From: an uncultured bacterium
Lineage (GTDB): Bacteria; Krumholzibacteriota; Krumholzibacteriia; LZORAL124-64-63
Assembly: GCA_963727525.1 (NCBI GenBank)
Contig: CAVSGO010000006.1
Coordinates: 96,001-160,000, forward strand
DNA length: 64,000 nt
Reading direction: 5' to 3'
The notes under the pieces were generated by a model, which was not told the DNA's origin, made no database searches, and saw nothing but the letters and a program-made list of their open reading frames with translations. Positions within the stretch are counted from its first letter, which is position 1. The number at the start of each line of letters is the position of its first letter. The translations under genes were made by a program, and so were the position numbers. Below are positions 1 through 64,000 of this stretch, piece by piece.

Positions 1-513
1 GCCGCACCGGTGGAACCTCTACGGCTCGTCAAGACCCTCGGCGCGGCCGCCGCCGCGCAATACGACCTCCACGACCTCCTGCTCGGCGTGCAGACCGCTG
101 GCGTGGGCGACGCGATGGTGCTGTGGCTTCTCGCGGGCGGTGTCTTCCTATTCCTCGTCCGGCAGGTGCCCTGGCAGATTCCGATCGGTGTCGTCGCCGG
201 CGTGGTGCTCTGCGCCTGGCTGCTCGGCATGGCCGACCCCGGGCGCACGGCCACGCCGGCCTTCCAGCTCCTGGCGGGCGGTACGGTGTTCATGGCGTTC
301 TTTCTGGCGCCGGAGCACACGACATCGCCGGTCAACCCGTGGCCGATGTTCCTCTACGGGTGGTTGGGCGGCGTGTTGCTCGTGCTGATCCGCGCGTTCT
401 CGAGTCACATCGACGGCACGGTATTCGCCGTGCTGCTGATGAACGTCGCCTGTCCGCTGCTCGACCGCCTGGGGCCCCGGATCGTCGGCCTGGAGGTGCC
501 ACGCGATGCGTGA
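1..513 (+). CDS. rnfD: Rnf electron transport complex subunit D, 5'-truncated by the window edge
   Basis: Frame open from base 1. Hydrophobic, with RnfD C-terminal motifs LLAGG..FMAFFLAPEHTTSP, YGWLGG.L..LIR, DGTVFAVLLMN..PLLD. Lies directly upstream of rnfG. Confidence 0.9.
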   Translation, partial: AAPVEPLRLVKTLGAAAAAQYDLHDLLLGVQTAGVGDAMVLWLLAGGVFLFLVRQVPWQIPIGVVAGVVLCAWLLGMADPGRTATPAFQLLAGGTVFMAFFLAPEHTTSPVNPWPMFLYGWLGGVLLVLIRAFSSHIDGTVFAVLLMNVACPLLDRLGPRIVGLEVPRDA

Positions 514-1111
514 AATCGGTCGCCTGGTGCTGGTGCTCGGGCTCATCGGCGTGGTGAGCGCGTCGTCGCTGGCATACGTGCGCACGACCCTCGCTCCCCG
601 GATCGAGCGGCAGAACGATTTCTACGTGCGCGGGCCGGCGCTCGAACGGCTGTTCCAGCAGCCGGCACGCACTCTCCTGGGCAACAAGGTGACGCTGGAT
701 GCGGCCGGCACCCGCTACCTGATCTTCTTTCGGCGAGTGGACGGCGACGTCACGGGTCTCGCCGTGGAAGCGCCTGGCCACGGCGGCTACGCCGGCGACG
801 TGGTGATGATGGTCGGACTCGATCTTGTCACCGAACGGATGCTCGGCGTGGAGATCGTCTCGCACGGCGAGACCCCGGGCGTGGGTGCCCGGATCGAGAG
901 ACCGACATTCCGCAAGCAGTGGCGAGGCTTGCCGATGGACGACACGCTGAATCTGCGCACTGCGGGCGGCAACATCGACGCGATCAGCGGTGCCACCTTC
1001 TCGTCGCGTGCCATGATCGACGGCACCAACCAGGTCGATGGCCCTGATGCGGGATCACAGGGCCGACATCCTGGCGCGCATAGCCGGGAACTAGACGGAG
1101 AGCGGTCATGA
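506..1111 (+). CDS. rnfG: Rnf subunit G (FMN-binding); probable +1 frameshift near 1037, corrected stop likely TAG at 1092-1094
   Basis: N-terminal TM anchor, GYAG, ETPGVG and the FMN-attachment motif [10 protein letters not shown]. Removing one base in caggtcgatg gives the helical tail [20 protein letters not shown]. Confidence 0.9.
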
Positions 1112-1720
1112 CGTTCAGGCAGGCACTCACTCACGGGTTCTGGCGAGACCTGCCGCCTTTCCGGCTGGTGCTTGGCCTCTGCCCGGCTCTGGCCGTCACC
1201 TCGGCCGCGCCCAACGGGCTGGGCATGGGGTTGGCGGTGACCTTCGTGCTGATCTTCTCCAACATGTTCATCTCGCTGCTGCGCCGGGTGATCCCCGAGC
1301 GAGGTACGGATCGCCAGCTACATCGTGGTGATCGCCAGCCTCGTGGTGCTCGTGGAACTGGGCATGAAGGCGTTCTTCTTCTCGCTCTCCCAGCAGTTGG
1401 GGATCTACATCCCGCTCATCGTCGTGAACTGCATCCTGCTGGGGCGCGCCGAGGCGTTCGCCTCGCGCAATCCTGTGCTGCTGTCCGTGGCCGACGGGGT
1501 GAGCGTGGGGCTGGGCTACACGGTCTCGCTCACGTTGATGGCGTCGGTGCGCGAGGTCCTGGGCGCCGGCACGTGGTTCGGCCATACAGTGTTCGGACAT
1601 GGTTTCGAGCCCTTCGGTTTCATGGTCAGGGCGCCGGGGGCGTTCCTCTGCCTGGGCCTGCTCCTCGGACTGATGAATGCCTGGAGCCGCAAGCGCGGCG
1701 AGTTCTTCGTGCAGACGTGA
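1108..1720 (+). CDS. rnfE: Rnf subunit E, split by a +1 frameshift at about 1293-1296
   Basis: First half has [12 protein letters not shown]. Second half, in another frame, has [42 protein letters not shown] and APGAFL. One extra C in atccccgagc separates the frames. Confidence 0.88.
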
Positions 1721-1734
1721 CGGGAGACCGTGCC

Positions 1735-2310
1735 ATGAACCTGATTCTGCTGACCGTGAGTGCGATCTTCGTACACAACATCCTGCTGGCGCAATACCTG
1801 GGCAACTGCCCGTTCTGCGGCGTATCGAAGAGGATCGAAACCGCGACCGGCATGGCGGTGGCCGTGGTATTCGTGACCACTCTGGCGTCGATCTTCACCT
1901 GGGGCACGTATCACCAGATTCTCGTGCCATTGCACCTGGAGTACCTGCAAACGCTGGTCTTCATCCTGGTGATCGCGGCCCTCGTGCAGTTCGTGGAGAT
2001 CTTCCTCAAGAAGAAGAGCCGTTCCCTCTACAACGCGCTCGGGATCTACCTGCCACTGATCACCACGAACTGCGCCGTGCTGGGGATCGCGTTGCTCAAT
2101 ATCAAGAACAACTTCGGCTTCGTGCACATGGTGGTGTATTCCGCCGCCAGCTCGGCGGGATTCGGCCTTGCCATCGTGCTGTTCGCCGGGGTGCGCGAGC
2201 GCCTCTTCCTGTCGCCGGTGCCGCGGTCCATGCAGGGGACGGCGATCGCCCTCGTCACGGCCGGCATCATGTCGCTCGCGTTCCTGGGGTTCGCGGGCAT
2301 GGTCGAGTAG
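1735..2310 (+). CDS. rnfA: Rnf subunit A
   Basis: GGAG RBS then ATG 1735. Motifs [43 protein letters not shown]. Confidence 0.95.
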
Positions 2311-2325
2311 CCACGGAGACGCACC

Positions 2326-4416
2326 ATGTGGATCCCCGCTGTCGTCCTCGGAGGTATCGCCGCGATCGCGGCGGTGGTGCTGGGCATTGCGGCGCGCGTC
2401 TTCCACGTTCAGGAAGATCCGCGGATCAAGGCCGTCAATGACCTGCTCGCCGGCGCCAACTGCGGGGGCTGCGGCTACGCGGGCTGCGTCGCCTGTGCGG
2501 AGGCGATCGTCCGCGGCGAGGTGGAGCCCAACGCATGCGTGGTCGGTCAGGCCGATGTGGCGCGCGCCGTCGCCTCGTTTCTGGGCATGGAACTGGCCGA
2601 CACGGAGCCGCAGATCGCGTGCCCCGACTGCCAGGGAGGGTTGCGCGCCTCGCGCAAGTACGCCTACGCCGGCTTTGACGACTGCCGCGCTGCTATGCTC
2701 TATTTCCACGGCCCCGTGTCATGCCAGCACGGATGCCTCGGGCTGGGCACCTGCATCCGCGCCTGCAAGTTCGGGGCGATCACGATGGGGCCCGCCGGGT
2801 TGCCCCTCTTCGATCCTACGCGCTGCGTGGCCTGCGGCGCCTGCGCTCGCGCTTGCCCCAAGGGCATCATCTCGATCATTTCCGAGACGACCAAGATCCT
2901 GCACTGGAATCGCTACACCGAATGCCTGGCCCCGTGCCGGCAGAAGTGTCCGGCGCAGATCAACATCCCCAAGTACATCGAGCACCTGAAGCGCGGCGAG
3001 TTCGCCGAGGCGTTGCTGACGATCAAGGAGAGCAACCCGCTACCGCTCTCCACGGGCCGGGTATGCCCCGAGCCGTGTGCCCTGGCCTGCCGGCGACATA
3101 TCGGCGACGAACCGGTAGCGATCAACTATCTCAAGCGCTTCGCGGCCGACTGGGAAATGAGCTCGGGGCGCCGCCTGCACATCCCTGTGCTTCCGGATAC
3201 CGGCCGGAAGGTCGCGGTGATCGGAGGCGGGCCAGCCGGACTGTCCGCGGCCTACTTCCTGCGCCGCCTCGGCCACGCCGTCACCATCTATGATCAGATG
3301 CCGGCGCTCGGCGGCATGCTGCGCTACGGCATTCCGGAGTACCGTCTTCCCAAGCGTGTTCTCGACTGGGAGATCGAGGGCATCCTGGCACTCGGCATCC
3401 AGGCCGCGACCGGTGTCGCTCTGGGCAAGGACTTCACCATCGATTTCCTGCGCGCCAATGGTCACGACGCGATCTTCCTCGCCGTGGGTGCATGGCGCGA
3501 CAATGGCCTTGGCCTCGAGGACGACGGCGTCTCTGGTATCGTGAGCGGCATCGAGTTGCTGCGGCGCATGCAGACGTCCGCGCCGATCCCCTTACGTGGA
3601 CACGTGATCGTGATCGGCGGCGGCAACACCGCCATCGATGCCGCGCGCACCGCCCTGCGAGCCGGCGCGAGTCGGGTGAGCATCGTGTATCGCCGTTCGC
3701 GCGACGAGATGCCGGCGAATCCGGCCGAGATCGTGGCCGCTGACGAGGAGGGCGTGCGATACCGCTTCCTCAGCGCGCCCAACCGCATCGTATCCGACGC
3801 CGGCCACGTCACCGGGCTCGAGATTCTGCGCATGGAGCTGGGCGAACCCGATCCCAGCGGTCGGCGAAGGCCCGTGGCGATCGCGGGATCGGAAGAGACG
3901 ATCCCGTGCGACCTGATCATCGAGGCCGTGGGCCAGATGCCCGACATCGATTTCCTTGCGGTGCCGGGCATGCCGTCGTTGCCGACAACGCGCTGGAACA
4001 CGATCGACGCCAGCGAGGACACGCTACAGACCGATGTGCCCTACATCTTCACCGGTGGTGATTGCTTCACGGGACCCTCGCTCATGGTCAACGCGATCGG
4101 TGCTGGTCGGTATGCGGCACGATCGATCCACTATTACGTGACCGAGGGCAGGATTCCGCCAATCGAGCACCGACAGACCGAACTCATCAGCGACTCGCTC
4201 TACGAGTCCATCGCGGGTGTGGCACCCCGCCCTCGGGTGCACGAGCCCGTCGTGACGCTGCAGGACCGCCTCGGCACTTTCAATGAGGTCGAGGGCACGA
4301 TCGACGAAGAGGATGCCCTCTACGAGGCCGCGCGTTGCCTGCATTGCGGCACCTACTGCTATGACCACGATCTGGAGCAGGAACGTCTGCGGCAGGAGAC
4401 CGAGCAGCCGGCGTGA
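2326..4416 (+). CDS. rnfB: RnfB fused to a GltD/NfnL-like Fe-S flavoprotein
   Basis: TM anchor, GANCGGCGYAGC, ferredoxin Cys motifs (CLGLGTCIRAC, CVACGACARACP). Then APCRQKCPA, GRVCPEPC..ACRR, GGGPAG, GGGNTAID, YRRSR and EAARCLHC. Confidence 0.92.
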   Translation: MWIPAVVLGGIAAIAAVVLGIAARVFHVQEDPRIKAVNDLLAGANCGGCGYAGCVACAEAIVRGEVEPNACVVGQADVARAVASFLGMELADTEPQIACPDCQGGLRASRKYAYAGFDDCRAAMLYFHGPVSCQHGCLGLGTCIRACKFGAITMGPAGLPLFDPTRCVACGACARACPKGIISIISETTKILHWNRYTECLAPCRQKCPAQINIPKYIEHLKRGEFAEALLTIKESNPLPLSTGRVCPEPCALACRRHIGDEPVAINYLKRFAADWEMSSGRRLHIPVLPDTGRKVAVIGGGPAGLSAAYFLRRLGHAVTIYDQMPALGGMLRYGIPEYRLPKRVLDWEIEGILALGIQAATGVALGKDFTIDFLRANGHDAIFLAVGAWRDNGLGLEDDGVSGIVSGIELLRRMQTSAPIPLRGHVIVIGGGNTAIDAARTALRAGASRVSIVYRRSRDEMPANPAEIVAADEEGVRYRFLSAPNRIVSDAGHVTGLEILRMELGEPDPSGRRRPVAIAGSEETIPCDLIIEAVGQMPDIDFLAVPGMPSLPTTRWNTIDASEDTLQTDVPYIFTGGDCFTGPSLMVNAIGAGRYAARSIHYYVTEGRIPPIEHRQTELISDSLYESIAGVAPRPRVHEPVVTLQDRLGTFNEVEGTIDEEDALYEAARCLHCGTYCYDHDLEQERLRQETEQPA

Positions 4417-4446
4417 TCCGGCCGCCATGCAGAAAGGTACGGCAAG

Positions 4447-4854
4447 GTGTATCTACGGACCGCGCGAAATCGCCTGCAGTTCGTGCTCTGGCTCGTCGCG
4501 GTGCACTCTGCCGCCGTTGCCGTGGGACTCATGGCGCATCCCGTAGCGCTGCTGGAACGCCTCGGCTTCGCCGCCGTGGGCGAGCCGTTCTTCCCGACCC
4601 AGGGCGGCGTCTTCCATCTGGTCATGGCGGTAGGCTACGCGATGGCTGCCTGGTCGCCGGATCGCAACCGCTGCCTGGCCGTGTTCTCGATCGTGGTCAA
4701 GGTTCTGGCCACGCTCTTTCTGCTCGTCTATTGGTTCGTGATCTCTCGTCTACCGGCGGTGCTGCTTTCCGGCCTGGTCGACGGCGCCATGGCGGTAATG
4801 ATCGCGCTCGCGTACGCGGCATGGCGACGCGAGCAAGCACGCGAGGTGTCGTGA
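4447..4854 (+). CDS. Small membrane protein (about 4 TM), unknown function
   Basis: 135 aa with four hydrophobic segments. Its stop overlaps the next start (TGATG). Confidence 0.75.
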   Translation: MYLRTARNRLQFVLWLVAVHSAAVAVGLMAHPVALLERLGFAAVGEPFFPTQGGVFHLVMAVGYAMAAWSPDRNRCLAVFSIVVKVLATLFLLVYWFVISRLPAVLLSGLVDGAMAVMIALAYAAWRREQAREVS

Positions 4855-6524
4855 TGGACACGAAGCTGCCCGGAATCGTCGTGACCGGCGCCTCCGGCTT
4901 CATCGGTCGGCACTTCCTGGCCAGTGCGGCCGGACGCTACCGGCTGTTCTGTCTGGCGCGCCGCTCGCGCGAGGAGTCGCAGATTCCCGCCTACGAAAAC
5001 CTGCATTGGTCGCAGGTTGACGTTGCGCGCTGGGACGACCTACGCGAGGTCGTGCATTGCGTGAAGAGCCATGGAGGCGCGTCTGCCGTGCTTCATCTCG
5101 CCGGCTACTACGACTTCCACAACATGGAGCACCCCGAATACGAACGCACGAACGTGAAGGGGACCCGCAACGTTCTCAAACTGGCGCGTCAGCTCGGTGT
5201 CGGTCGCTTCATCTTCGCCAGCTCCCTGGCCGCGTGCCGGTTTCCGCCGGCGGGCCTGGCGATCACCGAGGATTCGCCGGCCGACGCCGGATTCGCCTAT
5301 GCCCGGAGCAAGCGCGACGCGGAGGAACTCATCTGCGCGCATACCCAATGGATCCCAGCGTCCATCGTGCGCCTCGCTGCGGTCTATAGCGACTGGTGCG
5401 AGTATCCACCGCTCTATGTCTTCCTGAAGACGTGGCTATCGGACGGCTGGAACGCCTGCATTCTCGGGGGGCGCGGCGAATCGGCGGTGCCGTACATTCA
5501 CGTCCAGGATCTGGTGAAGCTCTTTCATGTGATCCTCGAGCGCAGCGCTACGCTGCCGCGACTGGCCGTGTACAACGCCAGCCCGAATTCAGTGGCCAGC
5601 CATCGGGATCTGTTCCAGATGGCGACGCGTGCATACTACGGCACGGACATCCAGCCGCGATGCGTGCCGCGCGTACTGGCGGTACCGGGCGTGTTCCTGC
5701 GCTGGTGGCTCGGCAAGGCCCGAGGGGCGGCGCCGTTCGAGGCGCCCTGGATGATGCGGTATGTGGACGCGCAGCTCCGGGTCGATGCCAACCGCACCCA
5801 TGCGGCGCTCGATTGGCGCCCGGCGCCGCGCATGGACGTCGTACGACGGCTACTGGTGATGATCGAGAATATGAAGACGCACTCCGAAATATGGCATCAG
5901 CGCAATGAGGCGGCTCTACGGCGCGTGGCATACCGTCCCAATCTCGTCATCGCCCGGATCCTCGACGACCTGCGCGAGGAGTTGATCGCCCGGATCGCCG
6001 AACGGGTGAATTCACCGGATCTGGCCTCGCAATTCGCCGGATATCACGACATGGAGCGCGAGACGCTCCGCTGGTACCTCGCGTTGCTCTACCAGGTGCT
6101 CGTGGCGTCCGTGCGCACGCGCGACCGGCAGCTCATCCGGCACTACGCCCAGGTCATCGCCACGAGACGCCAGCAGGAGGGTTTCTCGTCCGACGAAGTG
6201 CGCGACTTCCTGATCCTGGTGGGCAAGATCGTGACTGAGACGTTGCGCACGCATGCCGAGCTTGTGGGGCACGAGCAGCCCATTCACGACAATGTCGGTC
6301 TGGCGTTCCAGCTCGCGGTCGACGGCATCGAGGACGTCTACGAAGCTCACGAGGCGCTCAATCCGGAATTGATTGCGCGGGGGCAGGGCTTCGCGGAACT
6401 GGGCTCGAACCGCGACCTCGAGCATATGGTTCACCAGCTCCGCGATCTCTGTGGCGATGTGTTCCCGACGCCCGGTGTCCACGCGAACACGGCCACGACG
6501 GATCGTCCCGTCATCGGACCATGA
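4854..6524 (+). CDS. Extended SDR (NAD-dependent epimerase/dehydratase) with a C-terminal helical RsbRD_N/globin-like domain
   Basis: TGASGFIG, HLAG, NVKGT, FASS and YARSK motifs. C-terminal ~170 aa helical region contains RQQEGFSSDEV. Confidence 0.85.
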   Translation: MDTKLPGIVVTGASGFIGRHFLASAAGRYRLFCLARRSREESQIPAYENLHWSQVDVARWDDLREVVHCVKSHGGASAVLHLAGYYDFHNMEHPEYERTNVKGTRNVLKLARQLGVGRFIFASSLAACRFPPAGLAITEDSPADAGFAYARSKRDAEELICAHTQWIPASIVRLAAVYSDWCEYPPLYVFLKTWLSDGWNACILGGRGESAVPYIHVQDLVKLFHVILERSATLPRLAVYNASPNSVASHRDLFQMATRAYYGTDIQPRCVPRVLAVPGVFLRWWLGKARGAAPFEAPWMMRYVDAQLRVDANRTHAALDWRPAPRMDVVRRLLVMIENMKTHSEIWHQRNEAALRRVAYRPNLVIARILDDLREELIARIAERVNSPDLASQFAGYHDMERETLRWYLALLYQVLVASVRTRDRQLIRHYAQVIATRRQQEGFSSDEVRDFLILVGKIVTETLRTHAELVGHEQPIHDNVGLAFQLAVDGIEDVYEAHEALNPELIARGQGFAELGSNRDLEHMVHQLRDLCGDVFPTPGVHANTATTDRPVIGP

Positions 6525-7983
6525 CCATCTTGCGCGTGAGCACGTGGCCCGCCTGCTCGAGGCGGTACACGTAGACCCCGGCCGGCATCGCGGCGCCTTG
6601 GTCGTCGGTGCCGGCCCACATCGTCACGTGGTGGCCGCCGTCGCGTTCGGCGTCGACGAGGGTCCGTATCCGTCGGCCGCGCTGGTCGAAGATGGCAAGT
6701 GTGACGTGATCTCCGCCGCGCCGCACGTCGTACCCGATCGTGGTCTGGGGATTGAAGGGGTTGGGAATGTTCTGCTCGAGGGCGATGGCGTTGGGCACGC
6801 TGTCGATGTTGACCGTGGTGCCCGTGATGCGGTAGACCGTATCGCCGCCGACGTCGACCACGTACAGTTCGCCGAGCCCATCCTGGCCGATCGACGCGAG
6901 CCCGCCGAAGCCGCCCGGCGGCGTGATCTGGTCGGTCCAGTCCGTGACCGGTCCGAATCCGCTCGCTGCCGACCACGCGCCACTCCAGATCTGACCGCTG
7001 CAGTAATCGGCGAAAAAATACTGGCCGGCAAGCGCCGGTAAGGCGTCGCCGCGATAGACGTAGCCGCCTGAGATGGAGCATCGAAACGGGGTGCCGCCGT
7101 GCGAGTACTCGTGGACCGGCAACACCAGGGTGCCGTCGTTGCAATCACTCGGCGGATCGTAGCAACTCGTGCCTTCCATCAGGTGCCAACCGTAGTTCTC
7201 ACCACCGCTCGAGCTGGCGGGTTGGACGTCGATTTCCTCCAGCTCACCCTGGCCCACGTCGGCGATGTAGAGATCTCCGGTCTGTCGATCGAAGGAGAAG
7301 CACCAGGGGTTGCGCAGGCCGTAGGCCCAGATCTCGTCACGCCCGGGCTGGCCCACCAGGGGATTCGAGGGCGGATTGGTGTAGCCGGGTGCCATGGCCA
7401 CGTTGATGCGCAGGATCTTGCCCAGCAACAGGTCGACATTCTGCGCCCTGTTCTGCGGGTCGCCGGCTGAGCCACCGTCGCCCAGGCCGATGTAGAGCAT
7501 GCCGTCCGGCCCGAACTGCAGGCACCCGCCGTTGTGGTTGCTGTACGGCTGTGTCACCGAGATCAGGTGCTCGGCGCTCGTGGGGTCGGCGACGTCGGGA
7601 TCGGCGCTGACATGGTAGCGTACGATCTGCGTGTCGCCGTTGACGTCGGTGTAGTCGACGTAGAAGCGACCCGAGATGTCATAGTCGGGCGCGAAGGCGA
7701 GCCCCAGGAGTCCACGTTCGCTCCCCGTGCCGACCAGATCGGAGATGTCGAGGAAGACATCGAGTCGGTTGCCGCCCTGGTCGTAGACCTCGATACGTCC
7801 ACCCTGCCGCACGACGAAGAGGCGAGGATCGCCATCCGGCGCGACGAGCCGCACGGGCTGAGCGATGTTCGTGATCACCGGTTCAACCGCAAGGACGGCC
7901 GCAGCCAACTGCGGGCGCATGGTTATCGCAACGAGGATGATAACGAGCGCGGCCAGTACGGGCCGCGAGAATGTGCGTAGCAT
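6511..7983 (-). CDS. PQQ-dependent glucose/sorbosone dehydrogenase (GSDH) family protein with FlgD-like CTD
   Basis: Signal peptide; ERGLLGLAF.PDY, NHNGG.L.FGPDG.LYIGLGDGG, GKILRI, YGLRNPW..SFD, GGENYGW; C-terminal QNIPNPFNP...RKMVMVR. Confidence 0.92.
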   Translation of the reverse strand: MLRTFSRPVLAALVIILVAITMRPQLAAAVLAVEPVITNIAQPVRLVAPDGDPRLFVVRQGGRIEVYDQGGNRLDVFLDISDLVGTGSERGLLGLAFAPDYDISGRFYVDYTDVNGDTQIVRYHVSADPDVADPTSAEHLISVTQPYSNHNGGCLQFGPDGMLYIGLGDGGSAGDPQNRAQNVDLLLGKILRINVAMAPGYTNPPSNPLVGQPGRDEIWAYGLRNPWCFSFDRQTGDLYIADVGQGELEEIDVQPASSSGGENYGWHLMEGTSCYDPPSDCNDGTLVLPVHEYSHGGTPFRCSISGGYVYRGDALPALAGQYFFADYCSGQIWSGAWSAASGFGPVTDWTDQITPPGGFGGLASIGQDGLGELYVVDVGGDTVYRITGTTVNIDSVPNAIALEQNIPNPFNPQTTIGYDVRRGGDHVTLAIFDQRGRRIRTLVDAERDGGHHVTMWAGTDDQGAAMPAGVYVYRLEQAGHVLTRKMVMVR

Positions 7984-8328
7984 GCCGTTCCTCCGGATTT
8001 CGGTCGAGATTCCGTCAATACGACGATCGTCAAGTCAGATATTTATACAGGATATTACTCGTCATGTATGGCGCCAGGCAAGTTTTTGACCGGTGGCGGG
8101 AAGATCTTGCCCGATCACGATCAGAACACGCCATTGCGACGTGCGACGCACGATCTCTCCCCGTCCTGGTCGGCACAATTCGAGGAGCGAGTAGAGCGCG
8201 AAACCTCTACCTGTATTACGAAACGGAAAAAGACGACTTTGGTCATGATAACTGATTGCAATATCGCTCGTTACAGCAATATTTTCTCAGTAATTTCTTC
8301 ATTTTCTTCTTTCTCCGAGCGATACTAT

Positions 8329-8344
8329 TGGTGTACGTTTTGCA
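8329..8344 (+). promoter_or_regulatory. Putative sigma-54 (-24/-12) promoter of the multiheme cluster
   Basis: TGGTGTACGTTTTGCA has GG-N10-GC spacing with TTGCA. It sits 50 bp before the ATG, downstream of an AT-rich tract (about 8200-8330). Confidence 0.5.
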
Positions 8345-8393
8345 ACACCTGTCAGCGTATCAACACCTTGATGACCCTGTTCAAGGAGACGGC

Positions 8394-9362
8394 ATGCGCA
8401 CGAACGGCGGATCACCAACCTTCCACGTGATGGCCTTGGCCACGTGCACGGTGCTCTGCCTGGGCCTGATCGCCCTCCTTCCCGGAGTGGCAACGGCCCA
8501 GGACGCGATGCGAACGACCGAGACCTGCCTCGGATGCCACGACGGTCAGGCCGCGAACCTGGTGGGGAGTCCTCACCAGATCACGGCACTGACGGACGCG
8601 GCCGGGGCACGCATTGCTTGCACCGACTGTCACAAGGGCCCTGCCAGCCACTGGGAGGACGACCCCGAATCGAATCCAATGGGCAATCCGGCCACGGTCT
8701 CGGCCGATGCGGCGGCGAAGCTTTGCGCCGGTTGCCACGTCAACCCTCACCAGCAATCGATGATGACCGGCGATCCGCACAACACCGCCGGCGTGTCCTG
8801 CACGAGCTGCCACCAGGTGCATGGTGGAGCGAACCGCGCCGATCTGCTGAAGCAGCCGGAGCCCGGTCTCTGCTACAGCTGCCATGGCGCCGTGCAGGGG
8901 CAATTCGCGCAGCCGTCGCGTCATCCCGTCGCCGATGGGGTCATGACGTGCAGCGACTGCCACCTCAAGTCTGCGGACGCGCGCGGTGCGCTCACATGGT
9001 CGGGCACCAACGCGATGTGCGTGAGCTGCCACGACCAGTTCCAGGGACCGTTTCCCTTCGAGCACCAGGCAACCATGGACTTCTCCACGGAAGAGGGCGG
9101 ATGTCTGAGCTGTCACGACCCGCACGGATCGGCCCTGCCGCGTCTGCTCAAGCAGCCGTACGAGTCGCCTCACTACAACCTCTGTACCCAGTGCCACGCG
9201 GTTCCCAAGCACAACTTCAATCAGGAGCACGGCACCGCCTGGGCGGGCGTGGCCTGCACAGAGTGTCACGTCGACGTTCACGGATCCTACGAGAACCGGC
9301 TGTTCCTGACGCCGGCTCTGCGGGCTCAGGGCTGTTCCGCCGTGGGCTGCCACCATTTCTAG
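8394..9362 (+). CDS. MtrA/DmsE-family decaheme c-type cytochrome
   Basis: AAGGAG RBS; signal peptide; 10 CxxCH plus a terminal CSAVGCH; family motifs CTSCHQVHG, F.QPSRHPV.DG.M.CSDCH, GPFPFEH, CLSCHDPHGS...LLK. Confidence 0.92.
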   Translation: MRTNGGSPTFHVMALATCTVLCLGLIALLPGVATAQDAMRTTETCLGCHDGQAANLVGSPHQITALTDAAGARIACTDCHKGPASHWEDDPESNPMGNPATVSADAAAKLCAGCHVNPHQQSMMTGDPHNTAGVSCTSCHQVHGGANRADLLKQPEPGLCYSCHGAVQGQFAQPSRHPVADGVMTCSDCHLKSADARGALTWSGTNAMCVSCHDQFQGPFPFEHQATMDFSTEEGGCLSCHDPHGSALPRLLKQPYESPHYNLCTQCHAVPKHNFNQEHGTAWAGVACTECHVDVHGSYENRLFLTPALRAQGCSAVGCHHF

Positions 9363-9374
9363 AAGGGGCGACCA

Positions 9375-10943
9375 ATGCGACGATCGACTGCGACGACAAC
9401 CTGTCTGGCTCTGTTGCTGGGCCTGTTGTACGCGGCGCCCGTCCACTGCGCGACGCTGAATGGAACGCTCACGCTCGGAAACATCAGTCTGGACGAGGAT
9501 GCCGGCGATCTGTCCGCGATGCAGGAGACGTACAACATCCACGACGGATTCTCCGTCTCGCAGATCCTGCTCAACGGCCAGCTCAGCGACCGGAACATGT
9601 TCCAGCTCGACCTGCGTGAGATCAACCTGGACAGCCGCAAGGGGCTCTTCACCTACCGGCTGGCCGACGTCGGCGACGTGACGGTGCGCTATGACCAGCA
9701 TCGGCAGCTCTTCGATGCCGATGGTGCCGTCAGTTCCGAGCGCAAGGATCTGCGCATCGGAGCCAGGGCGGCCATGACACCGTGGCTGCGCGTGTCGGGC
9801 AACTACAATCACCAGACGCGCGCGGGCGACCGACTGGGCTATCCAGCCGGCAACATCGGCTGGCTGGGCAACGGCTACGACTACACGCTGCAGACCGGCC
9901 GCGTGGAGGCCGAGGTGCATGACCACGTCCGCGGTCTGGCCGTGGGCTACGAGATGTCGGACTATGCCGACACTGAGCACAACGGTACCGACCGCCAGGG
10001 CCATGTGGTCTCGGTGCGTGGTCACATGCCCTGCCTGTTCTTGCCCGATCACGTGTCGCACTACGTGCGCGCGGCGTTCGGCCAGCAGGAACTGGTGGGC
10101 AGCGGCCTGCAGTACGACATGGCGTCATTCCAGTACGTGGGCGTGGTCAAGCCGGTGGATCAGTTCAAGTTCAAGTACGACCTGTACCTGAGCCGCGTGG
10201 ACGACGACGCCACCGATCTGAAGACGGACGACATCCGCAACAACTTCGACCTGACCTACTTCTTCAAGTACGGCCAGGTCTTCGGTGGTTATAGCTACGT
10301 GACTGCCGACGACGACCGCACCCTCACCAGCTCCAATGTCTGGCGTGTGGGAGCGGCGGGCGGCTATCACCATGCGATCCGCGCCAAGGTGAGCTACGCC
10401 ACGTCGGACAAGACCGACACCGAGCAGCTCACCTTGCTCAAGGACGTGGAGCAGGACCGTTTCCGGGCGAGCCTGCAGTCGCAACCGGTTGAGAATCTGA
10501 CGGTCGGCGCGTCCTATGCCGACCGCACGCGGGAGTTCCCTGTCATCAACGTGAAGGCCACCGGCAAGCAGGTGAGCACCTTCGCGCGGGTGACGGTGCC
10601 CGGCTGGGGCGGCTTCGGTGCCGACTACACCTATAGCCGTGACGAGTATGACGACCTGGTGGCGGGATACGACGCCGAGAGCAACGTCGTGACCGGCCGT
10701 GTCGACGTGGATTACATCAAGAATCTGCGTCTGTCCGCCGCCGTGTCCTATCTGGATATCGGAAAGGACCTCGATATCGAGAAGTCGATCCTCTCCTTCG
10801 AGGGGCGTTACAACCTGCTCGACGACTATCACATCGAGGTCAAGTACAACGTCTACAACTACGACGACTACATCCTGCTGGACCGCTACTACACGGCCAA
10901 CGTCGTGTGGGTGAACATCGGTTACGATTTCTCGGTGGAGTAG
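9375..10943 (+). CDS. Outer-membrane beta-barrel, MtrB/PioB-like porin partner
   Basis: Signal peptide, alternating amphipathic Tyr/Asp-rich strands, C-terminal VWVNIGYDF. Sits between two multiheme genes. Confidence 0.8.
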   Translation: MRRSTATTTCLALLLGLLYAAPVHCATLNGTLTLGNISLDEDAGDLSAMQETYNIHDGFSVSQILLNGQLSDRNMFQLDLREINLDSRKGLFTYRLADVGDVTVRYDQHRQLFDADGAVSSERKDLRIGARAAMTPWLRVSGNYNHQTRAGDRLGYPAGNIGWLGNGYDYTLQTGRVEAEVHDHVRGLAVGYEMSDYADTEHNGTDRQGHVVSVRGHMPCLFLPDHVSHYVRAAFGQQELVGSGLQYDMASFQYVGVVKPVDQFKFKYDLYLSRVDDDATDLKTDDIRNNFDLTYFFKYGQVFGGYSYVTADDDRTLTSSNVWRVGAAGGYHHAIRAKVSYATSDKTDTEQLTLLKDVEQDRFRASLQSQPVENLTVGASYADRTREFPVINVKATGKQVSTFARVTVPGWGGFGADYTYSRDEYDDLVAGYDAESNVVTGRVDVDYIKNLRLSAAVSYLDIGKDLDIEKSILSFEGRYNLLDDYHIEVKYNVYNYDDYILLDRYYTANVVWVNIGYDFSVE

Positions 10944-10980
10944 CATTCGCGTTCTCGAGTACGAGGCAAGGAGGAAGACA

Positions 10981-12006
10981 ATGTCCGCTCTCAGGAATCT
11001 CAGTCTAATCACGATCGTGCTACTGCTCCTGGTCGGTGTGACCGCATGCGACCGCACGATCACCCGTGTCGAGCAGGTGGCGGATCAGCCCAGCAGCTGC
11101 TTCAACTGCCATGGCGACGACAACACCGCGCTCATCTCGGCCCAGCTGGCATGGGAGAACTCGCGCCACGCGAGCGGCCTCAATACCAACCGGGCCACGG
11201 CCGACTGCTCCGGTTGCCATACCGGCGACGGCTTCATCGCGCGCGCCGAAGGGAACATCCCCGAGGCCTACGACAACCCGTCGGTCATCCATTGCTTCAC
11301 CTGCCACGCGCCGCACAGCAACGGCGACTTCGGTCTGCGCTGGACGGAAATGGCCACGCTCGAGGACGGCACCACGTTCGATCTCCACGCTGGCAACCTC
11401 TGCGTGGCTTGCCACCATGCGCGCGACGACGTCAACACCTTCGTGCGCACGGGCGGCGACGTGACGATCAGCAGCACCCACTGGGGTCCGCACCATGGCC
11501 CGCAGGGCGACATGCTGCTGGGCTCCAACGGCTACGAGTACGACAGCTACGGCTACGAGCAGACGCCATACCACCGCACCCTCACCCAGGACGGCTGCGT
11601 GGACTGCCACTTCAAGACCACGCGCAACTTCGTGGTGGGCGGCCACTCGTTCAACATGGAGGCCGATCTCGAGGGCTCCACGGTGCGCAACACCGCGGCC
11701 TGCGCGGCGTGCCACACCGGCCTCAGCGATTTCAACTACAACTCCGTGCAGGACAGCGTGGCCACCATGCTGACGACGCTGGAGACTTCGCTCGAGGATG
11801 CGGGCCTGTTCACCAGTGGCCACCCGGTCGCACAGACCGTGGCCGAGGCCGACGCGGGCGCCATGTGGAACTACCTGCTGGTCGAGGAAGACCGCAGCAT
11901 GGGCGTTCACAACTCGAAGTACATCATCGGACTTCTTGACTCTTCCATTCAATATTTGGCGGACAAGAAGTCGGTTGCACCGCTGGCTCTGGTTGACCAA
12001 GATTAG
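10981..12006 (+). CDS. Hexaheme c-type cytochrome lipoprotein, probably outer-surface
   Basis: GGAGG RBS; lipobox VTA-C; 6 CxxCH (CFNCH, CSGCH, CFTCH, CVACH, CVDCH, CAACH); NrfA-fold-like tail EEDRSMGVHNSKY. Confidence 0.9.
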   Translation: MSALRNLSLITIVLLLLVGVTACDRTITRVEQVADQPSSCFNCHGDDNTALISAQLAWENSRHASGLNTNRATADCSGCHTGDGFIARAEGNIPEAYDNPSVIHCFTCHAPHSNGDFGLRWTEMATLEDGTTFDLHAGNLCVACHHARDDVNTFVRTGGDVTISSTHWGPHHGPQGDMLLGSNGYEYDSYGYEQTPYHRTLTQDGCVDCHFKTTRNFVVGGHSFNMEADLEGSTVRNTAACAACHTGLSDFNYNSVQDSVATMLTTLETSLEDAGLFTSGHPVAQTVAEADAGAMWNYLLVEEDRSMGVHNSKYIIGLLDSSIQYLADKKSVAPLALVDQD

Positions 12007-12050
12007 ACCAGACCAGTAGGACTGCGCGAGCAGCATACTCGCTGAATCAC

Positions 12051-12082
12051 ACACGGGCGGGGACGGTCTCCGCCCGTGTTTT
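12051..12082 (+). terminator. Intra-cluster terminator-like hairpin
   Basis: acacgggcgg / ccgcccgtgt 10-bp stem followed by a short T run. Confidence 0.6.
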
Positions 12083-12097
12083 CTGAGAGGGATCACC

Positions 12098-14719
12098 GTG
12101 AACTTGAGAGCTTCACTGCGTGCGCTGGCCGTGTTTATTCTCGCCGCGACACTGTCCAGCATCACCTCTCTCTCCTCGGCGTACGCCGACAACGACACGT
12201 GCTTCATGTGCCACGACGATGCGTCGCTCAAGAGCGAGTCGGGCAAGTCCGTCGGCGTTCTGGCGAAGTTGTTCGATGCGAGTGTTCACGCCGGCCTGGA
12301 GTGCACCGACTGCCACACGCAGGACGCGAACTTCGATGACGTGCCGCATTTCTCGCGTTACCAGCCGGTCAATTGCGCGATGTGCCACGAGGACGCGGCG
12401 CACAGCTTCGGATTGAATTTTCACGCCAAGGCGGCTACCCAGGGCAACACCAATGCTCCGAACTGCAAGGACTGCCACGGCGTCGACGGCAATCCCCACG
12501 CGATGCGCGCCCTTACCGCGCGCACGGCGGAGTCGGCGTGCCGACGGTGCCACGCTTCGGAAGCCAAGATCTATGACACCGGTGTGCATGCGATCGCCGA
12601 CAAGGGTGGTCGCGAGAGGGCCGGATGCGTGACCTGCCACCAGTCGCACGGCCCGGGTCTGCCGCCCTCGTCCGGCGCCGTGAACGGCCTCTGCGAGAAG
12701 TGCCACAAGGGCGCCATGGAGGACGTCCAGCGCGGTGGCCACGTGGCCATTGGCGAGGGACTCAACCAGACGCTGAACTGCGCTTCGTGCCACGACGTGC
12801 ATGGCACGCACAAGCCGCACCTGTCCGCGCGCGTGGCCCAGGCGTGCGTCACCTGCCACCAGAAGGAACGCGATGCCTTCATAGGGTCGGTACACGAGAC
12901 GCTCATCGCCGGCGGCACGATGCATTGCCTTTCCTGTCACAGCACGCACAAGGACGAGGCGGCGGCGCGGCAGTACGACGCGGGCTGCGGCAGTTGCCAC
13001 GGCGACGTGGAAAAGATCTACCGCGGTAGCGTGCACCGTTTCGGCCGCTTGCGCGGCGATGACGGTGCCGCGACGTGTGCCAACTGTCACCACGGACACC
13101 ATATCCTCCCGGCGACCGATCCGGCGTCGCCGACGAATCGCTTGAACATTCCCAGCACCTGCGGCGAATGCCACACCGATGAGAGCATCGTCACCAAGGA
13201 CTTCGTGCGTCTGCCGATCACGCTGCCAAACTACATGAACTCGGTGCACGGCAAGGGGCTCGTGGCGGGCAAACCCACCGCGACCTGCACCGACTGCCAT
13301 GGCACGCACGACCTGCAGACCGCCCAGGATCCGAATTCGAAGATCAATCGGTTCCACATCGCGCAGACGTGCAGCAAGTGCCACGCGGATATCGCGGAGA
13401 AATACGAGAACTCGATCCACGGCAAGGCTGTGCAGGTGGGTATCGAGGATTCGCCGACCTGCATCGATTGCCACGACGAGCACCTGATCAAGGACGTCAA
13501 GGACCCCACCGCGCGGCAGAATCCAGAGAACATCGCGCGCGAGCTGTGCGGTGACTGCCACAACAACTCGGACATGGTGTCGAAGTACGGCATCGCCGCG
13601 GGCGTCGTGAGCAGCTATCTCGACAGCTACCACGGGTGGGCGATCAGCCGCGGGGGAACCCTCGTGGCCACCTGCGTCGATTGCCACACGACCCACGAGA
13701 TCCGGGCCCCGCAGGATCCCGAGTCGTCGGTCTTCGTGGACAACGTGACAAAAACGTGCGGCAAGTGCCACGCGAATGCCAACGAGACGTTTTCCCGCTC
13801 TTACACGCACGCGGGCGCGCTAGCGGCGCGCGGGCCGCACGGCTGGGCGAAGCTGATCTACCTCATCCTGATCGCCGTGGTGCTTGGCGGCATGGCGCTG
13901 CACAACTTCGTGATCGCGCGCTTCGAGATCATCAAGCACCGCGTGCGCCGGCGCCGGGAGGCGTACGTCGTGCGCTGGCAGCGCGTGGAGCGCGTGCAGC
14001 ACCTGATCCTGCTCACGTCGTTCTTCGGCCTGGCCATCACCGGCTTCGCGCTGCGCATGCACGACGCCTGGTGGGTCAAGGTGATCGGCCTCGGTGGCTC
14101 CGAGTCGGTGCGCGCCAACCTGCACCGCGCGCTGGCCGTGATCCTCACCGGAGCAGCGTTCTTCCACCTGTGGTGGATCATCGCCACCCGGCGCGGTCGT
14201 TACGCCGTCAAGGAGATGGCGCCCGGCGCGCACGACATCGTGCACTTCATCAAGAACATGGGCTTCCACCTGGGCTTCACGTCCGAGCGACCGAAGTTCC
14301 GACGGTTCGATTACACGCAGAAGGCGGAGTACTGGGCGGTCGTCTGGGGCACCATGGTCATGGCTCTCACCGGGCTCGTGCTGTGGTTCCCCGTGCTGGT
14401 GACCACCTGGACGCCCGCCTGGGTGGTGCGCGTGGCCGAGGTGGTGCACTACTACGAGGCCATCCTCGCGGTCTCGGCCATCATCATCTGGCACTTCTTC
14501 TACGTCATCTTCATGCCATCGGAGTACCCGGTGAGCACCGTGTGGCTCGACGGCCGCATGCCGGAGCACGACTGGAAGGAATTCCACGCGGCCGAGCACG
14601 AGACCGACGGCGACGCAGTGGTGCAGCAGCCCGGGCCCAGCACCGATCTGCCCGGCATCGCGGTGTTCGTGCCCAAGGCGTTGCGCAGCAAGCGTCCTCC
14701 CGACCCGAAACACGGGTGA
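12098..14719 (+). CDS. CbcL-like 19-heme cytochrome c fused to a membrane cytochrome b (FdnI/HydC-type)
   Basis: Signal peptide; 19 CxxCH counted; C-terminal TM domain with ERVQH, LAITG, LHR, FDYTQKAEYWA..WG...M.LTG, VHYYEAILA...IIIWHFF. Confidence 0.92.
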   Translation: MNLRASLRALAVFILAATLSSITSLSSAYADNDTCFMCHDDASLKSESGKSVGVLAKLFDASVHAGLECTDCHTQDANFDDVPHFSRYQPVNCAMCHEDAAHSFGLNFHAKAATQGNTNAPNCKDCHGVDGNPHAMRALTARTAESACRRCHASEAKIYDTGVHAIADKGGRERAGCVTCHQSHGPGLPPSSGAVNGLCEKCHKGAMEDVQRGGHVAIGEGLNQTLNCASCHDVHGTHKPHLSARVAQACVTCHQKERDAFIGSVHETLIAGGTMHCLSCHSTHKDEAAARQYDAGCGSCHGDVEKIYRGSVHRFGRLRGDDGAATCANCHHGHHILPATDPASPTNRLNIPSTCGECHTDESIVTKDFVRLPITLPNYMNSVHGKGLVAGKPTATCTDCHGTHDLQTAQDPNSKINRFHIAQTCSKCHADIAEKYENSIHGKAVQVGIEDSPTCIDCHDEHLIKDVKDPTARQNPENIARELCGDCHNNSDMVSKYGIAAGVVSSYLDSYHGWAISRGGTLVATCVDCHTTHEIRAPQDPESSVFVDNVTKTCGKCHANANETFSRSYTHAGALAARGPHGWAKLIYLILIAVVLGGMALHNFVIARFEIIKHRVRRRREAYVVRWQRVERVQHLILLTSFFGLAITGFALRMHDAWWVKVIGLGGSESVRANLHRALAVILTGAAFFHLWWIIATRRGRYAVKEMAPGAHDIVHFIKNMGFHLGFTSERPKFRRFDYTQKAEYWAVVWGTMVMALTGLVLWFPVLVTTWTPAWVVRVAEVVHYYEAILAVSAIIIWHFFYVIFMPSEYPVSTVWLDGRMPEHDWKEFHAAEHETDGDAVVQQPGPSTDLPGIAVFVPKALRSKRPPDPKHG

Positions 14720-14743
14720 ACGCCCGCTGATTAGTCGCATTCC

Positions 14744-14781
14744 TCAATGAGGCCCCGGAGATCCTTACCGGGGCCTCTTGA
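14744..14781. terminator. Hairpin ending the cytochrome cluster
   Basis: tcaa-t-gaggccccgg ... ccggggcctc-ttga inverted repeat, 25 bp after the stop. Confidence 0.6.
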
Positions 14782-14900
14782 TATTCCGTTGTCACAGCTG
14801 CTGCCCGGACTCGTAATCTGTGATACCCTGGAGAGCGCCGCGCCTATCGGGAGCGGCGACCTCGCCGGCCTGATGGTGGATCACCCCAATGAAAGGCCAC

Positions 14901-17543
14901 ATGATCATGTCTCGATATGGACCCCAGATTCGTTGGCGCCGCGTCGCCCCGCTGATCGCGGCGCTCCTATCCATCCTCGCCCTCCCCGCATCCGCCGACC
15001 CACCCCATGTGCCTCAGACCTCGCATCTCCTGCCCGGCGACGGCGGCTCCTTCCCCGCGCTCGCGGACCAGACGACGCCTTCCATTGCCGCGGGCAATGG
15101 GGGGTTTCTCGCCGTCTGGACCGATGAACGCTCCACCGTGCTCGCCGGCGGTGGCACAGGCAAGGACATCTACGCGGCCCGGCTCGCGGGCGACGGCAGC
15201 GTGATCGACACGATCCCCATCGTCGTCACGCGCGCCGCGGGCGACCAGTATGATCCCACGGCGGTCTGGAACGGCACCGACTGGCTCGTCATCTGGACCG
15301 GCACCGTGGTTGAAACGCCTTACCCGCGCCACAACACCGAGGGCGCCCGTGTCTCTGGCGACGGCGCGTTGCTCGACGCGCAACCCTTCGAGATCTGGGA
15401 ATTCGGCGACAGCGGCGAGCACGTGGTCGGCGCCGCGAGCGACGGTCAGAACTGGGCCGTCGTCATGACCGACATCTACGTCAATGGACTCTCCACGAAT
15501 ACGCGCCTCGTCGGCCGCAAGATCTCGTCCACGGGCGTCGTCACCGGCGCGCCGTACTACCTGTACTCGCCCGCCTGTTGCTCCTTCTTCTGGCGCACCG
15601 GCATGGCCTACGCGGGTGGTACGTACATGGTGGTGTTCGAGGGGTACGTCGATAGCTGGAACTACGGCATCTTCGGCCTGCGCCTGAGCCCCGGCCTCAC
15701 GACCCTAGACAGCTATCCCGTGGTGCTCACCGAGATCGCGATGCAGAGCGAAACCCGCTTCTACGCGAGCCCCACGATCACGTCCGACGGCTCCACCTTC
15801 TACGTGGCCTGGGACCTGTGGCACCGATTCGAGAACAGCCAGGTCTACGGAGCTCGGATCATGCCCGACGGCACATCGCTCGACGGGAACGGTGTACCCA
15901 TCTCGGGCGTGCTACCCGAAAACAGCGAGCTGCAGCCCACGGCCAACTGGGACGGCACCCACTGGGTGGTGGGCTGGCCGCAGGGCGCACAGCTCCAGCT
16001 CGCGCGGGTCAGCGGCGTGGGCATTGTCGTGGATCCCGGCGGCGTGGCGAGCGGGCTGCCCCTCGGGACGTCGTTCACCGGACCGGCCGCAGGGCTGCAG
16101 GTCGCCTACGCCGAGGCCCGCCATGCCGATACGCATCCGTTCGATGCCGTCACGGCGCACCTCGATCCGGACCTCGCTGTCGGTCCCGTGGACGTGGTGT
16201 CTCTCGGCGCGCCCATGCAGCTCGACGCCGCCATCGCCCACGGCACCCTGGGGGCGCTGATCGTGTCGGCGAGCCGGACGGCCGACGCCGCGCACATCGT
16301 CGCTCAGCTCGTCGACGACATGGGAGAGGCCATCGGCGCCTCGCCCCTGACGCTGGCAGCCGGCACGGTGGCGCATCCGGACGTGGCGTGGGACGGGACC
16401 CGGTATCTCGTGGCGTGGGACGACGGTGATTCCGTGATGGGGACCCGCATCAGCGCGACCGGGGATCTGCTCGACGCCACACCCGTCGCCCTCCTCGCAG
16501 GTATCGATCCGGCCATCTCCGGCCGCACGCAGGGCTTCCTCGTGGCTTCCACCGCGACGAGCGGCGCCCAGGCGGTGCGCGTGGATGGAGACGGCACCGT
16601 GGTCGACGCCACGCCGCTCATGCTCGGCGCGGGCCTCGCCAGCCACGCCGCCGCCGCCGCGCTGGACGACCTGTGGCTCACGGTGTGGGAGCAGGATGGT
16701 GCGCCCGATGGCGGCGACGTGATGCTCTCGGCCGTGAACGACGTCGGCGCGGTCGTGGGCCCGATCCCGGTGACGACGCTGGGCGACGGCCTCGCCACTC
16801 GCCATCCGGCCATTGCAGTCGGCGACTCCATCCTCGTGGCCTGGGAAGACGGCCGCAACGGCACGGCTGACATCTACGGCCGCCGCTATTCGTCCGGTCT
16901 GACGGTCGCCGACCCGGCCGGCGGCGTGGCCCTGGTGATGGCCGACGACGACCAGCTCAACCCCGCCGTCGCGTGGGACGGTGTGCGCTTCATCAGCGCC
17001 TTCGATGACACCCGCGACCGCACCACCAGCCTCGACCATGCCATCGCCGTCTATCGGAGCTGGGCCTCGGCCTATGGCCCGATCGCCGAGACCACGGGGC
17101 TCCCGCTGTTTTCCGGCGATACCTCAGCGGCGGGTGCCGCCGTGACCGGCGACGCCGGCAACCAGATCTACGTGGCCTCGGTCTTCCACCCCGAGCAGCC
17201 TTTTGCGGCCACCCGCCTCGAGGTGCGCTTCGCGGGCCGGCCGACCGCCGTGGACGCGGTGCCGTCGCTCACGCGGTTGCTGCCCGCCTACCCCAACCCG
17301 GCCAACCCGGCCACCAATATCCGTTTCACCCTTGCCCGGGCCGGCGACGCGGTGATCGACATCTTCGACACCCGGGGCCGCCACATCCGCAGCCTCCAGG
17401 GCACGGGCCTCACCACCGGCGCCCACGCAATGCTGTGGAACGGCACCGACGTTCGCGGCGAAGCGGCGCCGTCGGGCACGTACCTGTACCGCCTGCGCGC
17501 CGAAGGCATGCAGGCCACCGGCAAGCTCTCGCTGGTAAGATGA
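14901..17543 (+). CDS. Secreted beta-repeat protein with FlgD-like CTD
   Basis: Signal peptide; repeated P.[VI]AWDG..[WY]LV.W / ARv..dG..lD units; AYPNPANP...GKLSLVR. Start could be 14889, 14901 or 14907. Confidence 0.85.
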   Translation: MIMSRYGPQIRWRRVAPLIAALLSILALPASADPPHVPQTSHLLPGDGGSFPALADQTTPSIAAGNGGFLAVWTDERSTVLAGGGTGKDIYAARLAGDGSVIDTIPIVVTRAAGDQYDPTAVWNGTDWLVIWTGTVVETPYPRHNTEGARVSGDGALLDAQPFEIWEFGDSGEHVVGAASDGQNWAVVMTDIYVNGLSTNTRLVGRKISSTGVVTGAPYYLYSPACCSFFWRTGMAYAGGTYMVVFEGYVDSWNYGIFGLRLSPGLTTLDSYPVVLTEIAMQSETRFYASPTITSDGSTFYVAWDLWHRFENSQVYGARIMPDGTSLDGNGVPISGVLPENSELQPTANWDGTHWVVGWPQGAQLQLARVSGVGIVVDPGGVASGLPLGTSFTGPAAGLQVAYAEARHADTHPFDAVTAHLDPDLAVGPVDVVSLGAPMQLDAAIAHGTLGALIVSASRTADAAHIVAQLVDDMGEAIGASPLTLAAGTVAHPDVAWDGTRYLVAWDDGDSVMGTRISATGDLLDATPVALLAGIDPAISGRTQGFLVASTATSGAQAVRVDGDGTVVDATPLMLGAGLASHAAAAALDDLWLTVWEQDGAPDGGDVMLSAVNDVGAVVGPIPVTTLGDGLATRHPAIAVGDSILVAWEDGRNGTADIYGRRYSSGLTVADPAGGVALVMADDDQLNPAVAWDGVRFISAFDDTRDRTTSLDHAIAVYRSWASAYGPIAETTGLPLFSGDTSAAGAAVTGDAGNQIYVASVFHPEQPFAATRLEVRFAGRPTAVDAVPSLTRLLPAYPNPANPATNIRFTLARAGDAVIDIFDTRGRHIRSLQGTGLTTGAHAMLWNGTDVRGEAAPSGTYLYRLRAEGMQATGKLSLVR

Positions 17544-17663
17544 CCACCCGGTGCCTGTCCGGTTCAGCCGGCGGACGGGCGCCTCATGTCGACGGCAAGC
17601 CCGGTCGTCGCGCCCACACGAGCAGGACGACCGGGCTGCCACGACTCACGCGAGGCTGTGGTC

Positions 17664-18107
17664 TCAGAAGAGCGCCTTCACCGACGACCAGGTGAAGCTC
17701 TCGACGGGATTCGACTCGCAAACAATGGTCGCGGTCCCGCTGCGGGTCCATTCGTCCACGAGTTCCTCGCCGTACGGCGCCACGATATGGACGGAATAGC
17801 CCAGCCTGAAATCCCCTTCGGGATCGAACCCGGTCCAGGTTCCCTCGAAACTGTAGACCTGCGGGTTTGTCTCGTGCGTGATCGTCCCGGACCAGGTCTG
17901 GGTCTCGAGCACGGTCCCGTCGCCGGCGAGCAAGCTGACGGTATAGTCGAGATCGCCCTGAGTCACACCGTTGCGCCAGTTGATACCGACGTCGAGGTTC
18001 CAGGTGGAGCAATTCCCCGACGCCGTGATCTCGGTGAAATCCGTCGCTCCCGCCACGGCCGGAAGGAACAGGCCAAGGCCCACGACCATCATGATCCATC
18101 GTGTCAT
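17664..18107 (-). CDS. Small secreted protein (147 aa) with a short PVESFTWSSVKALF tail
   Basis: GGAGG RBS, signal peptide MTRWIMMVVGLGLFLPAVAGA, beta-rich body with two Cys. Confidence 0.82.
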   Translation of the reverse strand: MTRWIMMVVGLGLFLPAVAGATDFTEITASGNCSTWNLDVGINWRNGVTQGDLDYTVSLLAGDGTVLETQTWSGTITHETNPQVYSFEGTWTGFDPEGDFRLGYSVHIVAPYGEELVDEWTRSGTATIVCESNPVESFTWSSVKALF

Positions 18108-18328
18108 CGCTAACCTCCCCATGTATCTTATTGAACAGCCATGATCGCTTGCAGCCCCATCTGCACCCACGATCGGTCGGCACGAGCCAGGCAGGTGCGC
18201 GTGCTCGACCTGGCGCGGAATCACGACCGGATCCGTCAACGGCATTGTAATCATGACAGTCCCTGTCGTAAACTCGTGGTCCCAGAATGGGGGGGGCAAT
18301 CGCAACCCATTCACCGACTGGAGGCGCC

Positions 18329-19270
18329 ATGAAATCGTTGACCTATATCCTCATCGCTCTACTCGCCGTCGCTGCCCTGCCCGCCCTTGCCACCGGCGAC
18401 AACCACTGGCATGTCTCGACCTACCGGGCCGAGTACTTCGACGGCCACGATGCCGCCAACCAGGCCCTCTATTGCGGTGACGAGACGATCCCGGCCTGTA
18501 CGGCCCAGGACACCATCGGCGGAATCGGCAGGGACTGGCTGGATGACGTGGAATGGCGTTCCAGCGTCGCCGACCCCTCCCAGCCCGTGACCGTCCGTTT
18601 GACCGGATTGTTGAACTACGATCTTCCCGACCTGAACTGGGATTTCCTCAATCTCTACATCCAGAGGGGTACCACGCTGGAGTTGCTGAATAGCTGGACG
18701 GGCACCTACGCCAGCACCGTGTCTCTCGATTTCACCGCCACGCTCAACCCCGGCGAGTATACCGGCCCGGGGAATGACGAGGTGAGGCTGGTCTGGCGCG
18801 TCGTGGCTTCCGCCGATGGGTGGGACGACGAGGATTGCCTCAACCCCAGCCACGGAGCCTGCCAGATCGACGATCTCTACGTCTATTTCGATGGCGTCCG
18901 TGTCACGTACGACACCTTCGAACCGGGCAGCCCGGTCAGCTGGACCCCCGTCGGCGATGCGATCACGGCGGCGGACGATGTCCCCGGGATCGGGCAGGTC
19001 GCCGTGGCCGCCCACCCGAATCCCTTCAATCCGCGGACGACCATCGCCTTCGCTCTCCCGCAGGCCGCCGACGTGTCCCTGGCCTTGTTCGATCTGCAGG
19101 GGCGGCTGGTCAGGACTCTCGTGAACGCGACGACCTATCCCGCCGGCCGTCACCAGCAGGTGTGGGATGGGCGGGACGATCTCGGACAGACGGCGCCCTC
19201 GGGCGTCTATTTCTACCGGTTCACTGCGGGGCAGGAGAGTCGGACGGGGAAGTTGACCATGTTGAAGTGA
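18329..19270 (+). CDS. Secreted jelly-roll-like protein with FlgD-like CTD
   Basis: GGAGG RBS; signal peptide ending ALA; HPNPFNPRTTI...WDGRD...SGVYFYR...GKLTMLK. Confidence 0.88.
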   Translation: MKSLTYILIALLAVAALPALATGDNHWHVSTYRAEYFDGHDAANQALYCGDETIPACTAQDTIGGIGRDWLDDVEWRSSVADPSQPVTVRLTGLLNYDLPDLNWDFLNLYIQRGTTLELLNSWTGTYASTVSLDFTATLNPGEYTGPGNDEVRLVWRVVASADGWDDEDCLNPSHGACQIDDLYVYFDGVRVTYDTFEPGSPVSWTPVGDAITAADDVPGIGQVAVAAHPNPFNPRTTIAFALPQAADVSLALFDLQGRLVRTLVNATTYPAGRHQQVWDGRDDLGQTAPSGVYFYRFTAGQESRTGKLTMLK

Positions 19271-19279
19271 TCTCGAGCG

Positions 19280-19441
19280 TTCGCAGTACCATCCGCGATC
19301 TTCGAGCCGCGGGGACTGCTCGGGCAGCTCTTCCGGTATGCGCTGTGGCCGGTCCATCGGTACGTCTTCGCGGGCAGGTTGCGCGAGATCGCCGCCAGTG
19401 CGGCGATCTCGTCGCTCCTGATCTTGACGTACCGCTCGTGA
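19280..19441 (+). pseudogene. Orphan fragment resembling the C-terminus of DUF2867/YbjT-type proteins
   Basis: Start-less frame reads SAIFEPRGLLGQLFRYALWPVHRYVFAGRLREIA, matching the recalled pattern AxFxPxGLxGxxYWYxxxPxHxxxFxGMxxxI. Confidence 0.6.
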
Positions 19442-19555
19442 CCGGATAAGATCATCCCATGATCCATTGCTAACGCCTAGTTCGGGCAACGTCATCGCCG
19501 TGCGAATCGAGTTCGCGATCCCTGCGACGCGGTGACCAGATCGGGAGGTGTGGCA

Positions 19556-20281
19556 TTGGATCGTCCATCGGTTTCGTATCTTTTCCCCCTCTTCGCATGG
19601 ATCGCGTGCCTGGCCGTTGCGGGTGCTGGTTCGGCGTCCCCTTACCAGGAGATCGGCGGTGAGCCGCCGCCGCCGCAACCGCCGGCCTCGGTGCCGGCGG
19701 AAGAGGTGTCGCCGGTCTCGCTCGATCCGTTGGTCGAGATTCTCGGCGGCGTGCAGACCTTCATGGACGAGGATCTGGCGGATACCTACAGCGTGCTGCC
19801 GTCGATCGGGGCGGGCATGAGCTGGCGGCTCGGCGCCTCGTCCCGCGTTCGCGTGACAGCGGCCTATGCCCAGGCCGATGGCGACCCCTACTACGCCACG
19901 CCCGAGTTCGACGGGCCGTCGTCGCGGGTGCGAGTCGTGCCGGTCACCGTTGGTGTGAGCACCGACCTGAATCCGCGCGGTTCGCTGCACCTCGACGTGG
20001 GGTGCGCATTCCAGACGGCCTGGATGGAGGAGCATGTGCCTCTCGCGGATGGTTTCGCCTACGCATCCGGCGTGCTGTTCGGCCTCGATTTCACGGGTGG
20101 GCACCGGTGGAGCCTGGATCGCGGGCGCAAGTCCGTGAGCCTGGAACTGGGCTGGGGCGGAACGGGTGGTCGGGTGCGCGCGCACGGCGACCACTATGAC
20201 GCCGATCTGCGCGGTTTCCACGCGCGCATCGTCTATGCGTTCCGCCTGCACGACGGCCGTGCCTTCGGGGAGGTGCAGTGA
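19556..20281 (+). CDS. Small outer-membrane beta-barrel-like protein
   Basis: GGAGG then TTG (alternative GTG 19532/19550); signal peptide, Pro-rich linker, about 8 amphipathic strands ending ARIVYAF. Confidence 0.65.
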   Translation: MDRPSVSYLFPLFAWIACLAVAGAGSASPYQEIGGEPPPPQPPASVPAEEVSPVSLDPLVEILGGVQTFMDEDLADTYSVLPSIGAGMSWRLGASSRVRVTAAYAQADGDPYYATPEFDGPSSRVRVVPVTVGVSTDLNPRGSLHLDVGCAFQTAWMEEHVPLADGFAYASGVLFGLDFTGGHRWSLDRGRKSVSLELGWGGTGGRVRAHGDHYDADLRGFHARIVYAFRLHDGRAFGEVQ

Positions 20282-21327
20282 TGCGTACGCAGGGAGGGAA
20301 TCGTGCCGGCGTCCTGGCCGCGTTGATCATGCTCACCGCGCTGGGGCCAGGGGCGGCGCGCGCCGACGGTTTGATGATGCCGCCCATCGGCTATGCGCTC
20401 TACGAGTACGAGCAGCTGGCCTTCCTCGACTGGGATGCGACGGATAGCACCGAGACGCTCGCCATCATGCCCGCGTTCCGCGGCGATGCCCGCAACTTCG
20501 CCTGGGTGATCCCCGTGCCGGCCGTGCCGCAGGTGGCTGAGGGCACGCGCGGGCTCTTCGACGAGATGCTGGCGTTCACGTCGCCCGAGTACCGCGCGCG
20601 CGGCAAGGGTTGGAACTGTGAGGATCGGACGTACGACCTGGTCGACGCGGCCGCCGGCGGAGTGGAGGTCGTCCAGCACGATCTCGTCGGCATCTACGAC
20701 GTCGCGGTCTTCACCGCCAGCGACGCCACGGCGCTCGCCGACACGCTCACCACGCTCGGCTACCTGCACGCGGACAACCACGACGCCGTGGTGCCGCTTC
20801 TCGACGACTACGTGGCGCGCGATTGGGCCTTCGTGGCGATGTTCGTCGACAGCACCGCCGTCAACGACGTGTATCATGACGACGGTTATTTCTACGGCGG
20901 TCTGCAACCCATCGTGCTGACGTTCGCGAGCGATGCCCCCGTGTTCCCGCTGCGCGTCTCGGCCGCGAGCGCGGACCTGAGCACGCGGATCATGCTCTTC
21001 ACGGCGGCGGATCACCGGATGACGTTCGAGGGCGCCACGGCCACCTACGCCAATCGCTTCGGCGACGCCGAGTACGCGGCGCTATCGCGAAAGTATCCCA
21101 CGACAGCGGCGCGCCTGGCGCCCGGCCGTTTCCTCACGCGCCTCGATCGCCGGCTCGCGCCGGATGCCATGGATCACGATCTCGTCATCGTGCGCGCCGA
21201 TACCGACGACGAGTTCCGGCCCATCGACTACGGCCGGGTGCCGTTCTTCGGCCTGTTCGTCGGAGGGTGGGCCCTCGCGTGGGCGACGTGGCGGCTGCGC
21301 CGGTGGCGGCAGGCGGCCCGGGCGTGA
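20278..21327 (+). CDS. DUF2330-like secreted, membrane-anchored protein
   Basis: FAWVIPVPAVP, LFDEM..T.P, VGIYDVAV, YVARDWAFVA, LQPI.LTF....VFPLR; C-terminal TM followed by basic residues. Confidence 0.8.
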   Translation: MMRTQGGNRAGVLAALIMLTALGPGAARADGLMMPPIGYALYEYEQLAFLDWDATDSTETLAIMPAFRGDARNFAWVIPVPAVPQVAEGTRGLFDEMLAFTSPEYRARGKGWNCEDRTYDLVDAAAGGVEVVQHDLVGIYDVAVFTASDATALADTLTTLGYLHADNHDAVVPLLDDYVARDWAFVAMFVDSTAVNDVYHDDGYFYGGLQPIVLTFASDAPVFPLRVSAASADLSTRIMLFTAADHRMTFEGATATYANRFGDAEYAALSRKYPTTAARLAPGRFLTRLDRRLAPDAMDHDLVIVRADTDDEFRPIDYGRVPFFGLFVGGWALAWATWRLRRWRQAARA

Positions 21328-21379
21328 TATGCTTGGTGCGCTATATTGACGTTTCGATCGATCATGGACCCCGAAGAAG

Positions 21380-23419
21380 GTGGCGGCCCCGGTGCGTATT
21401 CTCGCCCTCACCGCGATTCCCCTCGTGCTGGCGCTCGCCGCGGCGGCTGCGGCAGCGGAGCGCCACGTGGGGACCGGCCAGCCCTACGCCACCATCCAGG
21501 CCGCCGTCGACGCGGCGGCCGACGGTGACGCCGTCATCGTCCATGACGGCACCTATGCGGAGCACGTGATCGTCGACCGGCGCCTCTCGCTGCGCTCCCT
21601 CGACTTCATCGACCACGGCGAGAACGACGGCGCCGTGATCGATGGCGGCGGCGAGGCGGCCTACGCCGTGCTCGTCGTGGCCGACGGTGTCACGGTGGAG
21701 GGATTCACACTGTACGGGGCCACGGGTCTCGCCGACTTCGCCTTCTACGCGAGCATCGGCGTCGTCGGCGCCGCGAATGCCACGATCGCCCACAACCGCA
21801 GCGGCACGAGTTACCAGCAGACCAGCGATATCGGCATCGCGGCCAGGTACGCGGATGGACTGGTGATCACCGGCAACGAGCCGGCTTACGGTACCAACGG
21901 GATCTGGCTCGAGGACTGCCGAGGCGCCACCATCACGGCGAACGAGCCGCACCATTTCATCAGCGATCCGGCGGGTGCGGGCATCGCGCTGGCCGGCGCG
22001 GATGTGAAGGACGTGTCGTCGGCGTCGCACAACCGTATCGCCGGCAACCACGTGCACAACTGCAACCTCGGGATCTACCTGGCGCTGAACGCCACGAACA
22101 ACGTCATCGCCGACAACCTCGTCGAGAACGGCTTCGTGGGCATCTACGCGAAGGACGGTAGCCACTACAACGTGATCAGCGGCAACACCGTGCGTGGCTG
22201 CAACGGGCGCGGCATCGAGGTGAACAACGCCGACGCGTGCACGCTGGTGGGCAACCTGCTGGAAGACGACATCACCGGCATCTGGCTCGGCTACCTCGAT
22301 CCCGTGGACAATGGCGCCGATCGCTGCCTCGTGGTGGGCAACACGTTCACGCAGAACACGACCGCCGGGCTGCGCGTCTCGTCGCACTCGCTCGACACCC
22401 GCGTCTTTCTGAACGCCTTCGTCACGAACACGCACCACGTGCGTTCCGAGGGCGCCGAATGGGCGACGGCGATGCCGGTGTCGTATGTCCATGGCGGCGT
22501 GGACCACGCCGGCCAGCTCGGCAACGCCTACGACACGTACGGCGGTGCCGACCTCGACGGCGACGGCGTCGGCGACACCGACCTGCCCTTTCGTGACGGC
22601 GACGCCATCTACGGCCCGTTCGAGAATCACCCGCTCGTGGACGACCCGACCGCCTACGCGCTCCAGGCCTGGTTCCTCGACGGCGGCGCCGTGCCGCTCA
22701 TGCACCACGCCGACCCCGCGCGCGAGATTGGCGAACGCGTGCTCCCGGCCGGCGAGGCGGCCACCTGGCTCTCGGCCATTGTGGCCGCGGATGACCTCGA
22801 CTACGCGTCCGGCGCCTGGGCGGGCGATCTGCGCTTCGCCGCGCTGCCGGTGGACGGCGATCTGCTTGTGGAAGTGGGCACGGCGAGCGGAGCGGGCGAT
22901 TTCATGGCGAGCGGGGCCGAGGCAGCCGTCGCGGCGGATGCCTGGGACGCGAACTTCACGACGTCCGCAGCGCCGGTGGCGGTGCCGGTCGGCGCGCACC
23001 TCGCGCTGCGGATCACGAACCGCAGTCCCGTGGCTTGCGCCATCCTCGTCGGCGGGGCCGCGAGCCTCGTGTCGAGCCCCGGTCTCGATGATCCGGTGTG
23101 GCCCGGTGGCACCATCGCCGTGCCCGACACGCCCAGGGCGGGTGCGCGCCTCGCCCAGAATCGTCCCAACCCCTTCAACCCGAGCACGACCATCGCCTTC
23201 GCGCTGGCGAGCCCGGCGCAGGTGGACCTGCTGGTCTACGACCTCGCCGGTCGTCTCGTGCGCACCTTGTTGCGCGGGACCGACCTCGGCGGGGGAGAGC
23301 ACGCTGTTGTCTGGACCGGCGAAGACGACCACGGCCACGCCATGGCGTCGGGTGCCTACCTCTATCGGCTCGTCACGCCGGATGGTGCGATCGCGCGGTG
23401 CATGCTGCTCGTCCGCTAG
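21380..23419 (+). CDS. NosD/CASH-like right-handed beta-helix protein with FlgD-like CTD
   Basis: YATIQAAVD..DG..YAE, N.I.GN...N..GI.L repeats, GNAYDTYGGADLDGDGVGD, QNRPNPFNP. Confidence 0.88.
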   Translation: MAAPVRILALTAIPLVLALAAAAAAAERHVGTGQPYATIQAAVDAAADGDAVIVHDGTYAEHVIVDRRLSLRSLDFIDHGENDGAVIDGGGEAAYAVLVVADGVTVEGFTLYGATGLADFAFYASIGVVGAANATIAHNRSGTSYQQTSDIGIAARYADGLVITGNEPAYGTNGIWLEDCRGATITANEPHHFISDPAGAGIALAGADVKDVSSASHNRIAGNHVHNCNLGIYLALNATNNVIADNLVENGFVGIYAKDGSHYNVISGNTVRGCNGRGIEVNNADACTLVGNLLEDDITGIWLGYLDPVDNGADRCLVVGNTFTQNTTAGLRVSSHSLDTRVFLNAFVTNTHHVRSEGAEWATAMPVSYVHGGVDHAGQLGNAYDTYGGADLDGDGVGDTDLPFRDGDAIYGPFENHPLVDDPTAYALQAWFLDGGAVPLMHHADPAREIGERVLPAGEAATWLSAIVAADDLDYASGAWAGDLRFAALPVDGDLLVEVGTASGAGDFMASGAEAAVAADAWDANFTTSAAPVAVPVGAHLALRITNRSPVACAILVGGAASLVSSPGLDDPVWPGGTIAVPDTPRAGARLAQNRPNPFNPSTTIAFALASPAQVDLLVYDLAGRLVRTLLRGTDLGGGEHAVVWTGEDDHGHAMASGAYLYRLVTPDGAIARCMLLVR

Positions 23420-23832
23420 GCCGGACGCCGGTTCCGACGCGCGTCGAGGCTCCAGGGTCCCGCGCCGGCGGCCGAGAAATAGAGCCACACGAAGCAGTAG
23501 ATGATCGCCGCGATGCCGTTGTTCACCGTGGGCCACAGGCTCTGCGGCGCGTGGAACTGCCAGTAGGCGATAGCCATCTCGCCCGCCAGCAGGAACGCCA
23601 CGGGCCGCGTGAACAGCCCCAGCACCAGCAGAAACCCGCCGAAGACCTCGAGCACACCGCCGAACCAGATCTGGGTGAACGCCGTGGCCGTGGTGCCGTT
23701 GGGCGGCATGCCGACAGGGATGGCGAAGAGCTTCATGGCGCCGGGCATCATGAATACGAAACCAGCGACAATGCGCAGGATACTCTGGAAGAAGGGGCCC
23801 CAGCTGGCCCAGCGGGCGACGATGGTGGGCAT
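23416..23832 (-). CDS. DoxX family membrane protein
   Basis: LRIVAG..F...G..KLF, EVFGG.LLVLGLFTRP.AFLLAGEMAIAY, GAGPWSLD. Confidence 0.9.
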   Translation of the reverse strand: MPTIVARWASWGPFFQSILRIVAGFVFMMPGAMKLFAIPVGMPPNGTTATAFTQIWFGGVLEVFGGFLLVLGLFTRPVAFLLAGEMAIAYWQFHAPQSLWPTVNNGIAAIIYCFVWLYFSAAGAGPWSLDARRNRRPA

Positions 23833-24012
23833 GGGTCGGACCTCGGAGATCGGGTGATGCGATCCTGTGCCGCCACGAGTCGTGCCGGCGCCACTCCCGA
23901 CAGATAGGCATGAATAGCGGTGATCGCCGCTGCCGCACGGTTGCGAACCTGCCGGGTTGCGGTTGATCTGTTCAAGAACCGAACGATCGACGACACGAGC
24001 CCCGAGGCGCCC

Positions 24013-25302
24013 ATGCCACGCCGTCGCCACATCTCTCGAGCCGCTGTCTCGCTCGTCGTGCTGGGGCTTGCGCTCGCCCTGGGCGGCTGCCGCGACGGTG
24101 GCCCGCATCCGCTGGTCTTCAGCGTGGGCGGTGCCCCCGCCGAGGTGGCGGTGTGGGAGCAGGTGGCGCAGGCCTTTACCGACAGCACCGATATCCCCGT
24201 GGAGATCCTGCGCCAGCCGGCCAACACGTCGCAGCAGCGGCAGGCGCTGATCGTGTCGCTGGGGGCCGGGCTCCCCGATCCGGACGTGTTCCTCATGGAC
24301 GTGGCGTGGGTCGCCCTCTTCGCCGACGCGCACTGGCTGCACCCCATCGCTGCCGACACCGCCGCATTCTTCTCCAGCGTGCTCGACGCCGTCGATCGCC
24401 GCGGGGACGATCTCGTGGCCCTGCCCGTCTACCTCGACGCAGGGCTGCTCTATTACCGCCGTGATCTGCTCGCGCAGGCCGGCATCGCGGAACCGCCCGC
24501 CACCTTCGCGGCACTCCGCGATGACGTGCGGCGCGTGCGCGACGCCGGGCATCCTCACATCGGCGGCTACGTGTGGCAGGGCGCGCAGTACGAGGGGCTG
24601 GTCGTGAACTTCCTCGAGTTCGCCGGCCGCGCTGGCGGTCTCGTGGCCGAGGACGGCGGCTGGCGCGTCGATCTGCCCGCCAACCGGCAGGCCCTGCAAC
24701 TCATGCGCGACCTCGTGACCAGCGGCGTATCGCCTGCGTCCACCACCAGCGAGATGCGCGAGGAGGAAGTGCGTGCGGCGTTCCAGCACGGCGACGCGGT
24801 CTTCGAGCGCAACTGGCCCTATGCCTGGGCGCTCCATCAACAGGAAGGCTCGCCCGTGCGCGGCGGGGTGGCCGTGGCGTCGCTGCCCGGCCCTTCCGCG
24901 GACACCGCCACCACCGTGCTGGGCGGCTGGCACGCCGGCATCTCGCGTTTCAGCGACCGTGCGGACGACGCCGCGCGCTTCGTGGCGTTCATCACGTCGC
25001 GCGCGGTGCAGACGCGGCTCGTCCGCACGCTCGGCTGGAATCCCGGCCGCCGCGATCTCTACGACGACGCCGAGCTGCAGCACGCCATCCCGCATCTCGC
25101 CACGCTGGCGCGCGTGATTGCGCACGCGACGCCGCGGCCCACGGTCCCCTACTACCCTCAGATGTCGGCGATCCTGCAGCGCCATCTCAGCGCGGCCATC
25201 AGCGGACGCGCCGCGCCGGCGGATGCGCTGCGCGCCGCCCAGGCGGAGCTGGACGCGCTCGCCCGATACTACCAGGCTTCGGAGGGGCGCGATGTCCCGT
25301 GA
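24013..25302 (+). CDS. Sugar ABC transporter substrate-binding lipoprotein (trehalose/maltose-like)
   Basis: Lipobox LGG-C; PDVFLMDVAW, GLLYYRRDLL, QGAQYEGL, FERNWPYAW, LGGW. Confidence 0.9.
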   Translation: MPRRRHISRAAVSLVVLGLALALGGCRDGGPHPLVFSVGGAPAEVAVWEQVAQAFTDSTDIPVEILRQPANTSQQRQALIVSLGAGLPDPDVFLMDVAWVALFADAHWLHPIAADTAAFFSSVLDAVDRRGDDLVALPVYLDAGLLYYRRDLLAQAGIAEPPATFAALRDDVRRVRDAGHPHIGGYVWQGAQYEGLVVNFLEFAGRAGGLVAEDGGWRVDLPANRQALQLMRDLVTSGVSPASTTSEMREEEVRAAFQHGDAVFERNWPYAWALHQQEGSPVRGGVAVASLPGPSADTATTVLGGWHAGISRFSDRADDAARFVAFITSRAVQTRLVRTLGWNPGRRDLYDDAELQHAIPHLATLARVIAHATPRPTVPYYPQMSAILQRHLSAAISGRAAPADALRAAQAELDALARYYQASEGRDVP

Positions 25303-26176
25303 TCGCCACGCGCGTACCTGGTGGACCGCGGCACCGTACCTGGCGCCGCTGCTGCTGCTCGTCGGCGCGCTCATCCTGGTGCCCGTGATCGGTACGATCG
25401 TGCAGAGCTTGCATCGCGACGTGGTGTTCCTGCCGCGGCGTTTCGTGGGGCTGACGAATTACGCGCGCCTGCTGCACGATCCCGCCTTCTGGCAGGCGGC
25501 ACGCTTCACGCTGGGCTTCGCGCTGGTCACGGTGCCGCTGGAACTGGTGATCGGGCTGACCATCGCCCTCGTGCTCCGCGAGGCGTTTCCTGGCCGCGGT
25601 TTGCTGCGCGCGGTGGCATTGATCCCGTGGGCGATCCCCGCGGCGGTGTCGGGCCGCGTGTTCGAACTGATCGCGCGCAGCGAGCACGGCGCGGCCACAT
25701 GGCTGGCACAGGCGCTCGGGCTGGCCCACGGTGCCGTGCCCTGGCTGGGTTCGGCGCCCGGAGCCTTCGGCGCCCTCGTGGTGGCCGATGTTTGGAAGAC
25801 GGCACCCTTCGTGGCGATCATCCTGCTCGCCGGCCTCGCCCATATTCCGGATGACCTCTACGCTCAGGCGCGCGTCGACGGCGCCGGCCTCTGGCGTCGG
25901 TTCACGCACATCACGCTGCCGCTGCTGCGGCCGGTGGTCGTGGTGGCGTGCCTCTTCCGCGCGATCGAGGCGCTGCGCGTGTTCGACATCGTGTACGTGC
26001 TCACCGGGGGCGGGCCCGGGGGCGCCACGTCGTCGCTCTCGCTGCTGGCGTACGACCACTTCAGCGCCGGCGACCCCGGCTATGGCGCCACGGCCAGCAC
26101 GGTGCTCTTCCTGCTCACCTTCGCTCTGGCCCTGGCGATGGTGACGCTCGGACGCTTCGGGGAGGAGCTGCAATGA
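25292..26176 (+). CDS. Sugar ABC transporter permease (MalF-like)
   Basis: FVGLTNY, IPWAIP, DVWKTAPF, EAA-like LYAQARVDGA, LTGGGPG. Confidence 0.92.
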   Translation: MSRDRHARTWWTAAPYLAPLLLLVGALILVPVIGTIVQSLHRDVVFLPRRFVGLTNYARLLHDPAFWQAARFTLGFALVTVPLELVIGLTIALVLREAFPGRGLLRAVALIPWAIPAAVSGRVFELIARSEHGAATWLAQALGLAHGAVPWLGSAPGAFGALVVADVWKTAPFVAIILLAGLAHIPDDLYAQARVDGAGLWRRFTHITLPLLRPVVVVACLFRAIEALRVFDIVYVLTGGGPGGATSSLSLLAYDHFSAGDPGYGATASTVLFLLTFALALAMVTLGRFGEELQ

Positions 26177-27003
26177 GCGAGACTCGTGTCCAGCGGCTCC
26201 TGCTCGGTGTCGGCATCGTGGGAACGCTCGTGTTCTGCCTCGCGCCGGTCGTGGTGATGGTGGCCACCGGCCTGGCCCGCGATCCCGACTTCCTGCGGCC
26301 CGACGTCGCCTTCGCGCCCACGCTCGCCCACGTGTACGCTGTGCTCACCGCACCCACCACGCACTTCCCCGCGTACCTGCGCAACAGCCTCATCGTGGCC
26401 GCCCTGAGCGCGGTGATCGCCGTGGGCATCGGCTCGCTGGCCGCGTACGCGCTCACCCGTCTTCCGCTGCCTGGCAAGGCGGCACTCATGGTGGGCGTGC
26501 TCGCGCTCTCGATGTTCCCGCCGGTGAGTCTGCTCGGATTCCTCTTCCGGCTCATGGCGCGACTGGGCTGGATTGATACGCTGCAGGCGCTCGTGCTGCC
26601 CTACGCGGCGTGGACGTTGCCCCTCGCGTTGTGGATTCTGGTGAGCTACTTCTCGCGCATCCCGCGCGACCTCGACGAGGCCGCGCGCGTGGACGGCTGC
26701 TCGCACCTGCAGATCCTGCGCCGGATCGTGCTGCCGCTCGCGGCGCCGGGCCTGGTGTCCACCTTCCTGCTGGCTTTCATCTTCGCCTTCAACGAGTTCC
26801 TCTTCGCCCTCATGCTCACCACCGACGAGGCGGCGCGCACCCTCCCCGTCGGCATCGCGCTCTTCGAGGGGTTGCACGGCCAGGTGCCGTGGGGCGAGAT
26901 CATGGCCGCCGCCACGGTGACGACGATCCCGGTGGTGGTGATCACGCTCGTGTTCCAGCGCCGGATCGTGCAGGGACTCACGCGGGGCGCGGTGAAGTCC
27001 TAG
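26173..27003 (+). CDS. Sugar ABC transporter permease (MalG-like)
   Basis: YLRNSLIVA, IPRDLDEAARVDG, NEFLFAL, FQRRIVQGLT.GAVK. Confidence 0.93.
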   Translation: MSETRVQRLLLGVGIVGTLVFCLAPVVVMVATGLARDPDFLRPDVAFAPTLAHVYAVLTAPTTHFPAYLRNSLIVAALSAVIAVGIGSLAAYALTRLPLPGKAALMVGVLALSMFPPVSLLGFLFRLMARLGWIDTLQALVLPYAAWTLPLALWILVSYFSRIPRDLDEAARVDGCSHLQILRRIVLPLAAPGLVSTFLLAFIFAFNEFLFALMLTTDEAARTLPVGIALFEGLHGQVPWGEIMAAATVTTIPVVVITLVFQRRIVQGLTRGAVKS

Positions 27004-27235
27004 GCCGTCCCAGATACATGATAATCCCTATCTACTATTGTTGTTGATCCCGGGCCCCGGCCGTGGTACGGTTGCTTTCGTATCGAAAACATCCGCTTTT
27101 GCCGCGCCAGGAGCGCGGATCGAGCGCGACGGGCATACGACCCGTGATTCCGATACCGGGGGGGCAAGACCGGAGGTCGGGCACGCAGGTGCCGGAACCG
27201 GTCTGGCCAATCACCTTGACCCCGGGAGACGGACC

Positions 27236-29425
27236 ATGGCCCGTATTCGCTCCTTACTCGTCGTTGGCATCGCGCTCGGTGCGATGTCCTTGCAAGCCAG
27301 CACTTTCGAATTCCAGTGGGCCCAGCCGCGCCCCACCGGCAACTTGCTCACGGGCTGCAGCTTCGCCGATGCCATGCACGGGCTGTGCGTGGGTGAGTTC
27401 GGTACCGTCCTGCACACGGATGACGGCGGCACCTCGTGGACGCTCGTTCCCGGTACGTGGACCGTCCTGCCGCAACTCTCCGACGTCCTCATGCTCGATG
27501 CCCTCACCGCCATCGCCGTGGGCGAGGGCGAGCGCCTCTACCGCAGCACCGACGGCGGTGCGACGTGGACACCAGTGAGTGCGCCAGGCGGGCTGCCGCT
27601 GGACGACATCGCACGCGCCGGCACTGATCTGGTGGTCGTGGGCGCGGGCGGCACGGTCCTGCGCTCGAGCGACGACGGTCTGACGTGGACGGCGATGCCG
27701 TTCAGCGGCGACGACCATCTCACGCGCTCGTACTGGCTCGACGGTCAGCGAGGCTTCGTGGTGTCGGGCACTTTCCAGGAGCTCGGTACCGTGGTTGCCC
27801 GCACCGTGGACGGTGGGTCGACCTGGACCCCGCTCGTCGGGGTTCTGCCGCACACGGCGCGCAACGTCGCTTTCCTCGACGACACCACCGGATTCGTGCT
27901 CACCGACGGCGACACGTACCGCAGCGACGACGGCGGTGCCACGTGGACCAACCTCGGCCTCTACTTCCAGTCCTACGCGAACAACCTCGTGTTCCTCGAC
28001 GACCAGACGTGGCTGGTGAGCGCGTTCGGGGAAGGCGCGGTCATCGACCGCACAGTGGATGCGGGCGCGGAGTTCTCGATCGCGTTCTACGACCTCGCCC
28101 TGCAGGGGGTCACGACGCTGCAGCAGATCCCGGGGGGGCGCGTGGTGGCCACGCTGCCCAACGGCGGCGTCGTCACCAGCGATGACGACGGACTGACGTG
28201 GACCGTGCGCGTCGACGACGCTGCGGACGGGCGCTGGCCGACGCTGCGGACCGTGCGCATGACCGAAGGTGGACGCGCTTATGCCGGCGCCGACACCACC
28301 CAGGGTCCGAACAGCCCGCAGCTCTGGCTCGAGAGCGGAGACCATGGCCGGACGTGGCACCAGAGCGCCACGCCGCCGCCTCTGACGCGGTTCCGCGACA
28401 TCCTCTGCGTGTCCAATCAGCACACGCTCGTGAGCGGTACGGTGGGATGGAGCGACCCGGTGATTGCGCGCACGGTCGATGGTGGGCTCACCTGGGGTCT
28501 GAGCACGCTGCCGCCGGGTGACGGGCCGATGACCCTCGCGCTCGCGGGCCCGTCGCGCGTCTTCGTGACGGCGTTATTCGGGTCGAACGGTGGTACCCAC
28601 GTCTATCGCAGCGACGACGGCGGTGCCACCTGGCAAGACGCCAGCATCGGCCTGGCACCGAACCAGGCCTATCTCGGTATCTCGTTCGTCGATGCCGACC
28701 ACGGCTTCGTGTCCGGCGGATTCGCGAGCGGCGTGGTCTCCAGAACCGCCGACGGAGGTGACACCTGGCAGTCCCTGCCCAGCAGCGGACTCGGTGGATA
28801 CGCGCGCTGGTTGTGGTTCGCCGACGAGCAGATCGGCCTCGCGTCGTGCGGCGACGGTATCTACCGCACCGAGGACGGCGGCATGTCGTGGACACTCGTG
28901 CAGGCGGCGAACTACGGCAGCCCGCTCGCGGTGGACCCGAGTGGGCGCGGGTTCGCGCTCGACGGGTTCGACGGCACCCTCTTCACCACCGGCGACGCTG
29001 GACTCACCTGGGAGACGGCTCCCCTGCCGTGGCGTGGGGGCGCGGATGTCGCCGTCGCGGGCACGGACTTCGTGGTGGTGGGCGAGTACGCGAGCATTCT
29101 GCACGGGGAGGTGCTCGGCGCGACGGCGGTCGACCCGTTGCCGGCACCAGGGGCCGTGTCCCTGCGCGCCGCACCCAACCCTTTCAATCCGCGCGTCGAG
29201 CTGCAGCTCGCGATCCCGCGCGACGGCCAGGTGCGTGTCGATATCTTCGATGCGCGCGGCCGGCGCGTGCGCGCGCTTGCGATCGGCGAGGTGACCGCCG
29301 GTACCCACACCTGGACCTGGAACGGCCAGGACGACGCGGGGCGCGCCCTGCCGTCCGGGCTCTACCTCGCACGCGCCACCGGCCTGGCCGGCTCGGCGTC
29401 CACCAAGCTGACGCTGGTCCGCTAA
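27236..29425 (+). CDS. YCF48/BNR (Asp-box) beta-propeller secreted protein with FlgD-like CTD, paralog 1
   Basis: Signal peptide; many [ST].DGG.[TS]W Asp-boxes; APNPFNP...TKLTLVR. Confidence 0.9.
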   Translation: MARIRSLLVVGIALGAMSLQASTFEFQWAQPRPTGNLLTGCSFADAMHGLCVGEFGTVLHTDDGGTSWTLVPGTWTVLPQLSDVLMLDALTAIAVGEGERLYRSTDGGATWTPVSAPGGLPLDDIARAGTDLVVVGAGGTVLRSSDDGLTWTAMPFSGDDHLTRSYWLDGQRGFVVSGTFQELGTVVARTVDGGSTWTPLVGVLPHTARNVAFLDDTTGFVLTDGDTYRSDDGGATWTNLGLYFQSYANNLVFLDDQTWLVSAFGEGAVIDRTVDAGAEFSIAFYDLALQGVTTLQQIPGGRVVATLPNGGVVTSDDDGLTWTVRVDDAADGRWPTLRTVRMTEGGRAYAGADTTQGPNSPQLWLESGDHGRTWHQSATPPPLTRFRDILCVSNQHTLVSGTVGWSDPVIARTVDGGLTWGLSTLPPGDGPMTLALAGPSRVFVTALFGSNGGTHVYRSDDGGATWQDASIGLAPNQAYLGISFVDADHGFVSGGFASGVVSRTADGGDTWQSLPSSGLGGYARWLWFADEQIGLASCGDGIYRTEDGGMSWTLVQAANYGSPLAVDPSGRGFALDGFDGTLFTTGDAGLTWETAPLPWRGGADVAVAGTDFVVVGEYASILHGEVLGATAVDPLPAPGAVSLRAAPNPFNPRVELQLAIPRDGQVRVDIFDARGRRVRALAIGEVTAGTHTWTWNGQDDAGRALPSGLYLARATGLAGSASTKLTLVR

Positions 29426-29442
29426 CCCGAGGAGGTTCGACC

Positions 29443-31629
29443 ATGAGATTCGCGATACTCGCTCTCGTCCTCGGCCTCGTGGCGGCGCCCGCCACGGCGG
29501 TGGATTTCAGCTTCCAGTGGGCCCAGCCGCTGCCGGCGTCCAATCCCATCCGCGGCTGCAGCTTCGGTGACGCGCAACATGGGCTCACCGTGGGCGACTC
29601 CGGCACCATCCTGCGCACCAGCGATGGTGGCGACACGTGGAACCTCGTGCCCGACTCCTGGAACGTATTGCCGGATCTCCACGACGTGCTCATGCTCGAC
29701 GGCGCCACGGCCGTCGCCGTGGGTGCGGGCGATCGGCTCTACCGTAGCGCGGATGGCGGCCGTACCTGGACGCCCGTGGGCGCGCCCGGCAGTGCGGAGC
29801 TTATCCACATCGCGCGCGCCGGCGCCACGGCGATCGTGGCCGTGGGCGACCAGGGCGAGGTGCTGCGTTCCGCGGACGCCGGGCTCACCTGGACCCTGCT
29901 CCCGTTTCCCGGCAGCGATCGTCTCACCCGGCAGCACTGGTTCGACGCCTCGCGCGGCCTCGTGATGTCGGGCGATGGGCTCAACTTCGGCACCATCATC
30001 GCGCAGACCGATGATGGCGGTCAGACCTGGTCGACCGTCCCCGGCATCGATCCGACGTTTCTGATCAACATCGCGGTACTCGACGACACCACGGGTTTCC
30101 TGGTGAGCTTCGGTCAGACCTACCGCACTGACGATGGAGGGACCACCTGGGCCGATGTGGGCCAGTTCTTTCCGCTTTACAGCGACAACGTCGTGTTTCT
30201 CGACGCGCAGAACTGGCTCGTGGGCGCCAACGGTGAGGGCGCCGAGATCCACCGCACCGTCGATGGGGGAGCCTCGTTCTCGTTCGTCTACGATCGACTC
30301 GCGAACGTTGGCGTCACGCGGCTGCTGCAGATTCCCGGCGGCCGCATCGTCGCCACGATGAGCAGCGGCACGATCGCCACCAGCGACGACGACGGCCTCA
30401 CCTGGACGCACCGCCTCGACGATCTCGCCGACGGCTGGGCGCCGGCCTTCACGGCCCTCGGCCTGTCGCCCAGCGGCCGCGCCTTCGCCGCCAGCGACTA
30501 CCCGGATGGCCCCGACGCCGTGACCACCTGGTACGAGAGCACTGATCACGGCGAGTCGTGGCACTCCGGCACGGCCGCGCCCCCGTACCTGAACTACTCC
30601 GACATCGCCTTCGTGGACGAGCAGCGCGTATACGCCACGGGCTACGGCGTGCTGCTCTTCAACGACGTGGCACTCAGCGTCGACGGCGGCGCCTCCTGGA
30701 CCATGCACTCCCTCGGTACCGGCGACCGCCCATACGACCTGGCCATCACCAGCCCGCTGCGCGCGTACGTCACCTCGGTGCAGAACAACGCGCACGGCCG
30801 CGTGTACCGCACGGACGACGGCGGCGAGTCGTGGCAACTCGCCAGTGGCAACCTGCCCGACAGCTACCCGCTGCGCGCCATCGCCTTCGTCGACGACGAC
30901 CACGGCTTCGTGTTCGCCGACGCCGTACCCGGCCTGCTGTACACGACGACTGACGCAGGCGCGAGCTGGCAGCCGGTGGCCGCGGCCGGCATCGGCAACC
31001 ATCCCCGCGACCTCTGGTTCGCCGACGTCCAGCACGGTCTGGTGCGGTGCTTCGAAGGTATCTTCCGCACCGAGGACGGCGGGTTCAGCTGGGAACCCGT
31101 CGTGTCCGGGAGTCCGGTCGATCACTTCGAGATGACGTCTTCCGGGCGCGGCGGGGTACTCCACTTCGCCACCGGCGTCGTGAGCTGGACGGATGACGGC
31201 GGTGCCACCTGGCAGGATGTGTCGGTACCCTGGCACGGCGGATACACGCTCGCCCTCGACGCCACCGGCTTCGTACTCGCCGGGGTCAACGCCGGCATCG
31301 TGCGCGCCTACCGCAACGACGCCACGCCCGTGATCGAGCCGACGCCACGCATCGCGGCCCTCGTGCTGCAGGCGTCGCCCAACCCCTTCAACCCGCAGGT
31401 GGCCCTGCGACTCGATCTGCCGCGCGGTGGTCGGACGCAGGTGGCCGTCCTCGACGCGCGCGGCCGCCTCGTGCGCATGCTCGCCGTTGCTGACCTGCCC
31501 GCCGGTCCGCATACGTGGACCTGGGACGGATCTGACGACACCGGCCGTGCCTTGCCCTCGGGCGTGTATCTGGCGCGCGCCATGACCGACGCGGGCGCGG
31601 CGTCGCGAAAGCTGATGCTCGTACGCTGA
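29443..31629 (+). CDS. YCF48/BNR (Asp-box) beta-propeller secreted protein with FlgD-like CTD, paralog 2
   Basis: GGAGG RBS, ATG 29443; colinear with paralog 1 (FQWAQP.P, QIPGGR.VAT, SDDDGLTWT). Confidence 0.9.
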   Translation: MRFAILALVLGLVAAPATAVDFSFQWAQPLPASNPIRGCSFGDAQHGLTVGDSGTILRTSDGGDTWNLVPDSWNVLPDLHDVLMLDGATAVAVGAGDRLYRSADGGRTWTPVGAPGSAELIHIARAGATAIVAVGDQGEVLRSADAGLTWTLLPFPGSDRLTRQHWFDASRGLVMSGDGLNFGTIIAQTDDGGQTWSTVPGIDPTFLINIAVLDDTTGFLVSFGQTYRTDDGGTTWADVGQFFPLYSDNVVFLDAQNWLVGANGEGAEIHRTVDGGASFSFVYDRLANVGVTRLLQIPGGRIVATMSSGTIATSDDDGLTWTHRLDDLADGWAPAFTALGLSPSGRAFAASDYPDGPDAVTTWYESTDHGESWHSGTAAPPYLNYSDIAFVDEQRVYATGYGVLLFNDVALSVDGGASWTMHSLGTGDRPYDLAITSPLRAYVTSVQNNAHGRVYRTDDGGESWQLASGNLPDSYPLRAIAFVDDDHGFVFADAVPGLLYTTTDAGASWQPVAAAGIGNHPRDLWFADVQHGLVRCFEGIFRTEDGGFSWEPVVSGSPVDHFEMTSSGRGGVLHFATGVVSWTDDGGATWQDVSVPWHGGYTLALDATGFVLAGVNAGIVRAYRNDATPVIEPTPRIAALVLQASPNPFNPQVALRLDLPRGGRTQVAVLDARGRLVRMLAVADLPAGPHTWTWDGSDDTGRALPSGVYLARAMTDAGAASRKLMLVR

Positions 31630-31722
31630 CAGCCCACGTCGTTGGCAACAAAGCCGCTGGATGCCGCCGTAGGCAGCGCCCCGAGGCCAGGGAGTTAATT
31701 TGTGGCTTCGAAAGGAGACGCC

Positions 31723-32490
31723 ATGACCAATCGTCGATTCGCCGCGTTCGCCGCGGCTCTCGTATTCTCCAGCATTCTCGCGGCGGCACCATCCCAGGCC
31801 GTCCAGGTCTGGTCCGGCCGCACCTATACATTCACAAAAGCCGCCAGCGCCGACTGGACGCTGCCGGAGAACCAGGACCGCATCACCAGTTCGGTGTGGA
31901 TCACGCGGGCCGGTACCCAGGGCATCTTCAACATCGCGGTGGAGTCGTCGTACGGGTCGCTCAGCCCGGCCGATACCGAGTGGGCCACCGGCGATGCCGC
32001 CGACTGGCAGAGTCTGACGTTCACGCCCTGGGTGACATGGGCCGGATCGAATCCTCCCGGCACGGTGGGTCTCGACGCGGTGGTGCACCTGATCAGCGAC
32101 GACATCTACATCGATATCCGCTTCGATAGCTGGGGCATAGGCGGCGATGGCGGGGGCAGCTTCAGCTACGCGCGCGGCGAAAGCGCCGTGCCAGTGCCCG
32201 ACGCCGTGCCGTCGCCGGAGATGACCCTCGCGGCCACGCCCAATCCGTTCAACCCGCGCGTCACGCTGTCCCTGGACCTGCCGCGTGCCGGCCGCGCCCA
32301 GCTCGCGATCCTCGACGCCCAGGGGCGGGCGATTCGTTCCTTCGCCGCCACCGAACTCGGGGCCGGCGCCCACACCTGGGTCTGGGATGGCGCCGACGAC
32401 GCCGGCCGTGCCATGCCCGCCGGCGTGTACTTCGCCCAGGCGACGGGCGATGCGGGTGTGGTGTCGCAGAAATTGACTCTTGTGAAGTAA
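31723..32490 (+). CDS. Secreted protein of unknown function with FlgD-like CTD
   Basis: AAGGAG RBS; signal peptide; TFTK...DWTLPENQDRIT..VWITR, SPADTEWA; TPNPFNP...QKLTLVK. Confidence 0.88.
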   Translation: MTNRRFAAFAAALVFSSILAAAPSQAVQVWSGRTYTFTKAASADWTLPENQDRITSSVWITRAGTQGIFNIAVESSYGSLSPADTEWATGDAADWQSLTFTPWVTWAGSNPPGTVGLDAVVHLISDDIYIDIRFDSWGIGGDGGGSFSYARGESAVPVPDAVPSPEMTLAATPNPFNPRVTLSLDLPRAGRAQLAILDAQGRAIRSFAATELGAGAHTWVWDGADDAGRAMPAGVYFAQATGDAGVVSQKLTLVK

Positions 32491-32491
32491 C

Positions 32492-33714
32492 GTGCCACGA
32501 AGAATGTTGACGGGTCCAGCGCTTGCCTGGACCCGTCCTCATGAACATCAAAACACTCACTTCATGCCCCTCGCTTCCTCCCCACTGCCCCAACCCTAAC
32601 TGCAAATACCACAAGCCTCAGCCGCAACCCTGGCCCTTCGCGCTCTTCGGCACGTTCTCCCGAAAGTCACCACCCTACACCGTCCAACGCTACCTCTGCC
32701 TGGCCTGCGGCAGGACCTGCTCAGACCAGACCTTCCGCACCACATACTGGCTCAAACGCGCCGATCTCCTGCCCAAGGTCCACAAGCACGCCGTCTCAGG
32801 CGCCGCCAATCGCCAGATCGCCAGGCTCCTCGACACCTCGCCGACGACCGTCGACAACCTCCTCGCCCGCCTCGGCCGACACTGCATCCTCTTCCATCGA
32901 CACCTGGTGTCCCAGGCGTCACCCTTCGTGGACATCGCCATCGACGGGCTCGTCACCTTCGAGCACTCCCAGTATTTCCCCTACGAGATCGTCGCGGCCG
33001 TCGATCGCCGCTCCAGCTTCATCATCCACTTCGCCGAGGCCGAGCGGCGACGCAGCGGGGCGATGACCGACGAGCAGAAATGGAAACGGTCCCTCTTTGA
33101 ACAAAACTATGGCCGGCCGGACCCCAGGTCGTTGATGCGGGCGCTGCTCGAGGTGCTCTCGGTCTCGCTGGACGGCGCCACCGAGGCCCACATCTGGAGC
33201 GACAAGCACAAGACCTATCCCTACGCGATCGCGAAGCTACGGTATTGCAAGGTGATCCACGAGACGATCGACTCCCGTGAGCCGCGGACGAGTCGCAACC
33301 CGTTGTTCGAGGTCAACTTGCTGGACATGTTGCTGCGGCATTGTCTGAAAGACCACACGCGGGAGACGATCGCGTTCGGGAAGCGACGGCAGCATTCGAT
33401 CTACCGGCTGGCGATCTTCCTGGTGTGGCGCAACACGATCAAGTTGCGTCGGGAGAAGCGGTGCTGGAGCACGCCGGCGATGCAGATCGGGATCGCCACG
33501 AAGCCCCTGACCGAGGAGGAGGTGTTGTCGCGGCGGCTGTTCGTGTCGCATATCGAGTTGCCGCCGTTGTGGGATGACTACTACTGGCGACGGGTCGAGA
33601 CGCGGCCATTGAAGGTGAACCGGAGGCACGTGCTGACGTACGCCGCGTAGTGAGAAAGTCGGGCCTAGCGGGCGAGATCTCGGTGCGAAGCCTCGTCAAC
33701 ATTCTTCTTGGCAC
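32492..33714 (+). mobile_element. IS1-like insertion sequence, copy 1 (1223 bp between IR tips)
   Basis: 21-bp terminal IRs with one mismatch: gtgccacgaagaatgttgacg / cgtcaacattcttcttggcac. Single transposase ORF. Near-identical copy at 61671-62893. Confidence 0.92.
32541..33650 (+). CDS. IS1-like transposase
   Basis: Zn ribbon CPNPNC...CLAC, HTH RQIARLL.TSPTTV, IAIDG..TF, IWSD...Y, RETIAFGK. Alternative TTG start at 32523. Confidence 0.85.
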   Translation: MNIKTLTSCPSLPPHCPNPNCKYHKPQPQPWPFALFGTFSRKSPPYTVQRYLCLACGRTCSDQTFRTTYWLKRADLLPKVHKHAVSGAANRQIARLLDTSPTTVDNLLARLGRHCILFHRHLVSQASPFVDIAIDGLVTFEHSQYFPYEIVAAVDRRSSFIIHFAEAERRRSGAMTDEQKWKRSLFEQNYGRPDPRSLMRALLEVLSVSLDGATEAHIWSDKHKTYPYAIAKLRYCKVIHETIDSREPRTSRNPLFEVNLLDMLLRHCLKDHTRETIAFGKRRQHSIYRLAIFLVWRNTIKLRREKRCWSTPAMQIGIATKPLTEEEVLSRRLFVSHIELPPLWDDYYWRRVETRPLKVNRRHVLTYAA

Positions 33715-33738
33715 AACTGACGTTTCGTGGGTGGAATG

Positions 33739-33777
33739 ACCAGAGCCCGCCTCCCGGACGGGAAGGCGGGCTCTGGT
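33739..33777. terminator. Hairpin between convergent genes
   Basis: accagagcccgcct / aggcgggctctggt 14-bp perfect stem. Confidence 0.65.
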
Positions 33778-33793
33778 TCGAGCGGTCTGGAGA

Positions 33794-34267
33794 TTACTGG
33801 AAGATTGCCTTGATCGAACCGAAGGTAAGATTCTCGACAGGGACGGCACAGAACGTCACCTGGCCGCGGATGGCGCCGCCAGGATACTCGGTGCTGTGCG
33901 CCTGGATGTAGATATTCCCATCCAGGAGGGCCTGCGCCTCGGCGGGTGTCACGTTCCACGTGCCCGTCTTGACCGGGCCCGAGGGCAGCGTGAAGACGAC
34001 CGGGCCATTGTCGCCCATGGCGGCCATGTGGAAGTGACAGGCCGTCTCGTCGGGAAGGTTCTGAATCTCGACGTAGAAGGTGACCTGCGTCTGCGCCGCG
34101 TTCAGGAACAGCGATCCGTGTCCGGTCGCCGGCGATGCCGTGGGCGGCACGACCTCAGAGCCGTCCATACCCGAGAGGAACGCCGACTCGGACGCGAATG
34201 CCGCGCCCGCCGTGGTGATCAACAAGGCAAAACTTGTGATGAGCAAAGCATTAATGATTTTTCGCAT
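33794..34267 (-). CDS. Secreted CHRD-domain protein with a short PVENLTFGSIKAIFQ tail
   Basis: AAAGGA RBS; signal peptide AFA; GSEVVPP..S.ATG.G, HFH.A..G.NGPVV, GNIYIQAHS..YPGGAIRGQV. Confidence 0.9.
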   Translation of the reverse strand: MRKIINALLITSFALLITTAGAAFASESAFLSGMDGSEVVPPTASPATGHGSLFLNAAQTQVTFYVEIQNLPDETACHFHMAAMGDNGPVVFTLPSGPVKTGTWNVTPAEAQALLDGNIYIQAHSTEYPGGAIRGQVTFCAVPVENLTFGSIKAIFQ

Positions 34268-34423
34268 GCGGTGAGTCCTTTCATTGAACACGTCGGCATG
34301 AATGCGGATTGTCGACATTGGCATGGGCGAGCCGACGTCACCGTCATGAATAAATCCAATCCGGTGGACTTGCTAGTTCATGTGCCCTGAAAATGGGGAT
34401 TCGTATGCGGTCATGTGGCATGA

Positions 34424-36400
34424 TCACGTGTCGGCGAGGAATATCTCGTCGTCGCCGCCGAGTATGCGTGAAAGTCCGAAGCCGGCGCCGCCAAACAGGA
34501 TGGTGCCCGCGGCGACCAGCACGAAGACGCCGCGCCAGGGCGTGCCGGCGAAGCGCACCGAGACGTTGCGCGCCGGGCCTCCGTCCACGGAGAGCGATGC
34601 GACACCAGCCTGGGCGGGGGTCCACGCCACCCGCCCGCCGGGGCCGACCGGTATGGTCTCGGTGCGCGCGATGCGGCTGCTGGGCCGGTAGGTGACGACG
34701 AGGGAATCGGCGCCGGGCAGTTCGAGCTTGACGGGCTGCCCCACGTGCAACGTCTCCTGGATCGGCGGCACCGGCATCTGCGCCGACGCGCGTGCGGGCG
34801 CGAGCCATGCGCATAGTCCGACCGCCGCGAGGGCCAGCACCTGCAGCGTCTTCCCGCCACCACTGCCGGATGGCGTCTTGCCGCGAGCCTGCGTGATCAG
34901 GGCTGCGACGAGCACGGTCCCGACCAGGCAGGCGATGGGGACGAACACTACGAGCCACTTCAATCCCGCGGGCGTGCTGCTGTCGCCGTACAGTTCGGGG
35001 CCGGTGAATTCGCCCACGAGGCTCCAGATCAGGATCGCGCCGAGCAGCGTGGGGGCGCCGAAGCGGATGACGTACTCGTACCAGCCACCGAGTGGGATCT
35101 TCGAGTACTGGTTGACGGCCGCACGCAGCTTGTCGGCGCCGAGCACCCAGGCCACGATCAGCGTCTCGAACAACCCGACTGTGATGAGCGCGTAGCTGAA
35201 CACCCAGTGGTCGACGAGATCGAGCAACGTGAGGCCGAGCGTGCCGTTGCCGTTCAACCCGGGATCCACGATGTGGGGCAGGACGAAGAACGCGCTGAGC
35301 GCCGCGCAAGGGATGACGATGACCGCCAGCGCCCGCTGGCGCGTGATGCCGAACTTGTCGATCACCGCGCTCACCATGCCCTCGATGAGCGAGACCGATG
35401 ACGTGAGGCCCGCCGTGGTGACAAGCAGGAAGAACAGGAACCCGAAGAAACGCACGCCCCACGGGAATGCCGCGATGCCCTGGGGCACGACGAAGAACGA
35501 AAGCGAGAGCGTGGTGCCGGCCGGATTCAGCGAGAACACGAAGAGCAGCGCGAAGATGGCGACGCCGGCGATGTACTCGAAGCCGCAATTGAGGAACGAG
35601 ATGGTGAGCGCATTGGCGACCTGGTCCGACTTTTTCGGCAGATAGGATGCGTAAGTCGTGAGCACCCCGAGTCCGAGGGAGAGCGAGAAGAACATCTGGG
35701 CGAAGGCGCCTCGCCAGACCTGCGCACTGAGGATGCCCTCGGGGGCGGGAGTGAAGAGGTAGAGCACGCCGTCCAGCCCGCCGTCGAGCGTGAGCCCGCG
35801 GACGATGAGGCCGATCATGAATATCCACATGAGGGGTACGAAGATGCGTACCATCGCCTCGATCGTGCGGGTGCCGCCACGCAGCGCATACGCATTGATC
35901 GCCCAGACCGTCGCCAGCGCGGCGAGCGGCCACCAGGTGGTGATGAGATGGAAGAAGTACGCGATCGCGCTGGGCGCGGCCGACGGCTGGCTGAAAGGCG
36001 CGAATGGAGCACTCACGCCCGGCCGGAACAGGCCGCCGAGCGAGCCGATCATCATCGCGAACGACCACCCGATGATCACCACGTAATACGCCGTGATGAT
36101 GAACTGCGCGGCCACCGTCCACCAGCCGAGAAGCTCTGCCCGCTTGCCGCCGACCTCGCGCAACGCGTTCGGGAACGACTTGCCCGTGATCGTGCCCAGG
36201 CCCAGTTCGAGAATCATCACGGGAATGCCCAGCGTGAATAGTGCCACGAAGTAGGGCAGATAGAACGCTCCGCCGCCATACTGGTAGGCGTTGGACGTGA
36301 AGAAGACGATGTTGCCGAGGCCGATCGCCGACCCGCTGGCCGCCAGGACGAACCCGATCTTCGAGTTCCAGGCGCCACGCTTGGCTTGAGTGTCGCTCAT
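34424..36400 (-). CDS. Sodium-dependent NSS/SNF family transporter with a fused C-terminal module
   Basis: WNSKIGFVLAASGSAIGLGN, GGGAFYLPY, AFAQMFFSLSLGLG...YASY, AGLTSSVSLIE; about 150 extra C-terminal residues. Confidence 0.92.
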   Translation of the reverse strand: MSDTQAKRGAWNSKIGFVLAASGSAIGLGNIVFFTSNAYQYGGGAFYLPYFVALFTLGIPVMILELGLGTITGKSFPNALREVGGKRAELLGWWTVAAQFIITAYYVVIIGWSFAMMIGSLGGLFRPGVSAPFAPFSQPSAAPSAIAYFFHLITTWWPLAALATVWAINAYALRGGTRTIEAMVRIFVPLMWIFMIGLIVRGLTLDGGLDGVLYLFTPAPEGILSAQVWRGAFAQMFFSLSLGLGVLTTYASYLPKKSDQVANALTISFLNCGFEYIAGVAIFALLFVFSLNPAGTTLSLSFFVVPQGIAAFPWGVRFFGFLFFLLVTTAGLTSSVSLIEGMVSAVIDKFGITRQRALAVIVIPCAALSAFFVLPHIVDPGLNGNGTLGLTLLDLVDHWVFSYALITVGLFETLIVAWVLGADKLRAAVNQYSKIPLGGWYEYVIRFGAPTLLGAILIWSLVGEFTGPELYGDSSTPAGLKWLVVFVPIACLVGTVLVAALITQARGKTPSGSGGGKTLQVLALAAVGLCAWLAPARASAQMPVPPIQETLHVGQPVKLELPGADSLVVTYRPSSRIARTETIPVGPGGRVAWTPAQAGVASLSVDGGPARNVSVRFAGTPWRGVFVLVAAGTILFGGAGFGLSRILGGDDEIFLADT

Positions 36401-36726
36401 CTCTTTCTCCGGACCGTGGCGCCGACCCGCTGGCCGGCGCGCGCACATGAGCCGCAAGGGGTGGAAAGACCGAAACCGAGGGGAAAGTCGGCGGGCTGTC
36501 CCTGGCCGCGGCAACCAGTGTCTCCACTGCAAAGCGCGAAGTCTATCATAGAATTGCTCCTGTTGCCGCCCCGGCCCCGGTGTGCGAGCGCGGTCCTGCT
36601 GTCCATGTCCTGGCATCCGAGGTGGCCCTGAAGTCGGGCGACCGCAGGTCGTTACGTGTGGCCGGCTATCTTCTTAACGTGTTGTGATACAGTCATATAT
36701 AAGGATAATCCCAATATCGTGACGGG

Positions 36727-36756
36727 TTGACTCCCGAAACAAGAGCATGCTAGTCT
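36727..36756 (+). promoter_or_regulatory. Putative sigma-70 promoter
   Basis: TTGACT-18 nt-TAGTCT with an extended TGn, in an AT-richer tract before the 36824 gene. Confidence 0.45.
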
Positions 36757-36823
36757 GATCTCTTCCCTGGCGGCGTGAATCCATGCTGCCACCCTCTGGC
36801 CCCCTCAACCCCTGAGGTGAATC

Positions 36824-39598
36824 ATGACCAACCCCCTACGCCTCCACGCGGCCCTATTCGCGAGCGCGCTGGCGCTCGCGGGGCCGTTAGACCTGGCCGA
36901 CGACGCGTCGGCCGGCGAGCCGATGCGCCAGCGCGGCCCATTGCCGGCGTCCAAGAGTCTTACCCATACCGAGGCGCGTTCGATCAACCACGTGCTCGGC
37001 GCACGCCTCGCCGAGGCCGATTGGCCGCAGAAGCTCACCGATGGCGACGACGCCACGGGTCTGGCCGCGGCGCAGATCGCCGTGCGCTATGCCGGTGCCG
37101 CCGAGTGGACGAACGAGATCGAGCTCCGCTACCGTGGGGAGGGCACGGTGGTCGTCGATCTTCTGCGTCCGCACGAGAAGTGGATCTACGATGCCACCCG
37201 CATCGCTCTGCCGGCGTCCAGCGAGTGGGCCACCACGGTGATCGCCGTCGCCCCGGATCGTTACCAGGGCGTCACGCTGCATCTCGAGAGCAACCCGAAT
37301 CGCCCCGTGCCCGAGGTGTCCGAGCTGGGCGCCTACTGGTTCGAGGAAGAACTCATGCGCGACGCGGCCGAGACCGCGGACGAGTGGTGCGAGGATTACC
37401 CTGGCTCCGGCAACGACCTCTCCACGCCGAATGAGACCGCCCAGCGTTTCAGCGACTATCTCCGCGACCACGGCTGGACCTGGAAGTTCGACTACGGCAA
37501 CGGTCTGGCCTGGGAGCAGGACTTCAAGCGCCAGGACCTCGGCGGGACCAACAACAGCTATGCCGATGCCACCGACGCCATCATCTACTGCGGGCACGGC
37601 ACGACCAATGCCACCTTCATGGCCGACACCTCGCACGACGACTCGGCCATCTCGTCGTCCGACATCGACGGCGCCTGGGGCGACCTCGACCTCGAGTGGG
37701 CCTGGTTCCACTGCTGCCTCAACCTGAGCAGCACGTCCTGGCACCATGCCCTCAACGGCGCCCACACCATCTCGGGCGCGATCAACGTCATCAATGGATC
37801 GAGCAACTGGGGCAAGACGATCGCGCAGAAGCTCATCGACAACGGGATCTTCGATTCCGCGTGGAGCATCTACTCCGCGTGGTGGCACTCGAACGACACC
37901 AATCAGCCTGCGGGCAACCAGTTCCGGCTGCTTGCCGAGGACCAGGGGCACTACAACGAGCACATCTGGGGGCAGGGCACCGTGCTGGCCGACAGCCCCG
38001 ACGCCACGCACTGGACCGTGTCTCACACCGTGAGCAAGGCCGCCGGCGGCAGTGACGTCTTCGACCCCGAAGCCGCGCAACCCACCAGCGACGCGATCGA
38101 CTGGCGCGCACCGCCAAGCCTGGGCGATCCGGCGCAGCCGGCGCTCAAGGTGCGTGTGCACCCGGAGGTGCTGCAGAAGGCGCTGCCGCAGTCGGCGTAC
38201 ATGCTCGACGTCTTGCCCTCGGGCCTGGATGACGGCGTGACGGCGCAGTTCTTCGAGCGTCTGTGCGGCAGCCTCCAGCTCGACTGTGGCGACCTCGCGG
38301 TCGGCCGCGAGGATGCGAGTGGCTACGCGGCGGCGTCGGGGCTGGCGTGCCTGTCGGGCGATATCGCGTCGGGCGGCTGGCAGTTCACGAACGAGGAGCT
38401 GCACATGGTGCCCGAGCACGAACCGGACGGCATCATTTCGCCTGACGAAGCCTCGGAACGCGCGCTCAGCTTCCTGTCCGGCCTCGACCTTCTCCCGCAG
38501 GGGAACTTCTTCGCCGGCGTGCGCACTCTCGAAGCGGCGGAGATCGGCGCCGACGACGAGATCATCCAGTCGTTCCCCTTCGCCTTCGACGTGGTGGTCG
38601 GCCACACGTTCGGTCCGCAGGGCGAGGCCTTGCCCGTGGTCGGCGCGGGCGGCCGCACGCATGTGTCGGTGGGGCCCGACGGTTCGATCCAGGCCTTCAA
38701 CCAGGTGAGCCGTCAGACTCAGCCGCGGTCGGCGGTGGACGTGATCAGCGTGGCGTCGGCCCTCGATCAACTCGCGGCCTTCGGCTACCTCTCGCTGCAG
38801 ACGGCGCCGGAATTCGCCGCCCACACCGTCGAGGTACGCGATGCCAACCTGGGTTACTTCGAGCGCTCTATCGGCGACCCGCAGCAGACGATAGGGCCCG
38901 TGTACTACCTGGACGTCGACCTCATCGGCGATGATCCACAGCGCGACGGCGCCCAGATCAGCGTGGCGGGCCGCATCTACATGGCGGCCGACACCATGCC
39001 GGTGCACTCGCATATCCTGGCGCCGGGCGATGGGCAGAGCTTCGAATACGGTCAGAACATCGCCTTCCGCGGCGACGCCAGCGACGGCACGCCGCCTTAT
39101 CAGTACCGCTGGTACTCGGATCTGCACGGGCTGCTCTCGGCGCAGCAGAACTTCAGCACCGATCAGCTCAATCCTGGCTTCCGCGAGGACGGCTCGCCGG
39201 CGCCCATCACGATCGAGCTGCGTGTGACCGATGCCAACGGCTACGAGGCGACCGACCAGATCGCCATCGTGATCACCGGTATCGTGGGCGTGGAGGACAT
39301 CCCCGCCGCATTCGCGCTCGCGCCGAACCGCCCGAACCCCTTCAACCCGCGCACGACGATCTCCTTCGCGTTGCCGCAGGCCGGCCACGCGAACCTCCGT
39401 ATCCTCGACCTGCGCGGTCGTCTGGTGCGTACCCTCGTCACGGAAGACCTGCCCGCCGGCCGCCACGCCCGCATCTGGGACGGCACCGACACGAGCGGCC
39501 GCCCCGTGGCGTCGGGCGTCTATCTCTACCGCCTCGACGTGGACGCCCAAGACGGCACCCACTTCACCGAATCCCAGCGGATGACTCTGGTGCGATAG
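36824..39598 (+). CDS. Secreted DUF6345-like multidomain protein with PKD-like and FlgD-like CTD
   Basis: Signal peptide; AWEQDFK...GG.N..YAD..D...YCGHG, WGDLDLEW..FHCC..L; GTPPYQYRWYSD; PNRPNPFNP. Confidence 0.82.
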   Translation: MTNPLRLHAALFASALALAGPLDLADDASAGEPMRQRGPLPASKSLTHTEARSINHVLGARLAEADWPQKLTDGDDATGLAAAQIAVRYAGAAEWTNEIELRYRGEGTVVVDLLRPHEKWIYDATRIALPASSEWATTVIAVAPDRYQGVTLHLESNPNRPVPEVSELGAYWFEEELMRDAAETADEWCEDYPGSGNDLSTPNETAQRFSDYLRDHGWTWKFDYGNGLAWEQDFKRQDLGGTNNSYADATDAIIYCGHGTTNATFMADTSHDDSAISSSDIDGAWGDLDLEWAWFHCCLNLSSTSWHHALNGAHTISGAINVINGSSNWGKTIAQKLIDNGIFDSAWSIYSAWWHSNDTNQPAGNQFRLLAEDQGHYNEHIWGQGTVLADSPDATHWTVSHTVSKAAGGSDVFDPEAAQPTSDAIDWRAPPSLGDPAQPALKVRVHPEVLQKALPQSAYMLDVLPSGLDDGVTAQFFERLCGSLQLDCGDLAVGREDASGYAAASGLACLSGDIASGGWQFTNEELHMVPEHEPDGIISPDEASERALSFLSGLDLLPQGNFFAGVRTLEAAEIGADDEIIQSFPFAFDVVVGHTFGPQGEALPVVGAGGRTHVSVGPDGSIQAFNQVSRQTQPRSAVDVISVASALDQLAAFGYLSLQTAPEFAAHTVEVRDANLGYFERSIGDPQQTIGPVYYLDVDLIGDDPQRDGAQISVAGRIYMAADTMPVHSHILAPGDGQSFEYGQNIAFRGDASDGTPPYQYRWYSDLHGLLSAQQNFSTDQLNPGFREDGSPAPITIELRVTDANGYEATDQIAIVITGIVGVEDIPAAFALAPNRPNPFNPRTTISFALPQAGHANLRILDLRGRLVRTLVTEDLPAGRHARIWDGTDTSGRPVASGVYLYRLDVDAQDGTHFTESQRMTLVR

Positions 39599-39617
39599 CG
39601 CCGGTTCTCCGTCACGG

Positions 39618-39642
39618 CGCCCCGGTCTTCCGGACCGGGGCG
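39618..39642. terminator. GC-rich hairpin after the 36824 gene
   Basis: cgccccggtc / gaccggggcg stem; no clear U tract. Confidence 0.4.
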
Positions 39643-39759
39643 TCCGCGTATCCGCTTTCGTGGTGCCGGCACCATGGGAACCGCCCTGGCTCTTCCGGTG
39701 TTCTTGCGCGATCATCGGCTCGTCAGTCCCGAGTTGCCGTTTCTGCGAAAGGTCCCCCG

Positions 39760-40701
39760 ATGCGCGCCGTCCGCCTGCTCTTCGTTCCGCTCTTCGTGTG
39801 TGCCGCCGCGATCGCCGCCGCCCAGCCACTGGCCAACCAGCCGCCGGCGCCGTCTGCCGGCAAGGCGGTGACGATCATCTATGCCACCGACATCCGCGGC
39901 AAGATCGACCCGTGCGACTGCAAGTATGATCCGCGGGGAGGGCTGCCGCGCATGGCGACGTTCTTCAACGGACTGTGGGACGCGGGGGTGCGGCCGCTCA
40001 CCGTGGATGCGGGCGATCTCTTCGGCGCGCCCGACGCCGCAGACCGCCAGCAGACCCAGTTCCTGTGCCACCAGATCGCGTCGTTCGGGTACGACGCCAT
40101 CGGTCTCGGCGAGAAGGATCTGAACTACGGTCTGCCGTTCCTGAAGGATGTGATCGCGAACGACCACCTGCCCTTCACGAGCGCCAATGTGCACGACGCA
40201 CACACCGGCGAACTCATCCTGCCGGAGTATCTCGTCGTGGAGAAGGAGGGCGTGAAGTTCGGCATCGTCAGCGTGCTCGACCCGCAGCATCCGATCGCTC
40301 CGCTCGGCGGTAGCGGCAGTGACTTCACGGTGGACGATCCGGTGACGGCGTTGCGCGATGTGTTGCCCGCGGTGCGCATGGTGAGCGATACGGTGGTGCT
40401 GCTCAGCCACCTCAGCGAGAACCGCACCCGCGACCTGCTGCGCCAGGTGGACGGCGTGGACATCGCCGTGGGCGGCCACACGAACGCGTCCCTCGAGTCG
40501 GCGCAGTACGTGGGCGACGTGTTGAACCTGTGCGCGGCCTTCGAGAGCCGCTACCTTGGCCGCGCCGACGTGCGCCTCGCCGGGAGCGACGGCCACGTGC
40601 TCTCGGCCGACGTGCATGTGATTCCCCTCGACAACTCGGTGGCCGACGACAAGGAGATGGCCGCCCGCGTGGCTGACTTCAAGGCCCAGCGGGGGATGTG
40701 A
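39760..40701 (+). CDS. 5'-nucleotidase/UshA N-terminal-like metallophosphoesterase with a CxC motif
   Basis: ATDIRGKIDPCDC...GGL.R.AT, VDAGD, YDAIGLGEKD, SANV, LLSH, GGH. Confidence 0.85.
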   Translation: MRAVRLLFVPLFVCAAAIAAAQPLANQPPAPSAGKAVTIIYATDIRGKIDPCDCKYDPRGGLPRMATFFNGLWDAGVRPLTVDAGDLFGAPDAADRQQTQFLCHQIASFGYDAIGLGEKDLNYGLPFLKDVIANDHLPFTSANVHDAHTGELILPEYLVVEKEGVKFGIVSVLDPQHPIAPLGGSGSDFTVDDPVTALRDVLPAVRMVSDTVVLLSHLSENRTRDLLRQVDGVDIAVGGHTNASLESAQYVGDVLNLCAAFESRYLGRADVRLAGSDGHVLSADVHVIPLDNSVADDKEMAARVADFKAQRGM

Positions 40702-42233
40702 GTCAGGTGGCCCGCGGGGGCGGCAAGCCGGCCTGGACACGGTGCCGCCGCGTGCCGGCAATCGGCGCTGCGCTCCTTGCCCTTGCCGGCATCGCCCGCG
40801 GCGCGGCCACTCCGGACCTCACGCCCTATCTCGACGCGGTCATCGCCAGCGATCTCGCGTCCGCGCGCGCGTGCTGGCGGCCGCAGGATCTCGCCGCGTC
40901 CGGCCGGCTGGATATCCACTACGTCGACCAGCCGCTGAAGATCGACGGGGATTCACCACTCTGGTCGCGTCTGGAAGACCTGCGCGCGGGGCGTGTCGTG
41001 GCGACGAGCGAGCCGCCCCGTCCCGACGGTGACGCCACCACGTGTACCCTCGTACTCGGCGATACGCGGTTCGATTACCACTTCGTACGTGCTGGCGACA
41101 CATGGTTGCTCGCCTCGCCGGTCTTGCTCGCGTGCGCACGCGCCATCCCGACGTCGGGGCGGTTCGTGACGGTGTACGCGGCGTCGACGGCGCCGCCGTA
41201 CCAGGTGGCGTTGCTCGACTCTTGCGTCACGGCGATGGCCGACCGACTCGGCATCGATGATGCGCGTCTCACCGAGCTGGAGCGCGCGAAGTTCGGCTAC
41301 CTCCTGACCACGCCGGAGGAGGTGGAACGCCTGGCCGGGGCGCCCACGGTGGGCGTGGCGAACCTGCAAACCGACGTCGTGGTGACGTCGCATCCGTGCC
41401 ACGCGCACGAGCTGGCGCATCTCGTGGTGAATGCCTGGCTGCAGCACCTGCCGCTGTACGCGTCGCCATTGCTGCAGGAAGGTGTGGCGGTGTCGCTGGG
41501 TGGACGGTGGGGACGCCACCCGCGGGTGCTTGATCGCCTGGGCCGCACGACGTTGACCCAGGGCTTCGTGACTCTCGACGAGCTGCTGCCGCGCGCGAAC
41601 TTCTTCGGCCTGGGCGCCGACCTCACGTACGCTCCCGCGGGCGTCTTCGCGAGCTTCGTGCGCGATCGCTTCGGTGCCGGTGGGCTGCGCGCCGCGTATC
41701 TGGCCGTGTCGGGACAGGCAGGTGTGCTGACCGCATGGGCGTCGGACGATGTCGCTCAACGCCTCGCCGCAGCCCTGGGCACGACCTGGGGCGCGCTCGA
41801 TCACGACTTCGCGGCCTTCGTGGCCGAGCCCGTGGACGTGGCGATCCGCCCCGGGGCGACCACGTGCGATGGCGAGATATTGCGCGGGGAACGCCTGCAG
41901 GTGACGCTCGACGCCGGCGGTTGCGTGTGTGTGCGTGCCGACGCGGGAGAGGCGCGCGGCGCGATCCTCTTCGGCGGCGCGTCCGCGTTCTCCGGTGAAA
42001 ACGCCCTGTTCGCCGAGCACTTCCCCGGTCGCCCCTATCATGGCGAGTCCCACGCGCTCGTCTTCACACCGCAGGAGGCCAAGCTCTACGACTACCGCCG
42101 GCAGATGCTCGTCGCCCTGCACGCCGAGGGATTCTGGCCGTCGGACACGTTCGCGGCGGGGAATGGACACGAGCTTCGTGTCACCGTCGATCAGGCGCTG
42201 GTGCCACCCGGCCGCCGCACCCTCGTCGAGTAG
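40698..42233 (+). CDS. Secreted putative gluzincin metallopeptidase
   Basis: Signal peptide; HELAH followed by LQEGVA. Confidence 0.7.
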   Translation: MSQVARGGGKPAWTRCRRVPAIGAALLALAGIARGAATPDLTPYLDAVIASDLASARACWRPQDLAASGRLDIHYVDQPLKIDGDSPLWSRLEDLRAGRVVATSEPPRPDGDATTCTLVLGDTRFDYHFVRAGDTWLLASPVLLACARAIPTSGRFVTVYAASTAPPYQVALLDSCVTAMADRLGIDDARLTELERAKFGYLLTTPEEVERLAGAPTVGVANLQTDVVVTSHPCHAHELAHLVVNAWLQHLPLYASPLLQEGVAVSLGGRWGRHPRVLDRLGRTTLTQGFVTLDELLPRANFFGLGADLTYAPAGVFASFVRDRFGAGGLRAAYLAVSGQAGVLTAWASDDVAQRLAAALGTTWGALDHDFAAFVAEPVDVAIRPGATTCDGEILRGERLQVTLDAGGCVCVRADAGEARGAILFGGASAFSGENALFAEHFPGRPYHGESHALVFTPQEAKLYDYRRQMLVALHAEGFWPSDTFAAGNGHELRVTVDQALVPPGRRTLVE

Positions 42234-42240
42234 ATCGCGG

Positions 42241-43008
42241 TCACCGTCCCAGCACCTCGAGCCGGTAAGGATGGGGTGCGTCTTCGCCCACGGGGCGGCC
42301 GAAAATGTCGCAGGTGGCCAGGCGTCGCAGGGGCGAGCGGGCAAGCACGCGCAGCCATTGCGCCTGCGTGTAGGTGCGCAGGTCGTAGACATGATCGAGG
42401 TGCTCCACGCCGCGGGGTCGGGTGATCATGAGGTGCGAGACCACACGCTCGCGGCGTCCGCGGGACGGCAGGTAGTTGACCACCTGCGTCACCCGCAACG
42501 AGCCGCGGGCGCCGACCCAGGTGTCCTCGTCATCGCCGTTCCAGCCGAAATCCTGGAAGCTCAGGCCTACCACGTACACGCCGCCGCGCACGAGCATGGA
42601 CGCGACCTGGGTGAGGTGAGCGAGCAGGGCCGCGTCGCTCGGCAGGTGGCGCAGCGTGTTCCAGGGGCAGACGGCCAGATCGCAGCGACCGAGGTCGCGC
42701 AGGGTTGCGGCCGGGGCCGCGAGGTCGGCCAGGCGCAATGGGGCATCGGGGCCGAGGCGGCGGCGGGTGTAGTCGATCATGGCCGGCTCCCGGTCGTAGC
42801 CGGCCACCATGCGTCCGCGCCGCGCGGCGCCGCGTAGCAGCCGACCCGTGCCGCAGGCCGGTTCCAGCCAGCGCGTACCCGGGCCGCAGCGCGTTGCATA
42901 CGCACGCTCGATGCGCACGTAGGCATCCAGCTCGTCGGCGGTGCCGGGCAGGGCGAGGATGTCGTAGATGGCGGGCGCGGCGTAGAGACCGCCGCCGGCA
43001 GTGTCCAC
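42241..43008 (-). CDS. Class I SAM-dependent methyltransferase
   Basis: LEPACGTGR, GYD..PAM, NTLRHL, L..GGVY. Confidence 0.88.
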   Translation of the reverse strand: MDTAGGGLYAAPAIYDILALPGTADELDAYVRIERAYATRCGPGTRWLEPACGTGRLLRGAARRGRMVAGYDREPAMIDYTRRRLGPDAPLRLADLAAPAATLRDLGRCDLAVCPWNTLRHLPSDAALLAHLTQVASMLVRGGVYVVGLSFQDFGWNGDDEDTWVGARGSLRVTQVVNYLPSRGRRERVVSHLMITRPRGVEHLDHVYDLRTYTQAQWLRVLARSPLRRLATCDIFGRPVGEDAPHPYRLEVLGR

Positions 43009-44225
43009 TAGAACAGGTAGCGCAGCGTGAACGAAGACACGTTCATCCTGTCCAGCTCGTCGCTACCGGCCTGGATCGCGTCGTAGCCCACCGGCGCCTT
43101 GTCGAAGAGCACCAGGTCGCCGTCGAAGGCGCCGAAGTGTAGACCCAGACCCAGCGTCACAGGTGTGGAGACCGACACGTCCCAGTGGTAGGCGACGTCG
43201 AAGGTGCCGTCGGGGTTGTCGTGACGGAAATACGACTCGTCTGTCTGGCGCACGTACCGCGCGGCCGCTCGCAACGAGAGCCACGGCAGCACGCGAGACT
43301 CGAAGCCCACCTGGGTGCGGACCTGCCAGGTGTCGCGCCAGCCATCGTCGAAGAGCGCGCGCTCGGGATGGCGACTGGTCCAGTCGCGACGGTGGTCGAG
43401 GTATTCCACCGAGATCACGGCCAGATTGTCGGGATCCAGCAGCAGGTTGGCGCCGCCGCCCACACGCACCTGCCAGCCGTCGAGGTCGGCCACGTCGGCC
43501 AGCACGTCCATACGCGTGGGCCGCCGGTCGACCATGTAGTCGATCATGGGCACGATGACGACGCGCTCGCTCGCGCGGACGAAGCCGCGGGCCCGCAAGC
43601 TGCCACCGTCGTGGCTGGACTCCTTGATAGCGATACCGCTGGCGAACTCGTCGTACTCGAACCGGGTCTGCGTGATCTCACCGGCCAGATCGACGTAGGC
43701 CGCCTCGCCGAGATCGAGGCGCAGGCCGAGCCCGTAGTCGTGGAAGTAGAGCGCATCGCCCACGAAGTTCTCGGTCTGGGCCGTGTTGGCGGCCTTGCCG
43801 TACGACGTGCCCCGGAAGAAGAGGCCGGCGTTCACGGCGCCGAAGGCCCGTGCGTAGAGGGCCGAGAAGTAGCCCCCGGGTTCGGGCTCGGGCAGGTCGC
43901 TGCCGAAGTAGACGGCACCGGTGCCCCACTCGCCCTTCTCGTCGAAGCGCAGGTGTACGCCGCCGCCCTGGTGGCTGAGTCGGTCGAGGCCTGCGGGCAG
44001 ATGCGCATCCTGCTTCCACGTGCCGAGCTCGAGCACCACCTCGTCGGCGTAGTCGACGAGGCTGCCGTACCAGCGCAGGACATTGCTGTCGTCCTCGAAG
44101 TAGTCGCCCTGGCCGCCGAGGCTACGGACGCGACTGGTGGTGGCAGCGGCGGGGGCCGCCGTGGCGACCATCAATCCCAGCGCGATGGCGAGGATCGGCA
44201 ACGAGCGCGATCGCAAAGAGGGCAT
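43008..44225 (-). CDS. Outer-membrane beta-barrel protein
   Basis: Signal peptide, N-terminal TTSRVRSLGG...ED..N plug-like start, amphipathic strands, C-terminal beta-signal FTLRYLF. Confidence 0.8.
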   Translation of the reverse strand: MPSLRSRSLPILAIALGLMVATAAPAAATTSRVRSLGGQGDYFEDDSNVLRWYGSLVDYADEVVLELGTWKQDAHLPAGLDRLSHQGGGVHLRFDEKGEWGTGAVYFGSDLPEPEPGGYFSALYARAFGAVNAGLFFRGTSYGKAANTAQTENFVGDALYFHDYGLGLRLDLGEAAYVDLAGEITQTRFEYDEFASGIAIKESSHDGGSLRARGFVRASERVVIVPMIDYMVDRRPTRMDVLADVADLDGWQVRVGGGANLLLDPDNLAVISVEYLDHRRDWTSRHPERALFDDGWRDTWQVRTQVGFESRVLPWLSLRAAARYVRQTDESYFRHDNPDGTFDVAYHWDVSVSTPVTLGLGLHFGAFDGDLVLFDKAPVGYDAIQAGSDELDRMNVSSFTLRYLF

Positions 44226-44235
44226 GAGCGGGGTC

Positions 44236-46035
44236 CTATGGTTCCGGTCGCCAGTAGATGCCCGCGGCGGTGGCGGCGTAGACGCCGCAGCCCGGGCCCG
44301 TCCAGACGGAGGACACGGCCCCGTCGAGGTGCGTGTCGGCGTGCCAGGTCGTTCCGTCGCCATGATAGAGACCAGCTTCGCCGGCCGCCCACAAGTCGTC
44401 AAGGGCTGTGCCGGAAAGGGCGTGGATGGCGCCCGGAATCGTGGCCGTCGGCGTGAGCGCCTCCAGACCTGAATCAGTGAGTTGCCAGAGCGTGTGCGAG
44501 ACGGGATCCGTGGTGGTGGTGTCGACACCCGCGACCACGATGGTGGCTCCGTCCGCAAGCACGGTCACGGCCTCGAAGGTGCGCGGCCCGGCCGCGACCT
44601 GGGTTGCCCAGAAATTCCCGTTGTAGAAGTGGATGGCTCCCGCGCGGTCGAACGCCCAGACCCGATCGCCACCCGTGCCGCAGAGGAGCACGATGTCAGC
44701 GGTGCCCAGGGTCAGCATGGGCTGCCACGCGGCACCGTCGTAGTGCAGGATCAGGCCGCCCGCACCGCCCGCGAAGACGTCGGTGGACCGCGCACCCCAC
44801 ACGGCGGCCAGGTCGGCTCCCGTGCTCGTGGTCTGCGGCTGCCAGGCGCCGACAGGCGTCCGGCGCGCGATGCGTCCCCCGGCACCCACCACGGTGACCA
44901 CGCCTCCGGGTCCGGCCCAGAGCGCCGCGATGGGCACCCCGAGCTGGGGATCCTCGGCCGACCAGGCAGTGCCGTTGTAGCGCAGGACGTGGGTGGTGTC
45001 GGTGGCTCGTCCCACCAGGTTCGTGCAGGTCAGGCCCTGCAGACTCGCGGCGGAGAAGCCCACACCGCTGGAGAACGTGGCCCAGGCGAAGTTCCGGGAG
45101 GGGTCGCGATCGAGGAGCAGGGTGCCGAAATTGCCCGCGGCTACCACCTGGTGGGGGTCCTGGCCCACCATCGCCAGAGCGCGGATCACGCGCCCGGGGC
45201 CCGACCACACGGTGAACAGGCCCGCCGGAGGTGTGCCGGTGGCGATGGAACCGGTGATGCCGAGCGTCAGGCTGTCGGCATCGGCGAGCAGCGACGCGGC
45301 CCGGACGCCGCCGGGCAGGTCGGCCACCCAGTGCCAGCCGGCGTCGTCGCGGCGATATACGGTGGCACCGTCGTCCACCAGGGCCCAGTGGCCATCGCCG
45401 TGCGAGAACGACACGCCGGCGGGTGCGATGTCGGGGACCCAGCCTGCGCCGCCATCCCGGTACACGCCGTCGGGGCCGGCGGCGTAGAGGGTGGCATCCT
45501 CGCCGTCCAGGTCTTGCCACACGGAGGTGAGGTGCACGCTCGGCGGTAGCGCCAGGGGCGACCAGGCACCGCCGACACGGCGCAGCGAGACGCCGTCGCC
45601 GACAACGATCACGACGCCGGAGTCGAGGCACAGGATATCCTCGAGGTCGCGGTCGGTCCCGGTGCTGACGGCCAGCCAGCGCCCGCCGTCGAAATGGAGC
45701 AGCGTCCCGGCGGCGCCCACGGCATAGACGTCGTCGCGGGCGAAGCCGCTGATGGCGCGCAGGTCCGTCCCCAGCGGATTGCGCCAGGTCACCAGGGCCT
45801 GGCCGTCGCTGCGCACGAGCGTGGAACCGCCCGCGGCCCAGATGTCATGGGCGTCGTCGGCCCAGACATCCTGGAAGTCGGTGGTCACTGGCCCGGGGTT
45901 GAGGAGGTTCCACGGACTGGCACCCGGCCGTGGAACCGGATCGGTAGGACTTTCGGCGCAGCTCGCGATGCCGATCGCCAGCGCTCCGAGCGCCGCCGTG
46001 GCGATGGCGAGGCGGAGCCGGCGCAGGTTGGCCAT
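44236..46035 (-). CDS. Lipoprotein with beta-propeller repeats
   Basis: Lipobox IAS-C; repeated L..[VI]WG...DV[YFW]A.G..G..LH[YF]DG..W. Confidence 0.82.
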   Translation of the reverse strand: MANLRRLRLAIATAALGALAIGIASCAESPTDPVPRPGASPWNLLNPGPVTTDFQDVWADDAHDIWAAGGSTLVRSDGQALVTWRNPLGTDLRAISGFARDDVYAVGAAGTLLHFDGGRWLAVSTGTDRDLEDILCLDSGVVIVVGDGVSLRRVGGAWSPLALPPSVHLTSVWQDLDGEDATLYAAGPDGVYRDGGAGWVPDIAPAGVSFSHGDGHWALVDDGATVYRRDDAGWHWVADLPGGVRAASLLADADSLTLGITGSIATGTPPAGLFTVWSGPGRVIRALAMVGQDPHQVVAAGNFGTLLLDRDPSRNFAWATFSSGVGFSAASLQGLTCTNLVGRATDTTHVLRYNGTAWSAEDPQLGVPIAALWAGPGGVVTVVGAGGRIARRTPVGAWQPQTTSTGADLAAVWGARSTDVFAGGAGGLILHYDGAAWQPMLTLGTADIVLLCGTGGDRVWAFDRAGAIHFYNGNFWATQVAAGPRTFEAVTVLADGATIVVAGVDTTTTDPVSHTLWQLTDSGLEALTPTATIPGAIHALSGTALDDLWAAGEAGLYHGDGTTWHADTHLDGAVSSVWTGPGCGVYAATAAGIYWRPEP

Positions 46036-46118
46036 GATCTCCTCGAATCGATGAAACATCTCGCCAGCCTAGCCCAAACGGCGCCTCACCGCCATATGGC
46101 GCATGGCATGGCGGCTTC

Positions 46119-46134
46119 CGGCACGGATCTGGCA
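46119..46134 (+). promoter_or_regulatory. Possible sigma-54 promoter
   Basis: CGGCACGGATCTGGCA has GG-N10-GC spacing upstream of the 46270 gene; weak in a GC-rich genome. Confidence 0.25.
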
Positions 46135-46269
46135 TCGTGAAGCCGGAAGCGTCCAGGAGGACACGCAACGGCCGCCCGGGCAGCGCCCCGGGTGCCTGCC
46201 TGGCCTGAGATTGTTTCCGCGGCAGGAAAGACTTGCCGTAGCTGCCTGGTCCCACCCGAAGGAGTGGCC

Positions 46270-47484
46270 ATGTCCGGTCCCCAGCTCCCGCGCGTGCTCT
46301 GCGTCGACGACGAGGCGAACCTGCTCAAGGCCATCGAGCGCAGCCTGCGCAAGTTCTACGACATCCACACCGCCACCGACGGTTTCAGCGGCTTGAAGGC
46401 GCTGGCCGCGGAAGGTCCGTTCGAGGTGGTCGTCTCCGACATGCGCATGCCCGGCATGGACGGTGCGGAGTTCCTGCGCCAGGTGCGCGAGCAGGCGCCC
46501 GACTCGGTGCGCCTGCTACTCACCGGATTCGCCGAGCTGGAGACGGTGGTCACTGCGGTGAACGAGGGGTACATCTACCGCTTCCTCGCCAAGCCCTGCA
46601 CCGGCCGTGTGCTGTACGACGCCATCCAGGACGGTGTCACCCAGCACCGGCTGATCACGGCCGAGAAGGTCCTGCTGGAGCAGACGCTGCGGGGGTGCGT
46701 GAAGGCATTGAGCGAGGTGCTCGCCATGGCGTCGCCCGCCGCGTTCGGTCGCGGCACGCGCATCTGCCAGATGGCCATGCTCCTGGCGGGCCAGCTCCAC
46801 TACCGCGACATGTGGCAGATCGAGGTGTCGGCCATGCTCTCGCAGCTCGCGGCGATCACGCTGCCGGCCGCGACGGCCACCAAGCTCTATCTCGGCCAGC
46901 CGCTCGACGACGACGAGGAGGAGATGGTGCTGCGCATGCCCGGCATCACGCGCCAGATCCTCGGCGACATCCCGCGCCTCGAGGCCATCCTCGAGATCCT
47001 GCGCTGCTCGGTGCTCGACCACGCCCCTGCCGATCCCGAACCCGGATTACCCGTGGGCGACGAGATCCCGCTGGGCGCGCGCATCCTGCACGCGGCCGAC
47101 CTGCTGGAAGGCCTGCAGCTTCGCGGCGAGTCGCCGCGGCGTAGCCTGGAGATCCTGCGCTCGCGCTCGGGCCAGGTGGATCCCGCCGTGCTCGACGCCT
47201 ACGAGACCATCTGCGACGACGGCGCCCTCGACTTCCGGCAGCGCGCGATCAACCTCCCCGAACTGCGCACGGGCATGGTGCTGACCGAGGACCTCATGTC
47301 GACCAAGGGGCTGCTCCTGGTTTCCGGTGGGCAGGAGATCACGGTGAGCCTGATGGAGAAGATGCGCAACTACGCGCGCAGCTCGCAGGTGAAGGAGCCG
47401 ATCTGGGTGCGGGTGTCGACGACCGAGTTGCTCGACGACGCTCATCCCCGCACGATCGCCTCACCGACACTGCAGAGCGTCTAG
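46270..47484 (+). CDS. Response regulator with a degenerate HD/HD-GYP-like domain
   Basis: VLCVDDE, VSDMRMPGMDG, LLTG, FLAKP; MLSQLA where LHDIG is expected; IPLGARIL..AD. Confidence 0.88.
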   Translation: MSGPQLPRVLCVDDEANLLKAIERSLRKFYDIHTATDGFSGLKALAAEGPFEVVVSDMRMPGMDGAEFLRQVREQAPDSVRLLLTGFAELETVVTAVNEGYIYRFLAKPCTGRVLYDAIQDGVTQHRLITAEKVLLEQTLRGCVKALSEVLAMASPAAFGRGTRICQMAMLLAGQLHYRDMWQIEVSAMLSQLAAITLPAATATKLYLGQPLDDDEEEMVLRMPGITRQILGDIPRLEAILEILRCSVLDHAPADPEPGLPVGDEIPLGARILHAADLLEGLQLRGESPRRSLEILRSRSGQVDPAVLDAYETICDDGALDFRQRAINLPELRTGMVLTEDLMSTKGLLLVSGGQEITVSLMEKMRNYARSSQVKEPIWVRVSTTELLDDAHPRTIASPTLQSV

Positions 47485-48713
47485 CGCGCGGCGGCAACGG
47501 TCTGGAGCACGCTGGTCAGGTCGTGCGGCTGGAACGCCGTCGGCAGGGCGCCCGCCACCTGCTCGTGGCACTGCGGGTCCGACGCCGAATGGTCCCCGAA
47601 GGTGAGCAGGGCACCCGGACACGAGGACAGCAGCGGCGACAGTCGGCCGCACTGCTCGGCAGTGATCGAATCGGTGTCGATGATGATGCCGTCGACCGTG
47701 GTGGCCACCTCGGAGCGAGCCACGAAATCCTGCATGGGAATCAGACGACAGCCGGCGCGGGCGATGAGCGCCGCGATCCAGCCGGCGTGGTCGGCGTTGC
47801 CCGTCAGTACCACGATGTTGCCGCCCGTGGCCTCGTTCGCGGCCTCCGGCTCCTGCGCGGGCGCCGGATCCATACCGGGCAGCGCGAGGAACTGGACCGC
47901 GCTCGCATACAGCTCGCGCGCGCGGGCGAAGATCATGCGCGTCTGGCGCAACGACAATCCCAACGCGTCTGCCACTTCGAACAGCCGCGCGCTCGTCACC
48001 TGGGGCTCGTGCGACCAGCCGAGACCCTGGGTGACGATGTCGGCCAGGACGATGGTGGCGATGAGGTGGCTCTCGTCGCTGCGGTAAGCGTCGGCATGGT
48101 GGTGGAAGCGCACGCACTCGCATAGCGATTCCGGCAACTTCCAGTGTCGCATGAGCTTCTGGCCGGCCTTGGTGTGGGAGATGCCCAGCGTTTCCATCTC
48201 CTTCTGGATGATGTCGCCGCCGCGCAGCCAGGCCCCGGCGAGAGCGCCCGGCGCCACCATATCGATGACCAGCGCGCCGAGGTCGTGCAGCAACCCCGCC
48301 ACGAACGCTTCCTCGGGATCCATGTGGCCGGTGATCTCGGCGATGGTGCGCGCCGACACGGCCGTGCCGATGGCGTGGCCCCAGTAGGTTTGCAGATCGA
48401 CCTCGCCGGCTTGCCCCTGCAGGACCTTTGCCACACCGAGGCCCGTGGCAAGGTTGCGGACCGCCGAGAAGCCGAGGATGACGACGGCGCGCGAGATGAG
48501 GCTCACCTTGCCCGTCATGCCATAGAAGGAGCTGTTCACGAGCTTGAGCACCTGGCTGGCCAGCGCCTGATCCGACGAGAGCACCTTGGTGACGGCGTCG
48601 GCCGAGCAGTTGTCATTTTGCATCACCGCGACCAGCTTGCGTGTGACCGTCGGCAACGGTGGCAGCGCCTTGATCCTGGCGACCACGTCCTGGGAGATGT
48701 TCGCGTCCATCAT
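47481..48713 (-). CDS. HDOD domain protein
   Basis: LPPLP, DQALASQVLKLVNSSFYG, AVVILG, AFVAGLLHDLG, HWKLP...VRFHH. Confidence 0.92.
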   Translation of the reverse strand: MMDANISQDVVARIKALPPLPTVTRKLVAVMQNDNCSADAVTKVLSSDQALASQVLKLVNSSFYGMTGKVSLISRAVVILGFSAVRNLATGLGVAKVLQGQAGEVDLQTYWGHAIGTAVSARTIAEITGHMDPEEAFVAGLLHDLGALVIDMVAPGALAGAWLRGGDIIQKEMETLGISHTKAGQKLMRHWKLPESLCECVRFHHHADAYRSDESHLIATIVLADIVTQGLGWSHEPQVTSARLFEVADALGLSLRQTRMIFARARELYASAVQFLALPGMDPAPAQEPEAANEATGGNIVVLTGNADHAGWIAALIARAGCRLIPMQDFVARSEVATTVDGIIIDTDSITAEQCGRLSPLLSSCPGALLTFGDHSASDPQCHEQVAGALPTAFQPHDLTSVLQTVAAAR

Positions 48714-49507
48714 GACTCCTTATGCGTGAGCATGAGCACGCACCCTCGTTCCGCACCACCGCTGTCGAGCGGCGACACCGTGACGTCGACTCGATGACCG
48801 TCGAGTTCACAGACGAAGGTCCCGTCGTGGTTCGTATGCAGAGACTGCTCGATCGCTTCCACGATGTCCGCGGTGAAGACCTCGGCCAGCTCCGTGCCCG
48901 GGATCGTGCTGGCCAGGCTGGCGAACGACTGGCGGGCGTGCTGGTTCGTCAGCACGATCTCGCCCTCGCGGCTGATGCCCAGCACCGGGATGGGCAGGTG
49001 TTCGAGCACGTCCTGCGACAGCGCGAGCGAACGCGTACGCTCGGCGACGGCGTTCTCGAGGGCCTCGTTCATCTGGCGGAGCTGCTCGTTCTGCTTGCTC
49101 GTCTGCGCCGAGAGCAGCGCGTTCTCACGGGTCAGGTAGTAGTGGTCGAGGCACTGGCGCACTGTCGCGAGCAGCTCGTGGTCGTCCCAGGGCTTGGGCA
49201 GGAAGCGGAAGATCTCGCCCTTGTTGATCGCGTCGACGATGACGTCGGCGTTCGCGTATCCCGAGAGGATCACGCGGACGGAGTCGGGCAGGATCGCCTT
49301 GACCTTGGCGAGAAACTCCACGCCGGTCATCCCCGGCATGCGGTAGTCGGATACGATGACGGGTACGGGCTGCCGCTGCAGCAGGTCAAGTCCCTCCTCG
49401 CCACCGGCGGCGATGTGGACACGGTAGTCCTCGCGGCGGCACAGGCGGCGCAGGGAATTCAGGATGCTCGGTTCGTCATCCACGAAGAGAACTGCGCGTT
49501 CAAGCAT
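48710..49507 (-). CDS. Response regulator with coiled coil and PAS-like domain
   Basis: VLFVDDE, SDYRMPGMTG, LSGYA, FLPKPW; LENAVAERT; PAS-like C-terminus. Confidence 0.9.
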   Translation of the reverse strand: MLERAVLFVDDEPSILNSLRRLCRREDYRVHIAAGGEEGLDLLQRQPVPVIVSDYRMPGMTGVEFLAKVKAILPDSVRVILSGYANADVIVDAINKGEIFRFLPKPWDDHELLATVRQCLDHYYLTRENALLSAQTSKQNEQLRQMNEALENAVAERTRSLALSQDVLEHLPIPVLGISREGEIVLTNQHARQSFASLASTIPGTELAEVFTADIVEAIEQSLHTNHDGTFVCELDGHRVDVTVSPLDSGGAERGCVLMLTHKES

Positions 49508-51278
49508 GAAACAGCTCCTCGCCATCGTCGGCCAGGGGGAGATGCACCCGTATGGTCGTACCGAGCCCGAGATGGCTCTCCACCTCGATACGGCCGCCAT
49601 GGTTCTCCACGATGCCGTGACAGATGTAGAGACCCAGCCCGGTCCCCTTGCCCGCCGCCTTGGTCGTGAAGAACGGCTCGAAGAGATGCGGGATGTTCTC
49701 GGTGGGAATGCCACTGCCCGTATCCGCCACGGAGAGTATCGCCTCGTCGAGCGTGGCGCGCGTGGTGATGGTGATCACGCCTTCCGTCTCGATGGCATGC
49801 GCCGCGTTGACCAGGAGGTTCATGATGACCTGGTTGATCTGGCCGGGGTAGCCGGTCAGCGGCGGCACATCGCCGTAGTCCTTCACCACCTGGCAGCGGT
49901 ACTTCAGTTCGTTCCAGACGATCTTGAGTGTCGATTCCACGCACTCGTCGATGCCGAACGACCGCGGCTTGCTCTCGTCGGGGCGGGCGAATCCCTTGAG
50001 ATTGATCACGATGTCGCGAACCCGCTCGCAGCCCTCGAGCGACTCGGCCAGCAACCCGTCGATGTCCCCGTCGATGAATTCCAGATCCTGGTTCTCGAGC
50101 TCGGTGAGGCGCGACTGCACATCGAGCGCGAGCACGCTCGTGGGCACGCCGATCAACGCGCGGCACACGCTGAGCGCCCCGCGGATCGACGTCGTATAGT
50201 CCTGGAGCGTGGAGAGGTTGCTCATGATGAAGCCGATGGGGTTATTGATCTCGTGAGCCACGCCCGCCGCGATCTGACCGATCGACGCCATCTTCTCGCT
50301 CTGTACGAGCTGGCCCGACGTCTCCCGGAGCTGCCGCATGTACTGTTCGAGCGCGAGGTCCTTGCGCTGGTTCTGGATCACGCGCTCGAGGATGTGGCAG
50401 AAGATGTCCAGGAGAACGAGGTCGTTGACGCTGTCGGGTTTGCGCACGTCGGCATGATGCGCGCCCACGAAGCCGGCCAGCTCGCCACTGACCTCGAGCG
50501 GAATGATGAGCAGGGAGCCCGAACCGCGGCCCCCGAGCGCGCGGATGAACTGGATAGCCGGCGCCGGCAACTCGGCGATGTCGGGCACGTCGAGGGCCTC
50601 ACCATTGCGCAGCTGATCGGCCCACCACGCCTGCTCGTCGAGATGGCGGCCGATGAGCTTCTGCATCACGGGCTCGGCGTCATCCTTACCGTACTCGTAG
50701 GCCCTGTCGCAGATCTGATCGTCGCACCGGAGAATCGCGAGAAACGTGCGGTAGGCGCCGGTGAAGCGTGCGAGGTCGGCGAGGGCTTCCTGGATCGCCG
50801 CGTCCAGGTCCTCGGGGGCCACGAAGCGCGTGAGCATGCCGGCGAGGAACTTTTCCGTCGCCAGACTCGCCCGGAACGTGCGCTCGGCATGGCGCACGTT
50901 CGTGATCTCGGCGAGCGACCCGATCCAGCCGCCTTGAGGGCCAGCGAGCGGCCGGCTGAGCCGATCCATCGTGACCTGGTACACGCGGGCGACACCCTCG
51001 GCATCCGTCGCCGTGAGTTCGCGTACCCGGGTCCGCGGAGGATCGGGGCCGGGCGCAACGGCCAGGGCCGCGAGGGAGACCACGATGTCTGCGAGTGCGG
51101 CCGGCAACTCGTCCGGCTCCCGCCCGGGAAAGAGCGCCGCGAAGGCATGGTTCTCGCGGTGCATCCGGCCGTCGTCGTCAATGACGAACACGGGCACGGG
51201 AAGGTCCAAGAGGGCCGGGTCGCGAAATACCGCACCCGATTCCAGGCGTACGCCGACTTCCATGTTCGTGTCCAACAC
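49500..51278 (-). CDS. Cytoplasmic PAS/GAF sensor histidine kinase (NtrB-like)
   Basis: [56 protein letters not shown]. Start uncertain. Confidence 0.92.
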
Positions 51279-51502
51279 GCCGATACTCCCGGACCGAGGC
51301 GTATCTGCCCGAGGTCATTCTCACCCCGAGGGACAGGACTGCTTGACGCTTCGTGGTCCACCGGAATATCGGCGAATCCCCGCAACCCATGAGCCGTTTC
51401 TACGTCGAGCCTTTATCATGCGCGAGGCGTCCCGTTGACGGCCCTGCCGACCTGTGGTCCCATGGCAGGCCTCGACCCCACTCTTTCCTGGAGGCGATCG
51501 CC

Positions 51503-54500
51503 TTGAAGTGCAGTCTCGCGCGCCGTCTTGCCACTGGTCTGCTGGTATGCCTGGCCACCGTCGCGGCGCAGGCTGTTTCCGCGGGCCCCGCTGCCGATCA
51601 CCCGGCGCAGCTCCTGCGCTACGCCGATGTCAGCGCGGATCGTATCGTGTTCACCTACGAGGACGATCTCTGGCTCGTGCCCATCGGTGGCGGCCAGGCC
51701 CGGCGCATCACCACCGGCCATGGCGCCGAGGTGGGGGCCAAGTTCAGCCCCGACGGTCAGTGGCTCGCCTTCACCGGCAACTACGACGGCGGGTACGACG
51801 TGTACGTCATGCCCGCTCGCGGTGGCGTGCCTCGCCGGCTCACGTTCCATCCGGGCAACGATCAGGTGATCGGCTGGCACCCCGACGGCAAGCGCATCCT
51901 CTTCCGGTCCGGCCGCGAGCACCCGCTGGGCGTGTCCGAGTTCTTCCTCGTGTCCGTCGACGGCGGCCTGCCCGAGAAGGTGGCCGTGGACCGCGGTGCG
52001 CTGGGCAGCTACGCGCCCGACGGCACCAAGCTGGCCTACAACCGCATCGCCCGCGAGATGCGCACCTGGAAGCGCTACCGGGGCGGCATGGCGCAGGACG
52101 TGTGGATCGCCGACTTCAAGGCCGGTACCTACGACAGGATCACCGACTGGACCGGCACCGACAGCTTTCCCATGTGGTGGGGCGACAGCATCTTCTTCAT
52201 GAGCGACCGCGAGGACGGCACGCTCAATCTCTACGCCTACGACACGACGGCCCGTGCCACGCGACGGCTCACGCAGTACAGGACCTACGATGTCAAGTAC
52301 CCCTCACTGGGCGCGGGCAAGATCGTCTACCAGCTCGGCGGCGATCTGCACCTCTACGACATCGCCAGCGGCGCCGACGTGACGGTGGACATCGATGTCA
52401 GCAGCGACCGTGTGCCCATGCGACCCGAGCTGGTGAACGTGGACCCGAACACCGGCAGCTTCGCGCTCTCGCCGGCCGGCGAGCGTCTCTTGCTGGAGGA
52501 CCGCGGCGAGATCCTCAACGTGCCTGTGGAAGACGGCGCCTGGTTCAACGTCTCCCACACCAGTGCCAGCCGCGAGAAGAATGCGGTGTGGTCGCCCGAT
52601 GGCCGCTGGATCTGTTTCGTCAGCGACCGCACCGGCGAGGACCAGCTCTACCTCGCCGACCAGCGCGGCCGCGAAGACTGGACGCAGCTCACGCACCACG
52701 ACCAGGGCTTGATCCTGCCGGCGGTGTGGTCGCCCGACTCCAGGCACATCCTCTTCGGCGACAAGTTCATGCGCCTGAACCTGGTGGACGTGCCCGGCGG
52801 CAAGACCACCGTCGTCGACCAGGGTAAGTGGGACGACGCCTGGGAACGCTGGGGCATCCTCGACCACGTGTGGTCGCCCGACAGCAAGTGGGTGGCCTAC
52901 AGCAAGCAGACCGAGAACATGAACGAGGTGATCTGCCTCTACAGCCTGGACAGCGGCAAGGTCACCCAGCTCACCGACAACTTCACCGAGGCCTGGTCGC
53001 CCGGTTTCGCTCCCGACGGCCGCACCCTCTGGTTCCTCAGCAACCGCACCTTCAACCCCATCATGGGCCGCCAGGACCAGAACGACGTGTTCCTCGACAT
53101 GGCCCTGCCCTATGTGGTGCTGCTGCAGGCCGACGCGCGCTCGCCGTTCTTCGCGGACGAGGGGTTGGTCGAGGCGAAGGCCGAGGATTCCGCGAAGGAC
53201 AAGAAGGACAAGGAGGATAAGAAGGACGAGAAGGCCGCCGCCGCCACGCCCATCGATCTCGACGGCATCGGCGACCGCATCGTCGCCGCGGAGGGCGTGA
53301 AGCCCGGCAACTACTTCCGGCTCGAAGCCACGGACGACGGCTGCCTCATGCTGCGCCGCGACGATCTGGTCTTCAACAAGTACCAGAACGTGGACGACCG
53401 CACGAGCGATGACGACCTCACCCTCGTGTCCTACGACACGAAGGAGAAGGAGACGAAGGACCTCGCGAGCGGTCTCTCCAACTACCACCGCAGTGCTGAC
53501 GCCAAGAAGCTGGTCTACCGCGCCGGCGGCCGCTACGGCGTGGTGGACGCCGGCAAGACCTTCAAGGTGGGCGACGGCAAGGTGTCGCTGGGCGGCTTGA
53601 ACATCCTGGTGAATCGCGACGAGGAGTATCGCCAGATCTTCTGGGAAGCCTGGCGCATCGAGCGCGACTTCTTCTACGACAAGAACCTGCACGGCGTGGA
53701 CTGGAAGAAGATCGGCGACAAGTACGCCACCTTCCTGCCCTGGTGCGGCACCCGCGGCGATCTCACCTACCTCATTGGCGAGATGATCTCGGAGCTGAAC
53801 ATCGGCCATACCTATGTCTACGGCGGCGATTACCAGCGCGACGGTGCGCGTCCCGACACCGGCCTGCTGGGCTGCGACTTCGCGCTCGACGCGAAGAGTG
53901 GCCGTTATCGCATCGCCCGCATCCTGCCCGGCCGTAACTGGGATCCGCGCGCGCGCTCGCCCCTGGCCGAACCGGGCGTGGACGTGCACGAGGGCGATGT
54001 CCTGCTCGCGGTCGACGGCGTCGCCCTGAAGGCGCCGACCAATCCGTACGCGCTCCTCGCCGACAAGGTCTCCAACCCGGTGGAGCTGACGGTGGCCGCG
54101 AACGCCGACGGCAAGGACACGCGCACCGTGCTCGTGACGCCGCTGCGCAGTGAGCGCTCCCTGCGCTACCGCGCCTGGGTGGAAGCCAACCGCAAGTACG
54201 TGGACGAGAAGACGGACGGGCAGATCGGCTACCTGCACCTGCCCAACATGACGGAGCCCGGCCTCATCGAGTTCGGTGCCTACTGGTACCCGCAGTTCGC
54301 GAAGAAAGCCTTCATCATCGACGAACGCTACAACGGCGGCGGATTCGTGGGCGACATGATCATCGACCGCCTCGAACGCAAGCTGTGGGCGCTGACGAAG
54401 CCGCGCGAGGGCGGCCCCGGCCGCAACCCCGAGCGCGCCTTCCATGGCCCCATGGTCGTGCTCATCAACGAGAACACGGGCAGCAACGGCGAGTTCTTCG

Positions 54501-54850
54501 CCGAGGCCATCAAGCTCAAGCAGATCGCCCCGCTCATCGGCATGCGCACCTGGGGTGGCGCCATCGGCATCGAACCCCATGAGGACCTCGTGGACGGCGG
54601 CACCACCACCCCGCCCCAGTTCGGCCTCTACGGCCTGAACGGCCAGTGGCTCATCGAGGGCCACGGTGTCGACCCCGACATCGAGGTCCAGAATGCCCCC
54701 GCCCACGTGCTTGCCGGCCAGGACGACCAGCTCGACCGCGCCATCGCCGAGCTGCAGGGACGCCTGCAACGCGATGGGACGCAGTGGGCGTTGCCGGCGG
54801 TGCCGGCATACCCGGACAAGAGCAAGCCGGGGGAGAGCGTAAGGAAGTAG
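51503..54850 (+). CDS. Tricorn-like S41 family protease, secreted
   Basis: GGAGG then TTG; signal peptide; WD40/TolB-like repeats, WKRYRGG, PDZ, IGYLHLP, IIDERYNGGG, GSNGE, GMRTWGG, IEGHGVDPDIEV. Confidence 0.95.
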   Translation: MKCSLARRLATGLLVCLATVAAQAVSAGPAADHPAQLLRYADVSADRIVFTYEDDLWLVPIGGGQARRITTGHGAEVGAKFSPDGQWLAFTGNYDGGYDVYVMPARGGVPRRLTFHPGNDQVIGWHPDGKRILFRSGREHPLGVSEFFLVSVDGGLPEKVAVDRGALGSYAPDGTKLAYNRIAREMRTWKRYRGGMAQDVWIADFKAGTYDRITDWTGTDSFPMWWGDSIFFMSDREDGTLNLYAYDTTARATRRLTQYRTYDVKYPSLGAGKIVYQLGGDLHLYDIASGADVTVDIDVSSDRVPMRPELVNVDPNTGSFALSPAGERLLLEDRGEILNVPVEDGAWFNVSHTSASREKNAVWSPDGRWICFVSDRTGEDQLYLADQRGREDWTQLTHHDQGLILPAVWSPDSRHILFGDKFMRLNLVDVPGGKTTVVDQGKWDDAWERWGILDHVWSPDSKWVAYSKQTENMNEVICLYSLDSGKVTQLTDNFTEAWSPGFAPDGRTLWFLSNRTFNPIMGRQDQNDVFLDMALPYVVLLQADARSPFFADEGLVEAKAEDSAKDKKDKEDKKDEKAAAATPIDLDGIGDRIVAAEGVKPGNYFRLEATDDGCLMLRRDDLVFNKYQNVDDRTSDDDLTLVSYDTKEKETKDLASGLSNYHRSADAKKLVYRAGGRYGVVDAGKTFKVGDGKVSLGGLNILVNRDEEYRQIFWEAWRIERDFFYDKNLHGVDWKKIGDKYATFLPWCGTRGDLTYLIGEMISELNIGHTYVYGGDYQRDGARPDTGLLGCDFALDAKSGRYRIARILPGRNWDPRARSPLAEPGVDVHEGDVLLAVDGVALKAPTNPYALLADKVSNPVELTVAANADGKDTRTVLVTPLRSERSLRYRAWVEANRKYVDEKTDGQIGYLHLPNMTEPGLIEFGAYWYPQFAKKAFIIDERYNGGGFVGDMIIDRLERKLWALTKPREGGPGRNPERAFHGPMVVLINENTGSNGEFFAEAIKLKQIAPLIGMRTWGGAIGIEPHEDLVDGGTTTPPQFGLYGLNGQWLIEGHGVDPDIEVQNAPAHVLAGQDDQLDRAIAELQGRLQRDGTQWALPAVPAYPDKSKPGESVRK

Positions 54851-55100
54851 GATGGGCGCGGTGGCGCCGACTTGTGGGGCTTCCCGGGGCGAACGTGGAA
54901 ATCGGCGTCTTGGGAAGCCTCTTTTCGTCGGTATTGTGTTGCAACTGCAACGCTGTCGTCACAACGCAACTTTGCAAATGCAGCCATTGGGGACGGTCAT
55001 GTCTCGAACCAACGACCCAGGAACCTGAGCGTTCGTCCGTCGAGGACCGGTGACTATTTTCAGCGCCACCGGAGCAAATCGTAGTCAATAGATCCATTTC

Positions 55101-55838
55101 TCGCCGACTCATCACCATGATCTTCCCGGTGGCGTGGACATCCCCCGACTCCACGCGTACCAGGCAGATCCCGGCGACCACCGGCCTCCCGCGCCGGTCG
55201 TTGGTGTCCCAAACGAGCTGGTGCGGTCCGGCGCCGAGCGGCACATCGACGAGGGAGCGCAGGCGATGACCGGCCGCGTCGTAGATGGACACGCGTGTCG
55301 GCGCGCCGTTGGCGAGGCCGAAGTCAATCGTCGTACGGCCGGTGGTCGGATTGGGGAACGCCGAGATGATGGGCAGTCCGGTCGGATTCAGTGCCACGCC
55401 GCCGTCCTCGACTCCGACTTCCCCGCCTGTCGTGTAGAAGCGTGCCAGCGCCCGGGCCTTGAACCCGTTCCAGCTGTCATAGCCCGTTGCGATGATCTTA
55501 CCGTCGTCTCACCGCTCGGCCAGTGACAGGGGTTGGGGAAGCAGGTCGGCGGACCGCCGTGCTGCGGCAGCTGCAGCATCGCGAAGACGGTGTGCCCGGC
55601 GATCTGACGGCTGCCCGCCGCGTAGATCGAGTTGCCCGCACCCAGTGTGAGCGTGTTCAGGTAGTCGGTGCCGCCGAAATCGTAGGTGCGCATGCCGGAC
55701 CCGCCAAAGGCGCTGCCGAACGAGGGATCGAGACCCCGGGTTGGCGTGAACCTTGAGGCACCATGAGGTCCGCAACGCCACGTACGCCAGTATCACGGGG
55801 ACGTGACGGAGTTTCCGCGCATCGTGGTGTGTCTTCAT
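55101..55838 (-). pseudogene. Decayed delta-60-repeat secreted protein with FlgD-like CTD
   Basis: Three frames join as MKTHH...VHANPG / LDPSFG...TYDFGGTD / DGKIIATG...ALARF...FPNP...GKIMVMSR. At least two frameshifts; the expected stop reads CGA. Confidence 0.72.
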
Positions 55839-55969
55839 GACATACCGCTCCCATTCATCGCTGGTACCGGCGATGTCCGTGCACCTGGCGGCCCGCGCGG
55901 CGAACACGTTCGTGCGTCGGCATGCCGGATCCGGTACCATGTGCCGATCCCACACGGCGGAGGCGTCCC

Positions 55970-56581
55970 ATGACCCAGGAGGGCCGCGGGGGGGCGACTG
56001 GCGGCGGACCCACGCCACCCGCACGCACGCTCATCACGATCGAGCTTCTCGACCGCGCCAAGCAGGGCGACCTGCAGGCCCTGGCGCGGATCATGGAGCG
56101 CTACTCCCCGCGCCTGCGGCGCTGGGCGCGCGGTCGGTTGCCGGCGTACGCCCGATCGCTCTTCGACACGTCGGATCTCGTGCAGGAGACGCTGGCGCGC
56201 ACACTCCAGGGGCTGGATCGTGTCGAGGTCCGGGGGCGCGGGGGCTTCGAGGCCTACGTCCGGCAGGCCATTCTCAACGGCATCAAGGACCAGATCCGGC
56301 GCGCCCGCGTCCGGCGTGATCCGGAGGACCTTTCCACCGACCTCGTCGACGCGGCGCCGTCGCCGCTCGAGGACGCCATCGGCGCCGATCTGCTGGGACG
56401 CTTCGAGCGGGGCATGGCCGCCCTCGAGCCGGACGACCGCTGCCTCCTGCATCTGCGCCTCGAACTCGAGTTCGACTACGACGAGATCGCGGCCATCACG
56501 GACCGCCCGAGCCGCGACGCCGCCCGCATGGCGTTCCAGCGCGCGCTCGGGCGCCTTGCGAAGGTGATGGGCCATGCCTGA
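55970..56581 (+). CDS. ECF sigma-70 factor, kinase-associated type
   Basis: GGAGG RBS; AKQGD..A, DTSDLVQET, LRLE...Y.EIA, AARM..RAL. Overlaps the kinase start. Confidence 0.9.
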   Translation: MTQEGRGGATGGGPTPPARTLITIELLDRAKQGDLQALARIMERYSPRLRRWARGRLPAYARSLFDTSDLVQETLARTLQGLDRVEVRGRGGFEAYVRQAILNGIKDQIRRARVRRDPEDLSTDLVDAAPSPLEDAIGADLLGRFERGMAALEPDDRCLLHLRLELEFDYDEIAAITDRPSRDAARMAFQRALGRLAKVMGHA

Positions 56582-59438
56582 CGACCGGGCGATCGAGGCA
56601 TTGATCGCCCGCATGGCGCGGGGCGAGCCCGTCGACTGGGACGACGCGCGGCAGAGCATCGCGAGCGACGAGGGTCGTGCCCATCTCGACGCCCTGCGCG
56701 GGATTTCCCGGATCGCGGCCTTCAACCACGACCAGTGGGACCACTTCGCGCTCCTGCTCGAACGCGCCCGCGGGCTGGACCCGATCCAGCGCGAAGCCTG
56801 GTTGCGCGATCTGGATGGCGCGGACGCTGCCGACGTGCGTCACGCGCTGGGCGAACACGTGGAACCGACATCGGCCATGCCAGACCCGCCGCATGGGGCC
56901 GACGCGGACCTCCTGGCCGGCCAGGTCATCGGTGCCTACACCCTCGACGCGTCGCTCGGCGAGGGGGGCATGGGCACGGTCTGGCTCGCGCACCGCAGCG
57001 ACGGGCGCTTCGAGGGGCAGGTCGCCGTCAAGCTCCTGCACTTGCCGCGTGTGAGCCGCGACGGGCTGGCGCGGTTCCAGCGCGAGGGTCAGCTGCTGGC
57101 GCGCCTGCGCCACGCCAACATCGCCCAGCTCCTGGACGCCGGCGTGACGCCGCACGGGCAGCCGTACCTCGTGCTCGAGTACGTCGACGGCGAGCCCATC
57201 GACCGATACTGCGCCGCGCACGCGCTCGACGTGCGCGCGCGGATCCGCCTGTTCCTCGCCGTCCTCGCGGCGGTGGCGCACTCGCAGGCCAACCTCGTCG
57301 TCCATCGCGATCTCAAGCCGTCGAACATCCTCGTCGACCGCGCGGGCACCGTGAAGCTGCTCGACTTCGGCGTCGGCAAGCTCCTAGCCGACGGCGACGC
57401 CGAGGCGACGGACACCGAGCTGACGCGCAGCGCCGGGCGGGCGCTCACGCCCGAGTTTGCGGCGCCGGAGCAGCTCCTCGGCGAGCCCGTGACGACGGCG
57501 ACCGACGTCTTCGCCGCCGGCGTCGTGCTCTACCTGCTGCTCACCGGCGTTCACCCCCACGGCGACGCGCAGGGGTCGCCGCTGCCGCGCCTGCGGGGTA
57601 TCCTCGAAGCGACGCCCCGGCCGGCGAGCGAGGCGGTGGACAGCGCCTCGCGCCGCCGCCATGAGCTGCAGGGCGACCTGGACAACATCCTGGCCATGGC
57701 GTTGCGCAAGGATCCTCGCGATCGCTACGCCAACGCGGCCGCCTTCGCCGCCGATCTGCGGCGCTACCTCGAGCAGGAGCCAGTGGCGGCCCGTGCCGAT
57801 ACGATCCGCTACCGGGTCGGCAAATTCGTGCGCCGCAATCGCGCGGCAGTGGCCGGCGTCAGCGCGGCGATGATCGTGCTCGCCGGCCTGACGCTGTTCT
57901 CCCTCGTGGAGCTGCGGGAGGTGCGCCGCCAGCGCGATGCGGTGCAGGCGCAGATGCAGCGCGCGGAAGGCTTCAACACCGTCGTCACCAGCTTGCTCTC
58001 GCAGGTCGGGCCGGGCGGCCGGGCGCTGTCGCCCGGGGAACTGCTCGACCGCGCCGTCGGCGAGGTGCAGGCGCGGTACGCCGACGATCCGGCCTTCCTC
58101 GTCGACATGCTGATCCGGCTCTCCGGTCGGTACTTCGATCTCGGGGACCACCGGAAGGAGTACACGACGCTCGTGCAGGCGGAGTCGGTGGCGCGGCGGG
58201 CGAACGACCCGCGCCTGATCTTCCTGGTGCAGATCAACACGGTCGAGACGGAGCTCTACCTGGGGCGACGCGAGGCCGCCACGCGGCGCATCGAGGAGGC
58301 GCGCCACCTGTTGCCCGGATTGCATCCCCGGCCGCTGCTCGACGCCTACCTGCGGGCCGAGGCCGAGGTGGCGTGGCAGAACGGCGACGCGCCGGGGGCC
58401 ATCGCCTACCTCGAGCGCGCCCGCCACGAGCTGGAAGCGGACGACGACACGCACGGCAACGCGTACGCCGGACTGCTGAGCGTGCTGCGCCTGTATCACG
58501 CGCTCGTGGGCGACCTGCGCGAGGCGCACCGGCTGGCGCAGGCGATGGTCGCGTTGCACGAGCGGCATCACCGCGAAACGTCGGCGGCTGGGACGATCTC
58601 CCGCGTCGTCCTCGCGATGAGCGACTACGACATCGGCGAGGTCACGCTCGCCCGCCGCCTGTATCGGGACACGCTTCCCGAGGTGGACGACCCGCAGGAG
58701 GCGCGATCCGGGACGTGGGTCACCTCGCACTGGATCTACGGCGAGATGCTGAGCCGGCTGGGACGCCACGACGAGGCCCTGCCCCTGATCCACGCCGCGA
58801 TCGCGGGGTTGCGGCGCGGCGGCAACCACCAGAACGAGACGCGCGCGCGCCTGGCCCTCGCGCGCGCGCAGTTCCGCGCCGCGCGGTTGCCGGAGGCGCA
58901 GGCGACGCTCGACACGACCCTCGCCGGCATCGCCGACGACGGCCCCGCCCGCCGGATCTGGCTCATCGAGGCCGACCGGCTCCAGGCCGAGGTACACCTG
59001 GCCGAGCACCATCTCGACCGCGCCGCGGACGAGGCGCAGCGGGCGCTGGCCCTGATCGGAGGTGCCGACCAGCCGAACGGCCCGCGCCTCGGCCCGACGC
59101 TGCTGACGCTCGCCGGCATCCAGCTCGCCCGGAACGATATCGCGTCGGCACGTACGTCGGCCCTCGCCGCCGCCCGGGTCTTCACCCATGCGTGCGAGGA
59201 TCCTGCGCGGAGTGCCGACCTCGGCGAAGCGATGCTCGTCGCCGCTCGCTGCGCGGCGGCGGCCGGCGACCGGGCGCAGGCGCGTCGGGACGTGGCGATC
59301 GCCGCCCCGGCCCTCGCCAGCGGTCTGGGCGAGGATCACCAGCTCACACGCGCGGCCCACGATCTCGCGGACGCCCTCGCGGCGGACGACGTGATGGGGG
59401 CGCCGGCGGCCGTCCAGCCGGCCGGACATGATCACTAG
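56574..59438 (+). CDS. Membrane Ser/Thr protein kinase with C-terminal TPR-like region
   Basis: LGEGGMGTV, VAVK, HRDLKPSN, DFG, TPEFAAPEQ, DVFAAG; TM segment; Ala/Leu-rich helical repeats. Confidence 0.95.
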   Translation: MPDDRAIEALIARMARGEPVDWDDARQSIASDEGRAHLDALRGISRIAAFNHDQWDHFALLLERARGLDPIQREAWLRDLDGADAADVRHALGEHVEPTSAMPDPPHGADADLLAGQVIGAYTLDASLGEGGMGTVWLAHRSDGRFEGQVAVKLLHLPRVSRDGLARFQREGQLLARLRHANIAQLLDAGVTPHGQPYLVLEYVDGEPIDRYCAAHALDVRARIRLFLAVLAAVAHSQANLVVHRDLKPSNILVDRAGTVKLLDFGVGKLLADGDAEATDTELTRSAGRALTPEFAAPEQLLGEPVTTATDVFAAGVVLYLLLTGVHPHGDAQGSPLPRLRGILEATPRPASEAVDSASRRRHELQGDLDNILAMALRKDPRDRYANAAAFAADLRRYLEQEPVAARADTIRYRVGKFVRRNRAAVAGVSAAMIVLAGLTLFSLVELREVRRQRDAVQAQMQRAEGFNTVVTSLLSQVGPGGRALSPGELLDRAVGEVQARYADDPAFLVDMLIRLSGRYFDLGDHRKEYTTLVQAESVARRANDPRLIFLVQINTVETELYLGRREAATRRIEEARHLLPGLHPRPLLDAYLRAEAEVAWQNGDAPGAIAYLERARHELEADDDTHGNAYAGLLSVLRLYHALVGDLREAHRLAQAMVALHERHHRETSAAGTISRVVLAMSDYDIGEVTLARRLYRDTLPEVDDPQEARSGTWVTSHWIYGEMLSRLGRHDEALPLIHAAIAGLRRGGNHQNETRARLALARAQFRAARLPEAQATLDTTLAGIADDGPARRIWLIEADRLQAEVHLAEHHLDRAADEAQRALALIGGADQPNGPRLGPTLLTLAGIQLARNDIASARTSALAAARVFTHACEDPARSADLGEAMLVAARCAAAAGDRAQARRDVAIAAPALASGLGEDHQLTRAAHDLADALAADDVMGAPAAVQPAGHDH

Positions 59439-59549
59439 CTGTGGCGTGGCGACTTGCGGCGGCGCCGTGAGCCGCCCGGGTTGTCACGGGAACTCCTTGC
59501 CGCTAGACTCGTTCACCACGGTCGATCCTTGCCGAAACCGGAGGCATCC

Positions 59550-60620
59550 ATGCGCCGCATTCTCGTCGCCCTGTCCCTCGCCATGCTCGCGCTGACCTCG
59601 GCAACCGCCGTCCGGGCGGCCGGACTCTGGGATCTCTACCAGCAGAAGCATTACCAGCAGTGCCTCGACCAGGCGACGTTGCGGGTGCGCGAGCATCCCG
59701 ACAGTCGCGATCTCAACCACCTGATCGGGCGCTGTCTCGTGGAGCTGGGGCGGCCGCAGGAGGCGCGACCGTACCTCGAGAAGGTGCTCGGGGCCGATGG
59801 TATGCGCGACTGGCGGACGTACTGGTCGCTCTACTACCTCGGGCTCTGCGACTGGTTCGCCGGCGATCGCGACGCGGCGAAGGCCAAGTGGCTCAAGGGG
59901 CGCGATGATCCCCAGATGACTGATATCGCCCAGCACTGCGACGGTCAGCTCAAGCTCAGCGGCATGTCGGAAGACTACGACGGCTGGCCCACCGTCGCGG
60001 GCGATCATGTGTTCTGCCGGGTGTCGCCACATCTGAAGGATTTCGACCCCGCGGCGTATGTGAAGGAGGCCGACGCCACGTGCGAGCGCCTGGCCACGTT
60101 CTTCGGGGAAGCTCCGTCACGCGTGATCGACATCATCGTGTGGCAGGATGTGCCCGAGGCCAAGGCGATCGCGGGTATCGGCGCCCTCGGCTACGCGCGC
60201 CCCGACCTCGCCGTGGTCCACACGATGGCAGGGACGTCCTGCGGCCGTCAGCTCGCGGAGGTCTTCAACGTCTGGGCGAACCGCGGCGCGCCCCAGGTGG
60301 CGTTGATCGACGTGGGCGTGGCTGCGTACTGCGATGGCGCCGGCGCCAGCCGCGACGCGGCGCGCGATGCGCTGAAGGCCGCCGACATCTCCGAATTCGA
60401 TCTGACCCTCTGGTGGCAGGACATGGTGCGCGTCCCCGCACCGGCATTCGACGCCGTGGCGGGCGCGTGGGTGGCCACCCTGATCGACCGTGGGGGCATG
60501 GACAAGTTACATCAACTCCTGCGCGAGCCCACCTACGTGAAAGCCCGCGACATCTACGGCGCCGCCCTGCTGAGCACATACGTATCCGAGTTCACGCACG
60601 CAGTGCTCAAACCATCCTGA
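59550..60620 (+). CDS. Secreted TPR protein with a degenerate peptidase-MA-like domain
   Basis: GGAGG RBS; signal peptide; TPR helices; GRQLAEVF...DVGVA where HExxH...EG is expected. Confidence 0.75.
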   Translation: MRRILVALSLAMLALTSATAVRAAGLWDLYQQKHYQQCLDQATLRVREHPDSRDLNHLIGRCLVELGRPQEARPYLEKVLGADGMRDWRTYWSLYYLGLCDWFAGDRDAAKAKWLKGRDDPQMTDIAQHCDGQLKLSGMSEDYDGWPTVAGDHVFCRVSPHLKDFDPAAYVKEADATCERLATFFGEAPSRVIDIIVWQDVPEAKAIAGIGALGYARPDLAVVHTMAGTSCGRQLAEVFNVWANRGAPQVALIDVGVAAYCDGAGASRDAARDALKAADISEFDLTLWWQDMVRVPAPAFDAVAGAWVATLIDRGGMDKLHQLLREPTYVKARDIYGAALLSTYVSEFTHAVLKPS

Positions 60621-60778
60621 CCCCCAGCAATCGCGCCGCCGGTGAGGTGCGAGGGGCGCAACGGCAATACCGGCGCGACGCGGGGCAAGTTCGCGTATCC
60701 TGCCCGAAGCCGATTCGCGTATACTGTGGACAGCTTGATCGCGAACGCTCCACCCCACGGCCTGGAGGCACCGTTTCC

Positions 60779-61654
60779 ATGAGCGAACCCATTCTCGTCG
60801 TCGGTGCGCGCGGAAAGCTCGGTTCCGAGGTCATCCACCAGCTCTACGAGGCCGGGGTGCCCACCCGCTGTGCCACGCGCAATCCGGGCTGCTGCGGTCA
60901 TGATTGTATCGGCGGCAGCTGTGCCCGCTTCGACTACGATCGCCCCGAGACCTTCGCCCCTGCCGTGGACGGCGTGAGCCATGTCTTCATGATCGCGCGG
61001 CCACTCGACACGGCCGCTGGCCATGTGTTGCCGCCCTTCATCGACGTGTGCCGCGACATGGGCGTGGAGCACATCATCTTCTGCTCGGCGCTCGGCGCCG
61101 ACGCCACCGAGGCCTCGCCGCTCGCGTTCGTGGAGCGCTACCTGCAACGCAGTCAGATCGGGTGGACGATTCTGCGTCCCAATTTCTACATGGAGAACCT
61201 CTCCCAGGGCTGGATCTTGCCCCAGATCCAGAACGACGCCACGATCCGTTTGGCGGCCGGCGATGGTGCCACCAGCTTCATCTCCACCCAGGACGTGGCG
61301 GCCGTCGCCGTGCGCATGCTCACCGAGCCGGGCCACGTGGGCCACTGCTACGACCTCACGGGCGGCGAGGCCCTCGATTACCAGCAGGTGGCCGGCATCC
61401 TGAGCGAGGTCGCCGATCGGACCGTCGTCTATGAGCCGATCAGCGAGGCGCAGATGCAGGCGATGGGATCGAAGGTGGGCATGCCCGGGGGCAAGCTGGA
61501 GTACATGCTCTTCCTGTACCGCTCGGTCCGTGAGCACCGCTGCGCCACCGTCTTGCCGGCGGTCGAGACGCTGCTAGGACGGCCGCCGCGCTCGTTCCGT
61601 GAATTCGCCGCCGCCCAGGCGGCCGTGTGGCGTCAAGGCGACGAGACCCGCTAA
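60779..61654 (+). CDS. NmrA-like atypical SDR oxidoreductase
   Basis: GGAGG RBS; VVGARGKLG, FDYDRPETF, WTILRPNFYMEN, DVAAVA, YDLTGGEAL. Confidence 0.9.
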   Translation: MSEPILVVGARGKLGSEVIHQLYEAGVPTRCATRNPGCCGHDCIGGSCARFDYDRPETFAPAVDGVSHVFMIARPLDTAAGHVLPPFIDVCRDMGVEHIIFCSALGADATEASPLAFVERYLQRSQIGWTILRPNFYMENLSQGWILPQIQNDATIRLAAGDGATSFISTQDVAAVAVRMLTEPGHVGHCYDLTGGEALDYQQVAGILSEVADRTVVYEPISEAQMQAMGSKVGMPGGKLEYMLFLYRSVREHRCATVLPAVETLLGRPPRSFREFAAAQAAVWRQGDETR

Positions 61655-61670
61655 CAGCAAATTTTAGGTT

Positions 61671-62893
61671 GTGCCAAGAAGAATGTTGACGAGGCTTCGC
61701 ACCGAGATCTCTCCCGCTAGGCCCGACTTTCTCACTACGCGGCGTACGTCAGCTTGTGCCTCCGGTTCACCTTCAATGGCCGCGTCTCGACCCGTCGCCA
61801 GTAGTAGTCATCCCACAACGGCGGCAACTCGATATGCGACACGAACAGCCGCCGCGACAACACCTCCTCCTCGGTCAAAGGCTTCGTGGCGATCCCGATC
61901 TGCATCGCCGGCGTGCTCCAGCACCGCTTCTCCCGACGCAACTTGATCGTGTTGCGCCACACCAGGAAGATCGCCAGCCGGTAGATCGAATGCTGCCGTC
62001 GCTTCCCGAACGCGATCGTCTCCCGCGTGTGGTCTTTCAGACAATGCCGCAGCAACATGTCCAGCAAGTTGACCTCGAACAACGGGTTGCGACTCGTCCG
62101 CGGCTCACGGGAGTCGATCGTCTCGTGGATCACCTTGCAATACCGTAGCTTCGCGATCGCGTAGGGATAGGTCTTGTGCTTGTCGCTCCAGATGTGGGCC
62201 TCGGCGGCGCCGTCGAGCGAGACCGAGAGCACCTCGAGCAGCGCCCGCATCAACGACCTGGGGTCCGGCCGGCCATAGTTTTGTTCAAAGAGGGACCGTT
62301 TCCATTTCTGCTCGTCGGTCATCGCCCCGCTGCGTCGCCGCTCGGCCTCGGCGAAGTGGATGATGAAGCTGGAGGGGCGATCGACGGCCGTGACGATCTC
62401 GTAGGGGAAGTACTGGGAGTGCTCGAAGGTGACGAGGCCGTCGATGGCGATGTCCACGAAGGGTGACGCCTGGGACACCAGGTGTCGATGGAAGAGGATG
62501 CAGTGTCGGCCGAGGCGGGCGAGGAGGTTGTCGACGGTCGTCGGCGAGGTGTCGAGGAGCCTGGCGATCTGGCGGTTGGCGGCGCCAGAGACGGCGTGCT
62601 TATGGACCTTGGGCAGGAGATCGGCGCGTTTGAGCCAGTATGTGGTGCGGAAGGTCTGGTCTGAGCAGGTCCTGCCGCAGGCCAGGCAGAGGTAGCGTTG
62701 GACGGTGTAGGGTGGGGATTTTCGGGAGAAGGTGCCGAAGAGCGCGAAGGGCCAGGGTTGCGGCTGAGGCTTGTGGTATTTGCAGTTAGGGTTGGAGCAG
62801 TGGGGAGGAAGCGAGGGGCATGAAGTGAGGGTTTTGGTGTTCATGAAGACGGGCCCAGGCAAGCGCTGGACCCGTCAACATTCTTCGTGGCAC
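61671..62893 (-). mobile_element. IS1-like insertion sequence, copy 2, inverted relative to copy 1
   Basis: Same 21-bp IRs and the same 1223-bp length. Flanks read ttag-gtt[IS]c-ttag. Confidence 0.92.
61735..62844 (-). CDS. IS1-like transposase, copy 2
   Basis: Differs from copy 1 at about 7 of 375 translated positions; ORF intact. Confidence 0.85.
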   Translation of the reverse strand: MNTKTLTSCPSLPPHCSNPNCKYHKPQPQPWPFALFGTFSRKSPPYTVQRYLCLACGRTCSDQTFRTTYWLKRADLLPKVHKHAVSGAANRQIARLLDTSPTTVDNLLARLGRHCILFHRHLVSQASPFVDIAIDGLVTFEHSQYFPYEIVTAVDRPSSFIIHFAEAERRRSGAMTDEQKWKRSLFEQNYGRPDPRSLMRALLEVLSVSLDGAAEAHIWSDKHKTYPYAIAKLRYCKVIHETIDSREPRTSRNPLFEVNLLDMLLRHCLKDHTRETIAFGKRRQHSIYRLAIFLVWRNTIKLRREKRCWSTPAMQIGIATKPLTEEEVLSRRLFVSHIELPPLWDDYYWRRVETRPLKVNRRHKLTYAA

Positions 62894-62969
62894 CTTAGAA
62901 ATTTTGCCCCGAACCCGCACGAGGCGTACCTTCAGGTACCTTCGTCTTCGACGCCTGTCGGGAGCTTTC

Positions 62970-64000
62970 ATGCGGCGCGCGGCCATTCTCCTCCTCGTGG
63001 TCTCGCTGGTGCCGGGTCTCCGTGCGCTTGCGCGTACCGATCCGCTTCCTCAGGACAAGGCCCACGTGCTCGACGGGAGCACGGTCCTCACCGCCGGCCG
63101 ACTCTACGTGAACATCACGAACTGGGGCCTGATCGGCTCGCGCTACGGCGAGCTCAGCACCTTCGCCGACGCACCTTCCGGACAGTGGCCAGGGGGATCG
63201 AGCAACGAGTACCTCTTTGCCGGCGGTCTATGGGTCGGTGGCATGGAGCAAGGGGAGCCTCGCGTGTCCACGGGGCAGCCCGATGCGGAACTGCGGCCCG
63301 GCACCAACCCACAGGACACGATGTACGAGGCGCGCGAGGGGCTCGTGGTTCGCCCGATCGAACCGGGTGCCAGCGGTATTCCGTTCTTCATGCCCGGTGG
63401 CGACGACGATGGCGACGGCCGATACGATGAGGAGATCCTCGACGGTTACGATCAGGACCACGATGGGCTCATCGACGAGGATTTCCGCCAGTACGGCACG
63501 CAGATGTTCAATTGCGTGATGCGCGACAATACGCTGCTCGCGCGCCAGATCTACCCCGACCACCGGCCGCTGGACATCAAGGTCGTCCAGCGAGCGTTCT
63601 CGTGGCAGACGGTGGGGCAGCAGGACTTCGTGGTGCTCTCCTACGAGATCACCAACATCGGCGCCTCGGTGATCAACGACGTATACCTCGGCTTCTGGAC
63701 GGACTGCGACATCGGCCGGCGCGACGACCCCGACATCGCGCACAACGACATCGCCGGCGGTTTCGACGAGTACGTCCGCGTGCCGGAAGGGTATTTCCAG
63801 CCGGTACGCGGCGGGTACATGCGCGATGCCGTGTCCGAGAATCCCCTGCCGGGCTGGTTCGGCGTGCAGGTCATCAATCACACCACCGACCAGACCGAGG
63901 TGCGTGCGCCGATGACCGTGCGGATGCACGGCATGCATATCATCTCGGCTGGTGGCGCGGTCTGGGGCGGGGGCCCCCCGATCAACGATGCCGATCGCTA
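62970..64000 (+). CDS. Secreted protein of unknown function, 3'-truncated by the window edge and absent from the ORF track
   Basis: GGAG RBS; MRRAAILLLVVSLVPGLRALA signal peptide; NITNWGLIG, QWPGGSSNEYLFAGGLWVG; Ca-binding-like DDDGDGRYDEE and DQDHDGLIDED. No stop seen to the window end. Confidence 0.82.
   Translation, partial: MRRAAILLLVVSLVPGLRALARTDPLPQDKAHVLDGSTVLTAGRLYVNITNWGLIGSRYGELSTFADAPSGQWPGGSSNEYLFAGGLWVGGMEQGEPRVSTGQPDAELRPGTNPQDTMYEAREGLVVRPIEPGASGIPFFMPGGDDDGDGRYDEEILDGYDQDHDGLIDEDFRQYGTQMFNCVMRDNTLLARQIYPDHRPLDIKVVQRAFSWQTVGQQDFVVLSYEITNIGASVINDVYLGFWTDCDIGRRDDPDIAHNDIAGGFDEYVRVPEGYFQPVRGGYMRDAVSENPLPGWFGVQVINHTTDQTEVRAPMTVRMHGMHIISAGGAVWGGGPPINDADR

Follow-up and report, generated by a model that had tools for sequence, protein, structure and literature searches.

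The four co-oriented genes described here, designated A to D, are probably best explained as a compact Mtr-like electron conduit (A-B-C) accompanied by a separate quinone-linked module (D). They lie on the forward strand of a 64-kb window, i.e., the whole stretch of DNA that was analyzed, from an uncultured bacterium whose genome is 96.7% complete. Since a conserved Mtr-like trio occurs here together with a long quinol-linked cytochrome, the host, judged by its gene content, probably exchanges electrons with extracellular minerals.

Gene A (8394..9362, 322 aa) encodes ten CxxCH motifs, a C-terminal CX4CH, and a Sec signal peptide; gene B (9375..10943, 522 aa) contains no CxxCH and is predicted to form a compact MtrB-like outer-membrane β-barrel; gene C (10981..12006, 341 aa) encodes a putative lipoprotein with six CxxCH motifs and a predicted NrfA/OcwA fold; and gene D (12098..14719, 873 aa) encodes a putative inner-membrane protein of the CbcL/MtrH/MtoC family with 19 CxxCH motifs. 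Recounting the motifs reproduced the numbers of an earlier, sequence-only reading of this DNA (10(+1), 0, 6, and 19 in four co-oriented genes), and these densities are far beyond chance expectation. The genes are separated by 12 nt (A/B), 37 nt (B/C), and 91 nt (C/D), and third-position GC ranges from 0.77 to 0.88 across all four. A weak candidate sigma-54-type promoter element (TGGTGTACGTTTTGCA; 8329..8344, forward strand) is found 50 nt 5′ of the start of gene A. The pattern TGGYRYV-N4-TTGCW occurs nowhere else in the 64-kb window; the expected number is 0.24, and at least one match turned up in 22 of 100 shuffles. No such element was found upstream of A at any of 43 related loci, nor were relaxed patterns enriched there.

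The trio A-B-C is a real conserved module. We compared 54 related loci from Krumholzibacteria, Eisenbacteria, Latescibacteria, Zixibacteria, and Ignavibacteriales, and the three genes are adjacent in essentially all of them: A lies directly 5′ of B in 51 loci, the remaining three starting inside B, and C lies downstream of the A-B pair in 53. Relatives carry FCB-group labels, in agreement with the lineage proposed earlier from the sequence. We found no published description of this compact A-B-C module.

By sequence, A can be described as an MtrA-like cytochrome c, predicted to be periplasmic or inserted into the barrel. Residues 40–299 match residues 62–324 of 6r2q chain A (E = 5.2e-24), and TIGR03508 (the NCBIfam DmsE family) scores 170.9 bits, both in line with the MtrA-type assignment made previously. 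The DmsE/MtrA profile search that had been proposed as a check gave a near-full-length match (257 of 258 profile positions) with a score close to, but below, the curated cut-off of 192.2. Ten CxxCH motifs are present in 42 of 44 complete A homologues and the terminal CX4CH, which reads CSAVGCH here by motif count, in 40. This motif is a probable 11th heme site. The MtrA-type decaheme is common to A and Shewanella MtrCAB, while the extra CX4CH, carried on a C-terminal extension, is a feature of A; a conserved 11th site at what would be the outward-facing C-terminus is, in our view, a new point.

The barrel gene is more divergent at the sequence level. The Pfam family PF11854 (MtrB_PioB), also named earlier as a check, has no match in the B protein of the window, and among 35 B homologues it gave 11 weak matches (E up to 1), the best at 3.1e-7. 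Conversely, a profile of the B family recovers only proteins of ~505–557 aa and no canonical MtrB/PioB, which places the family apart from these proteins by sequence. The AlphaFold2 model of B (pLDDT 86.8) has 26 strands, and its top Foldseek match is 6r2q_B (E = 3.1e-17, TM 0.76), with the next at 2.1e-8. Similarly, VIA-align superimposes the model on 6r2q_B (MtrB) with Z = 26.7 and an rmsd of 3.1 Å over 484 residues, compared with Z = 20.5 over 361 residues for the next-best match. The model thus points to an MtrB-type outer-membrane barrel with short loops, in line with the sequence-only reading, which called B a small porin and pointed to MtrAB(C) modules. A 26-strand barrel is common to Shewanella MtrB and modelled B, but the solved MtrB chain has 649 residues and B only 522 aa, which implies much shorter loops in B. 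The term ‘small porin’ suits the chain but not the barrel, because the model has 26 strands. We infer, from strand number and synteny only, that B may sheathe the decaheme A.

Gene C encodes a cytochrome whose lipoprotein signature is strictly conserved. All 53 homologues retain the lipobox Cys, with x-R-x-[IV]-T-x-V-E directly after it. Six CxxCH motifs are present in 49 of the 53; across 49 homologues, each of the six motifs is invariant, as are six further histidines. In the window, V-T-A-C (Cys23) closes the signal peptide, consistent with the lipobox noted previously. Searched against PDB sequences, the C profile matches OcwA (6i5b, 5.3e-14) and 6qvm (2.2e-12), and reaches MtrC (6r2q_C) only at E = 2.7e-3 over ~80 residues. 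The predicted structure (pLDDT 89.3), modelled without hemes, aligns with OcwA 6i5b at Z = 13.7 (220 residues, 23% identity), with 6qvm at Z = 13.7 (236 residues; identity 23–24% across the two), and with the pentaheme nitrite reductase NrfA (6v0a) at Z = 13.6 over 240 residues, nearly its whole length. The next unrelated folds in VIA-align are at Z ~5, and no MtrC chain is among the matches listed by Foldseek or VIA-align. Pfam assigns an MtrC-MtrF_II-IV domain (39.6 bits, cut-off 30) to part of the protein only, along with a weak Cytochrom_C552 match (E = 0.0011). Members of the MtrC/OmcA family have ten hemes in two pentaheme domains with flanking β-barrel domains. C departs from this layout with its six CxxCH motifs and predicted NrfA/OcwA fold, but it does have a lipoprotein signal peptide. 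Overall, the model argues for an NrfA/OcwA fold rather than an MtrC fold, and the earlier description of C as a lipoprotein cytochrome unlike MtrC agrees with its best structural matches, namely OcwA, the Carboxydothermus S-layer undecaheme, and NrfA.

The catalytic heme of NrfA is bound by a CxxCK motif, and the motif count found no CxxCK in C. This bears on the alternative that C is an NrfA-like enzyme acting on a soluble substrate (of the nitrite, hydroxylamine, or sulfite type) as a periplasm-facing lipoprotein. Such an enzyme would account for the near-full-length alignment with pentaheme nitrite reductases and for the weak Cytochrom_C552 match, and OcwA itself is active on both soluble and insoluble substrates (PMC6703420). 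We nevertheless regard this alternative as very unlikely. Beyond the missing CxxCK, the six invariant non-motif histidines could provide a second His ligand for all six hemes, leaving no obvious open site, and to judge from this conservation all six hemes are probably bis-His. Moreover, C almost always stays with the MtrA/MtrB pair (53/54 loci), and its closest sequence matches are cell-surface cytochromes of Gram-positive metal reducers. By synteny and analogy, C is instead a probable surface-exposed partner of A-B.

The trio combines features of several known systems. In Shewanella MtrCAB (PDB 6R2Q; Edwards et al. 2020, PMC7198977), the genes for a decaheme, a barrel, and a lipoprotein multiheme cytochrome occur together, as they do here, but in the order C-A-B rather than A-B-C, and the outer cytochrome MtrC is a 10-heme, four-domain protein, in contrast to the 6-heme C with its predicted NrfA/OcwA fold. 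By sequence profile and by structure, C is matched best by OcwA of Thermincola potens (PDB 6I5B; PMC6703420) and the S-layer undecaheme of Carboxydothermus ferrireducens (PDB 6QVM), both of them cytochromes that metal reducers carry at the cell surface. Both come from Gram-positive bacteria, have nine and 11 hemes, respectively, and align with C through their C-terminal parts only, whereas C is a diderm 6-heme lipoprotein whose gene accompanies an MtrAB pair. That MtrAB is paired here with an OcwA-like surface cytochrome is the second new point. A periplasmic multiheme cytochrome, a porin-like barrel, and a lipoprotein cytochrome are also combined in the Geobacter Pcc systems (OmbB-OmaB-OmcB, ExtABCD; Shi et al. 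2014, PMC4245776), in whose outer cytochromes atypical heme motifs are likewise frequent. As described there, however, the periplasmic component of Pcc has eight hemes, and Pcc and Mtr were judged to have evolved independently; homology and fold mark A and B as Mtr-type.

Gene D was previously read as CbcL-like, with a cytochrome b domain, and the analysis upholds this assignment: a multiheme c domain is joined to an FdnI-like cytochrome b with conserved histidines. All 19 CxxCH motifs fall within residues 35–558, and Pfam Ni_hydr_CYTB matches residues 626–805 (52.3 bits, cut-off 30.1), in keeping with the cytochrome b domain reported earlier. The match to FdnI (1kqf_C, 1.3e-4) aligns H784 and H799 with the two TM4 histidines of FdnI. 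Across 102 homologues, these residues, together with H602, H635, H676, and H690, show a conservation of 99% or more. A simple hydropathy scan places five hydrophobic segments after the c domain; in the published family survey, six TM helices were predicted for most CbcL-family members and four or five for some (PMC6295460). The predicted layout of D thus starts with a signal peptide and a region of 19 c-type heme sites, which a single linker TM helix connects to a four-helix dihaem cytochrome b of FdnI/HydC type. Its last heme spacings (29, 42, and 28, then ~29 residues to the TM helix) resemble those of Geobacter CbcL (28, 43, and 28, then 28; Zhong & Shi 2018 Table S2, PMC6295460). From domain layout, His conservation, and heme spacing, D appears to belong to the CbcL/MtrH/MtoC family. 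Geobacter sulfurreducens CbcL (GSU0274) likewise joins an N-terminal, periplasmic multiheme c domain to an FdnI/HydC-like cytochrome b, and the two proteins are likened by this layout and by the last four heme spacings with the distance to the first TM helix, D having 19 c-hemes in 873 aa versus nine in 619 aa for CbcL.

The large heme number of D is not new. Exactly 19 CxxCH motifs are present in 81 of the 120 best D homologues, and the family as surveyed spans 3–23 CX2CH and 416–1034 aa, with 19-heme members catalogued in Ignavibacteria and Gemmatimonadetes (Zhong & Shi 2018, PMC6295460); CbcL homologues far above nine hemes have thus been known since 2018. The genome encodes a second 19-heme D paralogue, surrounded by unrelated genes, and it is this paralogue, unlike D, whose heme spacing fits the catalogued 19-heme type. 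The earlier suggestion that D is long enough to span the periplasm by itself is unsupported. Small periplasmic-type multiheme cytochromes are also encoded in this genome.

Between C and D lies a 13-bp GC-rich hairpin followed by UUUUCU (12051..12083, forward strand). Folding of 12004–12100 gave a minimum free energy of −38.7 kcal/mol (z = −2.83), and none of 200 shuffles was as stable; a consensus terminator scan did not list the hairpin. The element is intrinsic-terminator-like or attenuator-like, and D is probably transcribed at least partly independently of A-B-C. The sequence-only reading had described all four genes as a self-contained, one-locus electron path. That description is unsupported because of this hairpin, because a D-like gene occurs within ~8 kb of A-B-C in only seven of the 54 loci, in varied positions and orientations, and because many genomes that lack the barrel carry the D family as well. 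Comparison across genomes, which had been suggested as a check, therefore bears out co-conservation of A-B-C but not of the four genes together.

These observations raise the alternative that D is unrelated to A-B-C, serving as a general quinol:periplasmic-cytochrome oxidoreductase for other reductases, so that its adjacency is incidental. In a phylum sample of 151 genomes (41 B-positive, 110 B-negative), the D family is present in 94, including 57 of the B-negative genomes; in about 10 of the 41 barrel-positive ones, a member lies no more than 10 kb from B. The closest D orthologues (61–64% identity) occur in genomes in which B was not found (G089, G090, G097, and G130). The terminator-like hairpin, the isolated paralogue, and the 47 of 54 A-B-C loci without D weigh in the same direction. 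However, D recurs next to the trio in at least four distinct arrangements, and chance would hardly account for this. The order is A-B-C-D here and D-A-B-C in L007 and G119; a 13-heme form of D lies ~4.4 kb upstream and divergent in L043, L045, L046, L050, and five g32 genomes; and a D-like gene is convergent downstream of the trio in L028, L041, and G035. An ImcH-like NapC/NirT hexaheme quinol dehydrogenase fills the neighboring position instead in L002, L004, L014, L041, and L042. Furthermore, cbcL/mtrH/mtoC genes adjoin mtrAB/mtoAB in several bacteria, and the MtoAB-MtoD-MtoC and MtrAB-MtrH clusters link an MtrAB-type pair to a CbcL-family cytochrome, as here; those described are proteobacterial, with 9–10 hemes in MtoC/MtrH versus 19 in D (PMC6295460). 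A purely incidental adjacency is thus rather unlikely. Linkage of an inner-membrane quinol dehydrogenase to A-B-C is recurrent but variable, and the linkage of D is facultative and lineage-specific, D being a general-purpose respiratory module.

The solved MtrCAB complex shows a 26-strand MtrB and an MtrA whose C-terminus points to the outside, whose heme A10 touches MtrC, and whose heme chain spans 80 Å (PMC7198977). By analogy, A would be threaded through barrel B with its N-terminus in the periplasm and its extra C-terminal heme facing outward. C would sit on the outer face, as synteny and analogy suggest, and pass electrons to or from Fe(III)/Mn(IV) minerals or humics. The dihaem cytochrome b of D would exchange electrons with the quinone pool, and its 19-heme periplasmic arm would pass them on to partners in the periplasm or outer membrane. 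Located just 3′ of A-B-C in this genome, D probably feeds the conduit.

Outward flow, i.e., extracellular reduction by a heterotroph, is the likeliest reading. MtoAB and PioAB take electrons up through the same kind of hardware, and in the reverse case A-B-C would take up electrons from extracellular Fe(II), minerals, or a partner cell, with D as an MtoC-like quinone reductase. The order decaheme, barrel, further cytochrome, and CbcL-like gene resembles mtoA-mtoB-mtoD-mtoC, and the family survey reports no sequence feature that separates quinol-oxidizing from quinone-reducing CbcL/MtoC homologues (PMC6295460). The several heme-copper oxidase genes of this genome could act as an electron sink, and matches to Cyc2-type iron oxidases are reported in Krumholzibacteria/Eisenbacteria MAGs (PMC7914226, PMC9769843). 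Uptake is nonetheless unlikely. A search for the RuBisCO large subunit, the one CO2-fixation marker covered, found none in the genome, and the MtoAB systems of Fe(II) oxidizers are described without an MtrC-type surface cytochrome (PMC8805035), whereas the surface-type lipoprotein cytochrome C is strictly conserved in the module. In addition, the nearest relatives of C with a solved structure are terminal reductases.

Of the routes by which bacteria respire minerals and electrodes, Mtr-type conduits are the best understood. At 8394–14719 (+), four genes with a third-position GC of 0.77–0.88 follow one another. In the 322 aa of gene A (8394–9362, +), a Sec-type signal peptide is followed by ten CxxCH motifs and, at the C-terminus, by CSAVGCH; gene B (9375–10943, +) encodes 522 aa that carry a signal peptide but no heme motif; gene C (10981–12006, +) encodes 341 aa, with six CxxCH and a signal peptide that ends in the lipobox V-T-A-C23; and gene D (12098–14719, +) encodes 873 aa with a signal peptide, 19 CxxCH, and a Ni_hydr_CYTB domain at residues 626–805. 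Motif counts and Pfam agree with the sequence-only reading, which had described four co-oriented genes with 10(+1), 0, 6, and 19 CxxCH motifs, a lipobox on C, and a cytochrome b domain on D. The spacers measure 12 nt (A–B), 37 nt (B–C, containing AGGAGG), and 91 nt (C–D).

We examined synteny in one genome per species, at 54 loci encoding a relative of B, labeled as Krumholzibacteria, Eisenbacteria, Latescibacteria, Zixibacteria, Ignavibacteriales, ‘FCB group’, and a few differently binned MAGs. A homologue of A lies directly upstream of B in 51 of the 54 loci, the remaining three starting inside B, and a homologue of C lies downstream in 53, the exception being L028. Clustering of all ORFs found no further conserved family in more than 16 loci; this clustering was contaminated by conserved shadow ORFs on other frames, so that only families rechecked against Pfam were counted, and the larger ‘families’ proved to be shadow ORFs or shared secretion-tail domains. 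This near-universal adjacency, and the lack of any further family beyond 16 loci, mark A-B-C as a unit of three genes. Each of its genes is single-copy in the window’s own genome (G000), and B occurs in 41 of the 151 genomes of our phylum sample. Pfam and NCBIfam cut-offs overlook the compact A-B-C form, although it is common among uncultured phyla from soil and sediment. Individual modules vary: the C homologue at L054:9348–11420 has 14 hemes in 690 aa, the C open frame at L008:9530–12799 spans about 1090 aa, and the L042 module, with just 5 CxxCH in A and a best B segment over residues 370–522, suggests frameshifts or decay.

Gene A matches the NCBIfam DmsE/MtrA decaheme model end to end at 170.9 bits, under the 192.2-bit cut-off. 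Its ten CxxCH motifs, together with a top match among PDB sequences to MtrA of the solved Shewanella Mtr complex (6r2q chain A; E 5.2e-24, residues 40–299 against 62–324 of 333), bear out its earlier assignment as an MtrA-type decaheme. The protein extends 23 residues past this alignment, and the CX4CH motif falls inside the extension. Among 44 complete homologues from related loci, 42 have ten CxxCH and 40 keep the terminal CX4CH; one has CxxCH at that position, and the L042 copy is broken. In the solved complex, the MtrA C-terminus points toward the cell exterior, and MtrC contacts MtrA at heme A10 and residues 284–306 (PMC7198977). By analogy, the conserved eleventh heme site of A would be positioned where the wire meets its outer partner. 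According to the accessible text of Shi et al. 2014, Mtr cytochromes had yielded no atypical heme motif (PMC4245776).

The barrel is more divergent. The window’s own B has no significant Pfam or NCBIfam match, and its matches to DUF7919 and UreE (E about 0.05–0.06) were discounted as noise. Relatives of about 520 aa number at least 214; of 35 that were aligned, 11 show weak matches to PF11854 MtrB_PioB (best 3.1e-7), and the family profile finds nothing meaningful among PDB sequences, with a single match at E 0.9. Searched against 1.84 billion representatives, the profile retrieved 188 clusters; the full-length ones among the matches listed are 504–557 aa, and the 150 listed include no canonical MtrB or PioB of at least 650 aa. 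The kinship to MtrB is visible only in structure and in the weak Pfam matches. An AlphaFold2 model built from 35 sequences (pLDDT 86.8) is a 26-strand barrel for which Foldseek ranks MtrB (6r2q_B) first at 3.1e-17, the next match being nine orders of magnitude weaker. Under VIA-align, the model superposes on MtrB with Z 26.7 and rmsd 3.1 Å over 484 aligned residues (model 25–519), against Z 20.5 and 361 residues for the best 22-strand receptors. MtrB itself has 26 strands and extracellular loops of about 45 Å (PMC7198977); the modeled B shares the strand number, but its loops are trimmed, at a total of 522 aa. The term ‘small porin’, previously applied to B, does not fit: judged from the model, B is a full-width MtrB-type sheath with trimmed loops, and we infer that it holds A inside.

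The third protein, C, departs from the Shewanella arrangement. Part of it matches Pfam MtrC-MtrF_II-IV at 39.6 bits. A 49-sequence profile of C, however, retrieves OcwA (6i5b, 5.3e-14) and a Carboxydothermus ferrireducens multiheme cytochrome (6qvm, 2.2e-12) far more strongly than MtrC (2.7e-3). The C model (pLDDT 89.3) gives the same ranking in Foldseek (OcwA 1.2e-5, 6qvm 3.5e-4, pentaheme nitrite reductases 5e-3), and VIA-align scores OcwA and 6qvm at Z 13.7 each and nitrite reductases at Z 13.6, over 220–240 aligned residues, with unrelated folds beginning at Z about 5. C was rightly set apart from MtrC, having an NrfA/OcwA fold in the model. It contains no CxxCK motif, and six CxxCH are present in 49 of 53 homologues; its invariant non-motif histidines (H63, H112, H171, H198, H222, and H310) would be enough for six bis-His hemes. 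The lipobox Cys and the following x-R-x-[IV]-T-x-V-E are kept in all 53 homologues. This linker is the low-confidence part of the model, with residues 27–32 under pLDDT 50, as would be expected for a segment ordered only within a complex. The family comprises at least 1,330 sequence clusters; among the best 120, the source name is ‘hypothetical protein’ in all but two, which are called ‘nitrate/TMAO reductase-like tetraheme cytochrome c subunit’ and ‘Zn-finger protein’.

Both the MtrAB sheath-and-wire pair and the CbcL-type quinol module are of known kinds, as is the linkage of the two. In the literature we found no published description of the compact barrel family or of the A-B-C module, of a conserved eleventh CX4CH heme in an MtrA-type partner, or of an MtrAB-type pair combined with an NrfA/OcwA-fold hexaheme lipoprotein. 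Baker et al. 2022 made mtrC a requirement of their mtrCAB survey, whose accessible text names only three phyla (PMC8805035); the accessible parts of reports on Krumholzibacteria and Eisenbacteria give only OmcS- or Cyc2-type matches (PMC7914226, PMC9769843); and the available text of a 2022 MBE paper on OcwA/NrfA evolution does not mention hexaheme, lipoprotein, or MtrA.

Gene D belongs to a described family. Its 19 CxxCH motifs and its Ni_hydr_CYTB domain (52.3 bits, cut-off 30.1, residues 626–805) match the CbcL/MtrH/MtoC family, in line with its earlier description as CbcL-like. Members of this family join an N-terminal multiheme c domain to a C-terminal HydC/FdnI-type cytochrome b, range over 3–23 CX2CH, 416–1034 aa, and 15 phyla, and adjoin mtrAB or mtoAB in Rhodoferax, Dechloromonas, Gallionella, and seven further species; three 19-heme members were catalogued, two from Ignavibacteria and one from Gemmatimonadetes (Zhong & Shi 2018, PMC6295460). 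The membrane part of D has five hydrophobic segments; of 102 homologues, at least 99% keep each of H602, H635, H676, H690, H784, and H799, and H784 and H799 align with both helix-4 histidines of FdnI (1kqf_C, 1.3e-4). Toward the end of its c domain, D spaces its hemes at 29, 42, and 28 residues, with about 29 more before the first helix, in agreement with Geobacter CbcL (28, 43, 28, then 28; Table S2, PMC6295460), and the CbcL-like terminal tetraheme unit is present twice in D. As a scale for the earlier suggestion that D could cross the periplasm with its 19 hemes, the ten hemes of MtrA cover 80 Å (PMC7198977). The family has at least 933 matches; among the best 120, 81 have 19 CxxCH and 22 have 13. 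A second 19-heme CbcL-type paralogue, 31% identical to D, lies at G000:C6:329304–331919 (−) among unrelated genes, and its heme spacing is nearly identical to that of the 19-heme Gemmatimonadetes entry of Table S2 (PMC6295460).

D is less firmly tied to the conduit than the three genes are to one another. D-like genes with both domains occur within about 8 kb of A-B-C in only 7 of the 54 loci, and their placement varies: in L007 the gene is upstream in the same orientation, in L043, L045, L046, and L050 a 13-heme form lies upstream and divergent, and in L028 and L041 the gene is downstream and convergent. By the coordinates of the matches listed, and with many assemblies fragmented, a D-family match falls no more than 10 kb from B in at least about 10 of the 41 genomes with the barrel. 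The family is found in 94 of the 151 sampled genomes, in 37 of the 41 with B and 57 of the 110 without, and the closest D orthologues among the matches listed (61–64% identity; G089, G090, G097, and G130) come from genomes where B was not found. The C–D spacer holds a 13-bp GC-rich hairpin followed by UUUUCU (fold MFE −38.7 kcal/mol, z −2.83), a call that rests on the RNA fold and not on the consensus terminator scan of 7900–15000, whose terminators do not include it. The variable linkage, the D family in B-negative genomes, and this hairpin together argue against the earlier proposal of a self-contained one-locus path, since the four genes do not form one co-conserved unit. D is a general module linked to quinol; it has arrived next to the conduit repeatedly and probably serves it in this genome.

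Other loci place a different protein at this position. An ImcH-like NapC/NirT-type hexaheme of about 510 aa stands beside A-B-C in five to seven other loci (L002, L004, L014, L041, and L042, with fragments in L003 and L039), where D stands here, and our genome has an ImcH-like copy elsewhere (C5:645228–646796); the quinol dehydrogenase that the conduit recruits appears to differ from lineage to lineage. In addition, a c554-like tetraheme of about 200–270 aa adjoins the D-like gene in L043, L045, L046, L050, L014, L028, and L039, and is a candidate periplasmic partner. The window’s genome has a homologue of it (C5:719122–719691, 42% identity) among its small multihemes, and a soluble or intermediate carrier may therefore operate between D and the conduit. 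A family with no Pfam match is also common to the D-linked loci L007, L018, L028, L039, L043, L045, and L046.

Taken jointly, these observations allow a bolder scheme, which we consider improbable as a whole. A-B-C would be an ancient, separate branch of the Mtr-type conduits, whose 26-strand barrel, poor in loops, would leave the CX4CH-bound eleventh heme exposed at the wire’s outward end. This heme would plug directly into the NrfA/OcwA-fold lipoprotein through the invariant, lipidated linker C-x-R-x-I-T-x-V-E at the lipoprotein’s N-terminus. In lineages like the present one, D would reach the periplasmic end of A directly with its 19-heme arm, so that about 36 c-type hemes, all protein-bound, would run unbroken from quinol to the cell surface without a soluble shuttle. 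If true, the scheme would be an evolutionary and mechanistic bridge from the Gram-negative MtrAB wire to the surface reductases of Gram-positive metal reducers. A-B-C itself connects the surface cytochromes of Gram-positive and Gram-negative electroactive bacteria and offers a smaller Mtr scaffold for bioelectrochemical engineering; if functional, it would extend metal or humic respiration, or electron uptake, to these lineages. The 19-heme CbcL-type protein is relevant to how electrons cross the periplasm.

As for the direction of flow, no RuBisCO large subunit was found in the window’s genome (96.7% complete), which has several heme-copper oxidase genes and 24 ORFs with three or more CxxCH, one of them with 42 hemes. 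Together with the secreted tail-domain proteins of the window, this content fits a heterotroph able to use extracellular acceptors; the conduit may alternatively serve electron uptake. The 42-CxxCH stop-to-stop ORF lies outside the window (G000:C5:76615–79764, −), as do two adjacent overlapping ORFs with 16 and 20 CxxCH (G000:C5:348972–352258, −), possibly one 36-heme gene split by a frameshift. The window holds at least seven large secreted proteins with FlgD_ig/Por_Secre_tail-type C-terminal domains (6511–7983 (−), 14889–17543, 18287–19270, 21380–23419, 27038–29425, 31702–32490, and 36824–39598), which may bear on surface-protein export in this lineage; among them is a glucose/sorbosone dehydrogenase whose gene diverges from gene A.

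A consensus scan of 7900–15000 found no sigma-70-like promoter. The sequence TGGTGTACGTTTTGCA (8329–8344, +), 50 nt upstream of A, is an unconfirmed candidate for a sigma-54-type promoter element: the motif matches once in the window against 0.24 expected, it occurs upstream of A in none of 43 relatives, and relaxed patterns are not enriched there. The region 8001–12000, around A-B-C, has a GC content of 0.62, against 0.65–0.72 across most of the window, the 410 bp upstream of A are AT-rich, and B is patchy in the organism’s own family (16 of 60 genomes), all of which is compatible with lateral acquisition. Positions 10–4416 and, just upstream of the window, G000:C6:93382–94158 (L057:7383–8159) hold an Rnf gene set, including RnfD, an RnfG-like FMN_bind protein, and Rnf-Nqr membrane subunits, together with an ORF with eight CxxCH that immediately precedes rnfC; the last protein of the set (696 aa) fuses Fe-S (RnfB-type) domains to a pyridine-nucleotide-disulphide oxidoreductase. 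Finally, a 375-aa ORF with a weak HTH_38 match is found in two inverted copies about 28 kb apart (32523–33650, +, and 61735–62862, −; 1107 of 1128 nt identical), and looks like an IS-type element present twice.
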